Assembly (NCBI GenBank): GCA_963662545.2
Contig: CAXXLL010000002.1
Coordinates: 736,001-800,000, forward strand
Length of the DNA: 64,000 bases
Reading direction: 5' to 3'
DNA from: Gammaproteobacteria bacterium
GTDB lineage: Bacteria > Pseudomonadota > Gammaproteobacteria > Ga0077536
In this document: positions 1 through 64,000 of the stretch, piece after piece
Layout: each line of letters starts with the position of its first letter
How positions within the stretch are numbered: the stretch's first letter is position 1
Translations under genes and position numbers: made by a program
The notes under the pieces: generated by a model
Seen by the model: the letters and a program-made list of their open reading frames with translations, nothing else
What the model was told of the DNA's origin: nothing
Databases searched by the model: none

Positions 1-54
1 TTACTTCCCAGGGATGCTCACGGCGTATTTGGGGTCAGTGTAAAAACTCGCGAA

Positions 55-136
55 GACCGCTTCGGGTCGGTAGCCGCCTGATCGCGGCAGTGCAGCACTA
101 GTAAGGATTACGTCTGCAGTACCTTCAATAGCGGTC
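55..136. repeat. Hairpin repeat family A, copy 1
   Basis: gaccgcttcgggtcggtagccgcctgatcgcggcagtgcagcac...gtctgcag...agcggtc; related blocks at 1107, 3891, 5219, 8196, 9455 and 12863. Confidence 0.75.
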
Positions 137-226
137 GCCGAGTTGAAGCAAAAAGCAAGACCTTGACCCGGCAGCCCCTAAGGGGCAAAGCGCGGGCACG
201 CTGGTCTTTATCTATTGCTTAAATAT

Positions 227-964
227 CTAATGTGGGACATGAACTCCTGCAGTGGCAGATGATGCAAAGGATGCCACCATCGCAGCCCACATCTCTGTGC
301 TTACAAACAAACTACCAAACGTGCCGCCCACAAAAAAACAGACAAAACCTAACGTTATGCCCAGTGACAGTCGTTTGAGTTGTCTAAAATCCCGGTAGAT
401 CATGAAGCCTATAAAAACCGCTGCGAAAAACAGGACGATCATTTGTGCGTTTTTCGTTGTAAATGTGGGAAAGCTGGGCTGAACGATATTTCGAATCAAA
501 CGATCAAAGCCAGGCACAGTTAATAGCGCTGCGGCCATAATCATCAAACGCTTATGTACCTCAGGTTTTCGATGAAAATAAACGCCGACGGCAACGCAGC
601 AGGTAAATGCTGAGGTCAGAATAATATTAAATCGCGCACCACCCGTGATATGCCCACCTGTGCCGGTTAGATAGGCTACCGCCACATAGGTGAGAATAAA
701 TACACTGATCGTAATAAATGCCGAAACAATGCCTAACTCTCGATGCAGGACTCGTCTATTTTTCAAGATCAGCCATGCCTGTAAAATGGCCGCGAAATAC
801 CAGAGCGTAAACAGGACGCCATGAAAATTCATCCATACTGGCAGGGGATCATCAAAGAACCGGGGTCTTAGAAAAAAGCTCGGGACGAAGCCGCCAAGAC
901 AAAGAATAGCCATGACAATGAATGAGAAAAAATAGAACCGGTCCTGGGACATCGGCGTAGTCAT
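227..964 (-). CDS. Multi-pass membrane protein, unknown function
   Basis: 245-aa ORF with about 7 hydrophobic segments; HRELG and HKRLM motifs; upstream GGAG RBS. Confidence 0.8.
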   Translation of the reverse strand: MTTPMSQDRFYFFSFIVMAILCLGGFVPSFFLRPRFFDDPLPVWMNFHGVLFTLWYFAAILQAWLILKNRRVLHRELGIVSAFITISVFILTYVAVAYLTGTGGHITGGARFNIILTSAFTCCVAVGVYFHRKPEVHKRLMIMAAALLTVPGFDRLIRNIVQPSFPTFTTKNAQMIVLFFAAVFIGFMIYRDFRQLKRLSLGITLGFVCFFVGGTFGSLFVSTEMWAAMVASFASSATAGVHVPH

Positions 965-1106
965 AAAATTTTCTCCACCGAACTAACTCATCAACTAATC
1001 AACCTGTACAAGTAGAGCAGCATTGCGAGTCCCTCTGTTCAATTCGGGTTAATTGTTAAAGTACTCTAACCAGCAACAAATCGATTCGCACGGCTGCAGC
1101 TTCGCT

Positions 1107-1191
1107 GATGTAGCCTTAGGGTCGTGAGCCGCCTGATCGCGGCGGTGCAGCACTGTTGTAGATTACGTCTGGAATAACCTCGGAAGCGGTC
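1107..1191. repeat. Hairpin repeat family A, copy 2
   Basis: gggtcgtgagccgcctgatcgcggcggtgcagcac...gattacgtctggaat...agcggtc, very similar to copy 1. Confidence 0.75.
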
Positions 1192-1332
1192 GTCCATTAG
1201 CGTTTGGCGACGTGAGCGTGACGAGCGGCGGCTCTCGACCAATATCGAACTCGATCATGCTCGCTGCCAATTTTTACTCTGGCCCCATTTATTTATCGAG
1301 TTGAACCGGCTCCGCCTTACACAGCGTCGCTC

Positions 1333-1710
1333 TTACAATGGATCTTTCTGCTTCACAAACGTCTGCTTGCGTACGATTTTATCGCCCTCGAAGTAAAGCA
1401 AATCAAGTCCTTTCAACACCACTGGTGCGCCGTCCTTTTCCATATGCAGATCCCAACCGCTCATGATCTTGCCGGCGTCAGCGTCAATAAAGGTGTCGTC
1501 TTCTATGAATTCCATTTTGCCGAACTTGCCGTCGAATTGGGGAGCAAAGGCCTCGCGAACTGCGTCCTTGCCATCGTTAATCTTGCCATGCAGCTCTTCA
1601 TAAACGGCGTCATTGGAGAAAAATGACATGACGTCATCGAGATCGTTACGATTAAATGCGTCGAGGAATTTCAGTGTGATTGCGTAAAGTTCGCTGTGTC
1701 GTTCTGACAT
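1333..1710 (-). CDS. NTF2/SnoaL-like domain protein
   Basis: FLDAFNRNDLDDVMSFFSNDAVYE and GLDLLYFEGDKIVRK patterns; AGGAGG RBS. Confidence 0.85.
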   Translation of the reverse strand: MSERHSELYAITLKFLDAFNRNDLDDVMSFFSNDAVYEELHGKINDGKDAVREAFAPQFDGKFGKMEFIEDDTFIDADAGKIMSGWDLHMEKDGAPVVLKGLDLLYFEGDKIVRKQTFVKQKDPL

Positions 1711-1830
1711 GGTGATTCCTCCTTTGTGCGTTGAAATGGATTGTACAACCTTCTTCGCGGGCGCTCTGGGAGACTCTCGGATCCCTCACCCAGTAAGTTG
1801 AATAAATTTATATGGGTGGCTGCAAAGGGT

Positions 1831-1990
1831 CTATTGTGTTGAAAAAGTCCGATTCGCCGTCGGTCGCGACGTGCGCAGAAAAACCGACCGCTCAGGATCG
1901 CCTATAAGCGACGATCGGCACTCCGGTAATGGTTTGACGACCCCCAAATATATCGAAATCGTATGCCGTACGACTTTTTCAACAGAATAG
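1831..1990. mobile_element. 160-bp MITE with IS1182/IS5-like ends
   Basis: 19-bp terminal inverted repeats ctattgtgttgaaaaagtc / gactttttcaacagaatag (1 mismatch); no credible coding content. Confidence 0.7.
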
Positions 1991-2046
1991 GCCAGCTGCG
2001 GACGTTCACGCCACCAACACCCTCGGATATGCTGCCCGTTGGAATT

Positions 2047-2175
2047 GCCCCGCCTGGCCGGCGTCACCAACGCACGGTATTTGCTGTTCGGCGCGAAAAC
2101 CCCATGGAAGCGTGTCAGGTCGACCCGCAGTTTCGGCACCAGGGCCGCCAGCCGGGCGATGAAGTCCAGTGGGCT
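2047..2175 (-). pseudogene. IS91/ISCR-family (Y2 HUH) transposase C-terminal fragment
   Basis: Translates PLDFIARLAALVPKLRVDLTRFHGVFAPNSKYRALVTPARRG, a characteristic IS91/ISCR segment; rest of the gene absent. Confidence 0.8.
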
Positions 2176-2187
2176 TTTCTAGTTCGA

Positions 2188-3552
2188 TCAACGCCCGCTT
2201 GTAAGATTCGAAACATCGAAGGTCCGGCGGACCTTCGATGCACTCATCGTCGGATGTGATGTGGGCAGCCCAATTCCCACCGACCCACGGTCGTTCTTGT
2301 GGTCGATAGAAATTGACGCGCGCCGGATCACGACGCTCTTCTCTTCCGCGGCCGACCTGCCCCGCATATCTTGTGGTGCCTTGACGACGGTATATAGCGA
2401 TTTCCACAGATTGCCGCCCTTTTCGAATATCGATGCGAACGTAGCCTCGAAGTTTTCCATATCGATGAACATGATGCGGCTAGCGTAGGGGTGGTCCTCC
2501 CACACCGGGGTCAACTCGACCACATAGCACGGCCGTACCTGCCAGCGGTCGTTCGGGATGCGGCTGCTGGGACCATAAAATCTGGCGCTTTCGTGTTTCG
2601 AATTCGCGACGAATAATATCGACTTTTGCCCGATGTAGGTCCATTTGAAATCGAACACGCGCCCTGAAAAGACGGCGAAGTCGTCGAGCGTAAAATCGGT
2701 GCCCATGAACGAATCCGCGCGTTCCTTTGCGGACAGTCGCCGCACGCGCCGCTGCGTCGGAAGATAGGAATTCACCTGGTCGTCTTCGTTAGCGAAGGCG
2801 CGCTCGACCACGAACTTAGTACCCTTGACATCGAACGGTTCGACGAACTCGAAGAAATCCTTCCATAGTAGCCGCTTAGCGTCATCCAGATTGAACCGGT
2901 ATTGTTGATCCGGAAGCATCGCAATATGGCTGAGATACGCCCGCTGGTAGGACATCATCATGAAGCGATCGACTGTGCCACCGCCTTCGAGCCCTGGGGT
3001 CAGTACGGCACTCTCGCCGCCGGCCGTCGGGCGCACCAAGTTGATCTTAATCCCAGCCGTTTTGTAACCGTAGTACTGCCAGCGCTGGATGTGATTCCAC
3101 GCAACCATCTGGCCTGCATCATCGGGTGAGGCTGCGGCAATCCGGGCGTGCGAGAATGGCAAGCCGGCAGCGTAATTTTCGAGTGCGCCGTCGACCCCTA
3201 GGCTGGCGCGATCGCCTCCGTTTACAGTCGCTTCTTGGTACGTCGCCGGTGCTCCGAAGTGGTAGGGCGCTTCGATTTCAACGGCGACTTCGGGAAACTG
3301 TAGGTCGTCGAAAAAACCAGGGACGACGAAGGGTCTTAGTAGTTCGAGATCCTCGACCCCGACGATCGTTCCCGCAATTGGGCCATCGTGTGCGTAGCGA
3401 TATTCTTCCAACCACGCGAGTACGCCATCTCGGGTTGGTGCGGCCAGGGTCGTTTGCATCATGATCATCGCGATAGCAACTATCAGCAGCCGCGACCATG
3501 AGGCTGCTGATATCAACAGATGATATCGGATGACGTCTTCTTTAAAATGCAA
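2188..3552 (-). CDS. DUF1329-family exported protein
   Basis: Signal peptide; YLPTQRRVRRLS, SFMGTDFTLDD, HPYASR and FDVSNL motifs. Confidence 0.8.
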   Translation of the reverse strand: MHFKEDVIRYHLLISAASWSRLLIVAIAMIMMQTTLAAPTRDGVLAWLEEYRYAHDGPIAGTIVGVEDLELLRPFVVPGFFDDLQFPEVAVEIEAPYHFGAPATYQEATVNGGDRASLGVDGALENYAAGLPFSHARIAAASPDDAGQMVAWNHIQRWQYYGYKTAGIKINLVRPTAGGESAVLTPGLEGGGTVDRFMMMSYQRAYLSHIAMLPDQQYRFNLDDAKRLLWKDFFEFVEPFDVKGTKFVVERAFANEDDQVNSYLPTQRRVRRLSAKERADSFMGTDFTLDDFAVFSGRVFDFKWTYIGQKSILFVANSKHESARFYGPSSRIPNDRWQVRPCYVVELTPVWEDHPYASRIMFIDMENFEATFASIFEKGGNLWKSLYTVVKAPQDMRGRSAAEEKSVVIRRASISIDHKNDRGSVGIGLPTSHPTMSASKVRRTFDVSNLTSGR

Positions 3553-3890
3553 TGAGTTTGCCGGCGCATTGTCTTAGACAAGTGATCGTGTTCGATAACC
3601 GATTTTGACACTACCATAAACCTACGCAGCACCAAAACCATCTATCGGTGACATCCGAGTTTCACCAAGAATAGCAAAAACAAACGCTGTTTATCCCGAT
3701 TTTCAACAATGAATCGAGTCGCTACCCAGTGTAACCGACCGTTCGCTCTACTGAGCTGGATATTTGACGGTCGCCGCTTGTGGAAAGGCCGCAGTAACAC
3801 GCGGGTTATCGTTGCGCCAGGAACCTGTTGCAATCCGGAACGAGACGACTATAGATCGCCCGTTAACGGACGTACACCACCGCGAAAGCC

Positions 3891-3975
3891 AATGAGCACA
3901 AACGGTCGTCAGCGGTCTCCACGTGGCAGTGCAGCACTTTCAAAGATTATGTCTGGAATGCCCTTGAAAGCGGCC
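3891..3975. repeat. Hairpin repeat family A, copy 3
   Basis: ggtcgtcagcggtct...ggcagtgcagcac...gattatgtctggaatg...agcggcc. Confidence 0.7.
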
Positions 3976-4116
3976 ATCCTGCTTCTGTAGACATTATTGC
4001 TTGGGCGACTTTGATCTTGAGCAGGAGCGAACGTTCACTGTCTTAGCCTCAACCGCTATGCTACCGACTCGTTATAGAAGCGAGGTTTGAATCATGAATA
4101 GCAGAGGAACGCACAC

Positions 4117-4674
4117 ATGAACGACAAATTTCTCGGTGATCGCAGAAGAGCATTGGAGGAATCATTCTTCGCCAAGGAAAACGAAAAACTCCGCAAGGCG
4201 CTACAAGAAAAAGAGGAAGCGAAGAACAAGAAGGAGGCCCTTTCGGCCGCGTCTGGCATAACGGATGACACGGTGCTCGAACACCTTGTCGTGCTCAACA
4301 TCGGCAGTGATACATTGGCAGCGCTAGCCCTTGTCCCACTAGTAGAAGTCGCCTGGGCGGACGGCACTATGGACGATAGCGAACGCAGCGCCATTCTGTC
4401 CGCCGCCGAAGATGCAGGCCTCAGCGGTGAAAGCGCGGTCCTGCTGGACGGATGGCTGGCCACACGACCGAGCTATAAAGTGCTTTCAGCTTGGAAAGAC
4501 TATGTCTCGGCGCTTGCGAGTACGATGGATGCGGGGGCCAAGGATCAACTCAAGCAAGAGCTACTAGGTCGCGCGCGCACGGTCGCAGAGTCAGCCGGCG
4601 GGTTTCTCGGTATCGGCAAGATATCGAGCGAAGAGGAAGATAAGCTAGAAGAGTTAGCAGGTGCGTTTTCTTAG
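4117..4674 (+). CDS. TerB-like domain protein
   Basis: RRRALEESFF N-terminus, VPLVEVAWADG...ERSAIL, GGFLGIGKISSEE. Confidence 0.75.
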   Translation: MNDKFLGDRRRALEESFFAKENEKLRKALQEKEEAKNKKEALSAASGITDDTVLEHLVVLNIGSDTLAALALVPLVEVAWADGTMDDSERSAILSAAEDAGLSGESAVLLDGWLATRPSYKVLSAWKDYVSALASTMDAGAKDQLKQELLGRARTVAESAGGFLGIGKISSEEEDKLEELAGAFS

Positions 4675-4778
4675 GCTTAAGGCTCTCTGCTTGTCTAAAC
4701 GCGAGCAGCACTTTTCGCGCGCTCCCTTCGCTGCCGCTCCGGTCGGTTGCCGTAAAGCGCGGCTGAGCTTCATTAGGC
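4675..4778 (+). repeat. Degenerate attC-like site
   Basis: cccttcgctgccgctccggtcggttgccgtaaagcgcggctgagcttcATTAGGC, 12 nt before the next ATG; homologous to 8868 and 32484. Confidence 0.6.
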
Positions 4779-4790
4779 GGCAACGAATTC

Positions 4791-5176
4791 ATGACTGAAT
4801 ACGAATACTTAGATTTAATCGTCACCTCTCGCGATTCGGTCGGCTACCACGCGATGAATTACATAGGTGTAATGTTTGCGTATGTTGTTGCCGCTTATTT
4901 AGTTGGCGTGAACTTTCACGGTTCCAAGCGTTCGCGATCACAATTTTATACGCGATTTTCTCGCCATATCCGTGCATTTCTTCGCACGAATCGTTGAAAA
5001 TAAATCAAACAGCGATCATTGAATATTTCGCGAAATACAAGCCCGAGGAATCCGTCTCCATAGTAGTCTTATACGGTACAGAATTGCTGGTCGTGTTATT
5101 CGTTGGGACGTGGATACTTAGCGTAATCTTTATGATCCAGACTGGAGCGTTTAGCGATAGTAATGATGATGCCTAA
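4791..5176 (+). pseudogene. Frameshifted small membrane protein (cassette-type gene)
   Basis: Two overlapping hydrophobic ORFs (4791-4997, 4994-5176); the stop codon lies within the GCCTAAC inverse core. Confidence 0.55.
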
Positions 5177-5302
5177 CACTGCCCCGGCATTTGACTGTTC
5201 TCTTCCTTCGCTGCCGCTGATGTCCGCAATGATCGTCAGCGGCCTCCTCGCCGCAGTGCAGCACTGATTAGCGTTTTGTCTGCAATTCTCTCCATAGCGG
5301 TC
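5171..5302 (+). repeat. Left half of attC (5171-5218) fused to repeat family A copy 4 (5219-5302)
   Basis: GCCTAAC...ccggcatttgac...ccttcgctgccgct then gatgtccgcaatgatcgtcagcggcct...gcagtgcagcac...gtctgcaat...agcggtc. Confidence 0.7.
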
Positions 5303-5430
5303 GTTAGCGGTCGTTCTGTTGCTTCGAGCTTCGTGCCCCAAGCCCACTTCGGCTTACGGCCGAGGGCGTGTGAAAAGAACAGTATTGTTACGCAAATCGG
5401 GGAGTGATCGAAAACGCGCTCAAATTTTTG

Positions 5431-5546
5431 TGTCACTAAGTGACATTAGTAGTAGCGGCACAGTCGTTCGAGTTTCTGTTTTTCCCAGGGCTCAATGCAA
5501 CCCCGGCATGCAATGAGAATCCTGATGCTTTGGCATCGCGCTCGCA
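5431..5546 (+). promoter_or_regulatory. Candidate sigma54 promoter with upstream palindromic activator site
   Basis: Palindrome TGTCACT-A-AGTGACA (5431-5445); TGGCAT-CGCGC-TCGC with GG-N10-GC spacing (5531-5545). Confidence 0.35.
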
Positions 5547-5771
5547 GATTTTTTGGTCGCCATGTGCGGCACCGGGCACAATAAGCGTTGCAGCACATAG
5601 TTTAGTGCGAAAAATTCAAACGAGGAGCGATTATGCCGACACCGACAAAAAGCGGCGTGGCTATTCGGATGGCTGATCACCCGACACGAGAGCCTGCATG
5701 CTGAACGGCAGACATCGTCAGCTGATTCACACCGCCTCGGTTCACACCTGAAGATTAAGGAGGACAAAAAA

Positions 5772-6533
5772 GTGGCAACCAGGAAAAAGCCTACCATCAG
5801 AACGAGTGCCGACCCCAGGCAAGCCTACAGCATGCCCTACATGTCGCCCCTGTATTTCGCGCCGCCCATGGAATACCGCGGCAACTGGTCGCAACACGTG
5901 ACGTTCAGGAGCGACCCCAAGGTCATTTCCAGATGGATCCCGAAGCAGCTGGTTCCCGATCCCGACGGTTTGATGTTTATGTTGACCAGCTATTTTTTTG
6001 CCACGGGGTTCGGTCATTATCGAGAAGCGACGCTGTGTGCACACGCCAGGTTCAAAGAAAAACCCGTGAACTACACGTTGTTTCTCATACTGGACAACGA
6101 TATGGCGATTTGCGGCGGACGGGAAATCTGGGGTTGGCCCAAAAAGATGGGGACCATCGAGGTCGATGAGAACGACGCGGTGGTGCAGGCGCGGGTCGGG
6201 CGCGGCGGTGTTGAATTAGTGCGCGCAAACGTCGTCTTGAACGAACTTGTCGATGCGAGTGCGCTGGGCGGTACCACGAAGTATGTGAACTGGAAATTCA
6301 TCCCATCGGTCAAGAATGGTGCGCCGCCGGACGTCAATCAGCTGACCTTGACCGAGCTCACCAATTTTGTACCCGACAAGGTCTATCGCGGGCCGGCCAC
6401 GATCGAGTTCGGTCGCTCTCCATGCGATCATTATGCGGAGATACCCGTCGTCGAGGTGATCGAAGGGTTTTATTACAGCTCAGACTTCACCCTGGAAGAT
6501 GGTGAAGTCATCCACGACTATTTGAAGTCATGA
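5772..6533 (+). CDS. Acetoacetate decarboxylase family protein
   Basis: GGREIWGWPKK Schiff-base lysine motif, GFGHYRE, C-terminal GEVIHDYL; AGGAGG RBS. Confidence 0.85.
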   Translation: MATRKKPTIRTSADPRQAYSMPYMSPLYFAPPMEYRGNWSQHVTFRSDPKVISRWIPKQLVPDPDGLMFMLTSYFFATGFGHYREATLCAHARFKEKPVNYTLFLILDNDMAICGGREIWGWPKKMGTIEVDENDAVVQARVGRGGVELVRANVVLNELVDASALGGTTKYVNWKFIPSVKNGAPPDVNQLTLTELTNFVPDKVYRGPATIEFGRSPCDHYAEIPVVEVIEGFYYSSDFTLEDGEVIHDYLKS

Positions 6534-6622
6534 ATGGGCCGGCCACTTTCCGCATTTCACTCCGCGTAGACGTGAATTCCGCTCGCCTCGTAGGGCGGAA
6601 TTGCTGGAGTATAAGAAAAACA

Positions 6623-8007
6623 GGGTCTACGCGGAAACGTGTGGGTTGATATTGGCATTTCTGGGTAGTGGCGGAAGAAATGCCGCAATGATTTTCAGTT
6701 TGAGGAATTCCTCATCACGATAGCCATAGGCGCGTCGTTGCAGGACCCGGATTTTGTTGTTGACCCCTTCGACCAATCCAAGACTGACTTTATTCTTAGC
6801 ATCACAATAGGAAGCAATGCCATCCCAATGGGATTCAATCAGCTCAGCAAACTTGCGATACGGCGCCAATCGCTGCCATTTCAGACTGTCCTTCCAGCGC
6901 TCGAAAAAGGCACGCGCGCCGCGCTCGGTACGGTAGTCCCAGAGTTGGCCGAAGGTTTCCTTGAGGACGTAGGCGGTGTTCAGACGCCGGTTGGCCTGGA
7001 GCAGTTTTTTCAGGGCTCGTCTGCCATCCAGATTCAGGTTCTCGCGTCGCGAGAGCAAGGTATATCGCTGGCCTTTGATGTAACTCCTGTCCTTGCCGCG
7101 GAGACGTTTGTATTCACGGCGCCGGACTTCATCGAGAGCCTTTGAGAGGTGGCGCATGATATGGAACTTGTCATAGATGATCCGCGCCTGCGGTGCGTTG
7201 TTCATGACCGAGTTACGGAACGGCTTCCACATGTCCATCGCCGCCAGTTCGATGCGAGCGCTCTTGTTCTCGCCCAATGCCTGGAAAAACAGGTCGATGT
7301 CAGCCTCTTTGCGACCTTCACCACCGACCCAGATAGGACGCCCCCGATCCAGGTCACTGACGATGACCCGGTAGTTATGTCCTTTGCGGATGGAGATCTC
7401 ATCAATACCGATGGCCCGGGGTGCTGGCATGCCCGCCAGCTCAACCTGCTTTTGCATGTACAGCTTATCGAGGTCTTTCACCGTGCTGTGGTGCAGGCGT
7501 TCCCTCTCGGCGACAGCCTGGTTCGGCATGTCCCGGCACAGCTTGCCCACCTGCATGGCAAAGCGCTGCGTATAGCGAGGGTTCTTTGCCAGCCAGTCAA
7601 GATGTTCTACCTGCACGCCGCCGCACCTCCGGCAACTGACACGCCAGCGTTCGAACTCCAGGTAGATTCGCCATCCGGCAACTGACAGGTCTCGTACTCG
7701 CAGCACCTTCTTGTCGTAACGCCCGCGGCACCGGTGAGCACAGTGAGAACAGATCGCTGTTTTTTTCGCCTCTTGAGTTGGATCACACGGGCATACCGAT
7801 CACCAAACATGCCCACCAATTTCGATGCGGCGGTAAAACCAGGGAACGCAAACAGCGCTCGGATCGACTTGGGATTCTTCATGGCCTTAGCCTACCCACA
7901 AAATGAAACCACTTTCACCCCATACGAAATCTCTGAATGTCTACATGATTTCAATGGTTTACACTTGGTCTAATTCAGAATTTACCCACATGAATCCGCG
8001 TAGACCC
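6623..8007 (-). mobile_element. ISL3-family IS, copy 1 (1385 bp)
   Basis: Inverted repeats gggtctacgcgga / tccgcgtagaccc; 8-bp target duplication GAAAAACA (6615-6622, 8008-8015). Confidence 0.95.
6627..7882 (-). CDS. ISL3 transposase, two ORFs joined by a probable -1 frameshift
   Basis: IGIDE, MDMW, DKFH and EGVNNKIR motifs; A7 run at 7760-7766 links orfA to the CSHC zinc-finger frame. Confidence 0.9.
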
Positions 8008-8195
8008 GAAAAACAAGATGTCGGCTCGCGTCGGCTGTGCATCGCGCCGGTCGAGATGCTCGAGAATGCGTTGGATGACGGCGGGATCTTTGATGCGGGC
8101 AATGACTGCGGAGCACTGTACCTGTGTGTGTGGCCTCTAGAACTATTTTCACGGTCGGGTTGGGCCGGAAGCAAGCGTTCTAAAACTGGAGCTCC

Positions 8196-8262
8196 GAGGT
8201 CCGCGTGGGGTCGTCAGCGGTCTGATCGCGGCAGTGCAGCACTGCTAAGCGCTATGTCTGCA
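8196..8262. repeat. Hairpin repeat family A, copy 5 (3' truncated)
   Basis: gtccgcgtggggtcgtcagcggtctgatcgcggcagtgcagcac...tatgtctgca. Confidence 0.7.
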
Positions 8263-8348
8263 CCGAAATTATGCGTCACAATGACACGATTAATCGCGTC
8301 AATTTGACGACCATTTATCGTTAGGCGGAAGGGGATCACTCCGCGCTA

Positions 8349-8843
8349 TTGCTAGAAGAATGGGCGTTAATCGCAGAAATCGTCGCCGCTTTGGGGGTGA
8401 TTGCTTAGCTCATATATCCTGCGGTTCAAATGCGACTCACGCGCGTGGCTTCCGAAGCGCAGCTTTCGTATTTGTCTGTGGAAGTCTATTAACGTTGGCG
8501 TACGGCCCTGATGGATAATTCAGATCTCCCCCGCGCTATTGCGAAGGGCAATCGGGGAGACGCTCTATGCGACGATGAAGAAATTCAGATTCGCGCACTG
8601 ATGGATGAGCTGTTTATAGTTTCAGCTATTTCGCATAAGAGCACGATCCATTCGGACTCGCTCCACGATCGCTCGTTAGACATTGATTATGTAGTTGGTA
8701 TTCTTGAAAAGAATTCCGGATTAATATCGCAGTGGGCGAGATTTCGAAATTTTGCGGAGCTAATATCGCCAGAATATGGGCAATCCATAGATAGACGCTT
8801 AGATCAGATTGGAAACAATCGAGGGGACGATGGTGCCGCTTGA
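8349..8843 (+). pseudogene. Degraded cassette-type gene
   Basis: LEEWALIAEIVAALGVIA membrane N-terminus interrupted by stops; C-terminal ORF 8511-8843; preceded by GTTAGGC (8320) and followed by attC. Confidence 0.5.
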
Positions 8844-8867
8844 GTTCATATTTGAAGTGAAACATCC

Positions 8868-8966
8868 ACTTAACAGAATGTTGCAGCCGACCCCTGACCG
8901 CGAGTTCCCTTCGCTGCCGCTCCGATCGGTTGCATTAATGCGCGGCTGAGCTTAGCTTTGTGTGGC
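8868..8966 (+). repeat. attC-like site
   Basis: ACTTAAC...tgcagccgac...cccttcgctgccgctccgatcggttgc...gcgcggctgagctt; imperfect palindrome with degenerate right core. Confidence 0.65.
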
Positions 8967-9054
8967 ATAGTAAATCTGTGACGTCGCGTCCGCAATCGAA
9001 AGTAGTAATTCACAGAATGATAACGTCGCGCACTCCATTATTGACGAGGAGTAA

Positions 9055-9336
9055 TTGTTGATGACTAGTCCATTGACGGCAACCGTTTTGGGGTTAGCTC
9101 TAGCCATGACATCTGGTGTGAATGCATACGATCCGATGCCTGATCCGAGGATGTCGCCAAACCCGCCGGTAACCGGATCGACACAAAGCCGAAGCGAAAA
9201 TCCGGATGCTGACAGCGGCGAACACGATTCGCGTTTAAATGATCGTACCCGTCGTCATGGAGAGCCTGAATTCGGGTCAAGCGCCAGCCGTAGAAATGGG
9301 TACAATTATGGAAGCGGTGCCCGCAGCGGCAACTAG
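9055..9336 (+). CDS. Small secreted low-complexity protein
   Basis: Signal-peptide-like N-terminus; GAGGAG RBS. Confidence 0.5.
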   Translation: MLMTSPLTATVLGLALAMTSGVNAYDPMPDPRMSPNPPVTGSTQSRSENPDADSGEHDSRLNDRTRRHGEPEFGSSASRRNGYNYGSGARSGN

Positions 9337-9400
9337 CAACGAATTGTGTGACTCTCGCTGAAATAAACACGCATATATTCAAATCTGAAGTGCAACATCC

Positions 9401-9552
9401 GCCTGGCAATATATCGTAGCCGGCACTTGATCGCGCCCTTCCTTCGGTGCCACTGATGACTGCTGTGGGTCATCCGCGGAAGTCAAAGGCGAACGTTCCT
9501 CGCATCACAGGCGATCCGTCTGGAGCGACCGCTTTGGCTCTCATAGCAGTCT
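9401..9552 (+). repeat. Left half of attC (9401-9454) fused to a family A-type hairpin unit
   Basis: ccggcacttgatcgcgcccttccttcggtgccact then gatgactgctgtgggtc...; same junction position as 5218/5219. Confidence 0.6.
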
Positions 9553-9622
9553 TTCGCCGAGTCGGAAAAGTTGGAAGCGACCAGGGCTCTCCCCGAACCG
9601 CTTTCACAGACGCGACAGCGTT

Positions 9623-9933
9623 TTAGACTTCTGTCTGCTCAGCCATCTCAAGCGCGTCATCGACCTCGACCCGGATCTCCCTCTGCTCCGCAAGACGCCA
9701 GAATACTTTTCCCAATTCCCGGCGTATTTGACCAAATATCGCTTTCTTCCGGTACTTCGGAATGAACACGACGTGATACTTACACTTCCATCGGCTGTGC
9801 CTTAAACTCCCATCTAGTCTCATGATTGACTCCCTTTCGTGATGCTCTGGCGGCTCACGTCAGGGAGTCCGTCATGGGACTCCCGGAATTGTCAAACTTT
9901 TGCGGTCTCCCCAGCAGAGCTGGGGGGTTTACC
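9623..9933 (-). pseudogene. tnpA: IS200/IS605 tnpA (Y1 HUH) 5' remnant with end hairpin
   Basis: SLRHSRWKCKYHVVFIPKYRKKAIFG; truncated before HUH; ccccagcagagctgggg hairpin upstream. Confidence 0.85.
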
Positions 9934-10093
9934 AATCTGGGCTAAGGCGAAACAAATTATCCGACCATCACTTCCTTCGGAAAACGTGCACCGTAGGACA
10001 CCAAAGTATTTGGTAATGATCGGTTACTTATGACCCCCTTAGTAACTTGTCAGTACCTTACCGACCGCGACACCCAATCCAAGGGATCTTCAC

Positions 10094-12668
10094 GTGCCAT
10101 TGAGAGACTGTGCCCGCTACTGGTTCCTGCCTCGCATCCTCGCGCTACTTTTTGTATCGGCGGCGATCTCTGAGGCAGTGTCGGCGCAAACCGATGAATT
10201 AGATCAAGTCCGCAATCTGCTACTCGTTTCCGAAGCCACCTCGGTTGCCCGGGACCTGAGCGTTTCCGACGACATGTTCGATCAAATAGCGGCTGTCGCG
10301 GTGCTGGCCGACGTCGGTGATAAGGCGGCGATCGAGTTTCTCGCCGCTGGGCTTGAGTCTACGGATTTCCTCTACCAACGTGCTGTGGTCGACACACTAT
10401 TGAGTCTGCGCAGCGCAGACGGTGTCGAAGTCTTACGTCGCTATATGGAGGCCGCTGAGGACCTGGGCTTTTTGCGCTATCTGATGGAATCGCTTGCCTC
10501 CCATCCGCTCCCGGTAATGATAAGTTTTCTGGGTCTACGCGGAAACGTGTGGGTTGATATTGGCATTTCTGGGTAGTGGCGGAAGAAATGCCGCAATGAT
10601 TTTCAGTTTGAGGAATTCCTCATCACGATAGCCATAGGCGCGTCGTTGCAGGACCCGGATTTTGTTGTTGACCCCTTCGACCAATCCAAGACTGACTTTA
10701 TTCTTAGCATCACAATAGGAAGCAATGCCATCCCAATGGGATTCAATCAGCTCAGCAAACTTGCGATACGGCGCCAATCGCTGCCATTTCAGACTGTCCT
10801 TCCAGCGCTCGAAAAAGGCACGCGCGCCGCGCTCGGTACGGTAGTCCCAGAGTTGGCCGAAGGTTTCCTTGAGGACGTAGGCGGTGTTCAGACGCCGGTT
10901 GGCCTGGAGCAGTTTTTTCAGGGCTCGTCTGCCATCCAGATTCAGGTTCTCGCGTCGCGAGAGCAAGGTATATCGCTGGCCTTTGATGTAACTCCTGTCC
11001 TTGCCGCGGAGACGTTTGTATTCACGGCGCCGGACTTCATCGAGAGCCTTTGAGAGGTGGCGCATGATATGGAACTTGTCATAGATGATCCGCGCCTGCG
11101 GTGCGTTGTTCATGACCGAGTTACGGAACGGCTTCCACATGTCCATCGCCGCCAGTTCGATGCGAGCGCTCTTGTTCTCGCCCAATGCCTGGAAAAACAG
11201 GTCGATGTCAGCCTCTTTGCGACCTTCACCACCGACCCAGATAGGACGCCCCCGATCCAGGTCACTGACGATGACCCGGTAGTTATGTCCTTTGCGGATG
11301 GAGATCTCATCAATACCGATGGCCCGGGGTGCTGGCATGCCCGCCAGCTCAACCTGCTTTTGCATGTACAGCTTATCGAGGTCTTTCACCGTGCTGTGGT
11401 GCAGGCGTTCCCTCTCGGCGACAGCCTGGTTCGGCATGTCCCGGCACAGCTTGCCCACCTGCATGGCAAAGCGCTGCGTATAGCGAGGGTTCTTTGCCAG
11501 CCAGTCAAGATGTTCTACCTGCACGCCGCCGCACCTCCGGCAACTGACACGCCAGCGTTCGAACTCCAGGTAGATTCGCCATCCGGCAACTGACAGGTCT
11601 CGTACTCGCAGCACCTTCTTGTCGTAACGCCCGCGGCACCGGTGAGCACAGTGAGAACAGATCGCTGTTTTTTTCGCCTCTTGAGTTGGATCACACGGGC
11701 ATACCGATCACCAAACATGCCCACCAATTTCGATGCGGCGGTAAAACCAGGGAACGCAAACAGCGCTCGGATCGACTTGGGATTCTTCATGGCCTTAGCC
11801 TACCCACAAAATGAAACCACTTTCACCCCATACGAAATCTCTGAATGTCTACATGATTTCAATGGTTTACACTTGGTCTAATTCAGAATTTACCCACATG
11901 AATCCGCGTAGACCCAGTTTTCTTATAGAGGCGCTCGACCATTATGACCCAGTGGTTAAAAAGTTCGCCCTGCAATCGCTCTCTCAGTTACATTTTGAGA
12001 ACCACGACTCACGAATTCACCTACTGGCGAGCGATGCCGGAGAAATCGTGCAGGTGCGGGCATACGCCTGGAATGTATTACTGGATTCGCCACATCGGCG
12101 AGAGTCGATCGAACGCCTGCTGGAAATGTCTCGGCTTGGAAGTCCCGAAGCAAAGGAAGTCGTGGCAGTGGCGCTCGGCCGTGTTGACACACCACGAACT
12201 CGCGAAGCATTGGTTGAGTTGATGTCGAGTAACGACAACCGCGTAGCGCTTGCTGCGCTTACAAGTTCTGCCGGGTTGCGGGATGAGGCAGCAGCGCGTG
12301 AGCTCGAATGGACCATCGTTTACGGTGATGGACTTCATCGTGCTGCCGCGGCTGGCGGACTAAAGCGTATCGACCCGGCGGTCGCCTCGCGTGTTACCGA
12401 GAACCTAATGTCCTGTTACCTGCTTGGTCCGTTCACGGGGATGCGCCTTGTCGAAGCGTGGGCCATGATCGATGCCGACCCAAGCACCGTATATGGTTGG
12501 GGTTTGTCCCACGAAGACGAAGGAGTTCGCATGCAGAGCATTTGGTTAATAGGTCAACGTCGCGATGTAGAATACTTAGAACGAGTTGCTGCCTTCCTCC
12601 GCGATCCGAGTCCTGCCATCCGAGGCCTCGCGGCGTGGGCGGTGTTGCGCCTGGCTAGAGGGCCATAG
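10094..12668 (+). pseudogene. Secreted HEAT-repeat protein interrupted by ISL3
   Basis: Removing the IS and one target copy joins 10094-10530 to 11924-12668 in frame (MISF-LIEALD), 393 aa with HEAT-like repeats (VALGR, LRDPSPAIRGLAAWA). Confidence 0.85.
10531..11915 (-). mobile_element. ISL3-family IS, copy 2 (1385 bp)
   Basis: Same ends and same ORF translations as copy 1; 8-bp target duplication AGTTTTCT. Confidence 0.95.
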
Positions 12669-12764
12669 CTTATCTAGCCTGTTACCAAAACCCCTGTGAC
12701 GCTCCCGAATGGACCGATTGCTGGCGCTGGCGGCCTAACGCCCACACAAACCGCCATTGGCGTA

Positions 12765-12839
12765 AAAAGGGGCAAGCACTTATTTTTGTCCGTTCCTATA
12801 TCTTCAAAAGGCAAAGAGGAAATAAGTGCGTCGCCTTTT
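12765..12839. repeat. REP-like inverted pair
   Basis: aaaaggggcaagcacttattt ... aaataagtgcgtcgcctttt. Confidence 0.5.
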
Positions 12840-12862
12840 GGGTGCTGCCGCGAATACGTAAA

Positions 12863-12947
12863 GGGCCGCTATATTGGGTCCATAGCCGCCTCATCGCTAC
12901 AGTGCAGCACCGTTCCAAATCACGTCTGCAATGCGCTCGTAAGCGGT
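12863..12947. repeat. Hairpin repeat family A, copy 7
   Basis: gggtccatagccgcctcatcgctacagtgcagcac...cacgtctgcaatg...aagcggt. Confidence 0.7.
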
Positions 12948-13053
12948 TGTCGAATTGCTTCAAGCGTTAAGTCGAGAGGGTATGACGGTTTTCGGCCACA
13001 AGCAGTCCTTCGAAAATCGCCTGCCCAGCATCGGTACACGGTGAGAAAAAGGG

Positions 13054-13114
13054 AAAGGTGCCAGGTTTATTTAGAGCGGTTCGCTAACTACCAAAAATAA
13101 ACCTGATGCCCTTT
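13054..13114. repeat. REP-like inverted pair
   Basis: aaaggtgccaggtttattt ... aaataaacctgatgcccttt. Confidence 0.5.
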
Positions 13115-13137
13115 TCTCAAAACGAGGAAGTCATAAA

Positions 13138-13587
13138 ATGTCAGATAGGGATCAAATATTGAGTTTGCTAAACAAATACAGCCACACCGTAGATGGCGGT
13201 GACATAGATGGGTTTGTCGCGTTATTCGAAAAGGGCGAATGGTACGTCGAAGGCTCTACTCCGAATCGCGGTTCGAAGGAAATTTACGATAACGTCCTGT
13301 CGAAAGTCATTATTTACAAGTGCGGGACGCCCAGAACGAGGCACGTGAATACGAACATCGAATTGTCGATCGATGAAAGCGCGGGTACTGCAAAAGGTCA
13401 ACGTTACGTGACAGTCCTCCAACAAACGGATTCACTTCCTCTTCAACCGATATTTTCAGGGCACTATTTTGACGAGTTCGTTAAAGAAGATGGGAACTGG
13501 CGTTTCGCAAAGACAACCATCCATCGTCCCATGGTTGGCGATATGAGCCAACACCTCACGAATGATGAGTTTATTGACCCGAATTAG
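13138..13587 (+). CDS. SnoaL-like/NTF2 protein
   Basis: YSHTVDGGD, GTPRTRHVNTN, SGHYFDEFVKEDGNWRF. Confidence 0.85.
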   Translation: MSDRDQILSLLNKYSHTVDGGDIDGFVALFEKGEWYVEGSTPNRGSKEIYDNVLSKVIIYKCGTPRTRHVNTNIELSIDESAGTAKGQRYVTVLQQTDSLPLQPIFSGHYFDEFVKEDGNWRFAKTTIHRPMVGDMSQHLTNDEFIDPN

Positions 13588-13601
13588 CGAAAAATAAACG
13601 C

Positions 13602-13675
13602 GGCTAACAAACCAATGAGCCCGACGCTTGACCTGTCGGTGGCGAATTAGATGTTCAAGGGGTCTGACCCCTTGA
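13602..13675 (+). repeat. Shortened attC-like site followed by a GGGGTC-T-GACCCC palindrome
   Basis: GGCTAAC...ccgacgcttgacc...ATTAGAT; tcaaggggtc-t-gaccccttga at 13655-13675. Confidence 0.5.
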
Positions 13676-13719
13676 TTAGCAGCTCATCGTGCCGCGATGA
13701 ATTCTCCTGTATTGACGTC

Positions 13720-14313
13720 CTAGCTGGCCTTCTTGAGTAGGCTGCGGTTCATCTCGAGGTATTCGGGAGGGGGCTTGAGGCCGATCGCCTGTGCCATGCG
13801 GTTAGCGCTCGCGTAAAAACAGGCAGTCGAAGTGACGCTCCAGATGGCTTCGTCGTCGAAGCCTGCATCTCTCATCGTCTGACGGTCGTCGTCGTCGATG
13901 GATTCCGCGTGCTTCAACACCTTGACGACGTAATCGAGCATTGCACGGTGCCGCTGGGAGAGATCGGCGAGCGCGTAGTTTCTCGACAGGTACTCGGTAA
14001 ACATCGTATCCCCGGTTTTTTCGCGTAGCAAGGCGCCGTGATGCGTGGTGCAATAGAAACAACCGTTGGTCGCTGCGCACACCAGCGCGATCATTTCGTG
14101 TTCCAGCTCGCTGAGCCCTGAGTCCGCGCGAAGCACCTCTTTATACGAGGTCATGAATGCCCGCAAGCGCTGGTTGTCGGTCTTGAAGAACTTCAGGAAG
14201 TTGGGCATGAATCCGTAGTTCTTCTCGATGCCCTTGACCAGCGCGGTCATCTCTTCGTCGAGATTGTCGCGATCCTTGATATCGAGCGCATAGGGTCGTT
14301 CTTCGTTGGACAT
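13720..14313 (-). CDS. AhpD/CMD-family peroxidase-related enzyme
   Basis: GFMPN, EMIALVCAATNGCFYCTTHH (E-x-CxxC-xx-H motif). Confidence 0.88.
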   Translation of the reverse strand: MSNEERPYALDIKDRDNLDEEMTALVKGIEKNYGFMPNFLKFFKTDNQRLRAFMTSYKEVLRADSGLSELEHEMIALVCAATNGCFYCTTHHGALLREKTGDTMFTEYLSRNYALADLSQRHRAMLDYVVKVLKHAESIDDDDRQTMRDAGFDDEAIWSVTSTACFYASANRMAQAIGLKPPPEYLEMNRSLLKKAS

Positions 14314-14452
14314 GATTGAGCTCTCCTGGATCGGTGTGGTGGCCGGTTCGCGCCACGGGTATCTATCTGCAATGCTAATTCGCGCGCGCTCGCTGATCTA
14401 CTACTAGTGAGCCTGCCCGTGGCCGCCGCGCGGCAATCGGGACGGCAGCCCG

Positions 14453-14565
14453 CAACGAGGCCCGGTTCAGACGCATGGCGCTGGTCGCGCCCGCCGGTAT
14501 CCCCCCGCCGGAGGGCGACATCCTGGATATGTACGTGGGCCCTTCCGAGCGCTACCACAGGTGCG
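14453..14565 (+). pseudogene. Alpha/beta-hydrolase-like gene fragment
   Basis: Frame reads RFRRMALVAPAGIPPPEGDILDMY with no start context or remainder. Confidence 0.35.
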
Positions 14566-14629
14566 CAACCAGCACGGGGAACTCGTGATGGTGTTTACAC
14601 CCTTGCGTATGATCAAAGCCAGCGCTTAA

Positions 14630-14791
14630 GGGACCTCTGAATAAGTCATGGTGCGTCTGAATGGTTCATGCGATGGTCCAGATCAAGACACGAGTCGCCG
14701 GCCATAGTGGGGACTATGGGTAAGGTTCGTAACGTAAGGCTCCGCGATTTCATGGGCAAGGCAGATGGGCCATGACTTTTTCAGAGGTTCT
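14630..14791. mobile_element. 162-bp MITE (IS5-like ends), copy 1
   Basis: gggacctctgaataagtcatgg ... ccatgactttttcagaggttct flanked by TTAA on both sides; homologous to 54335 and 56607. Confidence 0.85.
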
Positions 14792-14938
14792 TTAAAGCAT
14801 CACCTGCTTGAGCGAGACTGGTCGTTGAATTTGCATCGGCGCCACCAAATCCCATTGGATAAATTCGCCAACGCCGTGCGCATCGCCCAGATGATCGGGA
14901 ATTTCCGTTTCTACGTTATTTCCCCCAATTTCGTCTGA

Positions 14939-15565
14939 TTACGCGCTCCGAGTGGTCTTCGGCGAGAAAAAGTAGGCGCCTGCGCCTAGCACGACCACCG
15001 CCAACACCCACTTCAGGGGTCCCCACCAGTTCACCACGCCCACCGAAAACGGAAATACCGAGACATATTCGCGGCCGGTACCGGGATCAACGGCACTCAA
15101 TACACCGATGAACGAACCGGCGGTGTCGAATTTCAAGCTCACGTCGAAATTCCCATTGGGGTAGCGCTGAGACGGGCGGTAAGCGACGGTAGCCGATTCG
15201 ATATCTTCGATCGAACCGAGATCGGTATAAGTGGCGGTAACCCCAATGTTGTTTACGTCACGTAGGATGCGAAAATCAACCGGCATGTCGCGCAATGCCT
15301 GGCTGACGAAATCGAGGACGATAATGGCATCGGCGACGACCGGAATATCTTCGCAAAATTCTTTTGCGCCCCTGACTTTCGGTTGATACCCAGTGAAATG
15401 GGCACGGTAGGGACCGATGCTCATAATGCACCGATCGTCCTCGATCGACACACCGCCGTGCGCATCACCGCGTGTCGGTGCGATCGCGAGTAAAACGAGG
15501 CAACCCAGCATCAAGCGCGAGATGAGTTTATGCGGGTTAGCCTCTAGGTTGGAATCATGCGGCAT
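14939..15565 (-). CDS. pmoD: PmoD/AmoD-family copper-binding accessory protein
   Basis: Signal peptide then HGGVSIEDDRC...HFTGYQP...EFCEDIP and a C-terminal TM anchor; directly downstream of the B subunit. Confidence 0.85.
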   Translation of the reverse strand: MPHDSNLEANPHKLISRLMLGCLVLLAIAPTRGDAHGGVSIEDDRCIMSIGPYRAHFTGYQPKVRGAKEFCEDIPVVADAIIVLDFVSQALRDMPVDFRILRDVNNIGVTATYTDLGSIEDIESATVAYRPSQRYPNGNFDVSLKFDTAGSFIGVLSAVDPGTGREYVSVFPFSVGVVNWWGPLKWVLAVVVLGAGAYFFSPKTTRSA

Positions 15566-15693
15566 ATTGCTGGTCGGCGTTTGCACGATGAGCCGGGGGG
15601 GCGCAGGAAAGCGCATGCCATAGCGATCTTTTGACAGCAACCGTAAAGCATTCCGAAGTCAGGCGCGCCAGCCCGATAATACCGAGGCACCGA

Positions 15694-16923
15694 TTACTCG
15701 AATACCGGAATCAGCGATCCAGCGACTTCGACAATTTCGCGACTGCCGTCGTCACCGTAGAAGAACAGCAACCCGGCGATGACGCTATCGGGATCGTTAA
15801 TCATGCGGGTCAGACGCTGGGTCTCCCATAAAGCATCTTCGGCAAACACCTCGACGCTTTTTGTTTCGCCGGGCGCAATGCCATCATTCACCACCCGCAG
15901 TCCCGCACTCGCGATCAAGTCATGTTCGTCTAACGGTGTGACCGTTCGCACAGCCGGATTGATAAATCGAATGTTTGCCGTCATGAACTCGCCGACGTAA
16001 AGGGTCGCCGGCCCGTTATTCATCACTAAAAGCTCCATTCTGAAGCTGCGGCCGGGAATACGGTAAGTGGCTTTCTCGACCTGCACGTTGACCTTAGATA
16101 CGGGATAAGGTTTGTCGGCCGGTATACTGATCTTAGACGTTCGCAGAGGAATGGTGACGGGAGCCGCGCGCTCGCCCCACATAAAACCCGCGACGATAAT
16201 CAACAACGTGACGGTAATAAACCCGACGGCAACCTTTACATCCCCGTCGGTAATCAGGTCGTCCCCGTCTCCGCCTTTATTCTCGGCTTCCGTTACCGCG
16301 CGAAGACGCGGAACGAGCAACGGACGCTGTCGCAGCCAATAAAAAAGCCACGCCCCGCCGATGACTATCCAAATCAAATGCCAAGCAGCAATCGTGCCCA
16401 GATTGAATCTTTCCAAATCGACTTCGCGCCCGAACATCGTCTCCACCTTGTTCTCGAAATCGTCAAACGAACCGCTTACCTCGACCCAGCGTCCAGGTCC
16501 GGCCAGGGTACCGGCATCCTTGACATTGAGCACCGGATGTACGTGGAAACGTCCCGGCTTGCGGGCCTTTAGTTCGATTGCGAAGCTATAATCCTTGCCC
16601 TGTTCGAGCGAGGTGGACTGCACGGCGCTGATGCCGTCGATATTGGACGATACCCGTACGAAATTCGGTCCCCCGGTCGACACGTTCAAGAATACCCGGT
16701 CCTCAACCGACGGGATCTGCTCCGGCCAATAGCTCGATACGCGTAGGCGTCCCTTAATCTTTACGACTTCTCCAATCGCAACCGTGGGCGGCCCAATTTT
16801 AACGTCATACCAGTTGATGGTGCGCATGCGGGTGGTGGCCTGCATCGCGCGCTCACCGTGCGCGAGCCCCTCCAGCGGCACAAAAACCAGCAAGAACAAC
16901 AGTGCTGCTGCTCGGATCAACAT
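15694..16923 (-). CDS. pmoB: Copper membrane monooxygenase subunit B (PmoB/AmoB family)
   Basis: Signal peptide then HGERAMQATTRMRTINWYD; GRFHVHP (CuB His ligands); ATYRIPGRS; WETQRL...DPDS..AGLLFF. Confidence 0.95.
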   Translation of the reverse strand: MLIRAAALLFLLVFVPLEGLAHGERAMQATTRMRTINWYDVKIGPPTVAIGEVVKIKGRLRVSSYWPEQIPSVEDRVFLNVSTGGPNFVRVSSNIDGISAVQSTSLEQGKDYSFAIELKARKPGRFHVHPVLNVKDAGTLAGPGRWVEVSGSFDDFENKVETMFGREVDLERFNLGTIAAWHLIWIVIGGAWLFYWLRQRPLLVPRLRAVTEAENKGGDGDDLITDGDVKVAVGFITVTLLIIVAGFMWGERAAPVTIPLRTSKISIPADKPYPVSKVNVQVEKATYRIPGRSFRMELLVMNNGPATLYVGEFMTANIRFINPAVRTVTPLDEHDLIASAGLRVVNDGIAPGETKSVEVFAEDALWETQRLTRMINDPDSVIAGLLFFYGDDGSREIVEVAGSLIPVFE

Positions 16924-16955
16924 ATGCCAACCAAGTTAAGACAGTTATTACGGAT

Positions 16956-17690
16956 TCAGGCTTTCGTTATCCAGGTCTGCCTGTTAAGGATCGATCCGAA
17001 CGCCCACGACACATAAAAGACCAAGGTGCAGACGAAACCCGCGAAGACGGCCGTGAGCGGCGTGACCGCATCACCGAAAGTCCGCAATACTGATCGCTCC
17101 ACCAGGCGAATATATTCCGGTAAGCCGGTACGAATATATTCGTAACCGAGAAGGTCTGCCGTCGTCAGCATTTCCCCGTTGTAGTTGATGGGTTCATGGA
17201 AGGCGGCCAGCAACGGCCAGTTAACCGGGTAGACCAACAGCCCCCACAGAAACGCACCCGAGAGGCCGGTCAGGAAGACACTGCGCGTAATAAGCAGCGA
17301 GCAATCGATGAGGATGGCGAGCGGAATGAAGATTGACGGCCAGACAAAGCTCATCGGGTAGCCGGCGAACAGGTGGAAATTCAGGTAGACGCTGAACCAA
17401 CGCATGATCGTGTAGAGCAGCACAACGCCCGTGCAGCCGATGGGCAGCCTGAATCGGGACCAAAATGCAGCGGCGAGCCCGGCGGGAAAGACGAGCAGGG
17501 CCGCTACCGGTAACAGGGGCCAGAAGCGCCGGTCTTTCCAGTCGACCCAGAACTCCCAATCGCCGATCGTCACCGACATGACGAAAACCGTCGCACCCGC
17601 GACGGCAAACAGAATCACGGCGAACAACGCCAGATCGACGTTGCTCTCGAGGTATTCGGTGATTCTGGAACGCTCAGCTACCGTAGCCAC
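16956..17690 (-). CDS. pmoA: Copper membrane monooxygenase subunit A (PmoA/AmoA family)
   Basis: GDWEFWVDWKDRRFWP, FRLPIG, YPVNWP, ADLLGYEYIRTGLPEYIRLVER..LRTFG. Confidence 0.95.
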   Translation of the reverse strand: MATVAERSRITEYLESNVDLALFAVILFAVAGATVFVMSVTIGDWEFWVDWKDRRFWPLLPVAALLVFPAGLAAAFWSRFRLPIGCTGVVLLYTIMRWFSVYLNFHLFAGYPMSFVWPSIFIPLAILIDCSLLITRSVFLTGLSGAFLWGLLVYPVNWPLLAAFHEPINYNGEMLTTADLLGYEYIRTGLPEYIRLVERSVLRTFGDAVTPLTAVFAGFVCTLVFYVSWAFGSILNRQTWITKA

Positions 17691-17751
17691 AAAAGCCTTT
17701 TACCTCTCGATTCGCGCGTCTGGCGCCGGTCCCGGATACGGCCGACAGAAA

Positions 17752-18534
17752 TCAGGTCTTCGCAACGACCTCGTCGATCAATTCAGTCATGCGCGAGACG
17801 ACGTGTATCACCACGCCACCGAGACCCAGTAATGCGAGCCCCAAGATGGAAAAGCCCCAGTGAATCGACGCATTGAACGTTTCTTCGGCATAGAAGAAAG
17901 TATGGCCCCACTCGTTGTATCCGACGGTCGGCATGATCAGGATCGGGCCGCCGATAGCTATGACCAGCGCGAGCAAGTGCTTTTTATTGTGCATTGGCAG
18001 GCGTGTCTTCGCATACACAAACGACCCGACGCCCGTGATGATCAATGCCGGGATGAGAAGGTAGAAAAGTTCAATATGCGTCGGCGTGAAATCCGTGTCG
18101 CGAATCACCACCTGGTGCCACGCGGCGTCGCTCTCGGCGCCCATCACGCCCGTGATGAACACCACCAGGGTGTATGACGCGAGCCAGGTTATCCACTTGA
18201 AGTATCGGGACAGCTCGATTTCGGGTGTGACCGTATCCCAAGCCCGTTCTCGCGTTTGCCACAAATAGAGCACCACGCCGATCAAAACCACCACGGCGAT
18301 GCCGATCTGGGCGTATAACAACCGCATCCAGTAGACGGCGAATTCGGGTTCGAAATAATCGAGCCCGACCGAGAACGCGTAATTGTGCAGGTAGACGCGG
18401 TAGGCGAAATAGCCCAAGGCGATGCCTGCAATCACCTTGATATATGCGCCCCAGCGAATGACCACAGGGGCGGTCGCGTGCTCGCGGGTCACCGCGTGTT
18501 GATCAGAATCGATGGCGCCGGCAGTTACACTCAT
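17752..18534 (-). CDS. pmoC: Copper membrane monooxygenase subunit C (PmoC/AmoC family)
   Basis: GLDYFEPEF; ESDAAWHQ..IRDTDFTPTH (CuC D/H/H); NEWGHTF..EE.F...IHWGF (CuD N/H/H); AGGAG RBS. Confidence 0.95.
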   Translation of the reverse strand: MSVTAGAIDSDQHAVTREHATAPVVIRWGAYIKVIAGIALGYFAYRVYLHNYAFSVGLDYFEPEFAVYWMRLLYAQIGIAVVVLIGVVLYLWQTRERAWDTVTPEIELSRYFKWITWLASYTLVVFITGVMGAESDAAWHQVVIRDTDFTPTHIELFYLLIPALIITGVGSFVYAKTRLPMHNKKHLLALVIAIGGPILIMPTVGYNEWGHTFFYAEETFNASIHWGFSILGLALLGLGGVVIHVVSRMTELIDEVVAKT

Positions 18535-18799
18535 GATACTGGCTCCTGGTGCGGCATTGGCGGGGGCAATTTAATGATAATCTACTCAATATAATTGTGT
18601 GACAAGTATACGCACCAAACGGGCCGCAGAGCCAGATACTCAGGAGCGAAGGCTTGTTAATGTCATTGAGATACTAAACCGGACCGAACGCGCCGATTGC
18701 GGATAGCTCCGGCGCTGGTGATGCCTTTGGGTTCGATATGTTCTCGAGTGGGCGGGCGCGATCCCGCGCTCTGGGAATGGCGGGGTCCGCGTTTCGGCG

Positions 18800-19065
18800 C
18801 GCACACGAAATTCCTCACCGCCGGACGCTTTCCGACCGAGGCCTTGCTCAGGGTCGAGCGTGAAAATGCGATGCTGAGCCTGGAAGATGCTCATTGGCGT
18901 TTAGCCGCGCTGCCCGCGCAACTTGCCGGCGTGGCCGAGCGGGGCGTGCTGAACACCGGCGCGCCGGCCGACATCATCGTCTACGACTTGGAAAACCCGG
19001 CGATACTTCCCGCTGAAGTGGTGCACGATTTGTCCGGCGGGGAGTGGCGCCGGATCGCCGCGTAA
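18800..19065 (+). pseudogene. C-terminal fragment of an N-acyl-D-amino-acid deacylase-like gene
   Basis: VERENAMLSLEDAHWRL...RGVL..GAPADIIVYD...DLSGGEWRR resembles the C-terminus of 19947-21653. Confidence 0.65.
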
Positions 19066-19122
19066 GATCTCCGGGGCGGTCTCACTCGGGTGCTGATTTT
19101 CTGGTGAAACGGACAACGCATT

Positions 19123-19923
19123 ATGGACTTGGAACTCAATGATAAATCGGTGATCGTTACCGGTGGCGCGTCCAATATCGGGCGGGCGATCGTGCTGGCG
19201 TTTGCTCGTGAAGGCGCGCGGATCACGGTGGGCGACATCGACGTCGAGCAGGCGGAACGGGTCGCGGAAGTCGCGCGGCGGCAAGGCGCCGCAGAGATAA
19301 TAGTGCTTGAGACCGACATCACTGATCTGCAGCAGGTGAAGTCGATGACCAAGGCAGCGGAAGATCGCTACGGTTGTATCGATATTTTGGTCAACAATGT
19401 CGGCTGGGATCAGCTCATGTTTTTTTCGCAGACAACACCGGAGTTCTGGGAAAAGGTGATCCGCATCAACTACGTCGGCAACCTGAACTGCACCCACACC
19501 GTGCTCGGTATCATGCTCGAGAATAAAACGCCGGGCGCTATCGTCTCTCTGAGCTCGGACGCCGGTCGGCAGGGAGAGCCGCGCGAAGCGGTGTACGGCG
19601 GTATCAAGGCCGGAATTAACGCCTTTATGAAAACCCTCGCTAAAGAAAATGGCCGCTATGGGATCCGCTGCAATACGGTTTGTCCCGGTGTGACGGTTCC
19701 GGAGGACGACGAGGAGGTCGGCGCGACCAGCATGTGGACCGACAAGACGTCATTATTTACCCCAGACCAACTCGAGGCCGTTGCCCGGGCAATGCCGCTG
19801 AAAAAACTGGGGCGGGCGCGAGACGTGGCCAACGCAGTGCTTTTTCTTGCCTCTAACTCAGCCGCGGGTCATATAACGGGCCAGGTGCTGAGCGTCAGTG
19901 GCGGCTATAGTATGGTGGGTTAG
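19123..19923 (+). CDS. SDR oxidoreductase (BadH-like)
   Basis: TGGASNIG, NNVGWD, SSDAGR, YGGIK. Confidence 0.9.
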   Translation: MDLELNDKSVIVTGGASNIGRAIVLAFAREGARITVGDIDVEQAERVAEVARRQGAAEIIVLETDITDLQQVKSMTKAAEDRYGCIDILVNNVGWDQLMFFSQTTPEFWEKVIRINYVGNLNCTHTVLGIMLENKTPGAIVSLSSDAGRQGEPREAVYGGIKAGINAFMKTLAKENGRYGIRCNTVCPGVTVPEDDEEVGATSMWTDKTSLFTPDQLEAVARAMPLKKLGRARDVANAVLFLASNSAAGHITGQVLSVSGGYSMVG

Positions 19924-19946
19924 CAACCGAATTTTATCGAGTATCA

Positions 19947-21653
19947 ATGATGAATAATCACTATGACCTGAAGATCGTCAATGCGCAGATCGCCGATGGC
20001 TCGGGCGGGCCGCTGTTCGGCGGCGACATTGGTATTCGCGACGGTCTGCTGACTGACGTTGGTGCGGCGCCGGGTGACGCATCTGAAACGATCGATGCCG
20101 CAGGCCACGTCGTTGCACCGGGTTTCGTCGATATTCATACGCACTACGATGCCCAGATCCTATGGGATCGAATGTTGACGATCTCCCCGTGGCATGGCGT
20201 CACTACGGTGGTGATGGGCAATTGCGGTTTCAGCGTTGCCCCGACGCGTCCAGCGCATCGCGACATGATGATCCGTACCCTGGAAAACGTTGAGGGCATG
20301 ACCGCCAGTGCGCTGCAAGCGGGACTCGGCGAAGACTGGCCGTTCGAGACTTTCCCCGAGTATCTCGACGTGATCGAATCACGCGGCATCGCGATCAACG
20401 TGGGCGCGATGATCGGACATACCGCATTGCGTACCTATGTCATGGGCGAGGAAGCGACAGAGCGCGAAGCGACGACCGCTGAGATCGACCATATGCGCGC
20501 GCTGGTCGACGAGGCGATGACAGCCGGTGCGCTCGGTTTCGCCACGTCGAAGGCCATTACCCATGTCGGCTACCAGGGTAAGCCGGTACCCAGCCGGGCG
20601 GCTTCGTTCGATGAGATCCGAAGCCTCGCGGCTGTCCTGCGCGACACCGGCCGCAGTGGCGTGATTCAGGCGACCGTTGGACCGACTCTTTCCTATGACG
20701 AATTCTCGGAACTCAATGAAGTTTCGGGATGCACGGTCACTTGGACCGCGCTGCTCGCCGGCGCCGCGATCCATGAAGGCACCGCCAGCGAACAGTTACG
20801 TCATTCCGAGGCCTTGATCGCGCGGGGCTATGACGTCGTTCCCCAGGTGACGCCGCGGCCGTTGAATTTCGAGTTTCAGCTCAAGGCGCCTTTTGTGCTC
20901 GAGGCGATGCGATTGTTCCGTCCGGTATCCGAAGCGGACCATGAGGGTAAGAAGCGACTCTACGCCGACCCCGCGTTCCGCGCCAAGGTGTGGGAGAAGC
21001 TCGACGGGCGCATACCCTGGACGTTCAAAAACGGCTTCCGGGGAACGGTCATATCGGAGGTGCCGGGAAAACCGGAGCTCGGTGAACGCGGCCTGTTTGA
21101 ATTGGCGCAAGAGCGCGGCGTGACGCCGGTCGAATTGTTGTTCGATCTCGGTCTTGAATCCGATCTGGAAGCGCGCTTCCGCATGCCGGTAGCCAATCAC
21201 GACGAGGACGAGGTCGAAGAGCTGTTGCTGAGCACCGATACCGTGATCGGTCTTTCCGATGCCGGCGCCCACGCCAGCCAACTCTGCGACGCGTGTCTGA
21301 CGACTTATCTTTTCCGCCGCTGGGTGCGCGAGAAACAGGTGATCAAACTGGAAGAGGCGGTGCGGATGGTAACCTCAAGGCCGGCCGAGGTGTTCGGCAT
21401 TCACGATCGCGGGCGATTGCTGGCCGGCTTCGCGGGCGATGTCGTGATCTTTGATCCCGATACCATCGGCGATGAGCCGCTACGGCGCGTTTGGGATTTT
21501 CCCGGCGGCGCCGATCGCCTGGTATCCAGCGCCCTCGGCATCGATGCCGTCATCGTCAACGGCAAGGTCCTGCGGCGGCATAACCAGGATTGCGTTGATG
21601 TCGATGGCCCGCTGCCGGGACGCCTGCTGAGAAATGGCCGGGCAAGGTCATGA
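19947..21653 (+). CDS. N-acyl-D-amino-acid deacylase family amidohydrolase
   Basis: PGFVDIHTHYDAQ, WHGVTTVVMGNCG, SDAGAH. Confidence 0.92.
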   Translation: MMNNHYDLKIVNAQIADGSGGPLFGGDIGIRDGLLTDVGAAPGDASETIDAAGHVVAPGFVDIHTHYDAQILWDRMLTISPWHGVTTVVMGNCGFSVAPTRPAHRDMMIRTLENVEGMTASALQAGLGEDWPFETFPEYLDVIESRGIAINVGAMIGHTALRTYVMGEEATEREATTAEIDHMRALVDEAMTAGALGFATSKAITHVGYQGKPVPSRAASFDEIRSLAAVLRDTGRSGVIQATVGPTLSYDEFSELNEVSGCTVTWTALLAGAAIHEGTASEQLRHSEALIARGYDVVPQVTPRPLNFEFQLKAPFVLEAMRLFRPVSEADHEGKKRLYADPAFRAKVWEKLDGRIPWTFKNGFRGTVISEVPGKPELGERGLFELAQERGVTPVELLFDLGLESDLEARFRMPVANHDEDEVEELLLSTDTVIGLSDAGAHASQLCDACLTTYLFRRWVREKQVIKLEEAVRMVTSRPAEVFGIHDRGRLLAGFAGDVVIFDPDTIGDEPLRRVWDFPGGADRLVSSALGIDAVIVNGKVLRRHNQDCVDVDGPLPGRLLRNGRARS

Positions 21654-21690
21654 AGGTCCTGCGGACCGCGGCAAGAAAGGAGACAGGCGT

Positions 21691-22812
21691 ATGTTGAAAC
21701 CCATCATTTCCGCGGACAGCCATGTCAGCGAACCGCCTAACTGCTACGTGGATTTCATCGATATAAAATTCAAAGCACGCGCGCCACGGCTGGAACATGA
21801 TGCAAAGCGCGGCGATATATTCAGGATCGAGGGCAGCAAGCAGCCGATCCCGATGTCCCTTGTCTCTGCGGCCGGTAAGGCGCCGGAGGAACTGTCGGCC
21901 AGGGGCGCGCGCTTCGAAAAGCTCCACCGGGGCGGTTGGGAGCCTCATGCGCGGATCAGGGATCAGGAAACCGACGGCATTGCGGCGGAAGTCATCTATC
22001 CGTCGGTGGGCATGGAGCTCTGCAATATACCCGACATTGATTTAAAGCAGGCCTGTATGGAAGCCTACAATCGCTGGTTGGTCGAATTTTGCGCCCCCTA
22101 TCCCCATCGGCTGATCGGGCTCGGGCAGTGCGCGGTGCGCACACCTGCCGATGGCATCAAGGAACTCGAGGCGATCAAGAAGCTTGGGTTCAAAGGCGTG
22201 ATGCTACCGGGATTGCCGGCGCGCGAAGACTACGCCCATGAGATGTACGGCGAATTCTTTGATGCGGTGATCGAACTCGAATTAGTGCCGAGTTTCCACA
22301 TTCTCACTTCGGGCGAGGCTTTGTTGCAAGGTTTTCGCGGTTCGAAAATCAACTCTTTCATGGCCGTGGTGCGCGGCAACCAGGAGCTGATGAGCATGTT
22401 TGTCTTCGACGGCATTTTCATGCGGCACCCCAATCTTAAAATCGTTTCGGTCGAGGCCGACGGCGGCTGGATCCCGCATTACATGTATCGCATGGACCAC
22501 GCCTATGAGCGGCACCGCCACTGGATGCGCGGCAGGGAACTCGACAGGCGTCCCAGCGAATACTTCCGCGAGCATATCTACTTTACGTTCCAGGACGATC
22601 ACACCGCATTTCAATTCAAGGATTACGTCAATATAGAGCGCATGATGTGGGCGAACGACTTTCCCCACTCGGATTCGACCTGGCCTTGGTCGCAGCAACT
22701 ATTGAAAAAGGAATTGGCACACATGACGGAGGCCGAGAAGAACCTGATCCTGCACGAGAACGTCGCGAAGCTATACCAACTCGATACCTCAGCACTGCGA
22801 GCGGCGGCGTAA
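21691..22812 (+). CDS. Amidohydrolase_2 family protein
   Basis: ISADSHVSEP, AYNRWL, MWANDFPHSDSTWP. Confidence 0.9.
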   Translation: MLKPIISADSHVSEPPNCYVDFIDIKFKARAPRLEHDAKRGDIFRIEGSKQPIPMSLVSAAGKAPEELSARGARFEKLHRGGWEPHARIRDQETDGIAAEVIYPSVGMELCNIPDIDLKQACMEAYNRWLVEFCAPYPHRLIGLGQCAVRTPADGIKELEAIKKLGFKGVMLPGLPAREDYAHEMYGEFFDAVIELELVPSFHILTSGEALLQGFRGSKINSFMAVVRGNQELMSMFVFDGIFMRHPNLKIVSVEADGGWIPHYMYRMDHAYERHRHWMRGRELDRRPSEYFREHIYFTFQDDHTAFQFKDYVNIERMMWANDFPHSDSTWPWSQQLLKKELAHMTEAEKNLILHENVAKLYQLDTSALRAAA

Positions 22813-22858
22813 AGTCTCCATCGCGCTGCATTGGATTTTGAAAGAGAGGCGAGGGAAG

Positions 22859-23503
22859 ATGGCCAAACCGGTATTACGTAACCGTCAGTGTGAGGATCTG
22901 GGTATCGAATATCCGATTTTTCTCCCCGGGATGGCGGGGCGGGGCGATCCGACGCCGCCGGAAATGGTCGCCGCCGAATCGGAGGCGGGGGGTATGGGCG
23001 TACTCGGTACGTCCGGGTTCGAACCCGACGAGATCCGCCGCCGCATACGCGAAGTGCGTAAATTGACCGACAAACCGTTCGGGGTCGATTGCTTGTTACC
23101 CGTCCGGCACGTCGATGCCGCGCCGACCCGGTCGGGGGTCCGTGAACAGATCAAGAAGGAGTATCCCGCGCACGCCCAAGGCACCAAGCTCATGGGGATT
23201 GCCGGCAACGTGCGTCATGCCCACCGCCAAATTGCGGCGGGGACCGATATCGTGATCGCCGCCGGTCATGAAGGCGGCGGCCATGTCGGGCCGATTGGTA
23301 CCTTTCCACTGATACCGCAAATCGTGGATGCGATCGCGCCAGCGCCGGTGGCGGCGGCCGGCGGGATCGGGGACAGCCGCGGCGTCGCGGCGGCGTTAGC
23401 GTTGGGGGCGCAGGCCATTTGGGTCGGAACCGCCTTTCTCGTTGCCGATGAATGTGCCATCCCCGATGCCCGCTCATTATTGAAACGTTTTCGCGCCGAG
23501 TAA
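22859..23503 (+). pseudogene. Nitronate monooxygenase family gene, internally deleted and 3' truncated
   Basis: GIEYPIF..GM, KPFGVD, GHEGGGH, AAGGIGD, WVGTAFL motifs, but only about 215 aa and running into the convergent gene. Confidence 0.75.
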
Positions 23504-24004
23504 TCGCTGCGAAAACAATACACCTGTAGCAAGGTTCTCACTGAAGGCGATATTGGCCATCGACGCGACTGTCGGACGCACGTCGAGGGGAGCATCAACT
23601 GTTGCAAGCTTTACGCCAAGCGCTTCCAGCACGGGCGCGATTGCACGACCCATCGGGACCTGCCAGGGATTACCCTCGCCCTCTTCGCCTCTCATCGTGA
23701 TCAACAGCAACAATGGAAATTCGCACGCCCGCGCTATTGAGGCGATAGCATTGACGCAGTTGCCGACGCCGCTGGATTGCATCAGCAAGGCGCCGCGCTC
23801 GCCGCCCAGCCACGCGCCTGCCAGTAAACCGATACCTTCCTCTTCGCTCGCCAGTGGTACCGCACGCATATCGCCGTCGGCAATGCACAATTCAAGCAGG
23901 CGTTTGTGACCGGCATCGGGTACATAGACGATCTGGCGAACGTACAATTGCTTGAGTACGTCGTGAATATCCGCAGGCCAATCGATTGAATCGCTGGCGC
24001 TCAA
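23477..24004 (-). CDS. TPP-dependent decarboxylase alpha subunit (sulfopyruvate/phosphonopyruvate decarboxylase type)
   Basis: YVPDAGH, EEEGIGLLAGAWLGG, MQSSGVGN, NPWQVPMG. Confidence 0.85.
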   Translation of the reverse strand: MSASDSIDWPADIHDVLKQLYVRQIVYVPDAGHKRLLELCIADGDMRAVPLASEEEGIGLLAGAWLGGERGALLMQSSGVGNCVNAIASIARACEFPLLLLITMRGEEGEGNPWQVPMGRAIAPVLEALGVKLATVDAPLDVRPTVASMANIAFSENLATGVLFSQRLLGAKTFQ

Positions 24005-24131
24005 TAAGCTCCGTCCCGAAGAGACATGGATTTATTTCGGGCCAGCGTAACATTTTCGAAACCTGCATCACTCTGATCGTTTAAACTAGTCGATTCATGA
24101 ACCTAAGCTCTTGCGCGAGTGAATTTATCCG

Positions 24132-25022
24132 GTGCCGGTAGATACCGCTGTTGTCGGATGCACGACTGAGACTGTCGTTCACGAGGTCGACGCACGCTGG
24201 ATCATGGCTTACGGGGCGAGCCTTGGAGACATGCAGGCTTGCTACCTCGATACCACCCGCGAGGCCGGTATCGTCGCGCACCCGGTGTTTGCGATCTGCC
24301 CCGAATGGCCCGCAGTCGTGGCTTCCCGCGACTTGCTACATCCGCACGGTTTATCTCAAGAAGAATGCCGCCGGGGTGTCCATGGTACGCATGATCTGCA
24401 GGTTCACCGCCTCATCCGGCCGGGCGATCGGCTCTCCAGTCAGGCGACGATCGTGTCGGTCGAGGCGAAGAGACCCGGTGCACTCATTCTCGTGCGGATC
24501 GATACGCGCGATGAGAGTGGACGCGAGGTGGCGACCACGGTTCAAGGGCATGTGTATCGCGATGTCGCCGTAGTGGGGGAGCCGCCACCCCCATGCTTGG
24601 GCGTGCCCCACTGGCCTGAGCGCATTTCCGACCGCTCGTCCCCGATCAAAACGATCAAAGTTCCGATTGGCGCCAACGCGGCACATATCTACACCGAATG
24701 CGCGCGCATCTGGAACCCGGTTCACACCGACGTGGCCGTTGCCAAGGCGGCCGGGCTGCCAGACGTCATCCTGCACGGTAGCGCTACGCTGGCGCTCGCC
24801 GTATCGAACATCGTTGATCACGTGGGCGGCAACGAACCGAGCCGCGTCCAACGGGTCTACGGTAGATTCCGGGGCATGGTGCTAATGCCCTCAAGCATCA
24901 ATGTGATCATCTACGCGCCCGCCGAGCGTGAAGCAGCGATGGATGTTCGTTTCGAAGTCATCAATGCCGAGGGCCAAGCCGCCGTGGCTGATGGACTGGT
25001 AACGCTTACGGGTGCACTGTAA
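24132..25022 (+). CDS. Tandem MaoC/hot-dog dehydratase
   Basis: AHPVF, GVHGTH, WNPVHTD..A.AAGLPDVILHG. Confidence 0.85.
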   Translation: MPVDTAVVGCTTETVVHEVDARWIMAYGASLGDMQACYLDTTREAGIVAHPVFAICPEWPAVVASRDLLHPHGLSQEECRRGVHGTHDLQVHRLIRPGDRLSSQATIVSVEAKRPGALILVRIDTRDESGREVATTVQGHVYRDVAVVGEPPPPCLGVPHWPERISDRSSPIKTIKVPIGANAAHIYTECARIWNPVHTDVAVAKAAGLPDVILHGSATLALAVSNIVDHVGGNEPSRVQRVYGRFRGMVLMPSSINVIIYAPAEREAAMDVRFEVINAEGQAAVADGLVTLTGAL

Positions 25023-25124
25023 GCGCGCCCGACGATTCACCACCCACAGCCGTTCGGATAAACGATTCCGGGACCACCGCCTTGCTTATTGCGGGCTACC
25101 TGAAATTAGAAATCTGTTCTAGCA

Positions 25125-25154
25125 GTTGCTCTAGGATTTAAATCCTAGAGCAAC
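25125..25154. repeat. Perfect 30-bp palindrome
   Basis: gttgctctaggattt followed by aaatcctagagcaac. Confidence 0.85.
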
Positions 25155-25260
25155 CTCCTGCTTTCTAGGCGGGGTTTTCTTTTTGCGCGTGAGTTATGCT
25201 CTGCTGCGAGAGCCCCGCTTCAGGGCGGTTCTGTAGCAACCTCCGGCGAATTGCGGACTA
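25146..25260. repeat. Repeat family C, copy 1
   Basis: gcaacctcctgc..ctaggcgggg...ccccgcttcagggcgg...gcaacctccggcgaattgc. Confidence 0.55.
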
Positions 25261-25562
25261 CAGTAGTTCTTTGCCAGTGTTGATTGGCTTTGGCTATCTT
25301 GTCTGACGATTGTTCCGGATTCTCACGCAAAACGGGAGCACGGAGTAAAGATTATCTGCACATAGATAACAAAGGGGGAAGGGCAAGCCGGGAATCTTTA
25401 TTTGTTCGCGATGTCTATATAGTTAGTCGATAACTTTCTGGTCTCGAGAGCGAAACTTAGAGGGCAAGAAGTTTGCGCAACACACGACACTGAGTTTGAA
25501 AACAACGATATTTGGCGAAATGCGCGCCGGTCGAAATTTCGGTGGTTCAGGAGGTCGATTCA

Positions 25563-26425
25563 ATGGCTGCCCGCAACGATTGTCAGCGCCCTTGGTTGCT
25601 CCTTGTGTTGGGGCTTTTCGTAATTTCGCCTGTTCATGCAATCGTCGTTGACTTTGAGACCCTCCCCATAGGGTCGTTTAGCGGCGAAACGTCTGAATCG
25701 GGCTACACTATTTCGCACGAGGGGGTAAGCCCCGCGAGCGCACTAGCTGCCATTGTAGGAGGAGGGCCTACCAATTGTGGCCCGCCATGCGCGTCCAACA
25801 CGACGAATAGTCTTGGTGGGTTTAACGCTAGTGCATTTGTAGTTACGAGCGATGCAGGTACGCCTTTTTCGCTATTTGCCTTTGACGCGGCGGAGACGTT
25901 CTCAGGTGAGCCGACTACTTGGGCAGATACTGTTGTGGTGGTCGGTGAACTTTTTGGCGGCGGCCAAATCATGCTCGGGTTCGCCCTGGATGGAATAAAT
26001 GACGCCTTCGGCGGGCAGGATGATTTCCAGCCTTTTCTCTTACCTAGCACATTCGCCGATTTGACAAGCGTCCGATTTGTAGGCGACGGAGGTTTTTCGC
26101 CGCTTAACAACGGGTTCATGTTGGACAACCTCGGGTTATCGGTGAACTTTTTGGCGGCGGCCAAATCATGCTCGGGTTCGCCCTGGATGGAATAAATGAC
26201 GCCTTCGGCGGGCAGGATGATTTCCAGCCTTTTCTCTTACCTAGCACATTCGCCGATTTGACAAGCGTCCGATTTGTAGGCGACGGAGGTTTTTCGCCGC
26301 TTAACAACGGGTTCATGTTGGACAATATCGTTTTATCACCATTATTAGTTCCTGCACCTCCAGGCTTGCCCGTTTTCGCCATATGTGCAGGTGGCGTGGC
26401 GTGGGTACGCCGCCGCTGTACGTAA
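25563..26425 (+). pseudogene. PEP-CTERM-like exported protein frameshifted by an internal tandem duplication
   Basis: AGGAGG RBS, signal peptide, C-terminal VPAP-TM-RRR; 187-bp direct repeat at 25942-26128 and 26139-26325. Confidence 0.8.
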
Positions 26426-26599
26426 GGGAACCCGATGTAAGATGGGTAGCATTAAGCGCACTACGCCATAACTGCACCCCACGATGCACCTTAAGCGAGC
26501 GAAGTAGCCGCTTCCTGCGGCGAATCTCAGACCGAAGCATTTATATAGCTGGGCGCTCTGTAGCCGCGCTTTCGAACAAGCTATCTCAGCATTTCACCG

Positions 26600-26915
26600 T
26601 CCAACGCATTCTCGGGCGTTCTAGGCGGCGCTCCTTAGAATTTAGTACGCTGCTGCTCGAGGGACGAGAACGCCGCCTAGAAGCGGGCGCAGAGCATCCT
26701 GGCGAGTAGTTAAATATCAGAGCGAATATATAGCTGAATTGTTCGCAATCACTCTAGACTTTCAACCCTCGGGCATCCTCCTGCGCCCTAGGCGATTTTT
26801 TAATGCTAGAGTATATTTGTGTGCGTCCATCGAGAACGGAATTTCGGATTGTGCTTTAGCCAGACGTGTGCCGCCTGCAAGCGGTATTGGAGCGTCCTCC
26901 GGCGAATTGCAGACC
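26600..26915. repeat. Repeat family C, two adjacent copies
   Basis: ttctaggcggcg...cgccgcctagaa; ctcgggcatcctcctgcgccctaggcg...ccgcctgcaagcggtat...tcctccggcgaattgc. Confidence 0.6.
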
Positions 26916-27212
26916 GGCCGCTTTCTTTTGGTAATCAGCCCCGCCATTCCGTGCGCACTGAATCGAACTAGACGGTTTGCTTGCCACCTTGCCACCGATA
27001 AACGCCGGACACGCGCCCTGTGCAGCGGGAGGACTCGACGCTATTACAAGGGTCGCGCCGACTCAGCTTCCAACCCCGTGTGACGCAAAACACCGGCGCC
27101 GTAGGGCGCCCATACCTCACATGAAGTATGGAATGTGTTCGGCTATGGCTACCATGCATCGAAATCGTGTTTTCTGGCGATGCTACTTTTCTAGGCGTAT
27201 AAGGAATTTATT

Positions 27213-28148
27213 GTGAAAAAGGTACTTTCATTAGATGGCGGCGGGATACGCGGGCTGATTCCCGCATTGGTTCTCGCAGCAATAGAAAACGCAACCGGAA
27301 AATCAATATCAGAGTCGTTTGATTTAATCGCTGGCACGTCGACAGGGGGAATACTCGCTCTGGGGCTTGTCAAGGACGAAGGAAATGGCGAGCCGCAATA
27401 CAGCGCAACGGCGCTAGCGAAGCTATACGAACAGAGGGGGAAGGATATATTTTCCCGTTCCCTGTGGAAAGGTGCTTCATCCGCAGGAGGGCTGCTCGAT
27501 GAGAAATACTCTGAAGATGGCTTGGAGGAAGTTCTCGACGAGTATTTCGATAACGAGCCTTTGGGGGCTGCTCTAACGAACGTGCTTGTCACGAGCTACG
27601 ACATTCAGAATCGAGCGCCGCATTTCTTCAAGAGCTGGCATCCGGATATGAGGGCGGTCGAAATGAAGTTCGTTGGGCGAGCCACTTCTGCTGCGCCCAC
27701 GTATTTCGAACCCGCTCTCGTCCCAGTGCAGGGTACGATGCGGGCGTTAATTGACGGCGGCGTTTTCGTAAACAACCCGGTTGTTTCCGCATATGCAGAG
27801 GCCAAACGAATTTTTCCTGGAGAAGAAGAAATGCTCGTTGTGTCTATCGGAACCGGGGAGCTGACTCGCCCAATCGCCTACAGCGATGCTAAAGACTGGG
27901 GCAAAGCGGGATGGATGTTGCCTGTTCTTAGTTGCGTATTTGACGGTGTTTCGGATGCGGCCAACTATCAGATGCAGCAGATACTTAATGATGGTTTTGT
28001 CAGATTCCAGACAAGCTTAACAATCGCTTCTGACGATATGGACAATGTTACAAATGGCAATATTCAAAACCTAAAGGCGGAGGCGAAAAAACTGATTAGA
28101 ACACACAAGCAAGAGTTAGAGCGGCTTGTCGAGGCGCTAAAAACGTAA
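27213..28148 (+). CDS. Patatin-like phospholipase
   Basis: LSLDGGGIRG, GTSTG nucleophile, SAAPTYF, DGG. Confidence 0.93.
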   Translation: MKKVLSLDGGGIRGLIPALVLAAIENATGKSISESFDLIAGTSTGGILALGLVKDEGNGEPQYSATALAKLYEQRGKDIFSRSLWKGASSAGGLLDEKYSEDGLEEVLDEYFDNEPLGAALTNVLVTSYDIQNRAPHFFKSWHPDMRAVEMKFVGRATSAAPTYFEPALVPVQGTMRALIDGGVFVNNPVVSAYAEAKRIFPGEEEMLVVSIGTGELTRPIAYSDAKDWGKAGWMLPVLSCVFDGVSDAANYQMQQILNDGFVRFQTSLTIASDDMDNVTNGNIQNLKAEAKKLIRTHKQELERLVEALKT

Positions 28149-28328
28149 GGCTCCATAGCAGGATATTGTCATCGCGCTAGCAGACAATAATTACGCCGCG
28201 CGATGCAGTTGTCACGCGCTACAATAATGGAGAGCGGATAATTCTACGGACGGACGAAGATAGACAATACGACAACGACCACTTGATGTGCTTTGAGCAA
28301 GGCGGTGAATTGGACTGCAACAGAGTAG

Positions 28329-28613
28329 ATGTTATCGAGGAACAATAAAGTGCGACGGCTAAGTTTGTTATTAGTTTGCGTGAGCGTTGTTGCGCAAACG
28401 CAGATAGTGAAGGCCGAATTGTTCGGACCAGCTACCTTTGAGGATTGCATACTCGAAAATATGAAAGGTGTTACAAGTGATTTCGCGGCTCGCGCCATTC
28501 AAAGCGCATGCCGAGAAAAATTCCCTGCGAAACTACCAAAATGCACATCCATAAAGGATTCGGCAGAGCGATTCAAAGCAGAAAGGCGCCGCGAATGTAT
28601 AAAACCCGAGTAA
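28329..28613 (+). CDS. Small secreted Cys-containing protein
   Basis: Signal peptide; FEDCILENMKG...IQSACREKFP. Confidence 0.6.
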   Translation: MLSRNNKVRRLSLLLVCVSVVAQTQIVKAELFGPATFEDCILENMKGVTSDFAARAIQSACREKFPAKLPKCTSIKDSAERFKAERRRECIKPE

Positions 28614-28686
28614 CCGTTGAATCAGAAGAAGCCCAGCAAGCCATACGATAGACAATTAGCAACGTTCAATCTGTCTTCGCAATCAC

Positions 28687-28972
28687 TTTAGATTATCAAT
28701 TCTCGGGCATCCTCCTGCGCCCTAGACGGTCTTCCGTCCCGGAGAGCATCTTCAATGCTGCGAGCGTCGAAAACCGCCTACAAGCGGTATCGGGGTGTCC
28801 TGCGGCGAATCTTAGGCTGCCTTCGCTCTGCGCAGTGCTTGCGATTTCGCAATCTGCGCTCGCGGCTAACGTCTAAATTCTATTCCTCGCGCATCCTCCT
28901 ACTTCCTAAGCGGTCTTCGACGCCCGTGAGTATATTGGCTCGCTCTGCTGCAGAAAATCGTCTTAGGGATGA
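28687..28972. repeat. Repeat family C, two adjacent copies
   Basis: ctcgggcatcctcctgcgccctagacgg...ccgcctacaagcggtat...tcctgcggcgaat; ctcgcgcatcctcctacttcctaagcgg. Confidence 0.6.
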
Positions 28973-29423
28973 AATGGCAACGTTCCATGTACCGAATGTG
29001 CGCCAGAGGCGAGCCAGGTGTTTTTCAAGTGAAACAGAATGAAGCGCTTAGTCTTGACTTGATGGGCGTGGATAGTCCTCGGGCTGGGGGCTTTACATTT
29101 CCGTGCAATCAATCATTGTTCGAATAGCTTCATAAATTGGCGCCCGCGTTTCGGTGGTTGCCGTGAATCGAGAAACCCACCTTCAACGTTCGACTTTGCC
29201 TACTGTCTGACGGTATGGGAGCAATCTTTATTAGCTGAGGAAATGGGACTAAGCTTCTGAGAAGGCGCAATCATTCTCAAATATATTAATTGACGAAACG
29301 TTCGCGCTTAATGCTTATGCAGGCCGTGAATTCAATGCGCTGTAGATACGAAATTTACCACAAACGGATTTTCTGCGAGCGCAAGCCTCCACGTAAATTT
29401 CTACTATTAAATTCGGGGTAGGT

Positions 29424-29696
29424 ATGGCCGAGTTATTGCTCTGGGCTGCTCGAATCGTTGTGGTAGCGATATTTGTACTCTTGCTTGCGGTCGTTTTCCG
29501 ATTCTTTCAACTCGAAGACGAGAGCGAGCGGCAAGAATATGGCGACGCTGGTAAGCCGTTCTTTAAACAAAATGTGGAAGTCGGAAGCCATTTCGGCCCG
29601 AAATCCAAAGTGCCTCGTTGGCAAGCGTGGCTAGGAGCGCTAGCTATTCCCATCGGCATACTGGTAGTGCTTATCGTGAGTTCATTTAACGATTGA
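29424..29696 (+). CDS. Small two-TM membrane protein
   Basis: Two hydrophobic segments around a charged loop. Confidence 0.55.
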   Translation: MAELLLWAARIVVVAIFVLLLAVVFRFFQLEDESERQEYGDAGKPFFKQNVEVGSHFGPKSKVPRWQAWLGALAIPIGILVVLIVSSFND

Positions 29697-29799
29697 GCCG
29701 AAAGATGCTAGTGAAATCCACGACAAAACGTCATAGCGCGGCGCGCATACAGCGCCCGGGAGCGCGTCTTTATTCGCGATGAAGGGAGCAAGGGGGAAA

Positions 29800-30027
29800 A
29801 TGGCCTTCTATATATATGAAAACTGGCAGGCAGGGCCGCGCAAAGCCGTAATACATCATGGCTCCTGCGGATATTGTAAAGATGGCCGAGGGCAGGCCGG
29901 AGGCTATGACCCTGCCCACGCAGAATGGCACGGGCCATTTGGCAGCCTGCCGCAGGCTCGGGAAACACAAAACTCGATGAAGGTAATTGTACGAAAGAAA
30001 TGTCGTTGCGTCAGTGCGTTTGGATGA
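29800..30027 (+). CDS. Small Cys/His-rich protein, possibly Zn-binding
   Basis: MAFYIYENW...IHHGSCGYCKDGRG...WHGPF...CRC. Confidence 0.65.
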   Translation: MAFYIYENWQAGPRKAVIHHGSCGYCKDGRGQAGGYDPAHAEWHGPFGSLPQARETQNSMKVIVRKKCRCVSAFG

Positions 30028-30146
30028 AACTGGGAATCTTGTTCGACGATAGGATGGAGCGCTTAGCTTTCTTCGGCTCCGGACTTTTTCTACAGACTAG
30101 TTAGATGAAATAGACCGAAAGCCAATGTTCTGGGGGGAGTACTCAA

Positions 30147-30668
30147 ATGGGTGCAACGCTAATCACCACCGCTGGCACCATAATCGCCGTCAGTATTACC
30201 GCGGCCGGGGCCGCGTGGCGCTTCTATTATGAAAGAAATACCGAGCGTCGACGCATCAATATAGCCTTATTGGCGGAAATTCATCGCTTGCTTCACGATG
30301 TAATTCCTCGGCACTGGGGTTGGTGGGAAAGCAGGAGACCGCCCGATGACGAGAAACTTCCTCTCATCCCGTTTACTACACCTATATACGATGTACATGC
30401 GAAAAATATCGGATATCTTAACGAAGATATTGTTGCTAACGCCGCCAGCTTTTATGGGTATATTAAGTTCTTGAATTCCTTGCAGGCCTCTAAAGACGAA
30501 TACGAGAAACTCGGAGACCTTTCCGGATTTAGTAATACATACGAATCCGCTTTAGAGACAGCTTTTGAAGTATATAAAGATGAATTTCAGAAGACTTGGA
30601 CCATCGTTGGAATCGGTTGCGGGAAACGCTGCATTCTTGAACTAATAAAAAAACGTAATGCCGCCTAA
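30147..30668 (+). CDS. Cassette gene, membrane-anchored hypothetical protein
   Basis: Preceded by GTTAGAT (30100); stop codon within GCCTAAC. Confidence 0.7.
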   Translation: MGATLITTAGTIIAVSITAAGAAWRFYYERNTERRRINIALLAEIHRLLHDVIPRHWGWWESRRPPDDEKLPLIPFTTPIYDVHAKNIGYLNEDIVANAASFYGYIKFLNSLQASKDEYEKLGDLSGFSNTYESALETAFEVYKDEFQKTWTIVGIGCGKRCILELIKKRNAA

Positions 30669-30711
30669 CATTACGCTGCCCTCCGGCGGCGGCTGAGCGC
30701 GAGCGCTATTT
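30663..30711 (+). repeat. Short attC-like site
   Basis: GCCTAAC-attacgctgc...gcggctgagc; degenerate right core. Confidence 0.55.
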
Positions 30712-30720
30712 ACTCGGAAA

Positions 30721-31263
30721 ATGGCTGAAGTAAACGAAGAAGTATCGCGACTCTTCTTTGAGGCGAATGGATTCCTCGTGCGGACTAATCTGTCCTATTT
30801 TGTGAAGAAGCCTAAAGGACCAGGAGGGACGAGTGATATTGATTTATTAGTCGCGAACATGGCGCCTGAGTCTTCCATAGAGATGCCATTTATCCTAGAA
30901 GAAGAGCATCTCGCAGGCATCTCAAAGGCCATAATTGAAGTCAAAGGTTGGCATATGGAGCGTATCTCGCCGTCGCTGAGTAGTTTTGACCGCATTGCGT
31001 ATTTCACTAGGCCTGAAGCGATTCGGGCTGCTACCGATTTTTTTCACGCTTCCGACTTCAAGAATATATTAATAACGTCCGCGCTAGTAACAACTAAAAA
31101 GGCCCGAACTAAAGCCATCGATACACTGCGAACCATGAGCATCGACCATGTAATCGAATTTAAAACAATCATAGACGGATTATTCGAAAAACTAGACCCT
31201 ACCAAAAGCTCGAATTCGGAAGTGCTACAAACGCTTAGGCTGGTAAAGATATACCGCGGTTAG
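30721..31263 (+). CDS. PD-(D/E)XK nuclease-fold protein
   Basis: EEVSRLFFEANGFLV...SDIDLL...IIEVKGW. Confidence 0.7.
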   Translation: MAEVNEEVSRLFFEANGFLVRTNLSYFVKKPKGPGGTSDIDLLVANMAPESSIEMPFILEEEHLAGISKAIIEVKGWHMERISPSLSSFDRIAYFTRPEAIRAATDFFHASDFKNILITSALVTTKKARTKAIDTLRTMSIDHVIEFKTIIDGLFEKLDPTKSSNSEVLQTLRLVKIYRG

Positions 31264-31478
31264 AATCGCACAGAGCCAGCGCTTCGAGCCTGATGCTCTA
31301 GCGCATGAAACCGCCCGCGGGCGAAGCAGGCGCGTTCTTGGACGCCTTGGTTCGGCGTCTCCTATTTCGACGGCGCTAAAAGAGTCTTATGCTAATAAGC
31401 CGTTTAAGTTGGGTGTCCGAGATATAGCGCGGACAATTGCGCCTGAAAAATTAAATCACACTCTAAAAGGGGCCTGTT

Positions 31479-32489
31479 ATGGCCGACCGCAACAATCCGA
31501 ATGAATGGGGCGAAGCTCGTCAGAAATTGCACGAGGCAAGGCTATCTTGGTATAAGGCCGCATCGCCGCTGTTGATGGTATTTGTTGCTGCTGTCGCCGC
31601 TTACTGGGGCGTAGATAGGCACGCGCAAGGAATGAGGGAAGCGGAACACGACCTTGAAACATTCAACATAATGTCTCAAGTAGAAAACGAACGGAGCGTA
31701 TACGATGAAAGAATACGAAGTCAATATTTGACAAAGGCAATTGAAAGTCCTGATGACAATGTGCGCCTAAAATATTTGCGCTATCTTTCTTTTTCGAGAG
31801 ATGAGGCTGGGTTTAGGGAGTGGGCAAGCAAAGAACTAGAGCTAGTGCAAGTAAGCTTGGGAGAAGCGAAGAAACGAGCGGACGACGCAATTAGGAAAGC
31901 GCAAGAAGCGGAGAAAAAATACCGGGAGGCCGAAGCCGAAAGAATCAGCGCTGAGATTAAGGCGAAAGTCGCCGCCGAAGAACTTCAGAAAGCGCGTAAA
32001 GAAAACGTCCGCCTAATCGCGGAAAAGAGGTCCAAAGAGACAAAGGAGGCGCTCGAAAAGGCGGAAAGCGCAGCAAAACTTGCAAGAGTTGATGTTGAAG
32101 CTGCCAGAGCCCAAACGCGTCGCGGCACCCACTTAGGGAGAATTGAATTAGCGAATATCGAAGATGATAAAAAATATCTCCTGTACCACAAAACGATTGC
32201 CACCATTGCACTTTTGTTAGCCGACAGAAGCCTCATCAATAAAGAATCCGGACCGTACAAAACGTTCTGGGAGCTATATAGAAAAGATTTGATTGGATAC
32301 GAAAGCCCTGCTTTCGCCAAAATTATGGTTGAAATAGGAAAGCAATTGTTTTTATTGAGAGATGATAATTCGCATTCTGACGAGGTTTTAAAAGAACTGG
32401 TGGCGAGATTAAGAAACGTGGCGGCGGAAGAAACAAAGGACATCGAGATTTCACCATGGGCACGCTTTTATGGGCCCGCTTATTTATAA
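31479..32489 (+). CDS. Membrane-anchored coiled-coil protein (cassette gene)
   Basis: One TM segment, long E/K/A-rich region; stop codon within TTATAAC. Confidence 0.75.
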   Translation: MADRNNPNEWGEARQKLHEARLSWYKAASPLLMVFVAAVAAYWGVDRHAQGMREAEHDLETFNIMSQVENERSVYDERIRSQYLTKAIESPDDNVRLKYLRYLSFSRDEAGFREWASKELELVQVSLGEAKKRADDAIRKAQEAEKKYREAEAERISAEIKAKVAAEELQKARKENVRLIAEKRSKETKEALEKAESAAKLARVDVEAARAQTRRGTHLGRIELANIEDDKKYLLYHKTIATIALLLADRSLINKESGPYKTFWELYRKDLIGYESPAFAKIMVEIGKQLFLLRDDNSHSDEVLKELVARLRNVAAEETKDIEISPWARFYGPAYL

Positions 32490-32582
32490 CGCTGCCGCAA
32501 TGAACTTTAACCACGGCTTCGCGACAGGTGCTTTGCCGCTACGGTCAGTCGCCGTCAAGCGCGGCTGAGCTTTACGTTAGAT
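32484..32582 (+). repeat. attC-like site
   Basis: TTATAAC...ttgccgctacggtcagtcgccgtcaagcgcggctgagctttacGTTAGAT; next ATG 7 nt downstream. Confidence 0.7.
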
Positions 32583-32589
32583 TCTCGGG

Positions 32590-33650
32590 ATGCTCATGAA
32601 GCACATTTACACCGCCGCCTATAAGCTAATCGGCGCAACGAGGCCCGCGTGCGACGCCGAGGTTGTGGTTGGGAATTTCCCAGACCTGCATGGCAAGATG
32701 AGTGTCGTTTACGAGATTGACGACCACTTATTCGAAATAGACCGCGCAGCGGCAGCTGGCACTTCCATGCTCAAGGCCCTTGTGGGCCAAGCCGGAGAAG
32801 TATCAATGGAAGATAGAATTGCCAACGAAATCGCTAACATTCGAGAAGTTAGACAGTCTGCTTCCGCATTTCAAACGTATTTCTTCTCTACCGAGCAGAA
32901 GGAGAAACTGACATTTGGAACCCCAGTACCACAAATGAATTTGAAGAGTTTGTCGTGGCTATCGATGGCGCTGATAAGTCCACTATCAAGCGTAACCATC
33001 AAAAGGCAATCCAGGGCGTTATTGCCGCATTCGCTTTGGGGTCACAGCACATCAGTGGATTTACCAAAATCGCTGAGGGCGTGTACTTTATCGATGGCAC
33101 AGGAAAGCCTAATTATTCCCTTAGCTTTGGCGGTTCGGGCAAAGCTACTATATCAACAACGCTGAAAGCGGAAACGGTCGATTACGCTAAGCAATTTTCG
33201 ACCCATTTAGCGAATCACAAAGAACTTACAGACCCTTCGCGCCTTCTCGCTAGGTCGCTAGATGAAGAATCTGACGTTCTGCTTTCTTATCTATCGGTAT
33301 GGTCAGCCCTTGAGATATTTATCAACAAAGCGTTCCGTTTTTATGAGTCTGAAGCGCTCGGGAATCCAGCTAATCTCGGCATCCCGGAACCAATCGTTCG
33401 CCGTATACGGGATGTAATGTCGGACAAATACAGAATCTCTGACCGATTTTCTTTGGTGTCCAGTTCTCTCGACCCTGCGGGTGCCGATATAGACCTCGCA
33501 GAATTTTCAACTCTGAAGAAGATTAGAGATAGGCTGATGCACGGCGCCGAAGTACCGCTCGACACTTTGCCTACTGCGCGGACAGAAAAACTTTTGAGAA
33601 AGTACCTCAACTTACACGTCAGGCGAATCGCTAATCCAAAAAACCAATGA
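32590..33650 (+). pseudogene. HEPN-like (ApeA-type architecture) gene, frameshifted
   Basis: Frame switch near 32870; C-terminal YLSVWSALE...RDRLMHG (Rx4H). Confidence 0.6.
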
Positions 33651-33725
33651 AACCGACACTTGACCGCGCCTTCCCTGCGCTACCGTTCCGGTTGCCGTCA
33701 AGTGCTGCTCAACTTGGCGTTAGCG
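33634..33725 (+). repeat. attC-like site
   Basis: ccgacacttgacc...cgtcaagtgctgctcaacttggcGTTAGCG; cacttgac/gtcaagtg inverted arms. Confidence 0.7.
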
Positions 33726-33739
33726 CCCAGGAGGAATTC

Positions 33740-34225
33740 GTGCCTTATTTTCATGTACTCGTCACCGTCAAGGACGCCCCTGATTCGATACGGTGCGTCT
33801 TGGCCGACTTATCTGAACGAGAGATAGAGGCAAATTTCGTAAAGCCCTATGGAAAAGAGGAAAGCATACTTTGCGGAAACGAAATCATTGATGCCTACTC
33901 ATTAAAAACCGTTCGAATTATTCAAACTAGCGACACCAGTGAAGCTGAACGTTCCAAACTGAAGGATGAACACAATAGAAAAAATGAAGAATTTAACCGC
34001 AGCTCTGACTCACTAAAAATTATTGGCTCAGGTTTTCGGCGCGATGATGAAGACATCGCCGAAGCAGGCAACGACGTGACGACTGAATATGTCACTGGCG
34101 TTCCTGGATACCTCGACCGGAAGACTGCTGTTGCGCGGCTGTTTCTCGACAAACTTGTTGTGCCGATTGCAGTAGCCTTGATTGTCGCGGCAGCCCTGCT
34201 ATGGTCGGGGTTAAAACGAACGTGA
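33740..34225 (+). CDS. Cassette gene with C-terminal TM segment
   Basis: AGGAGG then GTG directly after attC. Confidence 0.65.
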   Translation: MPYFHVLVTVKDAPDSIRCVLADLSEREIEANFVKPYGKEESILCGNEIIDAYSLKTVRIIQTSDTSEAERSKLKDEHNRKNEEFNRSSDSLKIIGSGFRRDDEDIAEAGNDVTTEYVTGVPGYLDRKTAVARLFLDKLVVPIAVALIVAAALLWSGLKRT

Positions 34226-34429
34226 ACAAATCGTCTATGGGCTCCTCCCGCAAGTAGAGCTGAATAAGCGCTTCTGACGTTACTTCGAAGTAGCGTATTT
34301 CTCGAATCTGCACTTATTTCGCACTTACAAAAGCATCGTTCTCTTTTTCGGGTAGGCCCGTTCCCCGTCAAGCTTGTTGTTCTTTAATGAAAATTCCGAA
34401 ATCCTGTGATATTGCGAACTTCGCATTTC

Positions 34430-34825
34430 TTAAGCAGCGCTCCAAACCTCCATCGAAAACGTCTCGGGTAGCGGTGCGAACATAAGAAGCACTGGCCCGC
34501 CGATCGCGCGGGTCCTGTGCCCACGGCCATCGACGTCCGCTGCGATGAACACTTCGCCCTTGCTCCAGTGACGCCCGTCGTTGTTAGTTGTGACGACTTC
34601 AATCGTGCCTGACAACACGAGCACGACCTGCCGCGCCGGTGCCTGGTGCCAATCCTGCTCGAGATCCGCCGGGAGCTCGATGAAGCATACGCCAGGCGAA
34701 TCATAGGAGTTTGACGCCATCAGGATATTTCCTTCCGCATCGCGATGCTCATTCATCAACGGAACATCGATCTCCCCGAACCGCGATCCACCGTCGTCGG
34801 TCGCCACGAAGCAGGTGATTTTCAT
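34430..34825 (-). CDS. Cupin-like protein
   Basis: DWHQAPARQ..LVLSGTIEV...D..GRGH. Confidence 0.8.
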   Translation of the reverse strand: MKITCFVATDDGGSRFGEIDVPLMNEHRDAEGNILMASNSYDSPGVCFIELPADLEQDWHQAPARQVVLVLSGTIEVVTTNNDGRHWSKGEVFIAADVDGRGHRTRAIGGPVLLMFAPLPETFSMEVWSAA

Positions 34826-35047
34826 AGGCCTTCCTTTGATTTTTTCGGGAGCGTAACGATTCATGATCACTCAAGGCGTTGATCAACTTTGTGCTGAAGC
34901 CGACTCACAAATCGACGCGACAACGGGAGCGCAATATAGGTGTCAGTACCATAGAACCGCAACCATCACTATCGCAGGGATCCGGTCCACCGGCCTGATG
35001 CCCTGCACCGCCAGGTCTAGACCCGGGTATCGGCCGGCTCTGATCGG

Positions 35048-35905
35048 CTACGCTTCGGCCTCGAGCAGTGATGCGAATCGGTCGAGGCTGTCGATACTGT
35101 GGCCGCTGATGAACTCATTACAATAAGGGCGAGCGATTGCCATGCCCTGCGCCAGCGGCTCATATCCTGGGTCACCTTTCAGTGGATTAATCCAGACGAT
35201 CGATTTCGCCCGGCCCGCGACCTTCGCCATCTCGTGATCGAGCAGTTCGGCGTCCCCTGTGTCCCATCCATCACTGATGATTGTCACGACGGTTTTAGGT
35301 GTGATTGCCGTTGCGTAGGTCGTGTTCAGTTCCTTGATTGCCTCGCCGATCTTGGTGCCGCCGGACCAGCCGGAGAAGTGCCTCGACACGCTATCCAGCA
35401 CGGCGCGAAAGTTCTTGCGTCGAAAATGCGCAGTCATCGATTGCAGGTCTGTGCTGAATATGAACACTTCGATTTTCAACCAGCGGTTCCTGCTCAACAG
35501 GTGCAGGAAATTGAGTAGGAACACGCTATAGATTTCCATCGATCCGCTTACATCGACAACGATTACCAGCGGCGTGACGGTCGGGATTCTTCTCCGGTAG
35601 CACCACAACACGATCTCGTCCAAGCGGCATTCTACATTCACGTTGACAAAACCCGGTTTGCCCGCGCCCTCACCGTAGAGTACGTAATGATGAGGAAATT
35701 CGATGTCGGTCACGCGTATCTTCCCTTCGTATTCGCCTTTGATGGAGGCGACACCAAGGGAGAGCGCAATCCGGTATGCGTCTTCGCCGTCTGCGACCAT
35801 TGATTTACAACCCGGAATGGTTTTGACGAGAATGTCTACGTCATGCAGTGCCGCCCACACATCGGCCGCCGCATAGGGCAAATCGGCGGTTCCTTCCATC
35901 TTCAT
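35048..35905 (-). pseudogene. Chimeric CoxG (SRPBCC) N-terminus fused to CoxE (VWA) C-terminus
   Basis: VWAALHD..L.KTIPGC (CoxG) then DVSGSM, WSGGTKIG, ISDGWD, WINPL (CoxE); junction near 35615. Confidence 0.75.
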
Positions 35906-35992
35906 GTAGTTCGACCGTACTCAAAGTTGCCTTGCATTGGCGCAACAATCGGCAATGATAGTCTGTCCCCGGGCGCTGCTTGAATCAGCGTT

Positions 35993-36811
35993 TCAGGTAG
36001 TGGCGACCAGACGCGCGGTCTGACTCGCGAGCAAAGCGCGGTTCAATTCCGCACGTACATCATTGCCCTCCGGGATCGACGCGAGATAGTGCCCATCGAA
36101 GCGCACCTCGATGTCGTCTTGATCAAAGGGGTAGGGGTCCAAGGCATAAACACCGTCAGCACCGGGCAAGATGTCGACCTCAGTGTCCTCAGTCGCGCTC
36201 AGCGGCACATGGGAGAAGCTGGCTTTTTGACGCTCGCTCTGCTGCACGCAATTGAAATAAAGCGCCAGGGTATCGAAGAACTGGAGCTGCTTGTAGTTTT
36301 GAAAAAGATGGCTTTCCTCGATCCATCCGGCGGTGTCGGGATCGGATTCGAGTGTGGCTTTGAGCCGTTCTTGCCGCGTGATTTCATGGTCGAGCATAAG
36401 GTCGGCGATCGCTCTGTTTTTTTCCGCCAGACCGTCGAGAAGAACTTTTTCTGACATACCGTAACGGCCATTGTACAGCCCCCAACTGTGCATGCTGGAC
36501 AGGAGCTCGCAATACGGATGATAGGTGCCATTGAAGTCCGGCGAAGCGCTGCTGGTTTCGACAATGCGTTCAAATGGGGTTTGCACCAGGTTGTAAGGCA
36601 GGCCGGTCGCCGGATCGCGCAGCGCTGCCGCGTCCAGTTCGCGCCATCCGGCGTCGTGGTGCTCGATGACGTGCAGCATCTGCGAACGCGGTTCGATCGG
36701 TTCGAAACTTGCGTTGCCAAAATGCTCCGCGAACTGGGCCGAAAGCGCCGTATGTTGACCCATGGTCATCACGAAATGTTTCTCACCGTCCGCTGCGGCT
36801 TGTACGATCAT
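35993..36811 (-). CDS. DUF3891-family protein
   Basis: QHTALS..FA.HFGN, HHDAGW, LSSMH, QFFDTLALYF, PYPF. Confidence 0.7.
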   Translation of the reverse strand: MIVQAAADGEKHFVMTMGQHTALSAQFAEHFGNASFEPIEPRSQMLHVIEHHDAGWRELDAAALRDPATGLPYNLVQTPFERIVETSSASPDFNGTYHPYCELLSSMHSWGLYNGRYGMSEKVLLDGLAEKNRAIADLMLDHEITRQERLKATLESDPDTAGWIEESHLFQNYKQLQFFDTLALYFNCVQQSERQKASFSHVPLSATEDTEVDILPGADGVYALDPYPFDQDDIEVRFDGHYLASIPEGNDVRAELNRALLASQTARLVATT

Positions 36812-36866
36812 GGCACTTGTCCTCTCGTCGAGTAAGTCACGGTGATCCGCTCACAGCCTAGGTTCC

Positions 36867-36909
36867 CTAACAGGATGTTGAAAAACGGAGTTTTTCAACA
36901 TCCTGCTAA
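36867..36909. mobile_element. 35-bp minimal inverted-repeat element with CTAA duplication
   Basis: CTAA-caggatgttgaaaaa-cggag-tttttcaacatcctg-CTAA. Confidence 0.65.
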
Positions 36910-36955
36910 TGCACAATCACTGATAGCAAGCCCCCCGAGCGATTCGCGGCCGGTC

Positions 36956-37747
36956 TTACTGTGCAACAAACCCGCCATCGATCGCCAAGGTAGCCCCGAT
37001 GACGAAGCTGGCTTCTGCCGAGCATAGCCACACGACCGCACCGGCGATTTCTTCCGGTTGGCCCATTCTGCCGATCGGCTCGCGTTGCGTGATCGCGTCG
37101 ACGATTTCGGGCCGGCGTTCGATAATTTTGTCTACCAGAGGCGTTTGCACGGGACCCGGGCAGACCACGTTGATGCGTATGCCCGTTTGCGCATACTCGA
37201 GTGCAGCGGTTTTCGTCAGCCCGATAACACCATGTTTGCTCGCGGAATAGGCAGGCATGCCCACCGAACCCACTACGCCGAAGTTCGACGCATTATTGAC
37301 GATTGCGCCGCCGCCTTGTTTCAGCATCTGCGCGATCTCGTATTTCATGCAGAGCCATACACCCTTTAGGTTGATACCCGTTATCTGATCCCAATTCTCT
37401 TCCGTGCACTCGGCAGTTTGACTCAAGTCACCCTGAATGCCGGCATTGTTAAACGCGAAATCGAGGCGCCCCCACGCGGTGATTGCGGCGTTCACCATGC
37501 TTTCGACATCGCCAGCACGCGCTACGTCCGCGGCAACGAACATGGCTGTTTCTGACATGTTTTCGATCAGGGCGACGGTCTCCTTTCCGCCCGCCGGGTC
37601 GACGTCGGCGACCAGAACGCGTGCACCGGCACGTGCGTATGCCAGGGCCGTAGCGCGTCCGATCCCTGAACCGCCGCCCGTGACCAGGGCCGTTTTACCT
37701 GTCATTGCATCCGTCACGGCCGATTCCCGTCTACCTTCGTTCGTCAA
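36956..37747 (-). CDS. SDR oxidoreductase
   Basis: TGGGSGIG, NNAG, YSASK. Confidence 0.93.
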   Translation of the reverse strand: MTNEGRRESAVTDAMTGKTALVTGGGSGIGRATALAYARAGARVLVADVDPAGGKETVALIENMSETAMFVAADVARAGDVESMVNAAITAWGRLDFAFNNAGIQGDLSQTAECTEENWDQITGINLKGVWLCMKYEIAQMLKQGGGAIVNNASNFGVVGSVGMPAYSASKHGVIGLTKTAALEYAQTGIRINVVCPGPVQTPLVDKIIERRPEIVDAITQREPIGRMGQPEEIAGAVVWLCSAEASFVIGATLAIDGGFVAQ

Positions 37748-37759
37748 CGCTCTTCGAAA

Positions 37760-38083
37760 TTATTCATATGGCAGGAATCTATCCGCGTCCACCATGTTCA
37801 GAACATCAGGATTCTTGTACATCTCGACCAGATTGCAGACTTCCACCAGCGACAGCGCCATGTCACATAAACGCCGGGCATCCTCGGGCATCTCGGCATA
37901 GGGGTACTGGTTGAGGTATACGATGATGTCCTCAAGGCGCTTCGACATCTCACCGTGAAAATCGATTATCTCGTCCATCGGGGTTGCGATGCGCTTTACC
38001 ATACGTTCGCGCTCAGTCGGTATCGACCATGCCAGGTAGGGCTCTAAATCACTGAAGGGTTCAGGTAATGCAATTTCGGTCAT
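37760..38083 (-). CDS. Small protein coupled to Rieske oxygenase
   Basis: 4-nt overlap with upstream gene; LPEPFSDLEPY.AW. Confidence 0.7.
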   Translation of the reverse strand: MTEIALPEPFSDLEPYLAWSIPTERERMVKRIATPMDEIIDFHGEMSKRLEDIIVYLNQYPYAEMPEDARRLCDMALSLVEVCNLVEMYKNPDVLNMVDADRFLPYE

Positions 38084-39261
38084 GCGCGCGCCATCTCCCG
38101 TTCAAAGACCTCATGGAAATGCCGGATCGTAATTTCTTCATCCTGCATCACCATGTCTGGTCGCGCGCGCGCCATGAGGCCCTTTTGTATTTTTTCGTGC
38201 ATGAAAGCATCTTCCATCAACGTGTCGCGCAATCGGCCGACCGTCCATTCCTGAGCCAACCGCTGGCCGACATTTTCGGCCGGGGGGAAGTGATAGCGCA
38301 TCTCCCAAATGCACCGATCGACGGCGAGTGGCCAGAAGTTATAGGTCATAAAAAAATCTCCTGACACGCCCGCAAACAACAGGATGGCCATGTTTGGAAA
38401 GATGCAGTACCAGTCGAAATCGCTGATCCGCCCAGTCATGCGGACGTTGTTCAACGCGCTATCCATCCGGTTCAGCAAGCCCTCGGTAGGCAACTCCACA
38501 TGCCCCGGGTTGAACTCACAAGACCACACACTGTGATAGTTGTAGAGATTGACGTTCGAAAAACGACAGTATTTATTGTCTTTGAGCAGGAACGAATCGC
38601 CGATGGTAAAGCGGTGCTGGAACGGGAGATGGTAAAGTTCGTTTTGCGCATCGAGTGCGGTCTTATAGTTAGCGTTCTCTTCGACCTTGTAGGTTTTGAG
38701 CCGGCGCATTTTTTCGAACCCTGCGCCGTCCAATTGTGTAGCCACCCCGCCGAGAAATTCCCGTAGGGTCTCGGCCGGTTCGGCCGCCAGATGGATGAAA
38801 ATGAAGCCTTCCCATATATCGCAGTGAACCGGGGTCAGGCCGTGTTTGCTCTTGTCGAGATCGAAAAAATTCTCCTCATCGGGGACCCAGGCTAGCTCCC
38901 CTTCGGTGTTATAAGCCCAACTGTGAAAACCGCAACCGAAGCGCCCGGGGCACTTGCCGCGTTCTTCCCACACGAGTGTATTGCCGCGGTGTGAGCAGAC
39001 GTTGTGGAAAGCGCGAACCACATTGTCGTTGCCGCGCACGACGAGGATCGATGTTCGGCACATTTCGAGTTCACGCACGAAATAATCTGCTGGCTCTGGG
39101 ATATCTTGGACCCGCCCGACGTTGATCCAATGACGTCTGAAGATGAGCTCGCGCTCGAGCTCGAAATGTTCCGCAGAGATGCAAGGCTCCGTGGACACCG
39201 GACCTTTGCCGACAGCAGAGTATTTTTCGGACCATTGCTTATCGATCATTCGCGTCTGCAT
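38080..39261 (-). CDS. Rieske ring-hydroxylating oxygenase alpha subunit
   Basis: CSHRG...CGFHSW Rieske motif; ELYHLPFQH; ED. Confidence 0.92.
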   Translation of the reverse strand: MQTRMIDKQWSEKYSAVGKGPVSTEPCISAEHFELERELIFRRHWINVGRVQDIPEPADYFVRELEMCRTSILVVRGNDNVVRAFHNVCSHRGNTLVWEERGKCPGRFGCGFHSWAYNTEGELAWVPDEENFFDLDKSKHGLTPVHCDIWEGFIFIHLAAEPAETLREFLGGVATQLDGAGFEKMRRLKTYKVEENANYKTALDAQNELYHLPFQHRFTIGDSFLLKDNKYCRFSNVNLYNYHSVWSCEFNPGHVELPTEGLLNRMDSALNNVRMTGRISDFDWYCIFPNMAILLFAGVSGDFFMTYNFWPLAVDRCIWEMRYHFPPAENVGQRLAQEWTVGRLRDTLMEDAFMHEKIQKGLMARARPDMVMQDEEITIRHFHEVFEREMARA

Positions 39262-39361
39262 ATCGCCACCGTCCCGATAGAATGGGTTCGAGTAAAACCC
39301 TGGAAGAGAGGTTCCGTAAGCATACCAATTATTCAGATCAATAAATCCAAGCGCGTGTGCC

Positions 39362-39751
39362 TCACGGGCCCGGCGATAGGTGGGCCGCGACGATCCGCCA
39401 CCCTTGCTCGACGCATACCCAGGCGTGAGACATGCGCCCCCGGCCGCCGGAGTCCGAGCGCAACAGCTCGCAGTTGGCGGTAGCGAAATCCCGGCCGAAG
39501 GTGGTGATTACCAGGCGCGTTATTTCGAGTTTGATCGGCCGGCCGCGCTGGCCATCCCGATATGTCGCGATCGCGTCTATGCCATAGAGATTTTCTCCGC
39601 TACCGAAGCGCAAGACATGTTCACTGTCCCAGAACAGCGCTTTCACGGTATCGATGTCGTTGGTGCTTATGGCATTTGTATAGCGCCAAAAGAATTCGGT
39701 AACTTCTGCATGCACGTCTGGAATATTGATCTCGATACTGGCTCTCCTCAT
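39362..39751 (-). CDS. HpxZ/AtzH-like (DUF3225) protein
   Basis: LFWDS..LRFG.GENLYG, TTFGRDFA, WRIVAAHLS. Confidence 0.85.
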   Translation of the reverse strand: MRRASIEINIPDVHAEVTEFFWRYTNAISTNDIDTVKALFWDSEHVLRFGSGENLYGIDAIATYRDGQRGRPIKLEITRLVITTFGRDFATANCELLRSDSGGRGRMSHAWVCVEQGWRIVAAHLSPGP

Positions 39752-39975
39752 CCGTTTGGCTTCACCGACACCAAGGCTGCTTGCGCGTTACCCAACGCCA
39801 TAAGCGTAGCGGTGCAAGCGACTGTTTGGCTATCGCACGAGATTTCATTTTCACCCGCCCGGCGCCCTTGAACATCGGTCATGCATTCATTAGGATTTAA
39901 TCATCATTATTTATTAATTTAATTGGCCTTTTCACAGCCAGCTGCCAGCTTTCGCCGCAGGAGGATTCAAATATC

Positions 39976-41241
39976 ATGTCGACGGTTGCAGAACTTGATC
40001 CAAAGACCCGGGAAGCCATCGAAAAGACCCGCGGCCACCTCTCCGAAGCACGACACCTGCCGGGCTTTTACTATACGTCTCAGGAAATTTTCCAGCGCGA
40101 AATTGACACCATATTCATGCGCGAGTGGCTGTGCGTGGGCCGCATCGAGGAATTCGAGAACCCCGGTGATTACCACGCTATCCGGATCGCCGGCGAACCG
40201 CTGGTAATCTGCCGCGATAACGACAAGCAGCTGCACGCCTTTCGCAACCTCTGCCAGCACCGTGGGGTGGAGGTCGCCGTCGGCCAGGGCAATACCAAGC
40301 GTTTCATCTGCCGCTATCATGGGTGGACATATGGCATGGACGGTCGCTTGACGGGCGCGCCTCACAGCAGTGAAGTCAAGGGCTTCAACTTCCAGGCATG
40401 CCGCCTCCCGGTGGTGAATCTGGATACCTGGGGCGGCTACATCTTCGTTAATTTCGATCCCGATTGCCGTCCGTTGAGCGAATGCCTGGACGAAGACGGG
40501 GTCCGTGAGTTTGCTGCATTTCTGCAGCCTGAAAACACCAGAACATCGGACAAGTTCGAGTTCGAAGTTCCGTGCAACTGGAAGTTTGTACCGGAAAACC
40601 TCATGGACATGTACCACGTCGGCGTCATCCACAAGACGTCCTTTGGCGCCCATTTCCCGGTCAACGACTTCCGCTACAAGTTGACTGGCCAAGGTTACAA
40701 CGCCGTCTACGAGAGTCTCACCATGGCGCCAAACGGCGTCACGCTATTCGGGCCGATGCCGTGGCTGGCAGGTAAGGTGAGCGACAGGTTCGCCTGCACG
40801 ACCTGGGTGCGTCCGACGATGAATATCTTCGGTCGCCATGACCTTATCCAACCCTGGGTGGCCACGCCGATCGACGTCAATCGCACCCATGTCACCATTT
40901 ACACACAACTCCCCGAAGCGTTTTTCGAGGAACCTGGCTTCGCCGAAAAGAACAAGATTTATGCCGATTTCATCCGCTTCGTGGCCACCGAGGACGAGGC
41001 GATGCTCGAGTCGTTACAGACGGGAGTAAGTTCGCGCGGCTTTGCTCCGGGACCCACCGTCAATTTGGAGCGCGCCATCCATCATCTGCTCAATTACTAT
41101 CTCGACATCCTGCTCGCCGAAGACCTAAGCGCCCGCGAGAATCGCATCAAGGACGGCGCCACGGCAATCGCCGAGAGCGCCGCGAAGAATCCTGAGCCAT
41201 GCGATGGCGGCTACGCGAAAGCTTTCGGGCGAGGAGGGTGA
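39976..41241 (+). CDS. Rieske oxygenase alpha subunit (choline monooxygenase-like)
   Basis: CQHRG...CRYHGW; NWK...EN.MDMYHVGVIH. Confidence 0.92.
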   Translation: MSTVAELDPKTREAIEKTRGHLSEARHLPGFYYTSQEIFQREIDTIFMREWLCVGRIEEFENPGDYHAIRIAGEPLVICRDNDKQLHAFRNLCQHRGVEVAVGQGNTKRFICRYHGWTYGMDGRLTGAPHSSEVKGFNFQACRLPVVNLDTWGGYIFVNFDPDCRPLSECLDEDGVREFAAFLQPENTRTSDKFEFEVPCNWKFVPENLMDMYHVGVIHKTSFGAHFPVNDFRYKLTGQGYNAVYESLTMAPNGVTLFGPMPWLAGKVSDRFACTTWVRPTMNIFGRHDLIQPWVATPIDVNRTHVTIYTQLPEAFFEEPGFAEKNKIYADFIRFVATEDEAMLESLQTGVSSRGFAPGPTVNLERAIHHLLNYYLDILLAEDLSARENRIKDGATAIAESAAKNPEPCDGGYAKAFGRGG

Positions 41242-41341
41242 ACAAGGCCCGTTTTAGCGTGGGCCGGTATTATTTTGCAATGGGTTCTAGGAGTTACGGA
41301 GTTGTATCCAATTATGACGAGGCACACCTGCTTAATGTCAA

Positions 41342-42481
41342 TTAGATACCAATCAGTGTCGCGTAGCGGTCACGATGGAAAATCGCATCGCCCAGGATTT
41401 GCTGAGTCACCCGAGCACGTTTAAGAAAGAGACCGATGTCGGCTTCGTCGGTCATCCCGATGCCGCCGTGCATCTGAATGGCTTCGTTACTCACGAGTTC
41501 GAGCATGTCGCAGGCCTTTGCTTTCGCAGCGCTGGCGAGCGCTGCCGCCTCCCCGTCCTTAGCGTCGATGGCTGCGAGCGCACCGTAGGTTGCCGACCGC
41601 GTTAACTCTATTTCGCAATACATTTCGGCGGCGCGGTGTTTGAGCGCCTGGAACGAACCGATCGGGGCGCCGAATTGCTCCCGGACTTTCAAATACTCAA
41701 TCGTACGATCGAATGCTTCCTGGCCCGTGCCGAGCATCTCCGCGGCCAGGCCGGCGCGTGCGCCATCGAGGATGGATTCGAGGATCTCCAAGCCCGAGCC
41801 CGGCGTGCCGATGACGGCATCGGCCGTAACCGCGACTTCGTCGAATTCGATGTTCGCTGAATTGCGAGCGTCGACCATGTTCGTGCGCGCACGGTGGATG
41901 CCGGCTACGGTGGCGTCGACCAAAAATAACGTTAATCCGTCGCGATCGTTGTCGCCACCGTCGGTACGTGCGACGACGATGAGGTGGTCGGCGACATGGC
42001 CATCGAGTACAAAGGTTTTGCGCCCATTGATAACGTAACCGTTCTCATGCTTATCAGCGCGTGTCGCAATGCAATGTGGCGCATGACGCGACCCTTCCTC
42101 GTGCGCCAGCGCCAGGATGCAATCGCCTGCCACCACGCGCGCCAGCACGTCCTCACGCTGTGAATCGCGAGGTGCATGGGCAATGATGGGCGCACCGATA
42201 ACGGCGGTCGAGATCAGCGGTGAAGCGGCCAAGGTGCGTCCCGACTGCTCAAGAATGCAGCCTATCGCCGTATAACCGGGGTCGATGCCGCCATGTTTTT
42301 CGTCAATCAGGATCCCGGTCCAGCCCATTTCCGCCATCTCTCGCCATATGGCGCGGTCGAATCCGGTATCGTCGCCTTCGTCTCGCAAGCTGCGCAGCGC
42401 TCTAACAGGAAGTTGGTCGTCGAAGAAGCGCACCGCGGTGTCGCGTAGCAGTTCCAGGTCGGCTTCGGTGAGTTTGCTCAT
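41342..42481 (-). CDS. Acyl-CoA dehydrogenase (probable heteromer partner)
   Basis: REQFGAPIGSFQALKH, QMHGGIG. Confidence 0.92.
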   Translation of the reverse strand: MSKLTEADLELLRDTAVRFFDDQLPVRALRSLRDEGDDTGFDRAIWREMAEMGWTGILIDEKHGGIDPGYTAIGCILEQSGRTLAASPLISTAVIGAPIIAHAPRDSQREDVLARVVAGDCILALAHEEGSRHAPHCIATRADKHENGYVINGRKTFVLDGHVADHLIVVARTDGGDNDRDGLTLFLVDATVAGIHRARTNMVDARNSANIEFDEVAVTADAVIGTPGSGLEILESILDGARAGLAAEMLGTGQEAFDRTIEYLKVREQFGAPIGSFQALKHRAAEMYCEIELTRSATYGALAAIDAKDGEAAALASAAKAKACDMLELVSNEAIQMHGGIGMTDEADIGLFLKRARVTQQILGDAIFHRDRYATLIGI

Positions 42482-42485
42482 CGGG

Positions 42486-43658
42486 CTAATCCGGCAAGCC
42501 GAGTACGCGTTTGGCGATCACGTTCAATTGCACCTCGGAGGTGCCACCCTCGATCGAGTTGCCTTTTGACCGCAGCCACGAGCGGCAAAGCGTAAGATCG
42601 ATATCGTCGAAACCGTCCCCCTCCCAGCCAAGCCCCGTGCTGCCGGCAATTTTCATCAACAGTTCGAACTTGCGCTTGTTCTGCTCCGTGCCGTAATACT
42701 TGAGCATGGCCGCGACGCCGGCCGCGGAATCGCCGCCAAGGGTGGCTCGTTTGGAGGTCAGTTCAAATGCGCGATCATTAATCAACTGGCGTGCGAGCAG
42801 GTCACGCAGTACCGGATCGTGAATGCGGCCATCGGAATCGCCGAGATATTTTCGCGCCAGATCCTCTAGCGGCGGGAGCCGCTGGCCCCCGCGTGCGCCC
42901 AATTGCGAGATCATGGCGCGCTCGTGGGCGAGCAACTGTTTCGCGATCGCCCAGCCGCCGTTGACCGCGCCGATTAGCTGATCTCTGGGAACTTTTACGT
43001 TATCGAAAAATGTCTCGCAGAAAGCCGAAGAGCCGCTGATTAACTTGATGGGGCGAACCTCGATCCCGGGACTGTGCATATCGAAAAGCAGGAAGCTGAT
43101 GCCGGCGTGCTTGACCGAGGTATCGGTGCGTACCAGACAAAATATCCAGTCGGCGTGATGCGCGTAGGACGTCCAGACTTTCTGGCCATTGACGAGGTAG
43201 TGATCGCCCTGGTCCTCGGCGCGCGTCTGCAAGCTGGCCAGATCGGAGCCCGCGCCGGGCTCGCTGTAGCCCTGACACCACCAGATTTCGCCGCGTACGA
43301 TGGGCGGCAGGTAGCGTTCTTTCTGTTCCCGGGTGCCGATATCGAGCAGCAGTGGGCCGAGCATATAGAGGCCGAAACTGAATAAGGGTGGGCGACACTC
43401 CAAGCGCCGCATTTCTTCGGTGAGAATGTCAGCTTCCTGGCGCGACAGGCCGCCGCCGCCAAATTCGCGCGGCCAGGCCGGCGCGGTCCAGCCGCGTTCG
43501 ACCATCCGCTCGAACCAAAGCTTCGATTCCGGGTGCTTGAAGACTGGATTATTACCGCCCCAGACTCTTTCGTTGTCGGGCATGGGTGTGCGCATTCCGG
43601 GCGGGCAGTTCTCTTCCAGCCATGCGCGGGTCTCGGCGCGAAAGTTCTGGAGCGTCAT
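42486..43658 (-). CDS. Acyl-CoA dehydrogenase
   Basis: WCQGYSEPGAGSDLASL, NGQKVWTS, IEGGTSEVQ. Confidence 0.93.
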   Translation of the reverse strand: MTLQNFRAETRAWLEENCPPGMRTPMPDNERVWGGNNPVFKHPESKLWFERMVERGWTAPAWPREFGGGGLSRQEADILTEEMRRLECRPPLFSFGLYMLGPLLLDIGTREQKERYLPPIVRGEIWWCQGYSEPGAGSDLASLQTRAEDQGDHYLVNGQKVWTSYAHHADWIFCLVRTDTSVKHAGISFLLFDMHSPGIEVRPIKLISGSSAFCETFFDNVKVPRDQLIGAVNGGWAIAKQLLAHERAMISQLGARGGQRLPPLEDLARKYLGDSDGRIHDPVLRDLLARQLINDRAFELTSKRATLGGDSAAGVAAMLKYYGTEQNKRKFELLMKIAGSTGLGWEGDGFDDIDLTLCRSWLRSKGNSIEGGTSEVQLNVIAKRVLGLPD

Positions 43659-43702
43659 ATAGGCAGCCCTTCGATTTCTTTGTTGCGAGGAGGCGTTGAA
43701 TA

Positions 43703-43890
43703 GGTATTGTCATGTTAATCGACGATTGGGCAAAGAGGTGCGATGAAAACATCCAAAGGCCGCTATCGCCGGTCCCGTTTTCCATCCGCGGTTATCCAAT
43801 ATACCGCCAGGCTTTATCATCGCTTCACCTTGAACTTCCGTGATTTTGAGGATTTGGCTGTGGTGCGAGAGATCCACGTGACTGATCGAC
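43703..43890 (+). mobile_element. IS6-family left end and transposase 5' remnant, copy 1
   Basis: ggtattgtcatgtt end; YRRSRFPSAVIQY.ARLYHRFTLNFRDFEDL. Confidence 0.8.
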
Positions 43891-43993
43891 CTGATAAAAA
43901 CGGCGTGCGCTATACTTGGCGAGCTGCCTGCCCATATCTTAAGAATCAAGCGTGTGACGGAGACTCGGCTGTCAGACGGCCGAGGAGGAAATC

Positions 43994-44932
43994 ATGAGGC
44001 TGGAAGTACGACCACTGGCAGAACCCCTGGGCGCGATTGTTCGTGGTTGGGATCCGAAGGCCGAACTCAGCGCACAAGATCACGCCGACATTCTGCAGGG
44101 TTTGCGCCAATATCAAGTGCTGGTGTTCCGGGGACACGCTCAGCCAAGCGATAGGGATTTGACGCGCTTTGCTCAAAGTTTTGGCGATCTGGTCAAAGGG
44201 TCGGAATGGTTTGGCGACATTGGGGACTATGCCGAGATATTGCCCATAAATAACCTGGTCGATGATGACGGCGTACCCATCGGCACGGGTGCGTCCGCTG
44301 CCCTCGAATGGCACTCGGATTATTCGTACGTGTCTACGGTCGGCAAGGAGAGTTTTTTAGAAGCCGTCGAACTGCCGAAATCTTCACCGCAGACGTGCTT
44401 TTGCAGCCAGTACGTGGCGCTAGAGACCTTGCCGCGCAAGACCGTCGACACGCTGCGTCCCCTGCGCGCCTTTCACAGCATCAATTACATCTCTGCGGAT
44501 ACGCCAGAGCCAACCATGACCTCAGGCTCGCGGGGCAATCGCGCCGGCGATGAAATTCGGGCGGGCTTCTTGGCTAAAAAAGCGCGTAATAAGCGTCAGG
44601 GCATCAAGCGCCCGCGCATCCCGGAAGCCAAACATCCAGCGATCTTGCGCCACCCGGATTCGGGGCGGGAAATTCTGTACGTCAACCCGGGGATCACGCA
44701 ATACATCATCGGTATGCCACGGGACGAGAGTGACGATCTGCTGCGGGAGTTGCATGCCCATTCAACCCGCCCGTCGTGCGTGTATTCGCATGACTGGGAG
44801 CAAGGCGATTTGGTGATGTTCGACACCCTCGGCACCCTACACCGGCGCGATGCCTGGGATCCCGGCGAGCGGCGGGTGATGCGCCAGCTCAGCACCCTGT
44901 GGGATCCTTCCGCGCCGGATCTGTCTTCGTAA
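43994..44932 (+). CDS. TauD/TfdA 2-oxoglutarate-dependent dioxygenase
   Basis: WHSD, HP...HPDSGR, W..GDLVMFD...LHRR. Confidence 0.9.
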   Translation: MRLEVRPLAEPLGAIVRGWDPKAELSAQDHADILQGLRQYQVLVFRGHAQPSDRDLTRFAQSFGDLVKGSEWFGDIGDYAEILPINNLVDDDGVPIGTGASAALEWHSDYSYVSTVGKESFLEAVELPKSSPQTCFCSQYVALETLPRKTVDTLRPLRAFHSINYISADTPEPTMTSGSRGNRAGDEIRAGFLAKKARNKRQGIKRPRIPEAKHPAILRHPDSGREILYVNPGITQYIIGMPRDESDDLLRELHAHSTRPSCVYSHDWEQGDLVMFDTLGTLHRRDAWDPGERRVMRQLSTLWDPSAPDLSS

Positions 44933-44956
44933 AATCCGCTGAAAAGACAGCGGTCT

Positions 44957-46738
44957 CTATTTCTCTGAGCCGAGCGGATACCGGATTGATTCGACCGTAG
45001 CTTGAACCTCATCGGGCGGCGGGGTGGTGAACGAGCTGACTGCGATTGCGACCGCGAAGTTGACGGCCATGCCGATGATGCCAATCCCCTCGGGACTGAT
45101 CCCGAAGAGCCAGTCTTCTGCGCCCGCCGTTTTGTTGATCGTCTTGAAATAGACGATATAACTCAGCGTGAACATCATGCCGGTGATCATGCCGGCGATG
45201 GCACCTTCTTTGGTCGTTCGCTTAGTAAAGATACCCAGAATGAGGATCGGGAAGAAACTACTTGCCGCCAGGCCAAACGCATAGGCCACCACTTGCGCCA
45301 CGTAGGCAAAGTTCTGGATCCCGAAGTAGGCGGCGATGCCGACCGCGAGAGCCGCCGCCGCTCGGGCCCATGCCAATTCCTCCCGCTCGGACATTTCGGG
45401 TTTCACGATTCGTTTGCCGATGTCGTGCGCCAGCGATGAAGAGATGACCAGCAACAAGCCCGCCGCCGTGGATAAGGCCGCCGCCAATCCGCCGGCCGCC
45501 ACCAACGCCACGACCCACGCCGGAAGCCGTGCGATCTCTGGATTCGCGAGCACAATGATGTCGCGGTCGATGTAAAGCTCATTGTCATTGTCGGTCAGTT
45601 GGTTTGTTACCATCAATTGCCCGAACTGGCCGCGAATATCTTCGCCGCCTTCTTTCGCAAAAACCGGTTTACCCGCGAAGGCTTCGCCCTGGCGATAGTC
45701 GATGCGCCCATCCCCGTTCTTGTCGACCCATGCGATCAGATCGGTCTTCTCCCAGTTCGTGAACCACTCGGGCGCTTCGAAATAAGGTTTACCGTTCAGC
45801 GTCTGAATGAGATTAACCCGCGCAAACGCCGCGACCGTCGGCGCGGTCGTATAGAGGATCGCGATGAATAGGAGCGCCCAGAAGGCGCTGTAACGCGCTG
45901 CCCGAACGGTCGGCACGGTATAAAAGCGAATGAGCACGTGCGGCAGACCCGCCGTTCCGACCATCAACGCCAGCGTGATGGCGAAAATATCCTGCATGCT
46001 CTTCTTACGTGCAGTGTAATCGGGAAGCCCGAGTTCGCGGTGGATGTCGTTGAGCGCCTGCAATAGATAAACGCCGGCATTCGGCTGACCTTCGGCCAAG
46101 GTTGAACCGAATCCCAACTGCGGGATCGGATTGCCCGTCAGTTTCATCGAGATGGCGATTGCAGGGATGAGATAGGCGATGATGAGGACGCAATACTGAG
46201 CGACCTGGGTCCATGTGATCGAACGCATGCCCCCCAACGCGGCATAGATGTAGACGATTACGACGCCGATGATGATGCCCCAATTAATGGGTACGTCCAG
46301 GAAACGGGAAAAGACCACGCCGACGCCCCTCATCTGACCGGCGACGTAAGTCAGCGAAATGAGAATCGCACAAACCACGGCCACCACCCGCGCGGCGTTC
46401 GAGTAGTAGCGATCGCCAACGAAATCAGGAACTGTGTACTTGCCGTACTTGCGCAAATAGGGCGCCAGCAGCAGCGCCAGGAGGACGTAACCGCCCGTCC
46501 AGCCAAGCAGATAGACGACGCCGTCGTAGCCCATGAACGAGATCAGCCCCGCCATCGAGATGAACGAGGCGGCGCTCATCCAGTCCGCCCCCGTGGCCAT
46601 GCCGTTGAAGAAGGCCGGTACGCCGTGCCCGGCAACGTAGAATCCCTTCGTGGTGCCGGTGCGGCTCGCGACGGCGATCCCGATATAGAGCGCGAAGGTC
46701 AGCCCCACGAAGATGTAAGTCCAAACCTGGATGCTCAT
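44957..46738 (-). CDS. actP: Cation/acetate symporter (SSS family)
   Basis: NGMATGADWMSAASFIS, GTAGLPH...RFYT. Confidence 0.88.
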   Translation of the reverse strand: MSIQVWTYIFVGLTFALYIGIAVASRTGTTKGFYVAGHGVPAFFNGMATGADWMSAASFISMAGLISFMGYDGVVYLLGWTGGYVLLALLLAPYLRKYGKYTVPDFVGDRYYSNAARVVAVVCAILISLTYVAGQMRGVGVVFSRFLDVPINWGIIIGVVIVYIYAALGGMRSITWTQVAQYCVLIIAYLIPAIAISMKLTGNPIPQLGFGSTLAEGQPNAGVYLLQALNDIHRELGLPDYTARKKSMQDIFAITLALMVGTAGLPHVLIRFYTVPTVRAARYSAFWALLFIAILYTTAPTVAAFARVNLIQTLNGKPYFEAPEWFTNWEKTDLIAWVDKNGDGRIDYRQGEAFAGKPVFAKEGGEDIRGQFGQLMVTNQLTDNDNELYIDRDIIVLANPEIARLPAWVVALVAAGGLAAALSTAAGLLLVISSSLAHDIGKRIVKPEMSEREELAWARAAAALAVGIAAYFGIQNFAYVAQVVAYAFGLAASSFFPILILGIFTKRTTKEGAIAGMITGMMFTLSYIVYFKTINKTAGAEDWLFGISPEGIGIIGMAVNFAVAIAVSSFTTPPPDEVQATVESIRYPLGSEK

Positions 46739-47013
46739 TCACCACCGCCTCTATCGTCCTCTTCGACGTGATAGGCGCGATCGAGCTTCTCTACCCAGAT
46801 GCAGTAAACGAGGATCAGCGCGATGAATATGTACACCGATCCCTGTTGGGCGAACCAGAACCCGAGCGGAAAACCACCGATATGAAATTTGTTCAATTGT
46901 TCGACGAAAAAAATGCCGGGGAAAAATCCGACGACAAACCAGACGCCGAGCAGGATCGCGATGATCCGAACGTTGGCTTTCCAATAGGCTTGCCGGTTGG
47001 TTGACTCGGGCAT
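46735..47013 (-). CDS. DUF4212 small SSS-transporter partner
   Basis: AYWKAN, GFPLGFWFAQQGS; overlaps the actP start. Confidence 0.88.
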   Translation of the reverse strand: MPESTNRQAYWKANVRIIAILLGVWFVVGFFPGIFFVEQLNKFHIGGFPLGFWFAQQGSVYIFIALILVYCIWVEKLDRAYHVEEDDRGGGE

Positions 47014-47203
47014 GGGGTATTTCTCGGATGTGGGACGCGCGCGGCGAAGGCTGCCCATATCGCACGCACCGAGGGGCGAACGCCGCCGGTTATGGGAACT
47101 TATTTATGTAATAAAAGTCAAGGTCGCCGTCGGATCTCGCAAGCTTTGGGAAGGCCAAACGGTAGCTTGAAAGAGAGTTCGAAACCGCCGCGGATCAAAA
47201 GGC

Positions 47204-47284
47204 AAAAGGTGACGGAGGGATTAGGATCAAAAGGAGATCAAAAGGTGACGGAGGGATTAAAGATTAATCCCTCCGTCACCTTTT
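47204..47284. repeat. REP-like cluster (two direct copies, one inverted)
   Basis: aaaaggtgacggagggatta at 47204 and 47240; perfect inverse at 47264-47284. Confidence 0.85.
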
Positions 47285-47371
47285 CCTCGCTAAGAAAATT
47301 CGGTAAAGGGGGCGCGTGTACGGACTGACCTTACTAGAGCCCGAATGACTGGTTGAGGCTGCTCCTTTAGG

Positions 47372-48721
47372 TTACGCGCTCGGCTCGCTCTCCTGAATGT
47401 ACGTTCGTTCCTTGAATGCCATCGCGATCGGAATGAAGATCACGGCCGCTGCAAACATCATTCCCGCAAAAAACAGAAAGTAGCTCGCGCCTTCGAGTTT
47501 GGAGGAGCCGTCCGGATTCTGAATGACCGTGTTCACTATGGCGGTGAAGAGATTGCCGAGAGACACGCTCATCAGAAACAGGGACATGATGAAGGATTTG
47601 ATCTTGCGCGGCGCCTGGGTGTAGGAGAATTCGAGCGCAGTGATCGATACGAGCACTTCAGCCGCAGTAATGATCCCATAGGCGATGAGCTGCCACACGA
47701 TGTTGGGCCGCTCGCCCGCTGCGATCCAGGTTTCGATCAACGCGCATATCAAGAACGATCCGGTCGCGATGAAAAGGCCGAGTGAAATCTTGCGCAATGG
47801 CGTGATCTTGAATATGCGCCCGACCGCTGGATAAAGGACCTGGTTGTAGAGGGGAATGAAGAGAAGGATCAGGATCGGATTGAGGGCTCCGATCTGCGAC
47901 GGTAGCCACTCGATCCCCAAGAATTGGCGATCCATCTTGTTGGCCTGCAGGACCCAGGTTGATCCGGACTGGTCGAAGAGCGCCCAGAACACGGCGATGA
48001 AGAGATAGACCACCGAGAGGCGCAGCATGGCCGCGATACCTTCGCCGCTGAACGCCTCCTTGAGAAATTCTCGACCCCCGGGCGGAATGTGAATGAAACG
48101 CCGGCGCCCGAACCAGAAGACCCAGGTCGCCAGGATCATCAACGCACCGGGAAGGCCGAATGCGGCATGGGGCCCGTAGTGCTCGAGCAGGAGCGGCGTA
48201 AGCAGGACCGAGATGAATGCACCGAGATTGATCGCGAAATAAAAATACGAGTAGACCTTTGGCAGCAGCTTGGCATTGGCGTCGCCGAACTGGTCACCCA
48301 CGTGAGCCGAAACGCAGGGCTTGATGCCGCCAGAGCCCAACGCGATCAGGCCGAGCCCAAGCGCGAGCCCAATCAGAGTGTCGTTCATCGCCAAAGCGAA
48401 GTGGCCCAGGCAGTAGACGATCGAGAGGCTCACGATCGTTCGATACTTTCCGAGAAAGACATCGGCGAGCAGGGCGCCCGCGATCGGGGTGAAGTACACC
48501 GCTGTGCCGAACCAGTGGAAGTACACCGTGGCATCGGCTTCGCTCAGCACCGCAAGCTCTCCGCTCGCGTCGCGCAGGTACTGGGTCATGAAGATGATCA
48601 GCACCGTGCGCATGCCGTAGTAGCTGAAACGTTCGGCTGCCTCGTTGCCGATGATGTAGGGAATGCCTTTCGGCATCTCCAGGCTGACTTCGGGAGCGGT
48701 GCGGTACTGGGACCTGGCCAT
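47372..48721 (-). CDS. POT-family proton/oligopeptide transporter
   Basis: EAAERFSYYG, GGIKP..S..GDQF, FYFAINLG. Confidence 0.93.
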   Translation of the reverse strand: MARSQYRTAPEVSLEMPKGIPYIIGNEAAERFSYYGMRTVLIIFMTQYLRDASGELAVLSEADATVYFHWFGTAVYFTPIAGALLADVFLGKYRTIVSLSIVYCLGHFALAMNDTLIGLALGLGLIALGSGGIKPCVSAHVGDQFGDANAKLLPKVYSYFYFAINLGAFISVLLTPLLLEHYGPHAAFGLPGALMILATWVFWFGRRRFIHIPPGGREFLKEAFSGEGIAAMLRLSVVYLFIAVFWALFDQSGSTWVLQANKMDRQFLGIEWLPSQIGALNPILILLFIPLYNQVLYPAVGRIFKITPLRKISLGLFIATGSFLICALIETWIAAGERPNIVWQLIAYGIITAAEVLVSITALEFSYTQAPRKIKSFIMSLFLMSVSLGNLFTAIVNTVIQNPDGSSKLEGASYFLFFAGMMFAAAVIFIPIAMAFKERTYIQESEPSA

Positions 48722-48825
48722 CAGCGTCCGTGGCCGGTGAACCGTTTTTCTTCGAATTCGTCGAGGTGGATCCTCACCACAGTCCGCACCCTCTGGCCTC
48801 GTGGTAAACCGCAATGTGGGCGGCG

Positions 48826-49030
48826 GGTATTGTCACGTTAATCAACGATCAGGCAAAGCGGTGGGATGAAAACGTCCAAACGCCACTATCGCCGGCACCG
48901 TTCCCTACCCGAAATCATCCAATTCACTATGCCGCTTTTTCGTCGCTTCAGCTTGAGCTTCCGTGATATCGAGGATTTGCTCGCGGTGCGTGAGAACCAG
49001 GTGGCCGGGGAAACGATCTGTCGCTTGCCC
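48826..49030 (+). mobile_element. IS6-family left end and transposase 5' remnant, copy 2
   Basis: ggtattgtcacgtt; RFSLSFRDIEDLLAVR...ETIC. Confidence 0.8.
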
Positions 49031-49031
49031 C

Positions 49032-49952
49032 TCAGAGCTGAGGAATGATCTCCTGCGCGAGGAGCTCCAGGTGTTCCATTTCGTCGAAGACCGGGTTGAG
49101 GAGCAGATGCCGGGCCCCGGCACCAACAAGCTCGGCAAGCTTGTCGAGACATTCGGCGGAACCACCCCAAATGGCGTCGCGCGATGCCATATCGGCATTA
49201 CCATAGCGCATGCCAAACCACTCGCGCAGACGCCGTTCAGCGCGATCGCGGTCGTCATCGACCGCGAGGTAAACGCGCTTCGACACGCGGAAGCCCGCAG
49301 GGTCGCGGCCCATTTCCTCGAGATACACGCGGAGTTGCGCTGCATGTTGAATGAAGTCCGCGGTCGAGGATGAGCCGGCTCCCATCCAGGCATCGCCAAG
49401 CCGCGCCGCCCGCCGCAGCCCGGGTTCACTACGCGCGCCAAACCAGATCGGCGGGTGGGGTTTCTGTACGGGCTTGGGTTCCATCGCGACGCCGTCGAGG
49501 TTCCAGAAGGTTCCCGAAACGTTGGCCTCGGCTTGCGTCCAGAGGGCCTTCATGACTTCGATGCCCTCGACAAACCGTCGGATCCGCCGTTCCTTCGAGT
49601 AGCCAAAGATCGCCTCGTCTACATGGCCGCCGGACCCGACGCCCACATCGAGACGGCCCGCACACAAATGGTCGAGGCTAGCCAGCATCTTTGCGAGCTG
49701 GATCGGATTGCGGAGCGTCGTGAGCATGACCGACACGCCGAGCCGCATCCGCGAGGTCAACGCTGATGCGTGGGACAGCAGGCTCAACGGCTCGAGTATC
49801 CCGAAATTACTGAGCACGGCTTCCTGCGTCCATGCGCTTTCGTAGTTCAGTGTTTCCGCGCGCTCGAGAAAGACACGGATGTGCTGCAGGTCGAGAGCGC
49901 CTCCGGCAACGAATTGCGGGATCGCAATCCCGCAGGGTGTGCTGCCAATCAA
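49032..49952 (-). CDS. LLM-class flavin-dependent oxidoreductase
   Basis: RNPIQLAK..ASLD.L..GRL, PKPVQKPHPPIW. Confidence 0.9.
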   Translation of the reverse strand: MIGSTPCGIAIPQFVAGGALDLQHIRVFLERAETLNYESAWTQEAVLSNFGILEPLSLLSHASALTSRMRLGVSVMLTTLRNPIQLAKMLASLDHLCAGRLDVGVGSGGHVDEAIFGYSKERRIRRFVEGIEVMKALWTQAEANVSGTFWNLDGVAMEPKPVQKPHPPIWFGARSEPGLRRAARLGDAWMGAGSSSTADFIQHAAQLRVYLEEMGRDPAGFRVSKRVYLAVDDDRDRAERRLREWFGMRYGNADMASRDAIWGGSAECLDKLAELVGAGARHLLLNPVFDEMEHLELLAQEIIPQL

Positions 49953-50063
49953 GACCCTATTTCTCGCGATGTCGCGTCCGTAATTTGACGCACGACCAAC
50001 GGTGCAGGGGACGGCGCCCCACGGCGTAAACAGGTATAGCGTTCCCGGTTTTCCAAAGCGGCG

Positions 50064-50840
50064 CTACTCTTTGTTCCCGAACTCAGTTGGCCAATGGTCA
50101 ACGGCTGCCAAGCCTTCCAGGGCCAGGCCATACGGTAGATAATCAAGCATCGCGCGTTTGACCTGTTGCAGCATCGCCTCGCGTGCGAGGCGGACCGTCA
50201 GCGGCGGCCGCTGAAGAATTTGCCGTGCGAGTGCCCAGGCCCGCGGCACGAGTTCATCTCGCGTAAGCACCTCGTTGACGACGCCGAGGTCGAGGGCTTC
50301 ACGGGCCGAGAGTTCCTGTCCCGTCAAGAGAAAATATCGGCCGCGGTTGAGTCCCAGCAACAGGGGCCACACGATGTGCACGCCGTCGCCCGGGACAAGA
50401 CCGCTGGGGAAATGGGGCGCGTCCTGGAAGGTCGCATGGTCAGCGGCGAGGACGATGTCACACAACAGGGCAAGCTCGGCGTGCACCGTTGCCGGGCCGT
50501 TGACGGCCGCGATCATCGGCGCCTGGATCTCGAGCAGATTCATGAGTAAACGCTTGGCGTCGTACAGTACCTTCTCACCCCAAAATCGAGCCTCGACCTC
50601 ACCGCCGCCAAGATCTTCCTTGTGGATGAACGTCTCGCCTGACCCGGTCAGGATGATCACCTTGTTCTCAGGGTCCGCTCCAATGTCGGCAAAGCAGTAA
50701 CCGAGTTCTTCGTGCGGCGGGAAACCCCAGATCAGATCCGAATCATCGGTGTGCAGGGTCACCTGCAGGATCCCCTCCTCGCGATGAAACTTAATGTTCG
50801 AATACTTCTCGGCATAATTCTCAAGCTGCGGAACGAGCAT
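50064..50840 (-). CDS. Crotonase-family beta-diketone hydrolase (6-oxocamphor hydrolase-like)
   Basis: [35 protein letters not shown]. Confidence 0.8.
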
Positions 50841-50871
50841 GGGTCAACTCCTCTTCTCGAAATACGGGGGC

Positions 50872-50992
50872 GGTATTGTCACGTTAATCAACGATTAGGC
50901 AAAGTGGTGGGAGAAAAACATCTAAAGGCCACTGTCTCCGGCACTGTTTTCCACCCTAAATCATCCAATACACTTTTTGGCTCTATCAACCT
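50872..50992 (+). mobile_element. IS6-family left end remnant, copy 3 (more decayed)
   Basis: ggtattgtcacgttaatcaacgattaggcaaag, homologous to 43703 and 48826. Confidence 0.7.
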
Positions 50993-51459
50993 TACTTCGC
51001 CGCACGCCCCACTTTGATGCCGCGCGTTTCATACACCTCACGCGCCGCGCTGATGCCGTTAAGGCTCGCCGGGAATCCCGCGTAGACCGCCATCTGCATG
51101 ATGACTTCGAGGATTTCTTGGGGGGTGCATCCGGCATTCAGCGCACCTTTAATATGCGCTTTAAGTTGTGTTTGGGCGTTGCCGAGCGCAGTCAGCGCAG
51201 CGACGGTCGCCAGTTCGCGCGACCTCAAATCGAGTTGCGGTCGCGATACCACGTCGCCGTAGGCGAAATCCGCGATCCATTCCGCCATTTCGGGGGCGAT
51301 ATCCGTAAGTTTCCCGAGTGCAGCCTCGCTGTTGCCGCCGAGGATGATATCGAGCGTCGCGATGCCGCGAGCATGGCGCTCCTCGCTAGCGGTATCGGCT
51401 GGCACTGCGGTACTGACCGCGAGCGTAAGCGCGACAAGACCGACGAAAGTCCTGACCAT
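50992..51459 (-). CDS. Carboxymuconolactone decarboxylase-family protein with signal peptide
   Basis: FAYGDV.SRP.LD.RSRE, H.KGALN.G, YAGFPA. Confidence 0.85.
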   Translation of the reverse strand: MVRTFVGLVALTLAVSTAVPADTASEERHARGIATLDIILGGNSEAALGKLTDIAPEMAEWIADFAYGDVVSRPQLDLRSRELATVAALTALGNAQTQLKAHIKGALNAGCTPQEILEVIMQMAVYAGFPASLNGISAAREVYETRGIKVGRAAK

Positions 51460-51809
51460 GGTAATTCTCCTATTTCTGGACGACCGGAATTGGGTGGCAA
51501 ATTGTATAGCGAGGTCTGAGTCAAGGAGTGCGGAATCATCTTTCATCGATGAAGGACACACAGGAAGGTCGACCAGTCCAACGATCTGGGCGGGTGAGGG
51601 TCGTCGAGTTTGCGCGTGTCGGCCACCTCCACCATGAAGTTTTTTGAGCGGCCGCCCCAAAAGATAGGGTCGTTAACTAGGATGCCGGGCTTATTTCAAC
51701 TATTCGACGTATGGAGAATTCTGACCTGACGCCTTCTTGTTAGCGGCTGCGTCGTTCCCCGCCGTTTCCTCTATCGAGCGCGCTGAGTGTCCGATCTCAG
51801 CCGTAATAC

Positions 51810-52508
51810 TCACCCAGGTGTTACAAATTGGTGTTTACCAGCTGATTGATCGCCTTCGGCTGAATGCGCGCCCTCCAGCCGATAGGCATCTTCATCATCA
51901 TCCTCTTCTTCGAGTTCCCAGCTGTACTTCTTTTCCGGTGGTGCGGGATCAAGCTTGCGCAATGCGATCGCGCCGATAATACCGATGGCGGCACCGAAAA
52001 AGTGATATTCGAACGAGATTCCGGGTCGCCCGGGAAATATCCCCCAAATCATGCTGCCGTATAGAAAAAACACGATCATCGATAAGGCACTTGCACGACG
52101 ATCCCGCCGCAAGACGCCAATAGTAAAAACGAAAAACATCAATCCGAAAGTCAGCCCGCTCGCGCCGATGTGATAGGTCTCCCGTGCGTACAGCCAGACA
52201 CCAAGACCGCTGCCCACATAGATGGCCGGAATAATCAAGCGCGCGGCCCGCGGATAGCCGTACAGCGTACTGGCTCCCAGTATCAACAAGGCTGCTGTGT
52301 TGGTCATCAAATGCTCGAACGAACCATGGATAAGCGGTGCGAAAATAATTCCACGCAGTCCCTGGGGAGCCCGCGGATAAATACCGAAAGTTTTCAGTTC
52401 GATCCCCGTCCACCACTCCAACAATTTGATGAGCCATAACAACGCGATAAAACCCGTCGTCACGAACAGGGCCCGTTTGAACCGGACAGTGTCGGGATGG
52501 TTTTCCAT
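51810..52508 (-). CDS. Rhomboid-family intramembrane protease
   Basis: H...EHL..N, GASG, H..GA..G. Confidence 0.9.
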   Translation of the reverse strand: MENHPDTVRFKRALFVTTGFIALLWLIKLLEWWTGIELKTFGIYPRAPQGLRGIIFAPLIHGSFEHLMTNTAALLILGASTLYGYPRAARLIIPAIYVGSGLGVWLYARETYHIGASGLTFGLMFFVFTIGVLRRDRRASALSMIVFFLYGSMIWGIFPGRPGISFEYHFFGAAIGIIGAIALRKLDPAPPEKKYSWELEEEDDDEDAYRLEGAHSAEGDQSAGKHQFVTPG

Positions 52509-52566
52509 GGTGAATCTCTCGTCTTCCGCTCGTTAACGCTGTGACCGCTAGGGGCACCGCGGTGAA

Positions 52567-53715
52567 TCAAGCGACGACATGAACCGAATATCTGCGGTCG
52601 CGCCGAAACGCATTGAGCTTGTCTTCGTCGATAGCCGCGGCCATACCGACTCCGTCGCTCAGCCAGAGCTCAAAATCGCGATATTCGGCTGGTTGCTGGC
52701 AAATGTCTTCGGCGAGCAAGAGCGGGCCCGCGAGTTCGCCGCCGAAAGGCAGATCGCGAAATGTTGCGCACAGTTGCATGTTCGCCGCCGTTCCGTAGGA
52801 CGATTCCAGAAATGTACCCATGTATAACGAAGTACCGGACGCCGAGGCGACATCGGCTATGGCGCGTGTCGCGCGTATACCCCCGCTTTTCATGATCTTC
52901 AGTGATACCGTTCCGCCGGCACGGCAGGCAGCGATCCGGAACATGTCCTGCATGGTACACAGGCCCTCGTCGAGCATGATTTCCGTTCTAAAACGCTGCG
53001 CGAGTCGTGATGCGCCGTCGTAATCCCAGCGCGACAGCGGTTGCTCGATAAGTTCGATGCCGGCGTCCTGCAGTCGCGCAATCGCCCGCATCGCAGTCGA
53101 TTCGTCCCACATTGCGTTCGGATCGACCCGCACACTCGCGCGGCCTTCGAGAGCAAGCGCGACCTTACAGGCTCGTGAGACATCCTCCTCGACCGGCAAG
53201 GCGCCCATCTTCAACTTGAACATCCGGTGCAGGCGTTGATCGAGCTTTTCCTCGGCCTCGGCGATCTCGAGGTCCGGGTCGCCCGTGGCCAATGGCCATG
53301 ACATCGGTAATGACTCGCGTACCTTGCCGCCCAGCAAGTTGTACACCGGCTGCTGGAGGACCTTGCCGATCAGATCGAGTAAGGCCATTTCGATCGCGGC
53401 CTTGGCGAAATGATTTCCGTAAACCACGCGATGCATGCAGTGCATCAGCTCATCGAGTCCGAACGCATCCTGGCCGACCAGTAATGGCGCCAGGTAGGTG
53501 TCGATTTGCACCTTGATCGATTCGACGCTCTCGCCACCCCACCACGGCCCGCACGGTGGCGTCGCTTCGCCAATTCCAACCGCGCCGTCGGAGCTCCGAA
53601 TCAATATGATAACGATGCTCTGCTTGCTAGTACCGAGCACCGAGAAACGCTGCTCGCGGCGCAGTGGCAGATCGATAATGACGGTATCGACGGCCTCGAT
53701 GCGGATCTCGTTCAT
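52567..53715 (-). CDS. clcB: (Chloro)muconate cycloisomerase
   Basis: Enolase superfamily KLK, RVDPN, EQP, DE; DLPLRR.Q.F..LG and CGPWW resemble TfdD-II type. Confidence 0.8.
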   Translation of the reverse strand: MNEIRIEAVDTVIIDLPLRREQRFSVLGTSKQSIVIILIRSSDGAVGIGEATPPCGPWWGGESVESIKVQIDTYLAPLLVGQDAFGLDELMHCMHRVVYGNHFAKAAIEMALLDLIGKVLQQPVYNLLGGKVRESLPMSWPLATGDPDLEIAEAEEKLDQRLHRMFKLKMGALPVEEDVSRACKVALALEGRASVRVDPNAMWDESTAMRAIARLQDAGIELIEQPLSRWDYDGASRLAQRFRTEIMLDEGLCTMQDMFRIAACRAGGTVSLKIMKSGGIRATRAIADVASASGTSLYMGTFLESSYGTAANMQLCATFRDLPFGGELAGPLLLAEDICQQPAEYRDFELWLSDGVGMAAAIDEDKLNAFRRDRRYSVHVVA

Positions 53716-53860
53716 AGTTTCATGGCCTGGTTGTTGGATATGGGTGGCACCGGCCACGCCGACGCCTGCGGCGGCTAACTGGTCGGGTGCAGGGGCTGAT
53801 TTCGAGGTCAACATAATCCCGCGCCACGATTCTGTAAAATACCATCGAATGCCGTAGGCG

Positions 53861-53875
53861 ATACCTTTTCGGTAT
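53861..53875. promoter_or_regulatory. CatR/ClcR-type LysR box
   Basis: ATAC-N7-GTAT between the divergent cycloisomerase and LysR genes. Confidence 0.7.
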
Positions 53876-53940
53876 CATTCTTAATCGTCCCTTTAGAGCC
53901 TAAGGCGGCGCGCGGCGCAAGCGGGATGCCCTGCATCGAA

Positions 53941-55012
53941 ATGGAACTACGCCAATTACGTTATTTCGTGGCAGCTGCGTTATTTCGAGCTGCCGCCGGT
54001 AACATCGGTGCTGCGGCGCGTAAGCTCCACGTCTCGCAACCGCCCGTCACGCGGCAGATCCAGAAGCTCGAAGCCGAGATCGGTTGCGCGCTGCTGCTCC
54101 GCACGCCCAAGGGCGTCGAGCTTACCGCGGCCGGTAAGACTTTCCTCGGCGAGGCGCGGAGTATCCTCGCTCATACTGACCGCGCTGTTTCTCGCAGCCG
54201 CTTAGCGCACGACGGCGCGATTGGTGAACTCGACATCGCGTTCACGGGCTCGCCCATTTACATCACCATACCGAAGATTTTGCGTAACTTTCGGGCGCGC
54301 GCGCCGCGCGTCTCAATCGCCTTGCACAGGTTAGGGAATCTCTGAATAAGTCATGGTGCTTCTGAATTGTTCTTGAAATTGTGCAGATCAAGGCACGAAT
54401 CGCAGGCAATAGCGGGGACTATTGGCAAGGTTCGTAACGTAAGGCTCCGCGATTTCATGGGCAAGGCAGATGTGCCATGACTTATTCAGAGGTTCCTTAG
54501 GCAAGCAGGAACAGATCGATGCCTTGCGAGACGGCCGACTGCACGTGGGATTCGGACGCTTCTACCCAGACGAACCAGGCCTCGTCACGCAAGTCGTCGA
54601 ACTCGATGCCCCGGCGCTGGCTGTTGCCGCTAACGCGCCGTTCGTCGGCGAATCCATCCGCCTGCGCGAGCTGACAAACGAACCGCTTATCCTGTTCCCC
54701 GCTGCCGGGCGACCGAACTTCGCGGATTTGGTAGTGGCCTTATTCAAAAAGGCCAAGATCACGCCGCATGTCACACAGATCGCCGAAGATCTGGCTGCGG
54801 CGCTCGCCTTGACTGCGGCGGACATGGGCCGTTGCGTAGTACCTGCGTCCGTCGCCGAACTGGACTGGCCGGGGATCCGGTTTTTACGGATTGAGCAGGC
54901 AAAACCGACGATACCCGTTCATTGCATCTACCGCGCCCACGCACCTTCTCCCCTATTGAGCGCTTTCCTTGACGCGCTGACGGATTATCAGCAGAAGCGG
55001 GATCGCCGATAG
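53941..55012 (+). pseudogene. clcR: ClcR/CatR-type LysR regulator interrupted by a MITE
   Basis: MELRQLRYF...HVSQPP.TRQIQ; halves rejoin in frame (LHRL-GKQEQID) after removing 54335-54500. Confidence 0.88.
54335..54496. mobile_element. 162-bp MITE, copy 2
   Basis: ggaatctctgaataagtcatgg...ccatgacttattcagaggttcc; TTAG duplication. Confidence 0.92.
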
Positions 55013-55023
55013 CTTTTCGGTAT
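55009..55023. promoter_or_regulatory. Second LysR box upstream of the dioxygenase
   Basis: ATAG-CTTTTCG-GTAT, one mismatch from the box at 53861. Confidence 0.55.
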
Positions 55024-55131
55024 CGTACCTACGGTCAAAAGGTATTAGATCGTATGATGAAATTCGGCTAGCGTAGCGTCTCTGGGTCCGGCTTCGTGCC
55101 GGTCCTAGAAAGCGGGAATAAGGAGGCTGCC

Positions 55132-55884
55132 ATGATGCCAAATAAGCGTGTGGACAAAATTGCCAGCGATATCGTCGATGCCGTGCGCAGTGTGCTCGAG
55201 AAGCACGAGGTCACTTTCGACGAATACCGCGCCGGGTTTCGTCACTTGATCGAAACCCAGCAGGCCGGCGAGTTCCCACTCCTGATCGACGCGTTTTTCA
55301 ACACCACGATCTGCAAGATAGAGAACGCCCGCCGCAAAGGGTCCACCGGAACACTTGAAGGGCCTTACTTTCTTGAAGACGCGCCATTGGTCACTGGCGA
55401 GATCAAATCCTTCGAAGATGACGATGGCACGCCCATGATTTTGCGCGGCAAGGTCACCGACCTCGGGGGTGAACCGATTGCACACGCGACGATTGATATT
55501 TGGCATTCGACGCCGGACGGGCGTTACAGCGGTTTCCACGACAATATTCCAAATGAGTATTACCGTGGCAAAGTGCGCTCCGGTACTGACGGCGGCTACG
55601 AGGTGCGCAGTACGGTTCCGGTGCCCTACCGCATCCCCGACCAGGGTCCTGTCGGAGCGCTCTTGATCGCGATGGGGCGCCACTCGTGGCGTCCGGCCCA
55701 CGTGCATTACAAGATCCGCAAAGAAGGCTTCGAAACGCTGACTACTCAAAGCTACTTCGAAGGCGACGAATGGGTCTCGAGCGATTGCTGCGAAGGCGTC
55801 TATTCAGACCTCATTCTCGCAGAGAAGATTGAAGACGGCGCGCGCGTCATGAGTGTCGATTTCGTGCTCGATGCCGCGACCTGA
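55132..55884 (+). CDS. clcA: Chlorocatechol 1,2-dioxygenase-type intradiol dioxygenase
   Basis: EGPYF, WHSTPDG.YSG.HDNIP, WRPAHVH, DCC.GV; about 250 aa like ClcA/TfdC. Confidence 0.85.
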   Translation: MMPNKRVDKIASDIVDAVRSVLEKHEVTFDEYRAGFRHLIETQQAGEFPLLIDAFFNTTICKIENARRKGSTGTLEGPYFLEDAPLVTGEIKSFEDDDGTPMILRGKVTDLGGEPIAHATIDIWHSTPDGRYSGFHDNIPNEYYRGKVRSGTDGGYEVRSTVPVPYRIPDQGPVGALLIAMGRHSWRPAHVHYKIRKEGFETLTTQSYFEGDEWVSSDCCEGVYSDLILAEKIEDGARVMSVDFVLDAAT

Positions 55885-55901
55885 GCCGGCCGTACGCAGA
55901 C

Positions 55902-56606
55902 ATGTGTCACGGCGAAAAATCACCGGCTTTTCCGGATCCTGGTGCCGCCTCACCCTATTCTAAAGATATCCAGGCGATGGTTTTCGGGTCACCGGACGCC
56001 GCCCGTCAGATCGCGATCCTGCCCGACATTTTCGGCTGTAACCCGTTCTACCAGGGTTTCGCTACCTACCTCGCGGCGCGCGGCGCGCGGGTTTATCTCA
56101 TCGACACTTTCGCCGGCCTGGGCGATCTCCCTAAAGCGACCCGGGAGGCCGCTTTCGAGCGTCGGCACACGCTTAGGGATCGCGATTTTGTAGACGCGTT
56201 CGAGGACTTTATTCTCGCCGAAAAGCTCGATGGCGTCATTGGTTTTTGCCTCGGCGGCCTGTACGTATTCGAGCTTGCACGCCGCAATATTGCCAGCGCG
56301 CTGGTGGCGTTCTCCCCATTTCCGCAGGGACTCGAAAATCAGGACGCGCTCGACGTGCCGTTCGACTACCTGCCGAATGTTGATACACCGCATACGGTGT
56401 TGATCGGCGATGCCGACGGTTCCGTCGGTCCGGAGGACATCGCGCGCTTGCGTAACATTGCCGCCGATAATTCGGCTGTCGATCTACACGTGTACGAGAC
56501 TTCCGGCCACGGTTTTCTCGCCGACCTCGCGGCCGACGATGGTCTCAAATGCAGTAACGCCAAACAGGCTCTCGCCCGCTGCGAAGCGGTCCTGGGGCTT
56601 GCCTAA
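55902..56606 (+). CDS. Dienelactone hydrolase family protein
   Basis: PDIFG, GFCLGG nucleophile, GHGF. Confidence 0.85.
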   Translation: MCHGEKSPAFPDPGAASPYSKDIQAMVFGSPDAARQIAILPDIFGCNPFYQGFATYLAARGARVYLIDTFAGLGDLPKATREAAFERRHTLRDRDFVDAFEDFILAEKLDGVIGFCLGGLYVFELARRNIASALVAFSPFPQGLENQDALDVPFDYLPNVDTPHTVLIGDADGSVGPEDIARLRNIAADNSAVDLHVYETSGHGFLADLAADDGLKCSNAKQALARCEAVLGLA

Positions 56607-56768
56607 GGAACCTCTGAATAAGTCATGGCACATCTGCCTTGCCCCTGAAATCGCGTAGCTCCGCGTTACGAAGCTTGCCAATAGTCCCCGCTATGGCCTG
56701 CGCTTCGTGCCTTGATCTACGCAATTTCATGAACAATTCAGAAGCACCATGACTTATTCAGAGGTTCC
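56607..56768. mobile_element. 162-bp MITE, copy 3 (inverted relative to copy 2)
   Basis: ggaacctctgaataagtcatgg...cttattcagaggttcc; CTAA duplication includes the upstream stop codon. Confidence 0.92.
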
Positions 56769-56886
56769 CTAAGCGTGGGCGCCACTATTGGTCAGTGTGA
56801 CGATGCTTCGACGCCTTCTAAGGCTGGAAGCTCGAGGCTAAGCGGATTTCGACATTCCTTTTGCGTTTTGATTAGGGAGACTTTGC

Positions 56887-57471
56887 ATGTTTAGAACGAA
56901 TTTCAATAAGCTCAATACGATCGCGATGAGTTTCGTCCTCGCACTTTCAATTTCCGCCAGCGCGTTCGCTGCGGACTTCAAGGTTGATAGCAGCCACGCC
57001 TTCATCCAGTTCGAGATATCACACCTCGGCTTCAGTACCTTGGCTGGACGCTTCAACGATTTCGAAGGGAACTTCAGCTGGGACGAGTCAAACCCCGCAA
57101 GCGCTGCCATCGAAGTAACGGTAAAAACCGCCAGCATTGACAGCAATTGGGCTGAACGCGACAAGCACCTTCGCGGGGGGGATTTTCTCGATGTCGAAAA
57201 ATTTCCAACCGCGGGATTTAAAGGTACCAAATTCACGGGCGATGCCTCCGGCGGCAAAATGGACGGAACCTTGAGTCTGCACGGCGTCACCAAGCCGATC
57301 ACGCTCGACGTCAAATTCATCGGCGCAGGCGATGATCCCTGGGGTGGTTATCGCGCAGGTTTTTCCGCCACCACGGCCTTGAACCGTGGCGATTTCGGTA
57401 TTTCCTACGAGCTCGGACCGGCCGCGGAATCGATGAAGTTCGAACTGTTCGTCGAGGGGATACGACAGTAA
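56887..57471 (+). CDS. yceI: YceI-family periplasmic protein
   Basis: Signal peptide; HLGFS...GRF, RDKHLR..DFL, DPWGG.RAGF. Confidence 0.92.
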   Translation: MFRTNFNKLNTIAMSFVLALSISASAFAADFKVDSSHAFIQFEISHLGFSTLAGRFNDFEGNFSWDESNPASAAIEVTVKTASIDSNWAERDKHLRGGDFLDVEKFPTAGFKGTKFTGDASGGKMDGTLSLHGVTKPITLDVKFIGAGDDPWGGYRAGFSATTALNRGDFGISYELGPAAESMKFELFVEGIRQ

Positions 57472-57628
57472 TCACGACGAAGGATCGCATCGGGAAACGC
57501 TGCCTGCCTTTCCCGGTGCGCCGTGCGAAACGAAGAATTGCCCGCAAGCGGGCTCCTACGGGTGCTTGCCAGCAAGCGAACCGTGCGTGAAAACGACGTA
57601 CAGGTTTAGTGCATAGTTGCGGGGCAAC

Positions 57629-58018
57629 TCAGACGGCTCTTCGTCCGGTGTGTGAAGAGGTTACGGTTATCTCGCACCCACTGGGATCGACGATGGTGAA
57701 CCAGTTGTGAATGTTGCCTTCTTCGATTGCGGAGGGTTCCATCCCTGCATCGCCATAGTGCTTCCGGGCGACTTCTACATCGTCAACCATTAGATCGAAG
57801 GGCGCTTTGCTGCCTGGTGCAATGCTCTCGTCGGCAGGTTTCACAATCAGGTGGGTGCCGCCCCGCAACTCCAATACCGCGAAATTCTCGGACGCAAAGA
57901 TAGAGCGAAGCCCCAGTTTGATCAGAAAATCGGTTGACTCTCCAACCTTATTGGTGTGGAAGCTCACGTGCCCGATTGCAACTGGGGGACGGTCGTCTTC
58001 TGACTCGGTATTGCGCAT
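57629..58018 (-). CDS. VOC/glyoxalase-family protein
   Basis: IGHV, ELRGGTHL, FDLMVDD, DPSG. Confidence 0.8.
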   Translation of the reverse strand: MRNTESEDDRPPVAIGHVSFHTNKVGESTDFLIKLGLRSIFASENFAVLELRGGTHLIVKPADESIAPGSKAPFDLMVDDVEVARKHYGDAGMEPSAIEEGNIHNWFTIVDPSGCEITVTSSHTGRRAV

Positions 58019-58140
58019 GGAAAGGCTCCGGGATGGGGAGAAGGGTTCTGCTATTTCAGCGTGATCTGCCGATTCAATTCTTGTGGGCGAGTCTAGTTGC
58101 GGGTGAATAGACGGGCAAGTTTAAGGGGGAACGACAATCA

Positions 58141-58656
58141 TCAATTCCGCGAGACGATAACCCAATATTGAACTTTGGGACCTTTGTTATCAGCGGGCGG
58201 AGGCAGATCGTATTTTTCCACATAGGCCAGTTTAACGGCCGCAAGCGTTTCTTCATCGGAAAAGTCCGCCGCGGCGACGTCATATAACTTGTCGGCGATC
58301 TTGAGGCGAACGTCGTGATTTTTGTAGAGCCAACCCGGCCAGTTCTTGGTTTCCGGATCCCGTGCGGCTATGTAAAGATTGCCGTCAACATGCGCACACC
58401 AGATCGTCACCGAGTGCGGAATGAAGTATGGCGTTGAAACCTCCACATACACTTCCTGAAAGTCATCGGTAAAAGCCCAATCTTGCGGTAAGGGTTCAAC
58501 GACATCGCCGCGCAGCCATTGACCCGGTGTCGGGCCGTTGGGCTCACAAGCGGCAACCACAATCGCCGTTATCAAGATTGCGAAACATCTCGCAAAGTAC
58601 CTAAACCTGTTCGAATCCGTCCACCGAAAAATATTTCTTTTCCGATCTTGCGTCAT
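58141..58656 (-). CDS. Putative lipoprotein with split-barrel-like domain
   Basis: VVAAC lipobox-like motif; PHSVTIW...LYI. Confidence 0.65.
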   Translation of the reverse strand: MTQDRKRNIFRWTDSNRFRYFARCFAILITAIVVAACEPNGPTPGQWLRGDVVEPLPQDWAFTDDFQEVYVEVSTPYFIPHSVTIWCAHVDGNLYIAARDPETKNWPGWLYKNHDVRLKIADKLYDVAAADFSDEETLAAVKLAYVEKYDLPPPADNKGPKVQYWVIVSRN

Positions 58657-58706
58657 TTAAGATTTCCCCGCATTTCGAAAAAGGCGCCAAGGCCATTTTC
58701 TCTATA

Positions 58707-58762
58707 CTAGAACCTATCTCAAAATTATTCGCGTATGCGAATAATTTTGAGATAGGTTCTAG
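58707..58762. repeat. 56-bp palindrome bounded by CTAG
   Basis: CTAG-aacctatctcaaaattattcgc-gtat-gcgaataattttgagataggtt-CTAG. Confidence 0.8.
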
Positions 58763-58873
58763 ACTAATTGGATCACTCTGACTGCAAATATCCCGGCCTA
58801 AGGGCGTAACTGCTTTCTTGCAGTTACACTGGTATCTCGTTCGGGAAGAAGCCCACTGGGAGGTACAACACTT

Positions 58874-60148
58874 ATGGCGTTATTCAACACGAGCGAGATT
58901 GAAACGTCGTCCGCGCGCTACTTGCGTGGGAAGTACGCTATCTGTGGCATCGGAGAAACGACCTATCGACGCGGGTCTGACCAGACCACCCGCTCACTCG
59001 CGAGCTGGGCAGTGAGTAACGCAATTATCGATGCCGGTATGACCGCTGCCGACATCGACGGCATGTTGAGCTATTCGGGCAACGACTCGACATTTGCGCC
59101 GCACATTGCGACCGATCTGGGTATTCGCCTGAATTTTTATACCGATATCCATGGCGGTGGGTCGTCGACCGAGTGTCTGATCGGCATCGCGATGGGCGTT
59201 ATCGAAGCCGGCATGTGCAACACCGTCGCTATCTATCGTGCGATGAACGGCTACTCGCAGGTACGCATCGGCGGCACCGGCGCCCGCTCGGCGGCGCCGA
59301 TAATCGGCGATCAGATCCATTACCGGGCCTACGGCTGGCAGAGCGCCGGCCAGCTTTTCGCGCCGTGTTTCATGCGCCACATGTACGAATACGGCACGAC
59401 GCCCGAACAGGTCGCAGCGGTCAAAGTGGCGCACAGCAAGCATGCCTCGAACAATCCCAAGGCGTACTACAGAAAACGTTATACCGTGGACGACGTGGTC
59501 AATTCACGCGTCATCTGCAAACCTCTTCATTTACTCGACTGTTGTGTTGAAACTGACAACGCGACCTGCATTATCGTGTCGCGACTCGATCGAGCACGCG
59601 ATTGCCCCAGCCCTCCCGCGGTTATTCAGTCTGTCGCTGGCCGCGTGTGTAAACCGAAAGGCGATATCCATCTGCACTATCAGACGGGTCCCATCGCGAC
59701 GGCTGCCGGTCATTACGCCCGGAAAATACTGTGGCCGAACGCGGGCGTTGAACCCGAGGACATCGACGTCACGGGCTCTTACGATGCCTTTACCTTCACC
59801 GCCATGTTGCAATTGGAAGACTATGGATTTTGCGCTAAAGGGGAGGGTGGCGAGTATGTTTCGAATGGCACGATCGAGCTCGGTGGCAAGCGACCCAACA
59901 ACACTGCCGGCGGCCATCTCTGCGAGGGGTACACGCACGGTATGAGTATGGTGATCGAAAACGTGCGCCAGTTACGCGGCGATGCCGATGACTCCTGTTC
60001 AATCGGCGCGGACGGAGTCCGGCAGCACACCTATGATTATGCGGAGGGCCGGTGTCGCCAGGTTAAAAATGCCGAACTCACCGCGAACCTTGGTTGGGCC
60101 CACCCCGGCGCCGGCAGCGCCATGGTGATGGCCAAAGATCACAGATGA
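58874..60148 (+). CDS. Thiolase-like (SCP-x/Ltp2 type) protein
   Basis: AICGIGET, LLDCCVETD, YDAFT, NTAGGHLCEGY.HG. Confidence 0.88.
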   Translation: MALFNTSEIETSSARYLRGKYAICGIGETTYRRGSDQTTRSLASWAVSNAIIDAGMTAADIDGMLSYSGNDSTFAPHIATDLGIRLNFYTDIHGGGSSTECLIGIAMGVIEAGMCNTVAIYRAMNGYSQVRIGGTGARSAAPIIGDQIHYRAYGWQSAGQLFAPCFMRHMYEYGTTPEQVAAVKVAHSKHASNNPKAYYRKRYTVDDVVNSRVICKPLHLLDCCVETDNATCIIVSRLDRARDCPSPPAVIQSVAGRVCKPKGDIHLHYQTGPIATAAGHYARKILWPNAGVEPEDIDVTGSYDAFTFTAMLQLEDYGFCAKGEGGEYVSNGTIELGGKRPNNTAGGHLCEGYTHGMSMVIENVRQLRGDADDSCSIGADGVRQHTYDYAEGRCRQVKNAELTANLGWAHPGAGSAMVMAKDHR

Positions 60149-60681
60149 AAAAAACGTCGATGCCCGTTCAAGGCGAATACATGGGAATGATGCTGACCAT
60201 CGATGATCTCGACAGCGAAAATCGTGAATTTTTCAACTATTGCCGAGCGGGAGAATTTCGCCTCCAACGAGGTAAGAAAAGCGGCCTGTTGCGCTACCCG
60301 CCAACGACAGCCTGTCCGTGGACCAGCGACCGCGAATTCGAATGGGTAGCGGTCGAAGGAAAGGGTACGGTGCATTCCTACGGCGAAGTACACCATGCCA
60401 TTCAACCCGCGTTTAAGGCGAAGGTTCCCTACATGATCCTGCTGGTCGATCTGGACACGCAAAAAGGACAGCCTAGTGAACACGAGGCACTCAGGATCGG
60501 CGGCAATCTGGTGATGCCGGATGGCAGCTTTGCGCCACTTGAACAGATCCGCAGGGTCGGTATTGGCACGCGCGTACGCATGGTCCTGGTTGACATCGAA
60601 CGGGGTATGGCCCTGCCGCAGTGGACCATCGACGAAGACGCGGAACAGCCTGAAAATCCGTGGCGCTATCCGCAAGAATAA
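60145..60681 (+). CDS. DUF35 OB-fold partner of the thiolase
   Basis: ATGA overlap; RYPP...CP, GKGTVHSY, VPY...VDL. Confidence 0.85.
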   Translation: MKKTSMPVQGEYMGMMLTIDDLDSENREFFNYCRAGEFRLQRGKKSGLLRYPPTTACPWTSDREFEWVAVEGKGTVHSYGEVHHAIQPAFKAKVPYMILLVDLDTQKGQPSEHEALRIGGNLVMPDGSFAPLEQIRRVGIGTRVRMVLVDIERGMALPQWTIDEDAEQPENPWRYPQE

Positions 60682-60734
60682 GTGTGATAAGGAGTTGGAG
60701 ATTTAGGGGGCTTGCCCCACGAACGCCGCGAGGC

Positions 60735-61472
60735 TCAGGCTCGATGCTTGCCGTCGCGAACCGCCAAGATGAAGTACAGTTCCCACTGCATGCCGATTTG
60801 TTTGTCCTGCGCGCGCAGCCCGAGATGTTGCTCGATCGCGTCAGCAACCTCGCTGACGTCGATCTCCCGGATATCGAATAGCAGATGGCAAAAAGCTCCC
60901 ATCTCGGAACGATCCGCGAAGCACCATTCGTAGCGCACTCTCTCGGCGCGGTCGATCGAGAATCCGCTGGCCTTCAAATCTTCCAGGGTTTGCTCATTTA
61001 AGTATTCGCCACGATGGCCGGTGCTGTTATGGCGTCCGACGAAGTCGTCCAAAAATCGCGCCACGCTTGAATCCGCGTGCACATCAGCCAGCATCAAACG
61101 CCCGCCGGGTCTCAGTACCCGGTGCAATTCGCCAAACAAAGGCGGCTTGTCGCTCAGGTGATGAACACCGGCGATGCTGATCGCGGCGTGGGCAAATCCG
61201 TCTGCATAGGGTAAGGGCAGCAGGCTTTGATTCAGAGTCGTGGCACCCGCGCCAAAGCTCGCGCAGGGTTCATGACCGAACCACTGACACGCGGCAGGCA
61301 CGTACTTTCGCATATATCCGCCGCCCGCCGGCACGTCCAGGACCTTCTCGCCGGCCTGCAGCGCGGCCCACCGCAGCGGCAGGATAAAGTCATTGCGCCG
61401 GACCTCGGGCCAGCGTTTCATGGCCTCGTGATAGGAACCGCCGCGCTCCTGGAAAATGTCTTCGTAGTTCAT
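60735..61472 (-). CDS. Class I SAM-dependent methyltransferase
   Basis: VLDVPAGGG, LP.ADG, RVLRPGG. Confidence 0.88.
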   Translation of the reverse strand: MNYEDIFQERGGSYHEAMKRWPEVRRNDFILPLRWAALQAGEKVLDVPAGGGYMRKYVPAACQWFGHEPCASFGAGATTLNQSLLPLPYADGFAHAAISIAGVHHLSDKPPLFGELHRVLRPGGRLMLADVHADSSVARFLDDFVGRHNSTGHRGEYLNEQTLEDLKASGFSIDRAERVRYEWCFADRSEMGAFCHLLFDIREIDVSEVADAIEQHLGLRAQDKQIGMQWELYFILAVRDGKHRA

Positions 61473-63349
61473 TCGGAAGGTCGCTGATGTTTCTCACCGG
61501 CGATGATGGCAACCGATGACAGCGCACCTTGGTCTATGTTCTGGCCGGTCACGCCATCGATGACCAGCTCGGCGCAATCTTCGGTAAGCCGCCGCTGCTG
61601 TGCCGATAGTGAACTAGGTTCAGCAATGAGCGAGAGGTCGCAACGGTCGAGTGGAAAGCCATGTTGATCAATTTCTCGTGATGATACGCCGATCACCAAC
61701 GCATCACATGATGCATCGAGCAACAGCGCCAATACTCTTGCCGGCATTCGGTCTGCGTTCTTGCATCGCAGCTGCCCCGCCAGCATGGTCACATTACCGA
61801 CGGTTTGTCCCACGCGTTTACCGGCCGCCTGAATCGCATTCGTTACGCGTTCAATGATTGAGGTATCCGCATCGATCAGCACGACGCTTGGAATCCGTCC
61901 GTTGACGCCCGGCGGAAACTTGTCGGCCAGGATGATTTCGGCACGGCCGTCCGAAGAGAAGCCAGGCGTGGCGTTTATTTCAATGACTGCACACGTGAGG
62001 TCGCGCCAGGACTTCGTAATATCCGTAGTCATGAAGTCGATGCCGAGCGCATCCATGTAAAAGTTTCGCGCGATTATTTCGGCCATCTCGCGATTGTCCG
62101 GATGGATGCTCTCCGAGCAATCGGCGATGGTACCACCGGTCGCGGTATTGGCAATGCTGCGTAGCCGGATTGACCTATTCTTGGGGGGGCGATCCTTGAG
62201 TGTCAAACCCTGCTTTGCAAGCACGTCCAGCATGTCCGTATCGATTTCGAGCCGGTAGACAAATTTCGCCGTGCCGTCGGCGTCGCGGCGATTGCGGTTT
62301 TCGCGCTCAATGAGTTCTGCAACCGTATGGTGTCCGTCGCCGGCGACTCGCGGCGGCATACGTCGGACGGCCCACTTGAATGTTCCGCCGAAAACCGCGA
62401 GGCGATGATCATCACCTGGAACTTTGCGTTCTACGAGCACATCCCCATTCCTCGACAGCGGGATCGCTTTTGCAACGGCGGCACTCAGTTCCTTATCATT
62501 GGTAATATCGGTGGTAACGCCCTTCCCCTTTCCACGATCGATCGGTTTGACCACGAGCGGAAAGCCCAACTGGTGCGCAATCTGCGAAGCCTCCTGTTGA
62601 TTGCTTGCAATGCTGTGATTCACACCCGGCAATCCGAGACGCGTAACCAACTGATTGCTCAAGAACTTGTTCGCCACCAGTCGGTTGCCGATGGCCGAAT
62701 CACGATGGTTGGATGCCTCGACAAAATTAAACCCGGCACTGCCCTGACCATAACGCCAAACACACGAACAGGGCGACACGGCGTAAACCGGAATATCCCT
62801 CACGCGCGCCACGCGCATCAACGAGCGGGTGATGAAATCCGGCTGCCGCATCTTCATCACTTGCTCCGCTCGCCGAACCTTTGCTGCGACCGCTTCTTTC
62901 ATGTCAGGACCGGCTTTCGCACCCGCAAAAATGTCATTGACGATTTGCAGCGCTGCGCGGGAAGCATGCATGGCCGTCTGTGCGTCGTAAAATTCGAATA
63001 GGATCTGCGAGGCCCCGGCTTTAGTATGCTGCACGTCGACCCGCAGTCCGTAGTGTCCACCGGGGTCATGCAGTGCGTTCGCCACCAGGCTAGCCGCGTT
63101 CTCGAAAGGGACGTCACCGGGCGGGAGGGCAATCCACTGCATCACCTCCGCCGGTAGAAATTCGGCGAGGAGATCAGCAAGCTTTGTCGCGGGTAACGGC
63201 GACGTGAAAGGACTGGTAAATTCCGCAACCAAGGCCGGGAACGGAACCAGCGTACTCGGCCCTTCGAATGAGCGGAATACTACCGATATCTTGCGGGGCA
63301 TACCGACCTCGGTCATTCTTCGCCGAATCGTTGAATTGCCATCCAACAA
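61469..63349 (-). CDS. Cyanophycin synthetase-like ATP-grasp ligase with reduced Mur-ligase part
   Basis: GFPLVVKP..GKGKGVT, GDDHRL, PPRVAGDG..TV.ELI..EN, N..TGG, GIDF.T.DI, EINA.PG; 626 aa. Confidence 0.78.
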   Translation of the reverse strand: MLDGNSTIRRRMTEVGMPRKISVVFRSFEGPSTLVPFPALVAEFTSPFTSPLPATKLADLLAEFLPAEVMQWIALPPGDVPFENAASLVANALHDPGGHYGLRVDVQHTKAGASQILFEFYDAQTAMHASRAALQIVNDIFAGAKAGPDMKEAVAAKVRRAEQVMKMRQPDFITRSLMRVARVRDIPVYAVSPCSCVWRYGQGSAGFNFVEASNHRDSAIGNRLVANKFLSNQLVTRLGLPGVNHSIASNQQEASQIAHQLGFPLVVKPIDRGKGKGVTTDITNDKELSAAVAKAIPLSRNGDVLVERKVPGDDHRLAVFGGTFKWAVRRMPPRVAGDGHHTVAELIERENRNRRDADGTAKFVYRLEIDTDMLDVLAKQGLTLKDRPPKNRSIRLRSIANTATGGTIADCSESIHPDNREMAEIIARNFYMDALGIDFMTTDITKSWRDLTCAVIEINATPGFSSDGRAEIILADKFPPGVNGRIPSVVLIDADTSIIERVTNAIQAAGKRVGQTVGNVTMLAGQLRCKNADRMPARVLALLLDASCDALVIGVSSREIDQHGFPLDRCDLSLIAEPSSLSAQQRRLTEDCAELVIDGVTGQNIDQGALSSVAIIAGEKHQRPSE

Positions 63350-63429
63350 TTATCTTCGATAATTTGCGTGGGCACGAATAAGTAGCGATTATTCTTTAAC
63401 CCGAATTGATTTTGTCAGTACCGTTCTCG

Positions 63430-64000
63430 ATGAACAACGCACCGAATTCACCTTCGGAACACCCGGGCACACCCAGTGCTTGGCGATCGCGTCTGATGCG
63501 GACCGCCACGTGGTTGGTTGCTGCCGGCTGTTTCTATCTCGTCTTTGGAAAAATACAAGCCGCCGCGGTGCGCGAAGGGCTGACCGCGCCCGACTATTTG
63601 GCTCGTTTTTTCGCTGACGCGAACTGGCTTGCCTGGCTGGCGCTGATGATCCCGTATTCGTGCTTTTTCTTTCTGGTCGACGCACACGTGACCTGGCGGG
63701 TTGTGCGCTGGTTCAATGCGCCTGATTTCAGGTTCAGCCGCATGCTCCCGATCCGCGCGAGTGCCTATATTCTTTCCTTGGTCAATGAACAGGTCGGTAA
63801 AGGCGCGATCACGCTCTACCTCTGGCGGCGCCACGCGGTGCCGGCCTGGCAGGCGTTATCGAGTATGGTGATGCTCGGCATGATGGAGGTCTATCAGCTC
63901 TTATTGTTTTCCGCGGTCGGCACGGCGCTGTATTTCGACCTGGTAGTCGAGGCGTCGACGGCGCTTCCCCTGGCTACGATTCTTGTCACCGTTTTCGTGA
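63430..64000 (+). CDS. Membrane protein, LPG-synthase-TM/flippase-like (runs off the window)
   Basis: Open frame from ATG 63430 to the window end; multiple TM segments; IRASAYILSLVNEQVGKG. Confidence 0.65.
   Translation, partial: MNNAPNSPSEHPGTPSAWRSRLMRTATWLVAAGCFYLVFGKIQAAAVREGLTAPDYLARFFADANWLAWLALMIPYSCFFFLVDAHVTWRVVRWFNAPDFRFSRMLPIRASAYILSLVNEQVGKGAITLYLWRRHAVPAWQALSSMVMLGMMEVYQLLLFSAVGTALYFDLVVEASTALPLATILVTVFV

Follow-up and report, generated by a model that had tools for sequence, protein, structure and literature searches.

What is the repeat that separates single genes at one end of this locus, and by what machinery might the genes have come to lie between its copies? The window that we analyzed is a 64,000-nt stretch of DNA from Gammaproteobacteria bacterium (assembly GCA_963662545.2, contig CAXXLL010000002.1, positions 736,001 to 800,000 of the forward strand), and coordinates below refer to it. 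An earlier note on this DNA interpreted the repeats as hairpin sites in single-stranded DNA at which an HUH enzyme (an IS91/ISCR Y2 or a RAYT/IS200 Y1 enzyme) captures or shuffles genes in a non-integron array. Most likely, however, the repeat belongs to a worn-out cassette array with an unusual conserved hairpin core, and is not the mark of a new rolling-circle-enzyme capture system.

A repeat search of the window returned a 78-nt family with six direct copies, all on the + strand (60–137, 1115–1192, 3899–3976, 5226–5303, 8204–8281, and 12872–12949), which are 64 to 79% identical to the reference copy. A 45-position IUPAC pattern derived from the copies matches the window six times, where 0.00 matches are expected, and none of 100 shuffled sequences contained any match. 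The same six places were recovered from the 64 kb, with E-values between 1e-12 and 4e-25, by a profile built from eight copies (five from the window and three from another genome). Everything else in the 64 kb has an E-value of 0.8 or higher, so the repeat is absent from the remaining ~50 kb, as the earlier note had stated. By pattern and profile alike, six copies lie in 1–13 kb and none in the other 51 kb. That note had counted about seven copies in the same orientation; six of these are confirmed on the + strand, whereas the seventh (at 9455) is too degenerate to score. A strict pattern run against 185,579 species representatives gave only two true matches, both in one other genome. In that genome, a related MAG, two copies of the repeat bracket one small gene, and the bracketed insert has a GC content of 0.44 to 0.52 between genes of 0.60 to 0.68. 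This low-GC, one-gene insert points to mobility.

The repeat element is larger than first described. Its core, from GGGTCG to AGCGGTC, spans exactly 66 nt in all eight full copies, and extending the element rightwards reveals conserved inverted arms of ~15 nt each (GGGTCGnnAGCCGCC / GGCGGCTnnCGACC) that flank the core ~105 to 120 nt apart, where no terminal inverted repeat had been noted before. Copies are made of conserved blocks and freely varying linkers, with indels absent. Beyond the inverted arms, sequence is no longer conserved and the flanks vary from copy to copy. In 6 of 10 copies the word RATG stands immediately left of the core; target duplications were not observed around the copies.

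Individual copies, all on the + strand, illustrate these features. In c1 (54–145; profile E = 1.3e-24), the core runs from GGGTCG at 64 to AGCGGTC at 130–136, and anything to its left is lost to the start of the window. The c2 copy (1112–1245; E = 4e-25) carries its 3′ inverted arm, CGGCGGCTCTCGACC, ~107 nt past GGGTCG, and pairing of its inverted arms is worth −19.7 kcal/mol. Similar scores were obtained for c3 (3894–3986; E = 2.6e-22), c7 (12867–12959; E = 5e-23), and c4 (5171–5393; E = 2.8e-20), the core of which includes a 10-nt internal tandem duplication. The c5 copy (8202–8262; E = 1.4e-12), which was excluded from profile building, ends after GTCTGCA and thus lacks the second unit; a GTTAGGC heptamer is located nearby at 8320.

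Three or four of the repeat copies form the apex of longer palindromes, 220 to 270 nt in length, with ends of the form ..AAC and GTT.., and one of these folds significantly (z −3.2). These ends fall outside the conserved part of the repeat. The repeat was initially described as having no GTTRRRY core, but several copies do carry ..AAC and GTT.. heptamers farther outward. In c4, the core (5224–5307) forms the apex of a palindrome of 223 nt, whose two ends are GCCTAAC, which overlaps the stop codon of the ORF upstream, and GTTACGC. The surrounding region (5168–5398, 231 nt) folds as a single long hairpin that closes GCCTAAC on GTTACGC (z −3.20, with 2 of 200 shuffles as good). An outer palindrome is also visible for c2 (1037–1306, GTTCAAT...GTTGAAC), and c7 has outer heptamers GCCTAAC at 12733 and GTTAAGT at 12966, with a separate ~75-nt hairpin, read by eye, inserted to its left (12770–12845). 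When flanks were paired with their own partners, c4 and the second MAG copy each ranked 1 of 9 and c2 ranked 2 of 9; c3, which has no convincing outer arms, ranked 6 of 9, and the test across all nine copies gave p = 0.11. The folds of c2 (253 nt, 1060–1312; z +0.77) and of region L001:2795-3050 are no better than shuffles, and seven of eight shorter folds are unremarkable. The hairpin potential assigned to the repeat in the earlier note is supported, whereas the covariation that it proposed to look for is not seen: the RNAalifold covariation term is +0.8, pairing cells make up 88.3% of the repeat alignment and 87.6% of shuffles, and the linker does not covary with upstream sequence (p = 0.55).

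These folding data bear on the possibility that the repeat is a genome-wide REP/BIME-like element or a regulatory RNA element (a terminator, mRNA stabilizer, or small RNA) that is dense here by chance and has no role in gene movement. Such an element could well be intergenic, confined to one strand, and conserved in length, as the repeat is, and the window holds no recombinase match. G-T/G-U positions occur in the conserved stems, with U-G at one pair in seven of eight copies and, at another, U-A in four and U-G in four; such pairs are better tolerated in RNA than in DNA. However, covariation is lacking, copies may follow or precede a gene, with genes in both orientations, and the MAG insert bracketed by two copies points to mobility. 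No Rfam family matches the repeat at gathering scores, and a lax Rfam search of 1–13.8 kb produced four matches (E 2.2 to 7.9), none on a repeat copy. The repeat resembles REPs and PATEs in being short, strand-specific, hairpin-bearing, and intergenic, without a terminal-repeat-plus-duplication signature, and an IS200 remnant lies near it. IS200/IS605 derivatives and REPs (PATEs, REP/RAYT) are moved by Y1 HUH transposases, and REPs, which flank a RAYT gene, number tens to hundreds of copies spread across the genome. In contrast, the repeat is confined to one array, with all six copies within 13 kb and the other 51 kb, intergenic regions included, free of it; only one other species representative has strict matches, no RAYT was seen among the ORFs scanned, and the two "units" of the repeat are unconvincing as separate hairpins. 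The even spread and the Rfam match that the earlier note had considered are thus both absent, and we regard an element of this class as improbable.

A second repeat family alternates with the reported repeat, on a single strand and with one gene per interval. Its layout, R″-spacer-L″...L′-spacer-R′, is that of integron attC sites in the part of the IntegronFinder seed alignment available to us. The family has four full copies (E 1e-21 to 1e-23 with an s-type profile), and its attC-like sites measure 86 to 99 nt. The first, s1 (4695–4780, + strand; E = 2.3e-21), has degenerate end heptamers (GTCTAAA / ATTAGGC). In s2 (8868–8963, + strand; E = 1.6e-23), ACTTAAC is followed after 5 nt by the 8-nt box GTTGCAGC and cgac, with the matching 7-nt box GCTGAGC on the other arm and a degenerate 3′ heptamer. 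The same arrangement was read by eye in s6 (13602–13700, + strand), where GGCTAAC, 5 nt, AATGAGCC, and cgac are matched by GCTCATC and the 3′ heptamer is lost; this site is a weak match to the s-type profile (E = 4.3) and scores 3 with a canonical-attC descriptor. In the available portion of the seed alignment (IntegronFinder supplementary file 6), boxes GTTGCAGC, GCTGAGC, and GCTCATC occur identically at those positions, and AATGAGCC is one base off the box AATGGAGC. A further site (32484–32582) has the 3′ end GCTGAGC-5 nt-GTTAGAT, and at 5171, 30663, and 32484 the ..TAAC heptamer overlaps, or lies shortly after, the stop codon of a + strand ORF upstream.

Two copies of the reported repeat follow what resembles the left half of a short site. 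For c4 this half (5185–5219) has a nonsignificant E of 1.3. For c6, the degenerate 9455 copy (9413–9590, + strand), the s-type left half (9413–9454; E = 0.001) leads into a diverged core whose landmarks were read by eye: GGGTCA at 9467, GTCTGG ~50 nt on, and CGACCA ~110 nt on. The repeat profile does not detect this core on the + strand, and its sole match there is on the minus strand (E = 1.6). These findings, with the alternation in one orientation of a family that has the attC layout, leave the initial exclusion of attC unsupported. Homology between the two families is a matter of reading and not of statistics: the short sites go undetected by the repeat profile, as does the aadA1 attC by the short-site profile, which also gives no match to the right flanks of the repeat when the core is removed in thought. 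With the canonical-attC descriptor, a crude one made for this analysis in which the control aadA1 attC scores 13, sites in the window score 3 to 10, all at chance level, as a score of 10 is reached 16 times per strand versus 20.7 times in shuffled sequence. By this descriptor, no site in the window combines both intact triplets with canonical box geometry, and most sites lack an intact AAC triplet, GTT triplet, or both.

Debris of insertion sequences lies among the repeats. The IS91/ISCR fragment described in the earlier note is real: an ISCR (IS91-family, HUH Y2) transposase remnant at 2038–2178 (minus strand) matches Pfam Y2_Tnp (E = 0.001) and the NCBIfam ISCR clade Ia model (E = 1.8e-14), covering positions 375–419 of 509. 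It retains ~47 residues of the C-terminal third, decays downstream, and has 84.8% amino acid identity to an ISCR2-type gene found in at least 5000 plasmid records. A second ISCR remnant (8023–8106, minus strand), the extreme C terminus, was recognized from a single comparison (52% identity over 29 aa, E = 7e-6) and has no NCBIfam or plasmid tblastn match; it is 5′-truncated where it adjoins the left edge of c5 and is cut on its 3′ side by the first of two ISL3-family insertion sequences. That copy (6623–8007, minus strand; Pfam DDE_Tnp_ISL3 E = 7e-72) has an 8-bp target duplication, GAAAAACA. The other (10531–11915, minus strand; target duplication AGTTTTCT) interrupts a HEAT-repeat gene (10094–10576 plus 11811–12668). 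An IS200/IS605 (HUH Y1) remnant at 9623–9823 (minus strand; Pfam E = 3.3e-8, NCBIfam E = 2.8e-11) retains only the N-terminal 66 aa and is located ~35 nt from c6.

Three HUH remnants within 13 kb, two of them beside c5 and c6, and a repeat with hairpin potential that lacks an intact canonical integron core count in favor of HUH-driven capture. Likewise, the two ISCR remnants, the first 85% identical in protein sequence to the ISCR2-type resistance-plasmid gene, recall rolling-circle capture by ISCR elements. However, ISCR capture uses one oriIS end and read-through, and leaves no repeat between every gene; both ISCR copies here are 5′-truncated C-terminal stubs. An ISCR remnant abuts only one of the seven repeat copies, without regular placement at ISCR ends, and two of the seven are near any HUH remnant. 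The three HUH genes are dead fragments (~47, 29, and 66 residues) that are not systematically tied to the repeat, and no intact HUH or RAYT gene was found among 68 ORFs scanned in the window; the suggested HUH link is not supported. Minus-strand peptides of the repeat match no NCBIfam family (0 of 5), and the alternating attC-like sites already explain the one-gene spacing. Moreover, insertion-sequence debris is common in cassette arrays; according to the available part of one survey (PMC4889954), 12% of CALIN and 23% of complete integrons contain an IS. Gene capture by an HUH enzyme is therefore very improbable.

A stronger competitor, if still an unlikely one, is that the ~125- to 150-nt core is a small nonautonomous mobile element whose targets are the single-stranded loops at the apex of attC and other intergenic hairpins. 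A transposase from another locus would mobilize it in trans, either a single-strand HUH enzyme like those of IS200/IS605 or a DEDD enzyme like those of IS1111; in this case the array would keep its integron origin and the repeat would be its parasite. Conservation ends sharply at the ~15-nt arms, flanks differ between copies, and the core forms the apex of a longer palindrome wherever outer arms are visible; the short sites, which lack the core, are as "empty" sites would be. RATG could be a target word, the IS200 remnant lies beside the 9455 copy, and shared orientation with no target duplication seen is a trait of both IS1111-family and IS200/IS605 elements. According to the part of PMC11187229 available to us, IS1111 members have 11- to 13-bp subterminal inverted repeats and make no duplication, and some target attC sites. 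Both they and group IIC-attC introns insert in an oriented manner into attC hairpins without target duplication. However, those are autonomous elements of 1.2 to 2 kb that encode a transposase or reverse transcriptase, whereas the repeat is a 125- to 150-nt noncoding apex module with diverged copies and no partner in the window; the same portion of that source places ISKpn4 and ISPst6 at one end of the attC site and not in its loop. The 64 to 79% identity and fixed 66-nt spacing (8 of 8) look like long-standing constraint and not recent transposition, and right flanks without the core fail to match the short-site profile. Neither a target duplication nor a consistent target word is established, and no autonomous element with the same ends is present in the window, the ISL3 copies having GGGTC alone in common with the arms.

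We tentatively favor, at somewhat short of an even chance, the interpretation that 1–13.7 kb is a decayed, integrase-less cassette array of integron type (CALIN-like) with giant attC-like sites. Ten same-strand sites (seven copies of the reported repeat and three short sites) lie between genes in 13.7 kb, with about one gene per interval once insertion sequences are set aside; the earlier observation that clustered repeats punctuate single genes is thus borne out. Neighboring sites are all <4 kb apart, which is the clustering rule of IntegronFinder (PMC4889954). CALIN, as described in the accessible part of that article (Cury et al. 2016), likewise have same-strand imperfect palindromes <4 kb apart, each after a single gene, mostly a small one with an unknown or accessory role. 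The ..TAAC heptamers at or overlapping stop codons, the 8-nt/7-nt box pair of the short family with its canonical 5-nt spacing and box sequences known from attCs, the insertion sequences inside the array, and a GC content (0.49 to 0.55) below that of most of the window (0.54 to 0.61) are further points of likeness. In contrast to CALIN, three genes are inverted (227–964, 1333–1710, and 2188–3552), at most sites the AAC or the GTT triplet is not intact, and the reported repeat has a core of fixed length bounded by inverted arms of its own. Besides the inverted genes, the lack of covariation, and the chance-level descriptor scores, further features speak against the attC reading: sites of 220 to 270 nt exceed known attC variable loops, given as 20 to 100 nt in the part of PMC4889954 available, and conservation ends as it would for a discrete element. 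Moreover, no integrase or integrase pseudogene was found in the 64 kb, either as a Pfam integrase domain in the ORFs scanned (23 of the 42 with at least 80 aa in 1–15 kb and 45 of the 91 with at least 120 aa in 15–64 kb) or by tblastn with IntI1 of plasmid R100 (best E 2.9).

If the cassette-array interpretation is correct, the reported repeat would be the conserved central module of long attC-like hairpin sites, ~220 to 270 nt overall, that mark cassette boundaries as the shorter alternating sites do. As is established for integrons, one strand of each site would fold into a hairpin. The enzyme recognizing it would have been an integron integrase, a tyrosine recombinase whose gene would lie elsewhere or have been lost; by cutting at the ..AAC/GTT.. 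base of the hairpin, it would have excised and inserted units made of a gene and its site. The ~125-nt conserved core would have sat in a tolerated terminal loop and been copied along with the site. Because most sites lack one or both core triplets, and because ISL3, ISCR, and IS200 debris and pseudogenes are present, the array is probably now frozen.

A repeat search of the window recovered the element announced in the earlier note as one family of six direct, 78-nt copies on the + strand, located at positions 60, 1115, 3899, 5226, 8204, and 12872 and sharing 64 to 79% identity with the reference copy. A pattern derived from the conserved columns of these copies (AGCSGNCT-N10-GTGCAGCAC-N13-GTCTG) matches the same six places only, where 0.00 matches are expected from 100 shuffles of the window. 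All six are likewise recovered in the window by a nucleotide profile (E = 1e-12 to 4e-25) prepared from eight copies of the repeat, including the 8204 copy, which was left out of the profile and is without the second unit. Seven copies had been claimed, and six of these stand; the seventh, at 9455, is not significant and is recognized from its landmarks by eye only. The next-best profile match in the window has E = 0.87, consistent with the claim that the remaining sequence holds no further copy.

The repeat exists as described and is larger and more rigid than the description implied. The stretch bounded by GGGTCG and AGCGGTC measures exactly 66 nt in all eight complete copies, and this spacing holds even in a strongly diverged copy from another genome. 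Conserved blocks (GGGTCG, AGCSGNC, GCAGTGCAGCAC, GTCTGCA, and AGCGGTC) are separated by stretches that vary freely and include a 13-nt linker. In most copies a right arm, GGCGGCTnnCGACC, which repeats the left block, GGGTCGnnAGCCGCC, as its inverted complement, follows about 105 to 120 nt from GGGTCG; the inverted arms of the core are approximately 15 nt long and conserved.

Two helices, one formed by these arms and the other by CGTCTGC and GCGGTCG, were evaluated in the eight-copy alignment, where 88.3% of cells are paired versus 24 to 54% when the partners are slid. Column shuffles of the same alignment pair 87.6%, 50 of 500 shuffles attain the observed covariation score, and the RNAalifold covariation term is unfavorable (+0.8). 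Thus, the inverted repeats of the core are conserved, yet compensatory change is not evident. The covariation among copies that the earlier note proposed to look for was not found in this alignment, and the two units that it described as separate hairpins are not clearly independent. Pairing of the linker with upstream sequence, compared between own and other copies, gave p = 0.55 (p = 0.13 for the longer arm).

A coding remnant was also considered and rejected. All plus-strand frames contain stops, and the sole open minus-strand frame has nearby upstream stops. The minus-strand peptides share residues, yet these stops lie 2 to 4 codons away in three copies, variation judged by eye is not concentrated at third positions, and none of five peptides matches any NCBIfam family. 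A by-eye likeness to the ‘LAALVP’ stretch of ISCR transposases is unsupported, as the nucleotide profile has no match at 2038 to 2178.

A scan with the strict pattern of 185,579 species representatives, a set that does not include the source genome of the window, returned three loci. One of them (L002) lies inside an ABC-ATPase gene and is a chance match; the other two, L001 and L003, reside in one Gammaproteobacteria MAG (CBDCJB01). At L001, a second, diverged copy is found 0.9 kb downstream of the first, and therefore the two copies bracket one small gene. This bracketed insert has a GC content of 0.44 to 0.52, whereas the genes on its flanks, for a molybdopterin-type oxidoreductase and an oxidase, have 0.60–0.68. 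The small genes that follow the first L001 copy and the L003 copy are homologous (E = 2e-7), and a pseudogene of the same kind seems, from sequence matches, to follow the 8204 copy in the window. There, at 8346 to 8489, two short collinear N-terminal pieces, separated by a stop, align with the L003 homologue (E = 8e-4 and 0.003). The next ORF, at 8511 to 8843, gave no alignment with the small MAG protein.

These distributions bear on the reading of the repeat as a REP-like or RNA element, which we regard as quite improbable. Six copies occupy 13 kb versus none in the other 51 kb of the window, the 64 kb of this genome that the analysis covered, unlike the even spread of ordinary REPs, which are dispersed genome-wide between genes and flank a RAYT gene. 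Strict hits elsewhere number two, in one genome. RAYT co-occurrence was not seen among the window ORFs scanned, where a 66-aa IS200 stub is the only Y1 gene. Rfam 15 yields no match in the window at gathering scores, and a lax search of 1 to 13.8 kb yields four (E = 2.2–7.9), none of which falls on any repeat copy. A plasmid DNA search with one short and one long site gave a best match covering 22% of the query (E = 0.02), which is not meaningful.

The short site in that search belongs to a second family of same-strand intergenic repeats present in the 13.7-kb array. Full copies of these s-type sites lie at 4695 to 4780, 8875 to 8963, 32488 to 32583, and 33641 to 33725 (all +; profile E = 1e-21 to 1e-23), and a further attC-like site at about 13602 to 13700 (+) is matched weakly by the s-type profile (E = 4.3). 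We compared their layout, by reading, with known attC sites in the seed alignment of IntegronFinder (Cury et al. 2016, PMC4889954, supplementary file 6). Two sites, at 8868 and 13602, exhibit the canonical left half, in which a heptamer ending in TAAC is followed by 5 nt, an 8-nt box, and then cgac. The boxes are GTTGCAGC and GCTGAGC at 8868 and AATGAGCC and GCTCATC at 13602, the second of each pair being the matching 7-nt box on the right arm. Three of the four (GTTGCAGC, GCTGAGC, and GCTCATC) also occur in that seed alignment, which holds a one-base neighbor, AATGGAGC, of the fourth, AATGAGCC (PMC4889954). One more s-type site ends in GCTGAGC-5 nt-GTTAGAT. Moreover, the stop codons of upstream ORFs overlap or closely precede the heptamer ending in TAAC at 5171, 30663, and 32484, and the overall size of the s-type sites (86–99 nt) is within the attC range.

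By eye, GGTCGGTAGCCG of the core resembles GGTCGGTTGCCG of the short sites; the profiles do not cross-detect, with no match of the core profile on the short sites and E = 5.7, on one copy, for the short-site profile on the core copies. Neither profile finds the aadA1 attC, a failure that is expected because attC sites are described as too poorly conserved for alignment by sequence (PMC4889954).

A canonical attC site is bounded by complementary RYYYAAC (5′) and GTTRRRY (3′) heptamers with conserved AAC/GTT triplets, and its 8-nt L′′, which has one extra base, pairs with a 7-nt L′ at 5 to 6 nt from the heptamers. Both triplets are present at 5171/5387, 12733/12966, and 32484/32576 and at 2795/3050 of L001, and one is missing at 4693/4772, 8868/8957, 13602/13694, 33629/33719, and 1037/1300, the majority of sites. 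Heptamer pairs of this quality are equally common in shuffled sequence, and the conserved repeat itself contains no terminal heptamer; a 3′ heptamer inside the variable 13-nt linker after GTGCAGCAC was rejected as a general rule. Our scorer gives a best box pairing of 7/7 at 8868, but with 7-nt spacers, and 6/7 at 13602, and the 5-nt spacing is not maintained in the long sites. A crude descriptor of canonical sites (heptamers, spacers, and boxes) scores 13 for the R100 aadA1 attC control and 3 to 10 for the window sites, and it is without discriminating power in the window: observed counts do not exceed shuffled counts at any threshold, and shuffled sequence reaches a score of 10 just as often. 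The variable terminal structure of attC sites spans 20 to 100 nt (PMC4889954); the repeat-bearing sites, with 223 to 270 nt between candidate heptamers, lie outside the attC size range.

Members of the two families alternate, reading along the array as c1, c2, c3, s1, c4, c5, s2, c6, c7, s6, where c and s denote copies of the reported repeat and short sites, respectively. Not counting two ISL3 copies and other debris, each interval holds about one gene; at the left end, three genes are oriented the opposite way. Some copies are also nested. An s-type left half precedes the core at two copies (9413–9454, E = 0.001; 5185–5219, E = 1.3, not significant), and the core lies at the apex of a longer palindrome where the outer sequence is intact. 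The region 5168 to 5398 forms a single hairpin in which GCCTAAC closes on GTTACGC (z = −3.20; 2 of 200 shuffles fold as well), and the folds of 1060 to 1312 and of L001 2795 to 3050 are no better than those of shuffles. With 70-nt flanks, pairing of a copy with its own flanks ranks first of nine for c4, the copy within 5168 to 5398, and for the second MAG copy, second for c2, third for L003, and fifth to ninth for the other five, for a permutation p of 0.11 across all nine copies. The value with 160-nt flanks (p = 0.33) is uninformative, since such long arms give large spurious duplexes.

Cassette genes within the array are decaying. The gene at 4791 to 5176 (+) is broken into a 68-aa ORF and a 60-aa ORF, and the small membrane-protein gene at 8346 to 8489 (+) has in-frame stops. 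Two A/T-rich hairpins with similar stems by eye (..AAGCACTTATTT.. / ..AAATAAGTGC.. and ..GGTTTATTT.. / ..AAATAAACC..), at 12770 to 12845 and 13035 to 13115, flank c7, and the first of them appears inserted in the left part of the c7 site.

The most economical account, which we favor tentatively and at somewhat less than even confidence, is that of an old integron-type cassette array without an integrase, wherein very long attC-like sites would share the reported repeat as their conserved core. In its main rival, which we judge unlikely, the core would be a small mobile element housed in attC loops; this accounts for the sharp borders and the inverted arms but not for copies that are diverged and free of indels. 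Nonautonomous elements of the IS200/IS605 type have subterminal hairpins at both ends and insert on one strand, 3′ of a fixed 4- to 5-nt word. RATG stands before the core region in six of ten copies, and all copies are on one strand. A MITE of a DDE transposon would combine terminal inverted repeats with a target-site duplication on its flanks; the arms of the core are conserved, and in the flanks, read by eye, no consistent duplication was seen.

An integrase was sought in the context of the cassette-array account. Pfam detects no integrase domain in the 68 ORFs scanned (23 of the 42 of at least 80 aa in 1–15 kb, and 45 of the 91 of at least 120 aa beyond), and tblastn with IntI1 from plasmid R100 against the whole window, L001, and L003 yields no match better than E = 2.9. 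Since the array continues past the left edge of the window, an intI could lie further left. The arrangement of a complete integron, with intI and attI beside the array, is not seen in the window. The spacing and strand of the sites agree with a CALIN, an attC cluster lacking an integrase (at least two same-strand attC sites less than 4 kb apart with no intI near), and no intI was found; membership in this class depends on the sites being accepted as attC.

The earlier note instead interpreted the hairpins as single-stranded DNA sites through which an HUH enzyme captures genes. The IS91/ISCR fragment on which it drew is real: 2038 to 2178 (−) encodes a piece of an ISCR-type transposase (NCBIfam E = 1.8e-14) with 84.8% protein identity over 46 residues to an ISCR2-type transposase. 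The matching ISCR2-type gene occurs in at least 5000 plasmid records and lies beside sul2 on Enterobacterales resistance plasmids; judged by this similarity, a clinically widespread element has an environmental relative in this remnant. Another ISCR remnant lies at 8023 to 8106, where it adjoins c5 and is cut by ISL3. It matches the ISCR2-type C terminus (52% over 29 aa, E = 7e-6) and on its own has no family-model or plasmid match. The third HUH remnant is an IS200 N-terminal stub at 9623 to 9823. All three are dead fragments, five of the seven copies have no remnant nearby, and IS elements are common inside cassette arrays (PMC4889954). These remnants are therefore best viewed as debris rather than as the engine of the array, and gene capture by an HUH enzyme is highly improbable.

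Other features were noted elsewhere in the window. A third family of + strand intergenic repeats (25095–25275, 26720–26930, and 28655–28835; about 150–190 nt, 71% mean column identity), each with an internal palindrome and a CCTCCGGCGAAT motif, lies in a region of low GC, where it sets apart the genes for a PEP-CTERM protein and a patatin as well as small ORFs. Here too the layout is one gene per repeat, and it adjoins the s-type sites at 30.6 to 33.7 kb. The patatin-like phospholipase at 27213 to 28148 (+) matches PADLOC phospholipase effectors (E = 3.5e-67) as well as the NCBIfam model for the cGAMP-activated phospholipase of CBASS (E = 1.2e-57; 195.6 bits, where the cut-off is 200). The neighbors scanned include no cyclase, and the protein may be an orphan defense effector within a cassette-like region. 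A 197-nt tandem duplication, perfect to 98%, occupies 25937 to 26330 inside the region of the gene for the PEP-CTERM protein. Copies of a MITE-like element (about 170 bp) are present at 14626 to 14797, 54331 to 54502, and 56604 to 56774. The element is bounded by terminal inverted repeats (..CCTCTGAATAAGTCATGG.. / ..CCATGACTTATTCAGAGG..), and its end, judged by eye, is similar to the end region of ISL3 (TCTCTGAAT). A gene for a LysR-family regulator is interrupted by the copy at 54331, which leaves ORFs 53926 to 54345 and 54470 to 55012. A copper membrane monooxygenase operon at 15694 to 18534 (−), in the order C-A-B (AmoC/PmoC, AMO/PmoA, and Monooxygenase_B; E = 1e-71 to 1e-126), adjoins dehydrogenase, amidohydrolase, and ring-hydroxylating dioxygenase genes. 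On the basis of this gene content, the host looks like a hydrocarbon- or ammonia-oxidizing gammaproteobacterium.

If neither the long-site nor the mobile-element reading holds, the array is an ordinary decayed cassette graveyard with no wider consequence. A more specific proposal, which we put forward as doubtful, is that the fixed-length core of about 125 nt is an undescribed passenger of integron sites, nonautonomous and residing in single-stranded attC loops, or else an extension of them that marks a lineage of ‘giant’ attC sites of more than 200 nt. Giant sites would escape the standard detection model and its size limit. If the long sites work or recently worked as attC, cassette arrays can carry sites well above the size range of the usual integron finders, and such arrays would be undercounted in environmental Gammaproteobacteria. 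If the core is instead a loop-colonizing element, a single-stranded DNA transposase of the HUH type could move it, which would rescue part of the gene-capture idea. Such a loop-seeking element would be the third attC-specific parasite, after the IS1111-attC elements and the group IIC-attC introns, and a natural probe for the timing of single-stranded attC in vivo.

Follow-up and report, generated by a model that had tools for sequence, protein, structure and literature searches.

The window analysed here is a stretch of 64,000 nt, read on one strand, from the genome of a Gammaproteobacteria bacterium (GCA_963662545.2, CAXXLL010000002.1:736001-800000). It contains six copies of a repeat, called A, which a repeat search of the window joined into one family (D2), as well as several complete or partial attC-like sites, all on the plus strand. 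Copy 1 (52..200, right end approximate; HMM match C2:736064-736142, model positions 1-79; repeat families D2/D3) carries the leader GAAGACCGCTTC at 52-63 and a core starting at 64. Copy 2 (1107..1244; C2:737119-737196) directly follows the octamer gcttcgct (1099-1106), a degenerate echo of the attC joint described below; an R''-like CTCTAAC is also visible upstream of both, at ~1064-1070. Copy 3 (3891..4028, right end approximate), with the leader AATGAGCACAAA and a core from 3903, lies 65 nt downstream of a type-1-like attC reduced to its right half (3773..3825; C2:739773-739825, model positions 81-133). An ORF (4117-4674) is then followed by the type-2 attC 'B1' (4675..4785), whose left arm is degenerate, and the next ORF (4791-5176) by an attC left half (5171..5218) that runs into A copy 4 (5219..5365; C2:741231-741305). 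Further downstream lie an ISL3-family IS on the minus strand (6623..8007; DDE_Tnp_ISL3, 242 bits), which is unrelated to A and has a second copy at 10531-11915, A copy 5 (8196..8269; C2:744208-744269, model positions 1-62, truncated past position 62), an ORF (8511-8843) followed by the type-2 attC 'B2' (8868..8960; HMM 74.7 bits), another ORF (9055-9336) followed by a second attC left half (9401..9454), a truncated IS200-type Y1 transposase gene on the minus strand (9623..9823), and A copy 6 (12863..13011, right end approximate; C2:748876-748954).

The attC-like sites are real attCs. An HMM seeded with two window sites retrieves 96 sites of this family genome-wide; 14 of them stand in a row at C2:982-995.5 kb (minus strand) and abut an integron integrase gene (C2:996723-997664, plus strand; TIGR02249, 462 bits, cut-off 265), and one of the 96 adjoins a second integrase. 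Since the family of the window sites forms an array beside an integron integrase, the window sites were counted as attCs. The family consensus is CCTAAC...GCGTTAGG (compare R'' RYYYAAC and R' GTTRRRY), and strong members match the HMM on both strands. In the window, the boxes read GCCTAAC at 5171, GCCTGGC (a decayed R'') at 9401, ACTTAAC on the left and GCTTAGC on the right at 8868, and ATTAGGC on the right at 4675, where the left box is decayed. Hairpin folding of the two window attCs at 4675 and 8868 is no better than that of shuffled sequences (z +0.83 and +0.58), so both have probably decayed.

Repeat A itself is a genus-restricted, non-coding module of ~150 nt, with 117 HMM matches in ~17 clusters, built of a 10-12-nt leader (GATGTCCGCT), a conserved core of 77 nt and a variable tail ending in CGGCCRRG. 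Most free A copies possess the leader, suggesting a discrete left end, and some units are closed by an inverted copy of it: of 102 copies, 14 have this inverted leader at +125/126, compared with a single motif match in a 90-nt upstream control, and a right inverted repeat is found in only 14-17 of the 102. Across C2:612,988-748,954 all 39 matches are on the plus strand, and 30 of the 31 attC matches that have an A unit within 10 kb are on the same strand as A. The cassette arrays bearing A are of integron type and contain no integrase. Neither a common target motif nor a constant tetranucleotide was found before the A leader, and most free copies have no attC piece upstream. Repeated AGCGGNCRTC-like motifs inside A were read by eye. 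Two other views of A were tried and rejected: as a structured RNA it gives no Rfam match at gathering scores in the window and no conserved fold (the consensus of 49 distinct copies folds at -2.0 kcal/mol on one strand and -2.3 on the other), and the likeness of its left part to a diverged attC right half (score 20 versus 15.95 +/- 3.1) is not significant, because 294 of 2000 shuffles reach it.

The left half at 5171-5218 comprises R'', TTGAC and the left part of the tip loop (...TTCGCTGCCGCT), and passes between 5218 and 5219 into copy 4, with the leader GATGTCCGCAA, a core from 5230 and the tail end CGGCCGAGG. The junctions quoted in a preliminary description of the window are exact: 5205-5227 reads ccttcgctgccgct followed by gatgtccgc, and 9441-9463 reads ccttcggtgccact followed by gatgactgc, with the second joint between 9454 and 9455. 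The full sites 4675-4785 and 8868-8960 do continue ...gccgct-ccg, and the weaker echo before 1107 is also present (gcttcgct/gatg, 1099-1110). The same description took the right half of the attC to have been replaced by an A unit at 5219; the unit is there, but a right-arm remnant persists 3' of it (5372..5406, plus strand), which can pair with 5175-5206 around an insert of 9 nt and whose R' has decayed. The complementarity of the two arms scores 26.3, against 15.4 +/- 2.2 in 90 mismatched pairs (maximum 21), and their duplex energy is equalled by 58 of 1000 random windows (p about 0.06). As attC arms flank it on both sides within 5171-5406, A copy 4 is an insertion into an attC.

At the second joint, the left half (C2:745384, model positions 4-102; 77% in repeat family D4) is followed by the A leader plus GGGTC only (GATGACTGCTGTGGGTC). 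The 'family A unit' that had been placed at 9455 thus shrinks to 17 nt of A-like sequence (9455..9471, plus strand); beyond it, BLAST of 9380-10100 against the genome found no further A, and neither the core motif nor the A-core HMM gave a match. The sequence breaks at the GGTC into which an IS5/IS1182-like IS inserts in other A copies. The Y1 gene nearby (first ~43 of 121 profile positions, E 3.3e-8) had been proposed as the cognate HUH enzyme, and its position 150 nt from the joint would suit an IS200/IS605-type Y1 transposase, encoded by this very locus, that processes both attC hairpins and A. The gene is, however, truncated (profile positions 2-43 of 121), 9472-9560 between the leader and the gene is unique in the genome, and among only 7 genomic Y1_Tnp matches none but this fragment lies beside an A unit or joint; a genome-wide link to A is not seen. 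This explanation, already disfavoured, is therefore hardly credible.

Genome-wide, the joint ...GCCGCT/GATG... (GCT/(G/C)ATG) is found 8 times, beyond what chance would give and twice within the window, with 2 degenerate echoes in addition; the 8 sites have differing upstream sequences and cassettes. This recurrent joint sits in the single-stranded tip loop of attC. Eight further attC-left/A joints fall elsewhere, at +8 nt (one lineage in three copies), at ~+11 to +46 nt (four sites) and, in one case, by fusion at A position 8. With 8 of 18 joints at the apex, or 10 of 18 with the echoes (catalogued by eye), the attC apex is a hot spot and not the sole breakpoint. Within 330 nt of the joints, the right attC arm is at noise level in 9 of 10 cases, and within 8 kb no right arm rises above mismatched controls; the best distant candidates were discarded as a Y2 gene fragment and unrelated DNA. 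Orphan type-2 right halves are absent among the 96 attC HMM matches. The 20 A units of two congeners all lack an attC left half beside them, and the joint pattern there gives only chance-like matches with 3 mismatches. Pattern scans aimed at the left halves or at the leader gave too much noise to be of use. In the window, repeat family D4 brings together three left halves (5184-5227; 8887-8930, 61%; 9420-9463). A local 10-bp stem spans the joint at 5213-5250 and, judged by eye, is not conserved in other chimeras; the idea that 'left half + A' forms one long attC hairpin was dropped (z -0.27 and -1.29).

The recurrence of one joint might reflect repeated, structure-directed joining of A at the attC tip. 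Alternatively, A may have entered an ancestral type-2 attC just once or twice, the composite 'attC-left::A' being then inherited and spread by duplication of cassettes or arrays and by homologous exchange between A cores. The joined left halves have diverged as intact attCs have: pairwise identity among the 8 is 0.50 in the distal and 0.77 in the proximal part, against 0.47 and 0.77 for full attCs. In spite of distal parts that are only ~50% identical, they follow the attC conservation profile (r 0.48, none of 5000 permutations as high) and keep the exact GCCTAAC box in 4 of 8, a pattern not expected from neutral decay of a dead half-site. Inheritance is also at odds with the eight different upstream contexts, with the fact that a site lacking R' cannot be moved by IntI, and with the arm of C3_371198, which groups with the neighbouring full attC (SH-aLRT 92). 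Common descent, for its part, would account for the presence of 7 of the 8 left halves in one poorly resolved tree group; the tree test does not reject a single clade for all eight (p-AU 0.139), and the label clusters on the tree, a score as low being reached in 4 of 500 shuffles. It would also fit the motif TTC(G/A), which every A-joined left half has at a place that reads TGCG or TACG in 9 of 13 full sites. The CTGC variant of the leader agrees with it too: of the 10 joints and echoes, 5 carry this variant (the same-joint sites C3_371198, C3_2543827 and window 9455, the echo C3_898053, and C2_2567311 with a partial CATGGCTGT), as against just 2 of the free A copies that lack an attC piece. 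Chimeric sites have indeed spread by duplication (C3:356541, 356978 and 907948), one chimeric lineage exists in three copies, cargo with partial A units is duplicated between arrays at 95-99.9% identity, and the two congeners show no such joints. A shared ancestor, which the preliminary description had named as fatal to its idea of targeting, is not rejected by the tree, and has the attC-like divergence of the left halves against it. The targeting idea itself gains from a tip-loop joint that recurs behind different cassettes and from the link of A to a Y2 HUH enzyme. Against it count the unrejected single origin, the many free A copies without attC sequence or a common target motif before them, the detection of a right arm at 1 of 10 joints, the lack of orphan right halves and the absence of such joints from the two congeners. 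Repeated joining at the tip is favoured, tentatively and at somewhat below even probability, over the single inherited composite, which we regard as possible but doubtful.

The Y2 HUH transposase to which repeat A, a discrete mobile module, is linked belongs to the IS91 family of rolling-circle elements. The element concerned (int+Y2; one copy at C3:6802-9408) has genes for a tyrosine recombinase and for this transposase (Y2_Tnp 219.5 bits; N-terminal zinc-binding domain Zn_Tnp_IS91, 110 bits), and the genome has 20 Y2_Tnp matches. A, or an A-like right end, directly precedes the left end of the element in 6 of 6 real copies, and the inverted leader follows its right end in 3 of 4 pattern matches; since C2:2590715 and C3:9390 are a single locus on overlapping contig ends, this amounts to 2 of 3 distinct loci. 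The flanks before the left end are AGAG, AAGG, AACG or AGGG, and no target duplication was seen. Inside the element, the A-core HMM finds nothing even at E 100, so a likeness of the right end to the A core, noticed by eye, was dropped, and only the short leader motif is held in common. On the reading of repeated joining, A, which forms the left flank of the IS91-family element, has spread in one orientation relative to attC through arrays without an integrase, its left end being joined preferentially to the exposed tip loop of type-2 attCs (...TTCGCTGCCGCT). At 5171-5406 A has simply been inserted, with the tip on one side and the right arm on the other; elsewhere the right half of the attC is mostly missing, presumably through adjacent deletion or replacement. 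The joints may have arisen several times, the tip loop being perhaps recognised in its single-stranded state, with the Y2 transposase, the recombinase or both as possible agents. A further step, by which the IS91-like element would cleave or terminate at the extruded attC hairpin tip in place of its usual site and so turn integron cassettes into A-bounded ones, a second, integrase-independent platform (~110 units) shuffling cargo between arrays, is unlikely.

Two kinds of mobile element are known to target attC, the IS1111-attC elements (~1.3-1.5 kb), which insert in a single orientation, and the group IIC-attC introns (~2 kb), both near the ends of the site. IS1111-attC elements resemble A in disabling or splitting cassette recombination sites, but they use a DEDD transposase with a guide RNA and target one attC end, while A is a non-coding 150-nt module whose joint lies in the tip loop and whose associated enzymes are a Y2 HUH transposase and a tyrosine recombinase. 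Members of that group (ISKpn4, ISPst6, ISPa21) are described as occupying one specific location in attC, a potentially folded structure (PMC11187229). Group IIC-attC introns are described as inserting strand-specifically into the attC bottom strand, with recognition of the folded site (PMC3001079). They are retroelements with a reverse transcriptase and a ribozyme, unlike A, which has neither a conserved fold nor an Rfam match. ISCR elements sit beside integrons, and some IS91-family members possess a tyrosine recombinase. The Y2 HUH transposase with its zinc-binding domain and the position of A upstream of genes, like that of terIS, recall the IS91/ISCR rolling-circle elements with their one-ended transposition, for which terIS upstream of genes, no target duplication and mobilisation of adjacent DNA when termination fails are described (PMC13181058). 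Differences are that the known targets of IS91/ISCR are the tetranucleotides CTTG and GTTC next to oriIS, whereas A is flanked by no constant tetranucleotide, that IS91 itself lacks a tyrosine recombinase, and that A occurs ~100 times without the genes. With MITEs and REP-like sequences A shares its short, non-coding nature, its many copies, what may be terminal inverted repeats in some of them and a candidate autonomous partner with like termini; it departs from them in its uniform orientation within arrays, its restriction to cassette arrays, the scarcity of the right inverted repeat and the lack of any observed target duplication. Among the papers listed by the literature searches, none describes an IS91-linked repeat or MITE sitting at the tip of attC. 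If the interpretation is true, a small HUH-linked module acting at the hairpin tip would represent a third mode of attack on attC, and large integrase-less arrays would have been taken over, frozen (since attC halves cannot recombine) and reshuffled via a different repeat. The tip loop of attC, together with the leader of A, would then be a natural substrate pair on which to ask whether IS91-family enzymes read folded single-stranded DNA. The joints of repeat A hint at such a new, possibly site-specific, way of attacking attC.

The recruitment of integron cassettes into the A array, proposed in the preliminary description, may be one outcome; what is observed is duplicated, A-bounded cargo whose homology breaks inside the A core. 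These observations might also suggest a second, integron-like cassette platform that has A as its recombination site and the tyrosine recombinase of the IS91-like element as its enzyme; the 'attC-left::A' sites would then be hybrids left when attC-bounded cassettes were converted to A-bounded ones. Such a platform would agree with the cassette-like size and content of the cargo bounded by A units, their uniform orientation, the start of diverse cargo, including the int+Y2 pair, exactly after CGGCCRRG, and the repeated motifs mentioned above. It is nevertheless quite improbable: the homology breaks vary in position (~0 to +91), as expected of general homologous recombination and not of a fixed crossover, A has no conserved fold, and no recombinase gene is fixed at the array ends; the int+Y2 copies lie at varying places inside or beside the arrays.

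The window corresponds to positions 736001-800000 of contig C2 of this genome (G000:C2:736001-800000), and all strings quoted in the preliminary description were recovered at their positions. Both full attC-like sites (window 4675-4785 and 8868-8960) read ...ccttcgctgccgct-ccg..., the joints read ...ccttcgctgccgct|gatgtccgc at 5218|5219 and ...ccttcggtgccact|gatgactgc at 9454|9455, and a shorter gcttcgct|gatg is present at 1106|1107. A repeat search of the window placed the three left halves in one family (D4) and, in another (D2), six repeat A copies (51, 1106, 3890, 5217, 8195 and 12863); the A core motif GCAGTGCAGCACT occurred nine times at up to two mismatches against 1.3 expected, and none of 100 shuffles contained as many. 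Of the A units proposed at the two joints, the first is present, with a copy starting at 5219, but the second is not: the A-like stretch there is limited to 9455-9471 (GATGACTGCTGTGGGTC), corresponding to the beginning of A. A genome-wide BLAST with 9380-10100 as query found nothing A-like beyond 9471, and the A-core HMM gave no match at 9455. This leader stops exactly at GGTC, the insertion point of a 1685-bp IS elsewhere, with unrelated DNA beyond, and the remainder of the unit may have been lost by IS-mediated deletion. The cassette ORF before the first joint (4791-5176) lies in two frames (4791-4997 and 4994-5176), an apparent frameshift, and weakly matches a 2TM effector domain (E 0.007).

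The attC-like sites of the window are attCs. Two integron integrases above the NCBIfam cut-off are encoded at C2:996723-997664 (462 bits) and C3:1527239-1528180 (461 bits), and an nhmmer profile, seeded with the two window sites only and run for three iterations, found 96 non-overlapping sites in the genome. Fourteen of these are lined up at C2:982-995.5 kb, immediately adjacent to the first integrase and on the opposite strand, one adjoins the second integrase, and large arrays without an integrase are present too (e.g. C3:1917-1952 kb). There are two subtypes, type 1 of ~126 nt and type 2 of ~100 nt; the window sites belong to type 2, with the consensus CCTAAC..CAGCCGACGCTTGACCGCG..CTCCCTGCGCTNCCGCTCCGGTCGG..GTCAAGCGCGGCTGA..GCGTTAGG. 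Since the type-2 arms, CAGCCG(A)CGCTTGAC and GTCAAGCGCGGCTG, pair, TTCGCTGCCGCT|CCGG sits in the tip loop, and the joint had been correctly placed near the hairpin apex. Neither of the two full window sites folds better than its shuffles (z +0.83 and +0.58), and both are probably decaying. Two more type-2 attCs lie in the window at 32450-32600 and 33610-33760 (C2:768477-768590 and C2:769627-769742), 19 kb past the last A unit. At three type-1 attCs (C2:1165956, C3:1921654 and C3:1943356) the left arm is swapped for one foreign end (...AACTTATGGGTGTCCACTTTTTCGTAGGAAC), that of another element inserting in attC at a fixed point.

Repeat A comprises a leader (consensus GATGTCCGCTnT), a core of 77 nt (GGGTCGTCAGCGGCC..GCAGTGCAGCAC..ACGTCTGCA..AGCGGTCGTC) and a variable tail of ~45 nt ending TTCGGCTnnCGGCCRRG, with unique sequence beyond. 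The A-core HMM gave 117 matches in the genome (E up to 0.01) in ~17 clusters, the largest of which (C2:612,988-748,954) has all 39 units on the + strand and ends with six units in the window. Of the 31 attC matches lying no more than 10 kb from an A unit, 30 share its strand. Among 102 distinct copies of A, 17 are followed by an inverted leader (GCGGACAT, up to one mismatch), which in 14 cases sits precisely at +125/126; the 90 nt upstream of A, taken as control, gave one match. Neither an Rfam match nor a conserved fold was found for A. The module is restricted to the genus: it is present in both same-genus genomes and absent from all 38 other family and class genomes searched, and when 185,579 species genomes were scanned for the pattern, six loci emerged, three of them genuine A units (the two congeners and a 5.7-kb contig from a MAG that bears the label Candidatus Poribacteria). 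The A unit on this last contig (L045) is complete and its left flank is identical to the C3:898 kb locus here; the contig is either mis-binned or the product of recent transfer.

An attC left part (type 2, once type-1-like) meets the A leader at 18 places in the genome; the census was compiled by eye from the sequence flanking every A unit and every partial attC match and, since nhmmer missed the 5171 site, is perhaps incomplete. The original joint, ...GCT|GATG (once CATG), recurs at eight sites (C2:432289, 677037, 703000, 741218 (window 5218), 745454 (window 9454) and 2567243; C3:371147 and 2543759), and two more are degenerate echoes (window 1106 and C3:898 kb). The remaining eight are joined elsewhere: 8 nt further on in three copies of one lineage (CCGATAGC|CATG; C3:356541, 907948 and 356978), ~11 to 46 nt further on at C2:697701, 1640871, 2573985 and 2569512, and by direct fusion to A position 8 at C2:1631212. 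The attC tip is therefore a hot spot for joining, although not the sole breakpoint.

Identical joints might have arisen by repeated joining at the tip, which we put at slightly under an even chance, or, less probably, by inheritance of a single composite. Descent from one duplicated ancestor had been raised in the preliminary description, and the evidence on it is mixed. In favour of one origin, seven of the eight left halves fall in one unresolved tree group, the 'A-joined' label changes four times along the tree (7.0 when shuffled, with 4 of 500 shuffles giving so low a count), and constraining the eight to a single clade lowers the log-likelihood by 10.7 units, a non-significant loss (p-AU 0.139); one chimera's arm, however, groups with an intact attC 500 bp off. 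The A-joined halves show TTC(G/A) at a position that in most full sites is TGCG or TACG, and the CTGC leader variant occurs in five of the ten joints and echoes but in only two free A copies without an attC piece. Chimeric attC::A sites do undergo duplication, and no attC left half accompanies any of the 20 A units of two congeners. On the other hand, the upstream sequences of the eight sites differ, and pairwise identity of the left halves (0.50 distally, 0.77 in the 30 joint-side columns) equals that of intact attCs (0.47 and 0.77). Their per-column conservation also tracks the attC profile (r 0.48, a value reached by 0 of 5000 permutations), with the exact GCCTAAC box retained in four of eight, which argues against one origin, since a dead half-site drifting from a single ancestor should lose the profile. 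From this mixed evidence we lean towards repeated tip joining.

To follow the fate of the right half, every left half was reverse-complemented and aligned with the 250 nt downstream of the A core, all mismatched pairs (n=90) serving as control. The window 5171 site alone stands out (score 26.3 against 15.4 +/- 2.2, control maximum 21): window 5372-5406 (GAAAAGAACAGT[ATTGTTACG]CAAATCGGGGAGTG) is complementary to 5175-5206, and therefore A at 5219-5365 looks, from its sequence, like a plain insertion between the attC tip and the right arm. The duplex energy of these arms (-31.7 kcal/mol, matched by 58 of 1000 random windows) gives weaker support than the alignment. At the other nine joints tested no right arm follows within 250 nt of the A core, nor was one above control level found within 8 kb, and attC profile matches included no orphan type-2 right halves in the genome. 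A mirror-image case was seen once, in a congener (L034:16509-16681 on G001:C14), where an attC right half (R' GCGTTATATGC) comes directly after an A core; this right half is also found without A at another locus, L035:8530-8611.

A 2.6-kb element that codes for a tyrosine recombinase and a Y2 transposase of the IS91 family, with Pfam matches to Phage_integrase, Y2_Tnp (219 bits) and Zn_Tnp_IS91 (110 bits), has copies at the head of the largest A array and elsewhere. Its left end (GACTAAACCGCT... or GACGAAACCGCT...) gave eight pattern matches, two of which were unrelated and left out. The flank was tallied in all six real copies: a right end of A directly before it in two (C2:613114 and C2:623542), that of a shorter A-like unit (leader CACGTCCGCTT) in three, and AGAG, behind another copy of the element, in one. 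After the right end (...CCCTTAAC) an inverted leader (AAAAGCGGACATG or ATTAGCCGACATG) follows at two of three distinct loci (three of four pattern matches; C2:2590715 and C3:9390 fall where contig ends overlap and count as a single locus). The A core is absent inside the element (A-core HMM). In IS91, terIS lies upstream of the genes (PMC13181058); A thus occupies the terIS position, and it has the short terminal motif in common with the element. Fragments of IS91-type genes also abut right ends of A: the 3' part of a transposase gene at C2:677330-677560, directly after the unit at C2:677210 and in the same orientation, and Y2 fragments at C2:665702-666463 (-) and C3:2548244-2548483 (+).

The IS200-type gene by the second joint was rejected as the cognate enzyme: it is truncated and shows no genome-wide nearness to A, being one of only seven Y1 matches in the genome, the other six of which are not near A. 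Ahead of the start of this tnpA remnant (66 aa), within window 9623-10000, stand two hairpins (GGGAGTCCGTCATGGGACTCCC at ~9862-9883 and CCCCAGCAGAGCTGGGG at ~9911-9927), typical of an IS200 left end, and a further copy of the 105 nt at window 9942-10046 lies at C2:1636683-1636787.

HUH enzymes generally read folded single-stranded DNA. Repeat A forms a discrete module that keeps one strand relative to attC, lies next to genes of a Y2 HUH transposase and a tyrosine recombinase, and is joined in the single-stranded tip, and by analogy an enzyme of this kind would fit the module, its strand bias and the tip joint. Loss of the right half would fit adjacent deletion from a fixed element end. IS91 moves via a single-stranded circle and often overruns terIS (PMC13181058). 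The many A copies without an attC piece have no constant target motif ahead of the leader, and this speaks against simple targeting by sequence. Different arrays share duplicated cargo from between their A units at 95-99.9% identity over 0.6-8.3 kb (among others, C2:442896 and C2:685028, C2:1113641 and C3:930747, C2:2582345 and C3:913862), with homology ending at varying points within the A core (~0 to +91); these varying endpoints suit homologous exchange of the general kind through A better than a crossover at a fixed point.

Repeat A would be a site-selective mobile element in integron arrays, a kind already known. For the IS1111-attC group the site of action is 'one end' of attC (PMC11187229), and group IIC-attC introns insert in the attC bottom strand (PMC3001079); unlike A, both act elsewhere in attC and are other kinds of elements. 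Nothing similar to an IS91-linked repeat at attC tips was found in the literature searched.

Other mobile elements occur near A. The 1685-bp IS (e.g. C2:700321-702005, positions 4321-6005 of extracted locus L011) encodes a 478-aa transposase (DUF772, DDE_Tnp_1 and DDE_Tnp_1_6) and has the ends CAGAGTGTGTGAAAACTC. It or its ~160-bp miniature forms abut A position 1 in 41 of 105 A units, always as TGGGTC|IS|GGTCGTC in one orientation with an apparent 4-bp GGTC duplication, and this is a second, very strict site-specific insertion; window 1-14000 holds no complete copy. Two identical ISL3-family copies lie at window 6623-8007 and 10531-11915, the latter splitting a HEAT-repeat gene (10094-10576 and 11811-12668). 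A 22-nt inverted repeat (window 1828-1849 and 1972-1993; GGTCTATTGTGTTGAAAAAGTC / GACTTTTTCAACAGAATAGGCC, 91%) bounds a ~165-bp miniature element, the end of which (GACTTTTTCAACAGAATA) adjoins A units at C2:76161, 76787 and 445114 and at C3:2557861.

Follow-up and report, generated by a model that had tools for sequence, protein, structure and literature searches.

Solved structures of copper membrane monooxygenases (CuMMOs) come from pMMO (Methylococcus capsulatus Bath, 3rgb and 1yew; Methylotuvimicrobium, 6cxh and 7s4l; Methylocystis, 4phz) and from bacterial ammonia monooxygenase (AMO; 9pxf, 9leg and 9cl6). In the Nitrosococcus-type operon amoCABD, as described in PMC6189053 and PMC13058606, a gene of the PmoD/AmoD family directly follows B. 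Hydrocarbon-type CuMMOs (Cycloclasticus pHMO, the betaproteobacterial alkane CuMMO and actinobacterial HMO) combine the order C-A-B with a heterotrophic, hydrocarbon-degrading context. Substrates beyond C1 compounds have precedent: butane or ethylene according to PMC6215863, and acetone for the verrucomicrobial PmoCAB3, which is described with an adjacent pmoD (PMC8630023). The Porticoccaceae 'B045' clade, proposed for methylcycloalkanes, is described as monophyletic, outside other proteobacterial amo/pmo, and belonging to hydrocarbon-degrading marine Gammaproteobacteria (preprint 10.1101/2022.11.07.515388).

The locus described here lies in a 64-kb window, by which we mean the whole stretch of gammaproteobacterial DNA that was analysed. 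As originally predicted, xmoC, xmoA, xmoB and xmoD form four co-oriented open reading frames (ORFs) with no internal stops on the minus strand, at 14939-18534:

17752..18534, minus strand: xmoC, 260 aa, ATG start; membrane subunit with the CuC and CuD sites
16956..17690, minus strand: xmoA, 244 aa, GTG start; membrane subunit
15694..16923, minus strand: xmoB, 409 aa, ATG start; signal peptide, periplasmic cupredoxin domains, CuB ligands
14939..15640, minus strand: xmoD, 233 aa, TTG start as listed; PmoD/AmoD-family copper protein

The gaps from xmoC through xmoA and xmoB to xmoD are 61, 32 and 53 nt, and AGGAG precedes the xmoC ATG by 8-9 nt. The true start of xmoD is probably ATG 15616 (225 aa) or ATG 15565 (208 aa) rather than the TTG. 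The C-A-B-D order is common to all 16 related loci, is shared with Nitrosococcus-type amoCABD, and differs, as had been expected, from the A-B-C order of the Pxm reference. We propose that the four-gene set is probably a complete and functional copper membrane monooxygenase, XmoC/XmoA/XmoB, together with XmoD.

Family matches and clade placement

The three subunits share their architecture with pMMO and match the expected Pfam families: XmoC to AmoC (2.7e-71), XmoA to AMO (6e-71) and XmoB to Monooxygenase_B (1.1e-126). The highest-scoring NCBIfam models bear ammonia monooxygenase names (AmoC_BACT, AmoA_BACT, AmoB_BACT). XmoB passes its model (482.8 bits, cut-off 336), whereas XmoC (264.1, cut-off 319) and XmoA (251.9, cut-off 290) fall below theirs. 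All three TIGR pMMO/AMO equivalog cut-offs are failed, including TIGR03080 by XmoA (225.2, cut-off 318.15) and TIGR03079 by XmoB (380.8, cut-off 394.9). Among solved chains, XmoC is closest to AMO subunit C (9pxf_G, 5.5e-55) and then to pMMO subunit C (7s4l_C, 1.3e-54), XmoB to 3rgb_A of pMMO (7.1e-102), and XmoA to PmoA (6cxh_B, 3.1e-59), with AmoA chains at 7.9e-47 or weaker.

These matches bear on the possibility that the enzyme is an AMO of the amoCABD type found in gammaproteobacterial nitrifiers, converting ammonia to hydroxylamine in heterotrophic nitrification or as a side activity. The names of the top models, the XmoB score, the best solved chain of XmoC and the shared gene order all speak for such a function, as does a multicopper oxidase (MCO) gene in related loci, whose product is nearest to two-domain MCOs such as 3g5w_A, a structure presumably from Nitrosomonas. 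The cut-offs missed by XmoC and XmoA count against it, and XmoA favours solved PmoA (185-204 bits) over AmoA chains (162-163 bits).

In a careful XmoA tree (53 rows, actinobacterial rows as outgroup), the window sequence falls in a 26-row clade with support of 100/100 on a branch of 0.54; the Cycloclasticus, Methylocystis, Methylocapsa, NC10, Binatia, Pxm and betaproteobacterial rows lie outside. A quick tree (73 rows) recovers a 38-row clade with support of 99. The concatenated C+A+B tree that had been suggested as a check (20 rows, 914 columns) groups the window with three related loci (L001, L002 and L003) at 100/100. The operon nests in no characterised clade placed and lies in a deep, uncharacterised CuMMO clade apart from all labelled references placed, which bears out the predicted divergence. 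XmoA is at most 54% identical to everything beyond the clade, and 36-51% identical to the named Cycloclasticus, Methylocystis, Methylocapsa, NC10, Binatia and betaproteobacterial sequences (41-45% for Cycloclasticus, at most 40% for Methylibium and Burkholderiaceae). Plasmid-borne Pxm and HMO share 25-37% identity with XmoB, the value for actinobacterial HmoB, also outside the clade, being 25-31% (HMO reference from the Mycolicibacterium chubuense NBB4 plasmid). Labelled ammonia oxidisers, gammaproteobacterial methanotrophs, Haliea/Halioglobus, ET-HIRO, Solimonas, SAR324, Verrucomicrobia and Porticoccaceae B045 are missing from the trees, and membership in these groups is therefore excluded only indirectly, through the 54% ceiling on XmoA identity outside the clade. 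By its published description, the B045 clade holds a similarly deep position.

The lineage is not new to public databases, which contain auto-annotated, uncharacterised MAG genes, and its novelty is lowered for that reason. The closest XmoA is 97% identical and represents a 13-member cluster (P0001); L003, the MAG UBA981, has an XmoA 79% identical to that of the window. All named clade members are uncultured Pseudomonadota MAGs, mostly labelled Gammaproteobacteria. It is also conceivable that the operon encodes the pMMO of an unrecognised gammaproteobacterial methanotroph, given that XmoB and XmoA, among solved chains, both score best against pMMO and that UBA981 is termed a 'putatively methanotrophic gammaproteobacterium' in 10.1101/531582. 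That remark, as it appears in the source, is based on a tree of soluble di-iron monooxygenases, another enzyme. The labelled pMMO rows (Methylocystis, Methylocapsa, NC10) are split from the window clade at 100/100, named PmoA sequences are 43-48% identical to XmoA, and the failed TIGR equivalogs also argue against a methanotrophic role.

Copper sites and XmoD

The original prediction that the CuB, CuC and CuD motifs are kept is borne out for all nine ligands, which align with those of the solved pMMO and AMO enzymes. The CuB ligands of XmoB are H22, H127 and H129 (H127-V-H129); in the alignment, H22 corresponds to the first residue of mature PmoB chains, and the mature chain 11ll_Aa begins there. 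In XmoC, the CuC ligands are D136, H140 and H153, and the CuD ligands are N207, H211 and H225. All 17 clade sequences retain the nine, as do all three reference operons of the alignment. The CuD loop of the clade reads H-T-F-F-Y-A-E-E, whereas the solved pMMO and AMO chains compared with it have H-T/A-F-W-F-M-E-E (FFYA in XmoC against FWFM in AMO); actinobacterial HMO has F-F at the same positions as the window clade. A review suggests that the CuD loop may tune specificity (PMC13058606).

XmoD matches no Pfam or NCBIfam model and is recognised through the solved PmoD of Methylocystis sp. Rockwell (6CPD; 6cpd_A), with an E-value of 4e-13 alone and 4.5e-15 as a clade profile that covers chain residues 4-128 of 128, the whole crystallised domain. 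Like PmoD, it has a signal peptide, a periplasmic domain with two conserved Cys, a His at Cys+10 and a C-terminal membrane helix. All 17 clade sequences share the Cx9HxnC motif, a Cys spacing of 24, the mature N-terminus HGGV and a hydrophobic tail. Where PmoD has the CuA ligand Met49, all 17 have Arg, Lys or Asp, and the motif is therefore Cx9HxnC and not the CuA-forming Cx7MxHxnC; the in-operon AmoD and AmoE have Cx8MH and Cx7MxH, as given in PMC6189053. XmoD is a PmoD homologue and, judged by this motif, is predicted to be of the non-CuA class, of which a tested representative is described as binding copper without CuA spectra (PMC6189053). The closest XmoD homologue (P0413, 225 aa, 19-member cluster) is 98% identical. 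In the actinobacterial HMO operons, by contrast, small hypothetical genes come next, with no PmoD homologue among those tested.

Operon edges and selection

The original prediction also placed the operon among many broken neighbours; the 64 kb holds at least six damaged genes, along with three IS copies or fragments. The features concerned, with those at the operon edges, are:

9626-9859: IS200 transposase fragment
14314..14938: non-coding spacer of 625 nt after xmoD, where 13 of 16 relatives have MCO and cupredoxin genes
18574..18605, minus strand: weakly supported promoter candidate, with sigma-70-like hexamer pairs that lie 40-70 nt ahead of xmoC
18670..19062, plus strand: Amidohydro_3 C-terminal remnant directly upstream of xmoC, profile positions 399-457 of 472 only
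22748-23500: truncated NMO gene, adjoining the fragment at 23480-24031
23480-24031: fragment with only a TPP_enzyme_N domain
35051-35920: partial CoxG/CoxE fusion
53800-54342 and 54443-55009: LysR gene split across two frames
HEAT-repeat gene interrupted by an ISL3 copy

The amidohydrolase remnant (Pfam Amidohydro_3, E 3.2e-05 to 3.8e-05) matches residues 440-528 of an intact paralogue at 19947-21653 (BLASTP E 9e-10) and marks a rearrangement junction at the 5' edge of the operon. A multicopper oxidase and a small cupredoxin gene follow xmoD in 13 of 16 related loci, and a TetR-like gene lies upstream in six, with a weak seventh. Tblastn of the window with the relatives' MCO, ORF6, TetR-like gene and acyl-CoA ligase gave no match at E <= 1e-3, and profile HMMs of the accessory genes reached at best E 1.9 against all six-frame pieces. 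The predicted intactness thus holds for the four genes but not for the two further copper-protein genes. Both of the nearest assessable relatives, L002 and L003, carry MCO and cupredoxin genes, which makes the loss of these two in the window lineage a derived one.

Could the operon be a decaying relic, cut from its six-gene context with regulator and redox or copper partners lost, useless though undisabled? The absence of the MCO, cupredoxin and TetR-like genes, the truncated amidohydrolase adjoining xmoC and the broken surroundings fit this reading, as does a promoter signal at chance level (4 sites in 13500-19200 versus 3.2 +/- 1.6 in shuffles). Against it stand 1146 codons (with the ORFs as listed) without stops or frameshifts amid broken genes, and the retention of both PmoD cysteines along with the nine ligands. 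At clade columns that are otherwise invariant, private changes are no commoner than in relatives (C 0, A 1, B 2, D 2; 0-7 in other ingroup rows). The 97-98% identical homologues of XmoA and XmoD (P0001 and P0413) come from other contigs, which implies that a population maintains the four-gene form, or at any rate these alleles, and the Nitrosococcus amoCABD is described as working without an in-operon MCO (PMC6189053). We consider a relic unlikely.

Purifying selection over the long term is clear, in line with the expectation that the operon is probably still under selection. Against L001-L003, pN is 0.12-0.26 and pS 0.66-0.78; dN/dS is at most 0.05-0.16, but dS is saturated, so recent relaxation is not measurable from the DNA. 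Among relatives, dN/dS is 0.017-0.10. The GC, GC3 and codon usage of the operon lie inside the range of the window background (codon-frequency correlation 0.862; single background genes 0.735-0.927).

Genomic context and proposed function

The window carries genes of organic catabolism: Rieske oxygenases, acyl-CoA dehydrogenases, SDRs and a catechol cleavage cluster. As the original prediction had claimed for hao, mxa/xox and formaldehyde genes, Pfam domain scans of the 73 window ORFs of at least 90 aa, which were not a dedicated search, found no hao, PQQ-dehydrogenase or H4MPT domains. In a domain scan of 117 neighbour ORFs in the 16 related loci, supplemented by tblastn, haem-HAO and PQQ-dehydrogenase domains numbered zero. 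The lack of a hao-like multihaem domain in both sets, in a neighbourhood of organic catabolism, also counts against ammonia oxidation, which we rate as quite unlikely, and the absence of PQQ methanol dehydrogenase and C1-transfer domains from the window ORFs and the neighbours counts against a pMMO, which we rate as very unlikely.

Neighbour-gene associations are sparse across the related loci. In L005, a gene for a Baeyer-Villiger-type flavin monooxygenase separates xmoC from xmoA; L007 has a second one close to the operon, together with a P450. L002 has an epoxide hydrolase, an HpaB-type oxygenase, an AlkB-like desaturase and a Rieske oxygenase as neighbours. An alpha/beta hydrolase occurs in three of the 16 loci and an acyl-CoA ligase in six; the six are close kin, so they represent one or two independent events. 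PmoCAB3, by its description in PMC8630023, is likewise a divergent CuMMO with pmoD among catabolic genes and an organic non-C1 substrate; it belongs to another phylum, and its GMC oxidoreductase and lactate dehydrogenase neighbours are not seen in the window.

Most likely, the enzyme belongs to the hydrocarbon-type CuMMOs by function. Long-term purifying selection, with no excess of private substitutions, suggests that these genes most likely specify a working monooxygenase that acts on an organic compound and not on methane or ammonia; we think that its preferred substrate would be a short or cyclic alkane, an alkene or a ketone. On the model of solved pMMO and AMO, XmoC, XmoA and XmoB would assemble in the inner membrane, where the CuC and CuD site or sites of XmoC would activate O2, with CuB in the periplasmic domain of XmoB, and a small hydrophobic substrate would receive one oxygen atom at a C-H bond. 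XmoD would bind copper without a CuA centre and may aid copper supply or electron delivery. The alcohol or ketone product could then pass to dehydrogenases and beta-oxidation-type enzymes. In the window lineage, the operon has undergone rearrangement, with loss of the multicopper oxidase, cupredoxin and TetR-like regulator. On balance, we favour, with some reserve, a working CuMMO of a deep clade that acts on an organic, non-methane and non-ammonia substrate and retains a non-CuA XmoD in a rearranged operon.

The xmoCABD operon and its clade

The four genes that the original prediction described as co-oriented and uninterrupted are found as open reading frames on the minus strand of the window, and their family assignments give the operon order C-A-B-D.

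The four genes of the operon (window coordinates)
17752-18534, minus strand: xmoC, 260 aa; Pfam AmoC, 2.7e-71
16956-17690, minus strand: xmoA, 244 aa; Pfam AMO, 6e-71
15694-16923, minus strand: xmoB, 409 aa; Pfam Monooxygenase_B, 1.1e-126
14939-15640, minus strand: xmoD, 233 aa from a TTG start; PmoD homologue

The Pfam matches of XmoC, XmoA and XmoB each lie far over the gathering score, and the genes are separated by gaps of 61, 32 and 53 nt. The operon belongs to the copper membrane monooxygenases (CuMMOs; Pfam PF04896, PF02461 and PF04744), with the homologous C, A and B subunits encoded together by adjacent, co-oriented genes. No second or orphan copy of any xmo gene occurs within the window, and a blastn comparison of the operon with plasmids gave no match. 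The gene order was expected to differ from that of pxmABC, and it does: the Pxm operon of a Methylomagnum plasmid runs A-B-C, it falls outside the deep CuMMO group around the window's XmoA (the clade, in what follows), and its PxmB is 37% identical to XmoB. Neither by order nor by clustering is the window's operon a Pxm.

To place the subunits, the NCBIfam equivalogs for bacterial ammonia monooxygenase (AmoC_BACT, AmoA_BACT and AmoB_BACT; NF041641, NF041557 and NF041640) and for pMMO/AMO (TIGR03078, TIGR03080 and TIGR03079) were applied. The sole equivalog passed is AmoB_BACT, by XmoB (482.8, cut-off 336). XmoC stays below AmoC_BACT (264.1, cut-off 319) and XmoA below AmoA_BACT (251.9, cut-off 290), so that the ammonia monooxygenase cut-offs are reached by B alone and not by each subunit; the scores for TIGR03078 (223.9), TIGR03080 (225.2) and TIGR03079 (380.8) likewise lie under their cut-offs of 280.6, 318.15 and 394.9. 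The solved pMMO and AMO chains are roughly equidistant from XmoC, XmoA and XmoB. An AMO-like function, which the NCBIfam names, the XmoB score and the C-A-B-D order favor, appears quite improbable to us; no hydroxylamine oxidation partner was found among the 73 window ORFs or among 117 neighbor ORFs in 16 related loci.

When XmoA homologues were sought in a collection of 5.8 billion proteins, the nearest was 97% identical (P0001, from a MAG labelled Proteobacteria), followed by thirty clusters at 65-83% and ten at 56-60%; the remaining homologues are at most 54% identical, two partial matches excepted. Identity to named sequences, from Cycloclasticus, Methylocystis, Methylocapsa, Methylomirabilota, Stellaceae, Binatia, Methylibium and Burkholderiaceae, is 36-48%. 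A search for XmoB representatives gave 282 clusters at E <= 0.001, with the best full-length representative at 43% identity. Three trees agree on the window's clade. In a quick XmoA tree of 73 rows, the window falls within a clade of 38 rows (support 99, branch 0.57); in a careful tree of 53 rows, it falls within one of 26 rows (100/100, branch 0.54), which lies apart from every labelled reference as well as from the actinobacterial outgroup. In the concatenated C+A+B tree (20 rows, 914 columns), the window groups with the related loci L001, L002 and L003 at 100/100, and its highest concatenated identity is 75%, to L002. A concatenated C/A/B tree against Pmo, Amo, Pxm, Hmo and environmental Xmo sequences was the check that the original prediction had proposed; the trees set the window outside all labelled references placed (100/100 for its clade in the careful XmoA tree), and they were built without labelled ammonia oxidisers, gammaproteobacterial methanotrophs, Haliea/Halioglobus, ET-HIRO, Solimonas, SAR324, Verrucomicrobia or Porticoccaceae B045. 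The clade of Porticoccaceae B045 may be the same as, or the sister of, the window's clade. The window does not cluster with hmoCAB of the type found on the plasmid of Mycolicibacterium chubuense NBB4: the actinobacterial HMOs form the outgroup, on branches of 0.75-2.9, and the identity of actinobacterial plasmid HmoB to XmoB is 25.3-30.5%. Mycobacterial HMO has been expressed in a heterologous host, as cited in PMC13058606.

All organism-labelled members of the clade are MAGs (16 of 16 genome loci and every named cluster member), and the labels are mostly Gammaproteobacteria, Proteobacteria or Pseudomonadota, with single cases of Alphaproteobacteria, Rhodospirillales, Enterobacteriaceae and Moraxellaceae; members without such a label include some on contigs of 2.6-5.3 Mb. 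The sister-group clusters also carry MAG labels only, of Gammaproteobacteria and Moraxellaceae. One MAG chromosome of 5.8 Mb, OZ244144.1, holds two full operons of different subclades, L002 (at about 1.77 Mb; XmoA 80% identical to that of the window) and L004 (at about 2.76 Mb; 69%). The presence of both suggests that the copies have diverged in function; as paralogues, they may have different substrates or affinities. CuMMOs as a kind are already known; the clade is uncharacterised and has been deposited as automatically annotated MAG genes. In the literature searched, with subscription journals and bioRxiv supplements outside its scope, there was no description of the function of the clade or of an xmoCABD operon followed by genes for a multicopper oxidase (MCO) and a cupredoxin, the arrangement found in most relatives. 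PMC12168267 contains nothing of relevance to either, and the MAG UBA981 (locus L003) comes up a single time, as an aside.

Copper ligands, the CuD loop and XmoD

The predicted retention of the CuB, CuC and CuD motifs is borne out by alignment to solved chains, in which all nine ligands find their counterparts. For CuB, H22 of XmoB lines up with the first residue of mature PmoB, and H127-V-H129 of XmoB with the HxH of PmoB. In XmoC, D136, H140 and H153 align with the CuC residues of the solved AMO and pMMO chains, and N207, H211 and H225 align with the CuD residues; a 2026 review (PMC13058606) describes CuC as two His and an Asp, and CuD as two His and an Asn. Each of the nine ligands is conserved across all 17 clade sequences and all three reference operons.

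Around CuD the clade has a loop signature of its own, H-T-F-F-Y-A-E-E-x-F-x-A-x-x-H (XmoC residues 207-225; window 18160-18206; columns compared in L001-L019). In the solved pMMO and AMO chains shown, the corresponding stretch is H-T/A-F-W-F-M-E-E, and the F-F of the loop is common to the window's clade and the actinobacterial HMO references. The same review (PMC13058606) suggests that the CuD loop may tune specificity. The clade signature is a candidate determinant of substrate range.

XmoD belongs to the PmoD/AmoD family. It matches the solved PmoD domain 6cpd_A at 4e-13; with a profile of 17 clade sequences the match reaches 4.5e-15 and covers residues 4-128 of the 128-residue chain. XmoD falls in no Pfam or NCBIfam family, and its homologue P0413 is 98% identical. 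The mature N-terminus HGGV, exactly two Cys with a spacing of 24, a His ten residues past the first Cys, and a hydrophobic 19-residue C-terminal tail (mean Kyte-Doolittle 1.28-2.30) are each present in 17 of 17 clade XmoD sequences. A signal peptide is predicted from the hydrophobic leader and the invariant junction between A and HGG. The His that begins the mature protein is reminiscent of the histidine brace that binds copper in PmoB, CopC and LPMOs.

Fisher et al. (PMC6189053) define PmoD proteins by three features: a signal peptide, a pair of invariant Cys and a helix at the C-terminus. In their account, only the Cx7MxHxnC class, found predominantly within pmo and amo operons, forms a CuA centre; a tested Cx9HxnC representative bound copper and gave no CuA spectra. 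XmoD does not have the CuA motif (Cys41, Met49, His51). Its Met49 equivalent is replaced by Arg, Lys or Asp, which results in the motif Cx9HxnC in 17 of 17 clade sequences and places XmoD in the PmoD family but outside the CuA class; its periplasmic domain would be expected to bind copper and to show no CuA features. XmoD-type homologues make up 2004 clusters at E <= 0.001 among 2246 candidates; among the matches listed, all that bear a name are called 'hypothetical protein' and none matches a Pfam or NCBIfam model.

Genomic surroundings, relatives and selection

The region around the operon had been described as one of many broken genes, and the damage is real for the amidohydrolase, LysR, NMO/TPP, IS200, HEAT-repeat and CoxG/CoxE genes.

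Features around the operon (window coordinates)
6617-8014 and 10520-11926: ISL3 copies with matching inverted repeats, reported identical over 300 nt
9626-9859: IS200 transposase fragment, between the two ISL3 copies
10046-10573 and 11799-12665: HEAT-repeat gene, cut by an ISL3 copy
13720-14313, operon strand: AhpD-like 'peroxidase-related' gene, TIGR01926 at 152.8 bits (cut-off 81.8); first gene past the operon
18670-19062: Amidohydro_3 remnant at the 5' edge of the operon, profile positions 399-457 of 472 only
22748-23500: truncated NMO gene, ending at profile position 237 of 331
23480-24031: fragment with only a TPP_enzyme_N domain, adjoining the NMO remnant
35051-35920: partial CoxG/CoxE fusion
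53800-54342 and 54443-55009: LysR regulator split over two frames by a frameshift, beside a catechol-cleavage cluster (52567-56606)

The meeting point of the NMO remnant and the TPP_enzyme_N fragment is a deletion junction near 23500. By blastn the ISL3 element has only partial matches, at 66-67%, which are uninformative as to the host. Mobilisation of the operon by the ISL3 copies was considered and rejected, as they do not lie on both sides of it. Scattered downstream of the operon are three copies of a 52-nt direct repeat (5233-5284, 8211-8262 and 12879-12930), 67-100% identical to the reference copy. After xmoD come 625 nt of non-coding DNA and then the AhpD-like gene, which stands beside the operon in none of the 16 related loci. 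The Rfam search and the tRNA scan of the window returned no match, the window yielded no taxonomic marker, and promoter and terminator scans gave nothing above shuffled expectation. Farther away, a patatin-like phospholipase gene (27213-28148) matches PADLOC 'Effector: Phospholipase' models at 3.5e-67 and a PHROG of unknown function at 1.2e-91. Next to it, at 28000-34300, GC falls to 0.48 from about 0.57, and the nine ORFs of this stretch have no Pfam, PADLOC or PHROGs family; gene and stretch together may be a defence or mobile island.

The C-A-B-D order is kept in all 16 related loci. In 13 of them (L002-L012, L015 and L016; in L002 at 12754-15014), xmoD is followed by two further genes on the same strand. 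The first encodes an MCO of 556-596 aa with Cu-oxidase_3 and Cu-oxidase_2 domains and invariant HxH/HCH motifs, whose best solved match is the two-domain MCO 3g5w_A (2.7e-32). The second encodes a secreted protein of 192-230 aa with a His-rich N-terminus and a conserved H...C-x4-H-M, for which there is no Pfam, NCBIfam or significant PDB match and which looks like a small cupredoxin. Among the other three loci, the contig stops just past xmoD in two, and a different ORF comes next in the third. A divergent TetR-like gene precedes xmoC in six loci, with a weak seventh case, and the operon is followed by a convergent acyl-CoA ligase gene in six loci and by an alpha/beta hydrolase gene in three. 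In L005, xmoC and xmoA are separated by a gene (8246-9892) for an FMO-like flavin monooxygenase of 548 aa, Baeyer-Villiger in type, and L007 has a Baeyer-Villiger-type monooxygenase gene near the operon (9905-11557) as well as a P450 (202-1419). The flavin monooxygenases of these two loci hint that ketones or esters are handled in the steps after the CuMMO.

In the window, neither tblastn (E <= 1e-3) nor profile HMMs run on all six-frame pieces (best E 1.9) detected any remnant of the MCO, cupredoxin or TetR-like genes. The description of the operon as intact therefore stands for the four unbroken genes and falls for the larger unit, as the MCO and cupredoxin genes of 13 of the 16 relatives are absent. 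Since L002 and L003, among which the window branches, carry both of these genes, secondary loss is the simplest explanation for their absence. Along with the amidohydrolase remnant on its 5' side, the missing genes indicate that the operon sits in a rearranged locus.

It might then be supposed that the operon is a relic stripped of its partners, which we regard as unlikely. The comparison of the xmo genes with their nearest DNA relatives gives pN of 0.12-0.26 and pS of 0.66-0.78, and thus dN/dS of at most about 0.05-0.16, an upper bound only since dS is saturated; among close relatives, dN/dS is 0.017-0.10. With dS saturated, these ratios report long-term constraint and cannot detect recent relaxation. 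As a proxy for recent decay we took private substitutions, changes confined to one sequence at positions where the rest of the clade agrees. C, A, B and D of the window have 0, 1, 2 and 2 of these, within the range of 0-7 for other ingroup rows. At the level of long-term constraint, the expectation that the operon is probably still under selection is thus upheld. The GC, GC3 and codon usage of the xmo genes agree with those of the window's other genes, leaving no compositional signal of recent horizontal acquisition.

Proposed function and implications

We propose that the window's operon encodes a working CuMMO, in which XmoC, XmoA and XmoB would assemble into an active enzyme, and that the compound it hydroxylates is probably organic and neither methane nor ammonia. 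This view of the substrate is based on the heterotrophic catabolic context in the window and in its relatives, on the clade-specific CuD loop, and on the lack of hao and methanol-dehydrogenase domains in the 190 ORFs scanned (73 in the window and 117 neighbors in the 16 loci). The predicted absence of hao, mxa/xox and formaldehyde genes holds for the 73 window ORFs scanned, which contain no hao-type, PQQ-dehydrogenase or H4MPT domain. That the enzyme is instead a methane monooxygenase seems highly improbable, with a preprint in its favor that terms UBA981, the MAG of locus L003, 'putatively methanotrophic'. Non-C1 substrates of CuMMOs have precedents in acetone (PMC8630023) and in butane and ethylene (PMC6215863), and methylcycloalkanes have been proposed, not shown, as substrates in a preprint (10.1101/2022.11.07.515388).

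It is also conceivable, and we put it forward tentatively, that the clade is a distinct CuMMO class of widespread uncultured heterotrophic Gammaproteobacteria, serving a non-methane, non-ammonia organic substrate such as cyclic or branched alkanes, or ketones that feed a Baeyer-Villiger/esterase/CoA-ligase route. Most members would have their own periplasmic copper redox module, consisting of the MCO and the His-rich cupredoxin alongside the non-CuA PmoD. Such a module may be what delivers electrons or copper to CuMMOs, a system that has long been sought. The window would then be a natural 'minimal' version, in which XmoCAB and XmoD suffice without the module.

CuMMOs govern the step with which the oxidation of methane, ammonia and short alkanes begins. 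To our knowledge, sequence does not yet reveal which substrates a CuMMO accepts, and there are no established donors of electrons and copper to these enzymes in the cell. Judged by its sequence, the window's operon is real and well preserved; it comes from an unstudied lineage and has the reduced form. It belongs to a deep clade that has no characterised member and that occurs in heterotrophs, sometimes twice per genome; the clade keeps all copper ligands, yet has its own CuD-loop signature and a non-CuA PmoD. With its MCO and cupredoxin, the six-gene form of the relatives is a candidate, open to testing, for a system of CuMMO partners, and the four-gene form of the window provides a natural control. 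Should the clade oxidise organic compounds, volatile hydrocarbons or ketones would have a sink that has so far gone unrecognised, and marker-gene surveys would have to include the clade, as its genes would otherwise be mislabelled as amoA or pmoA.
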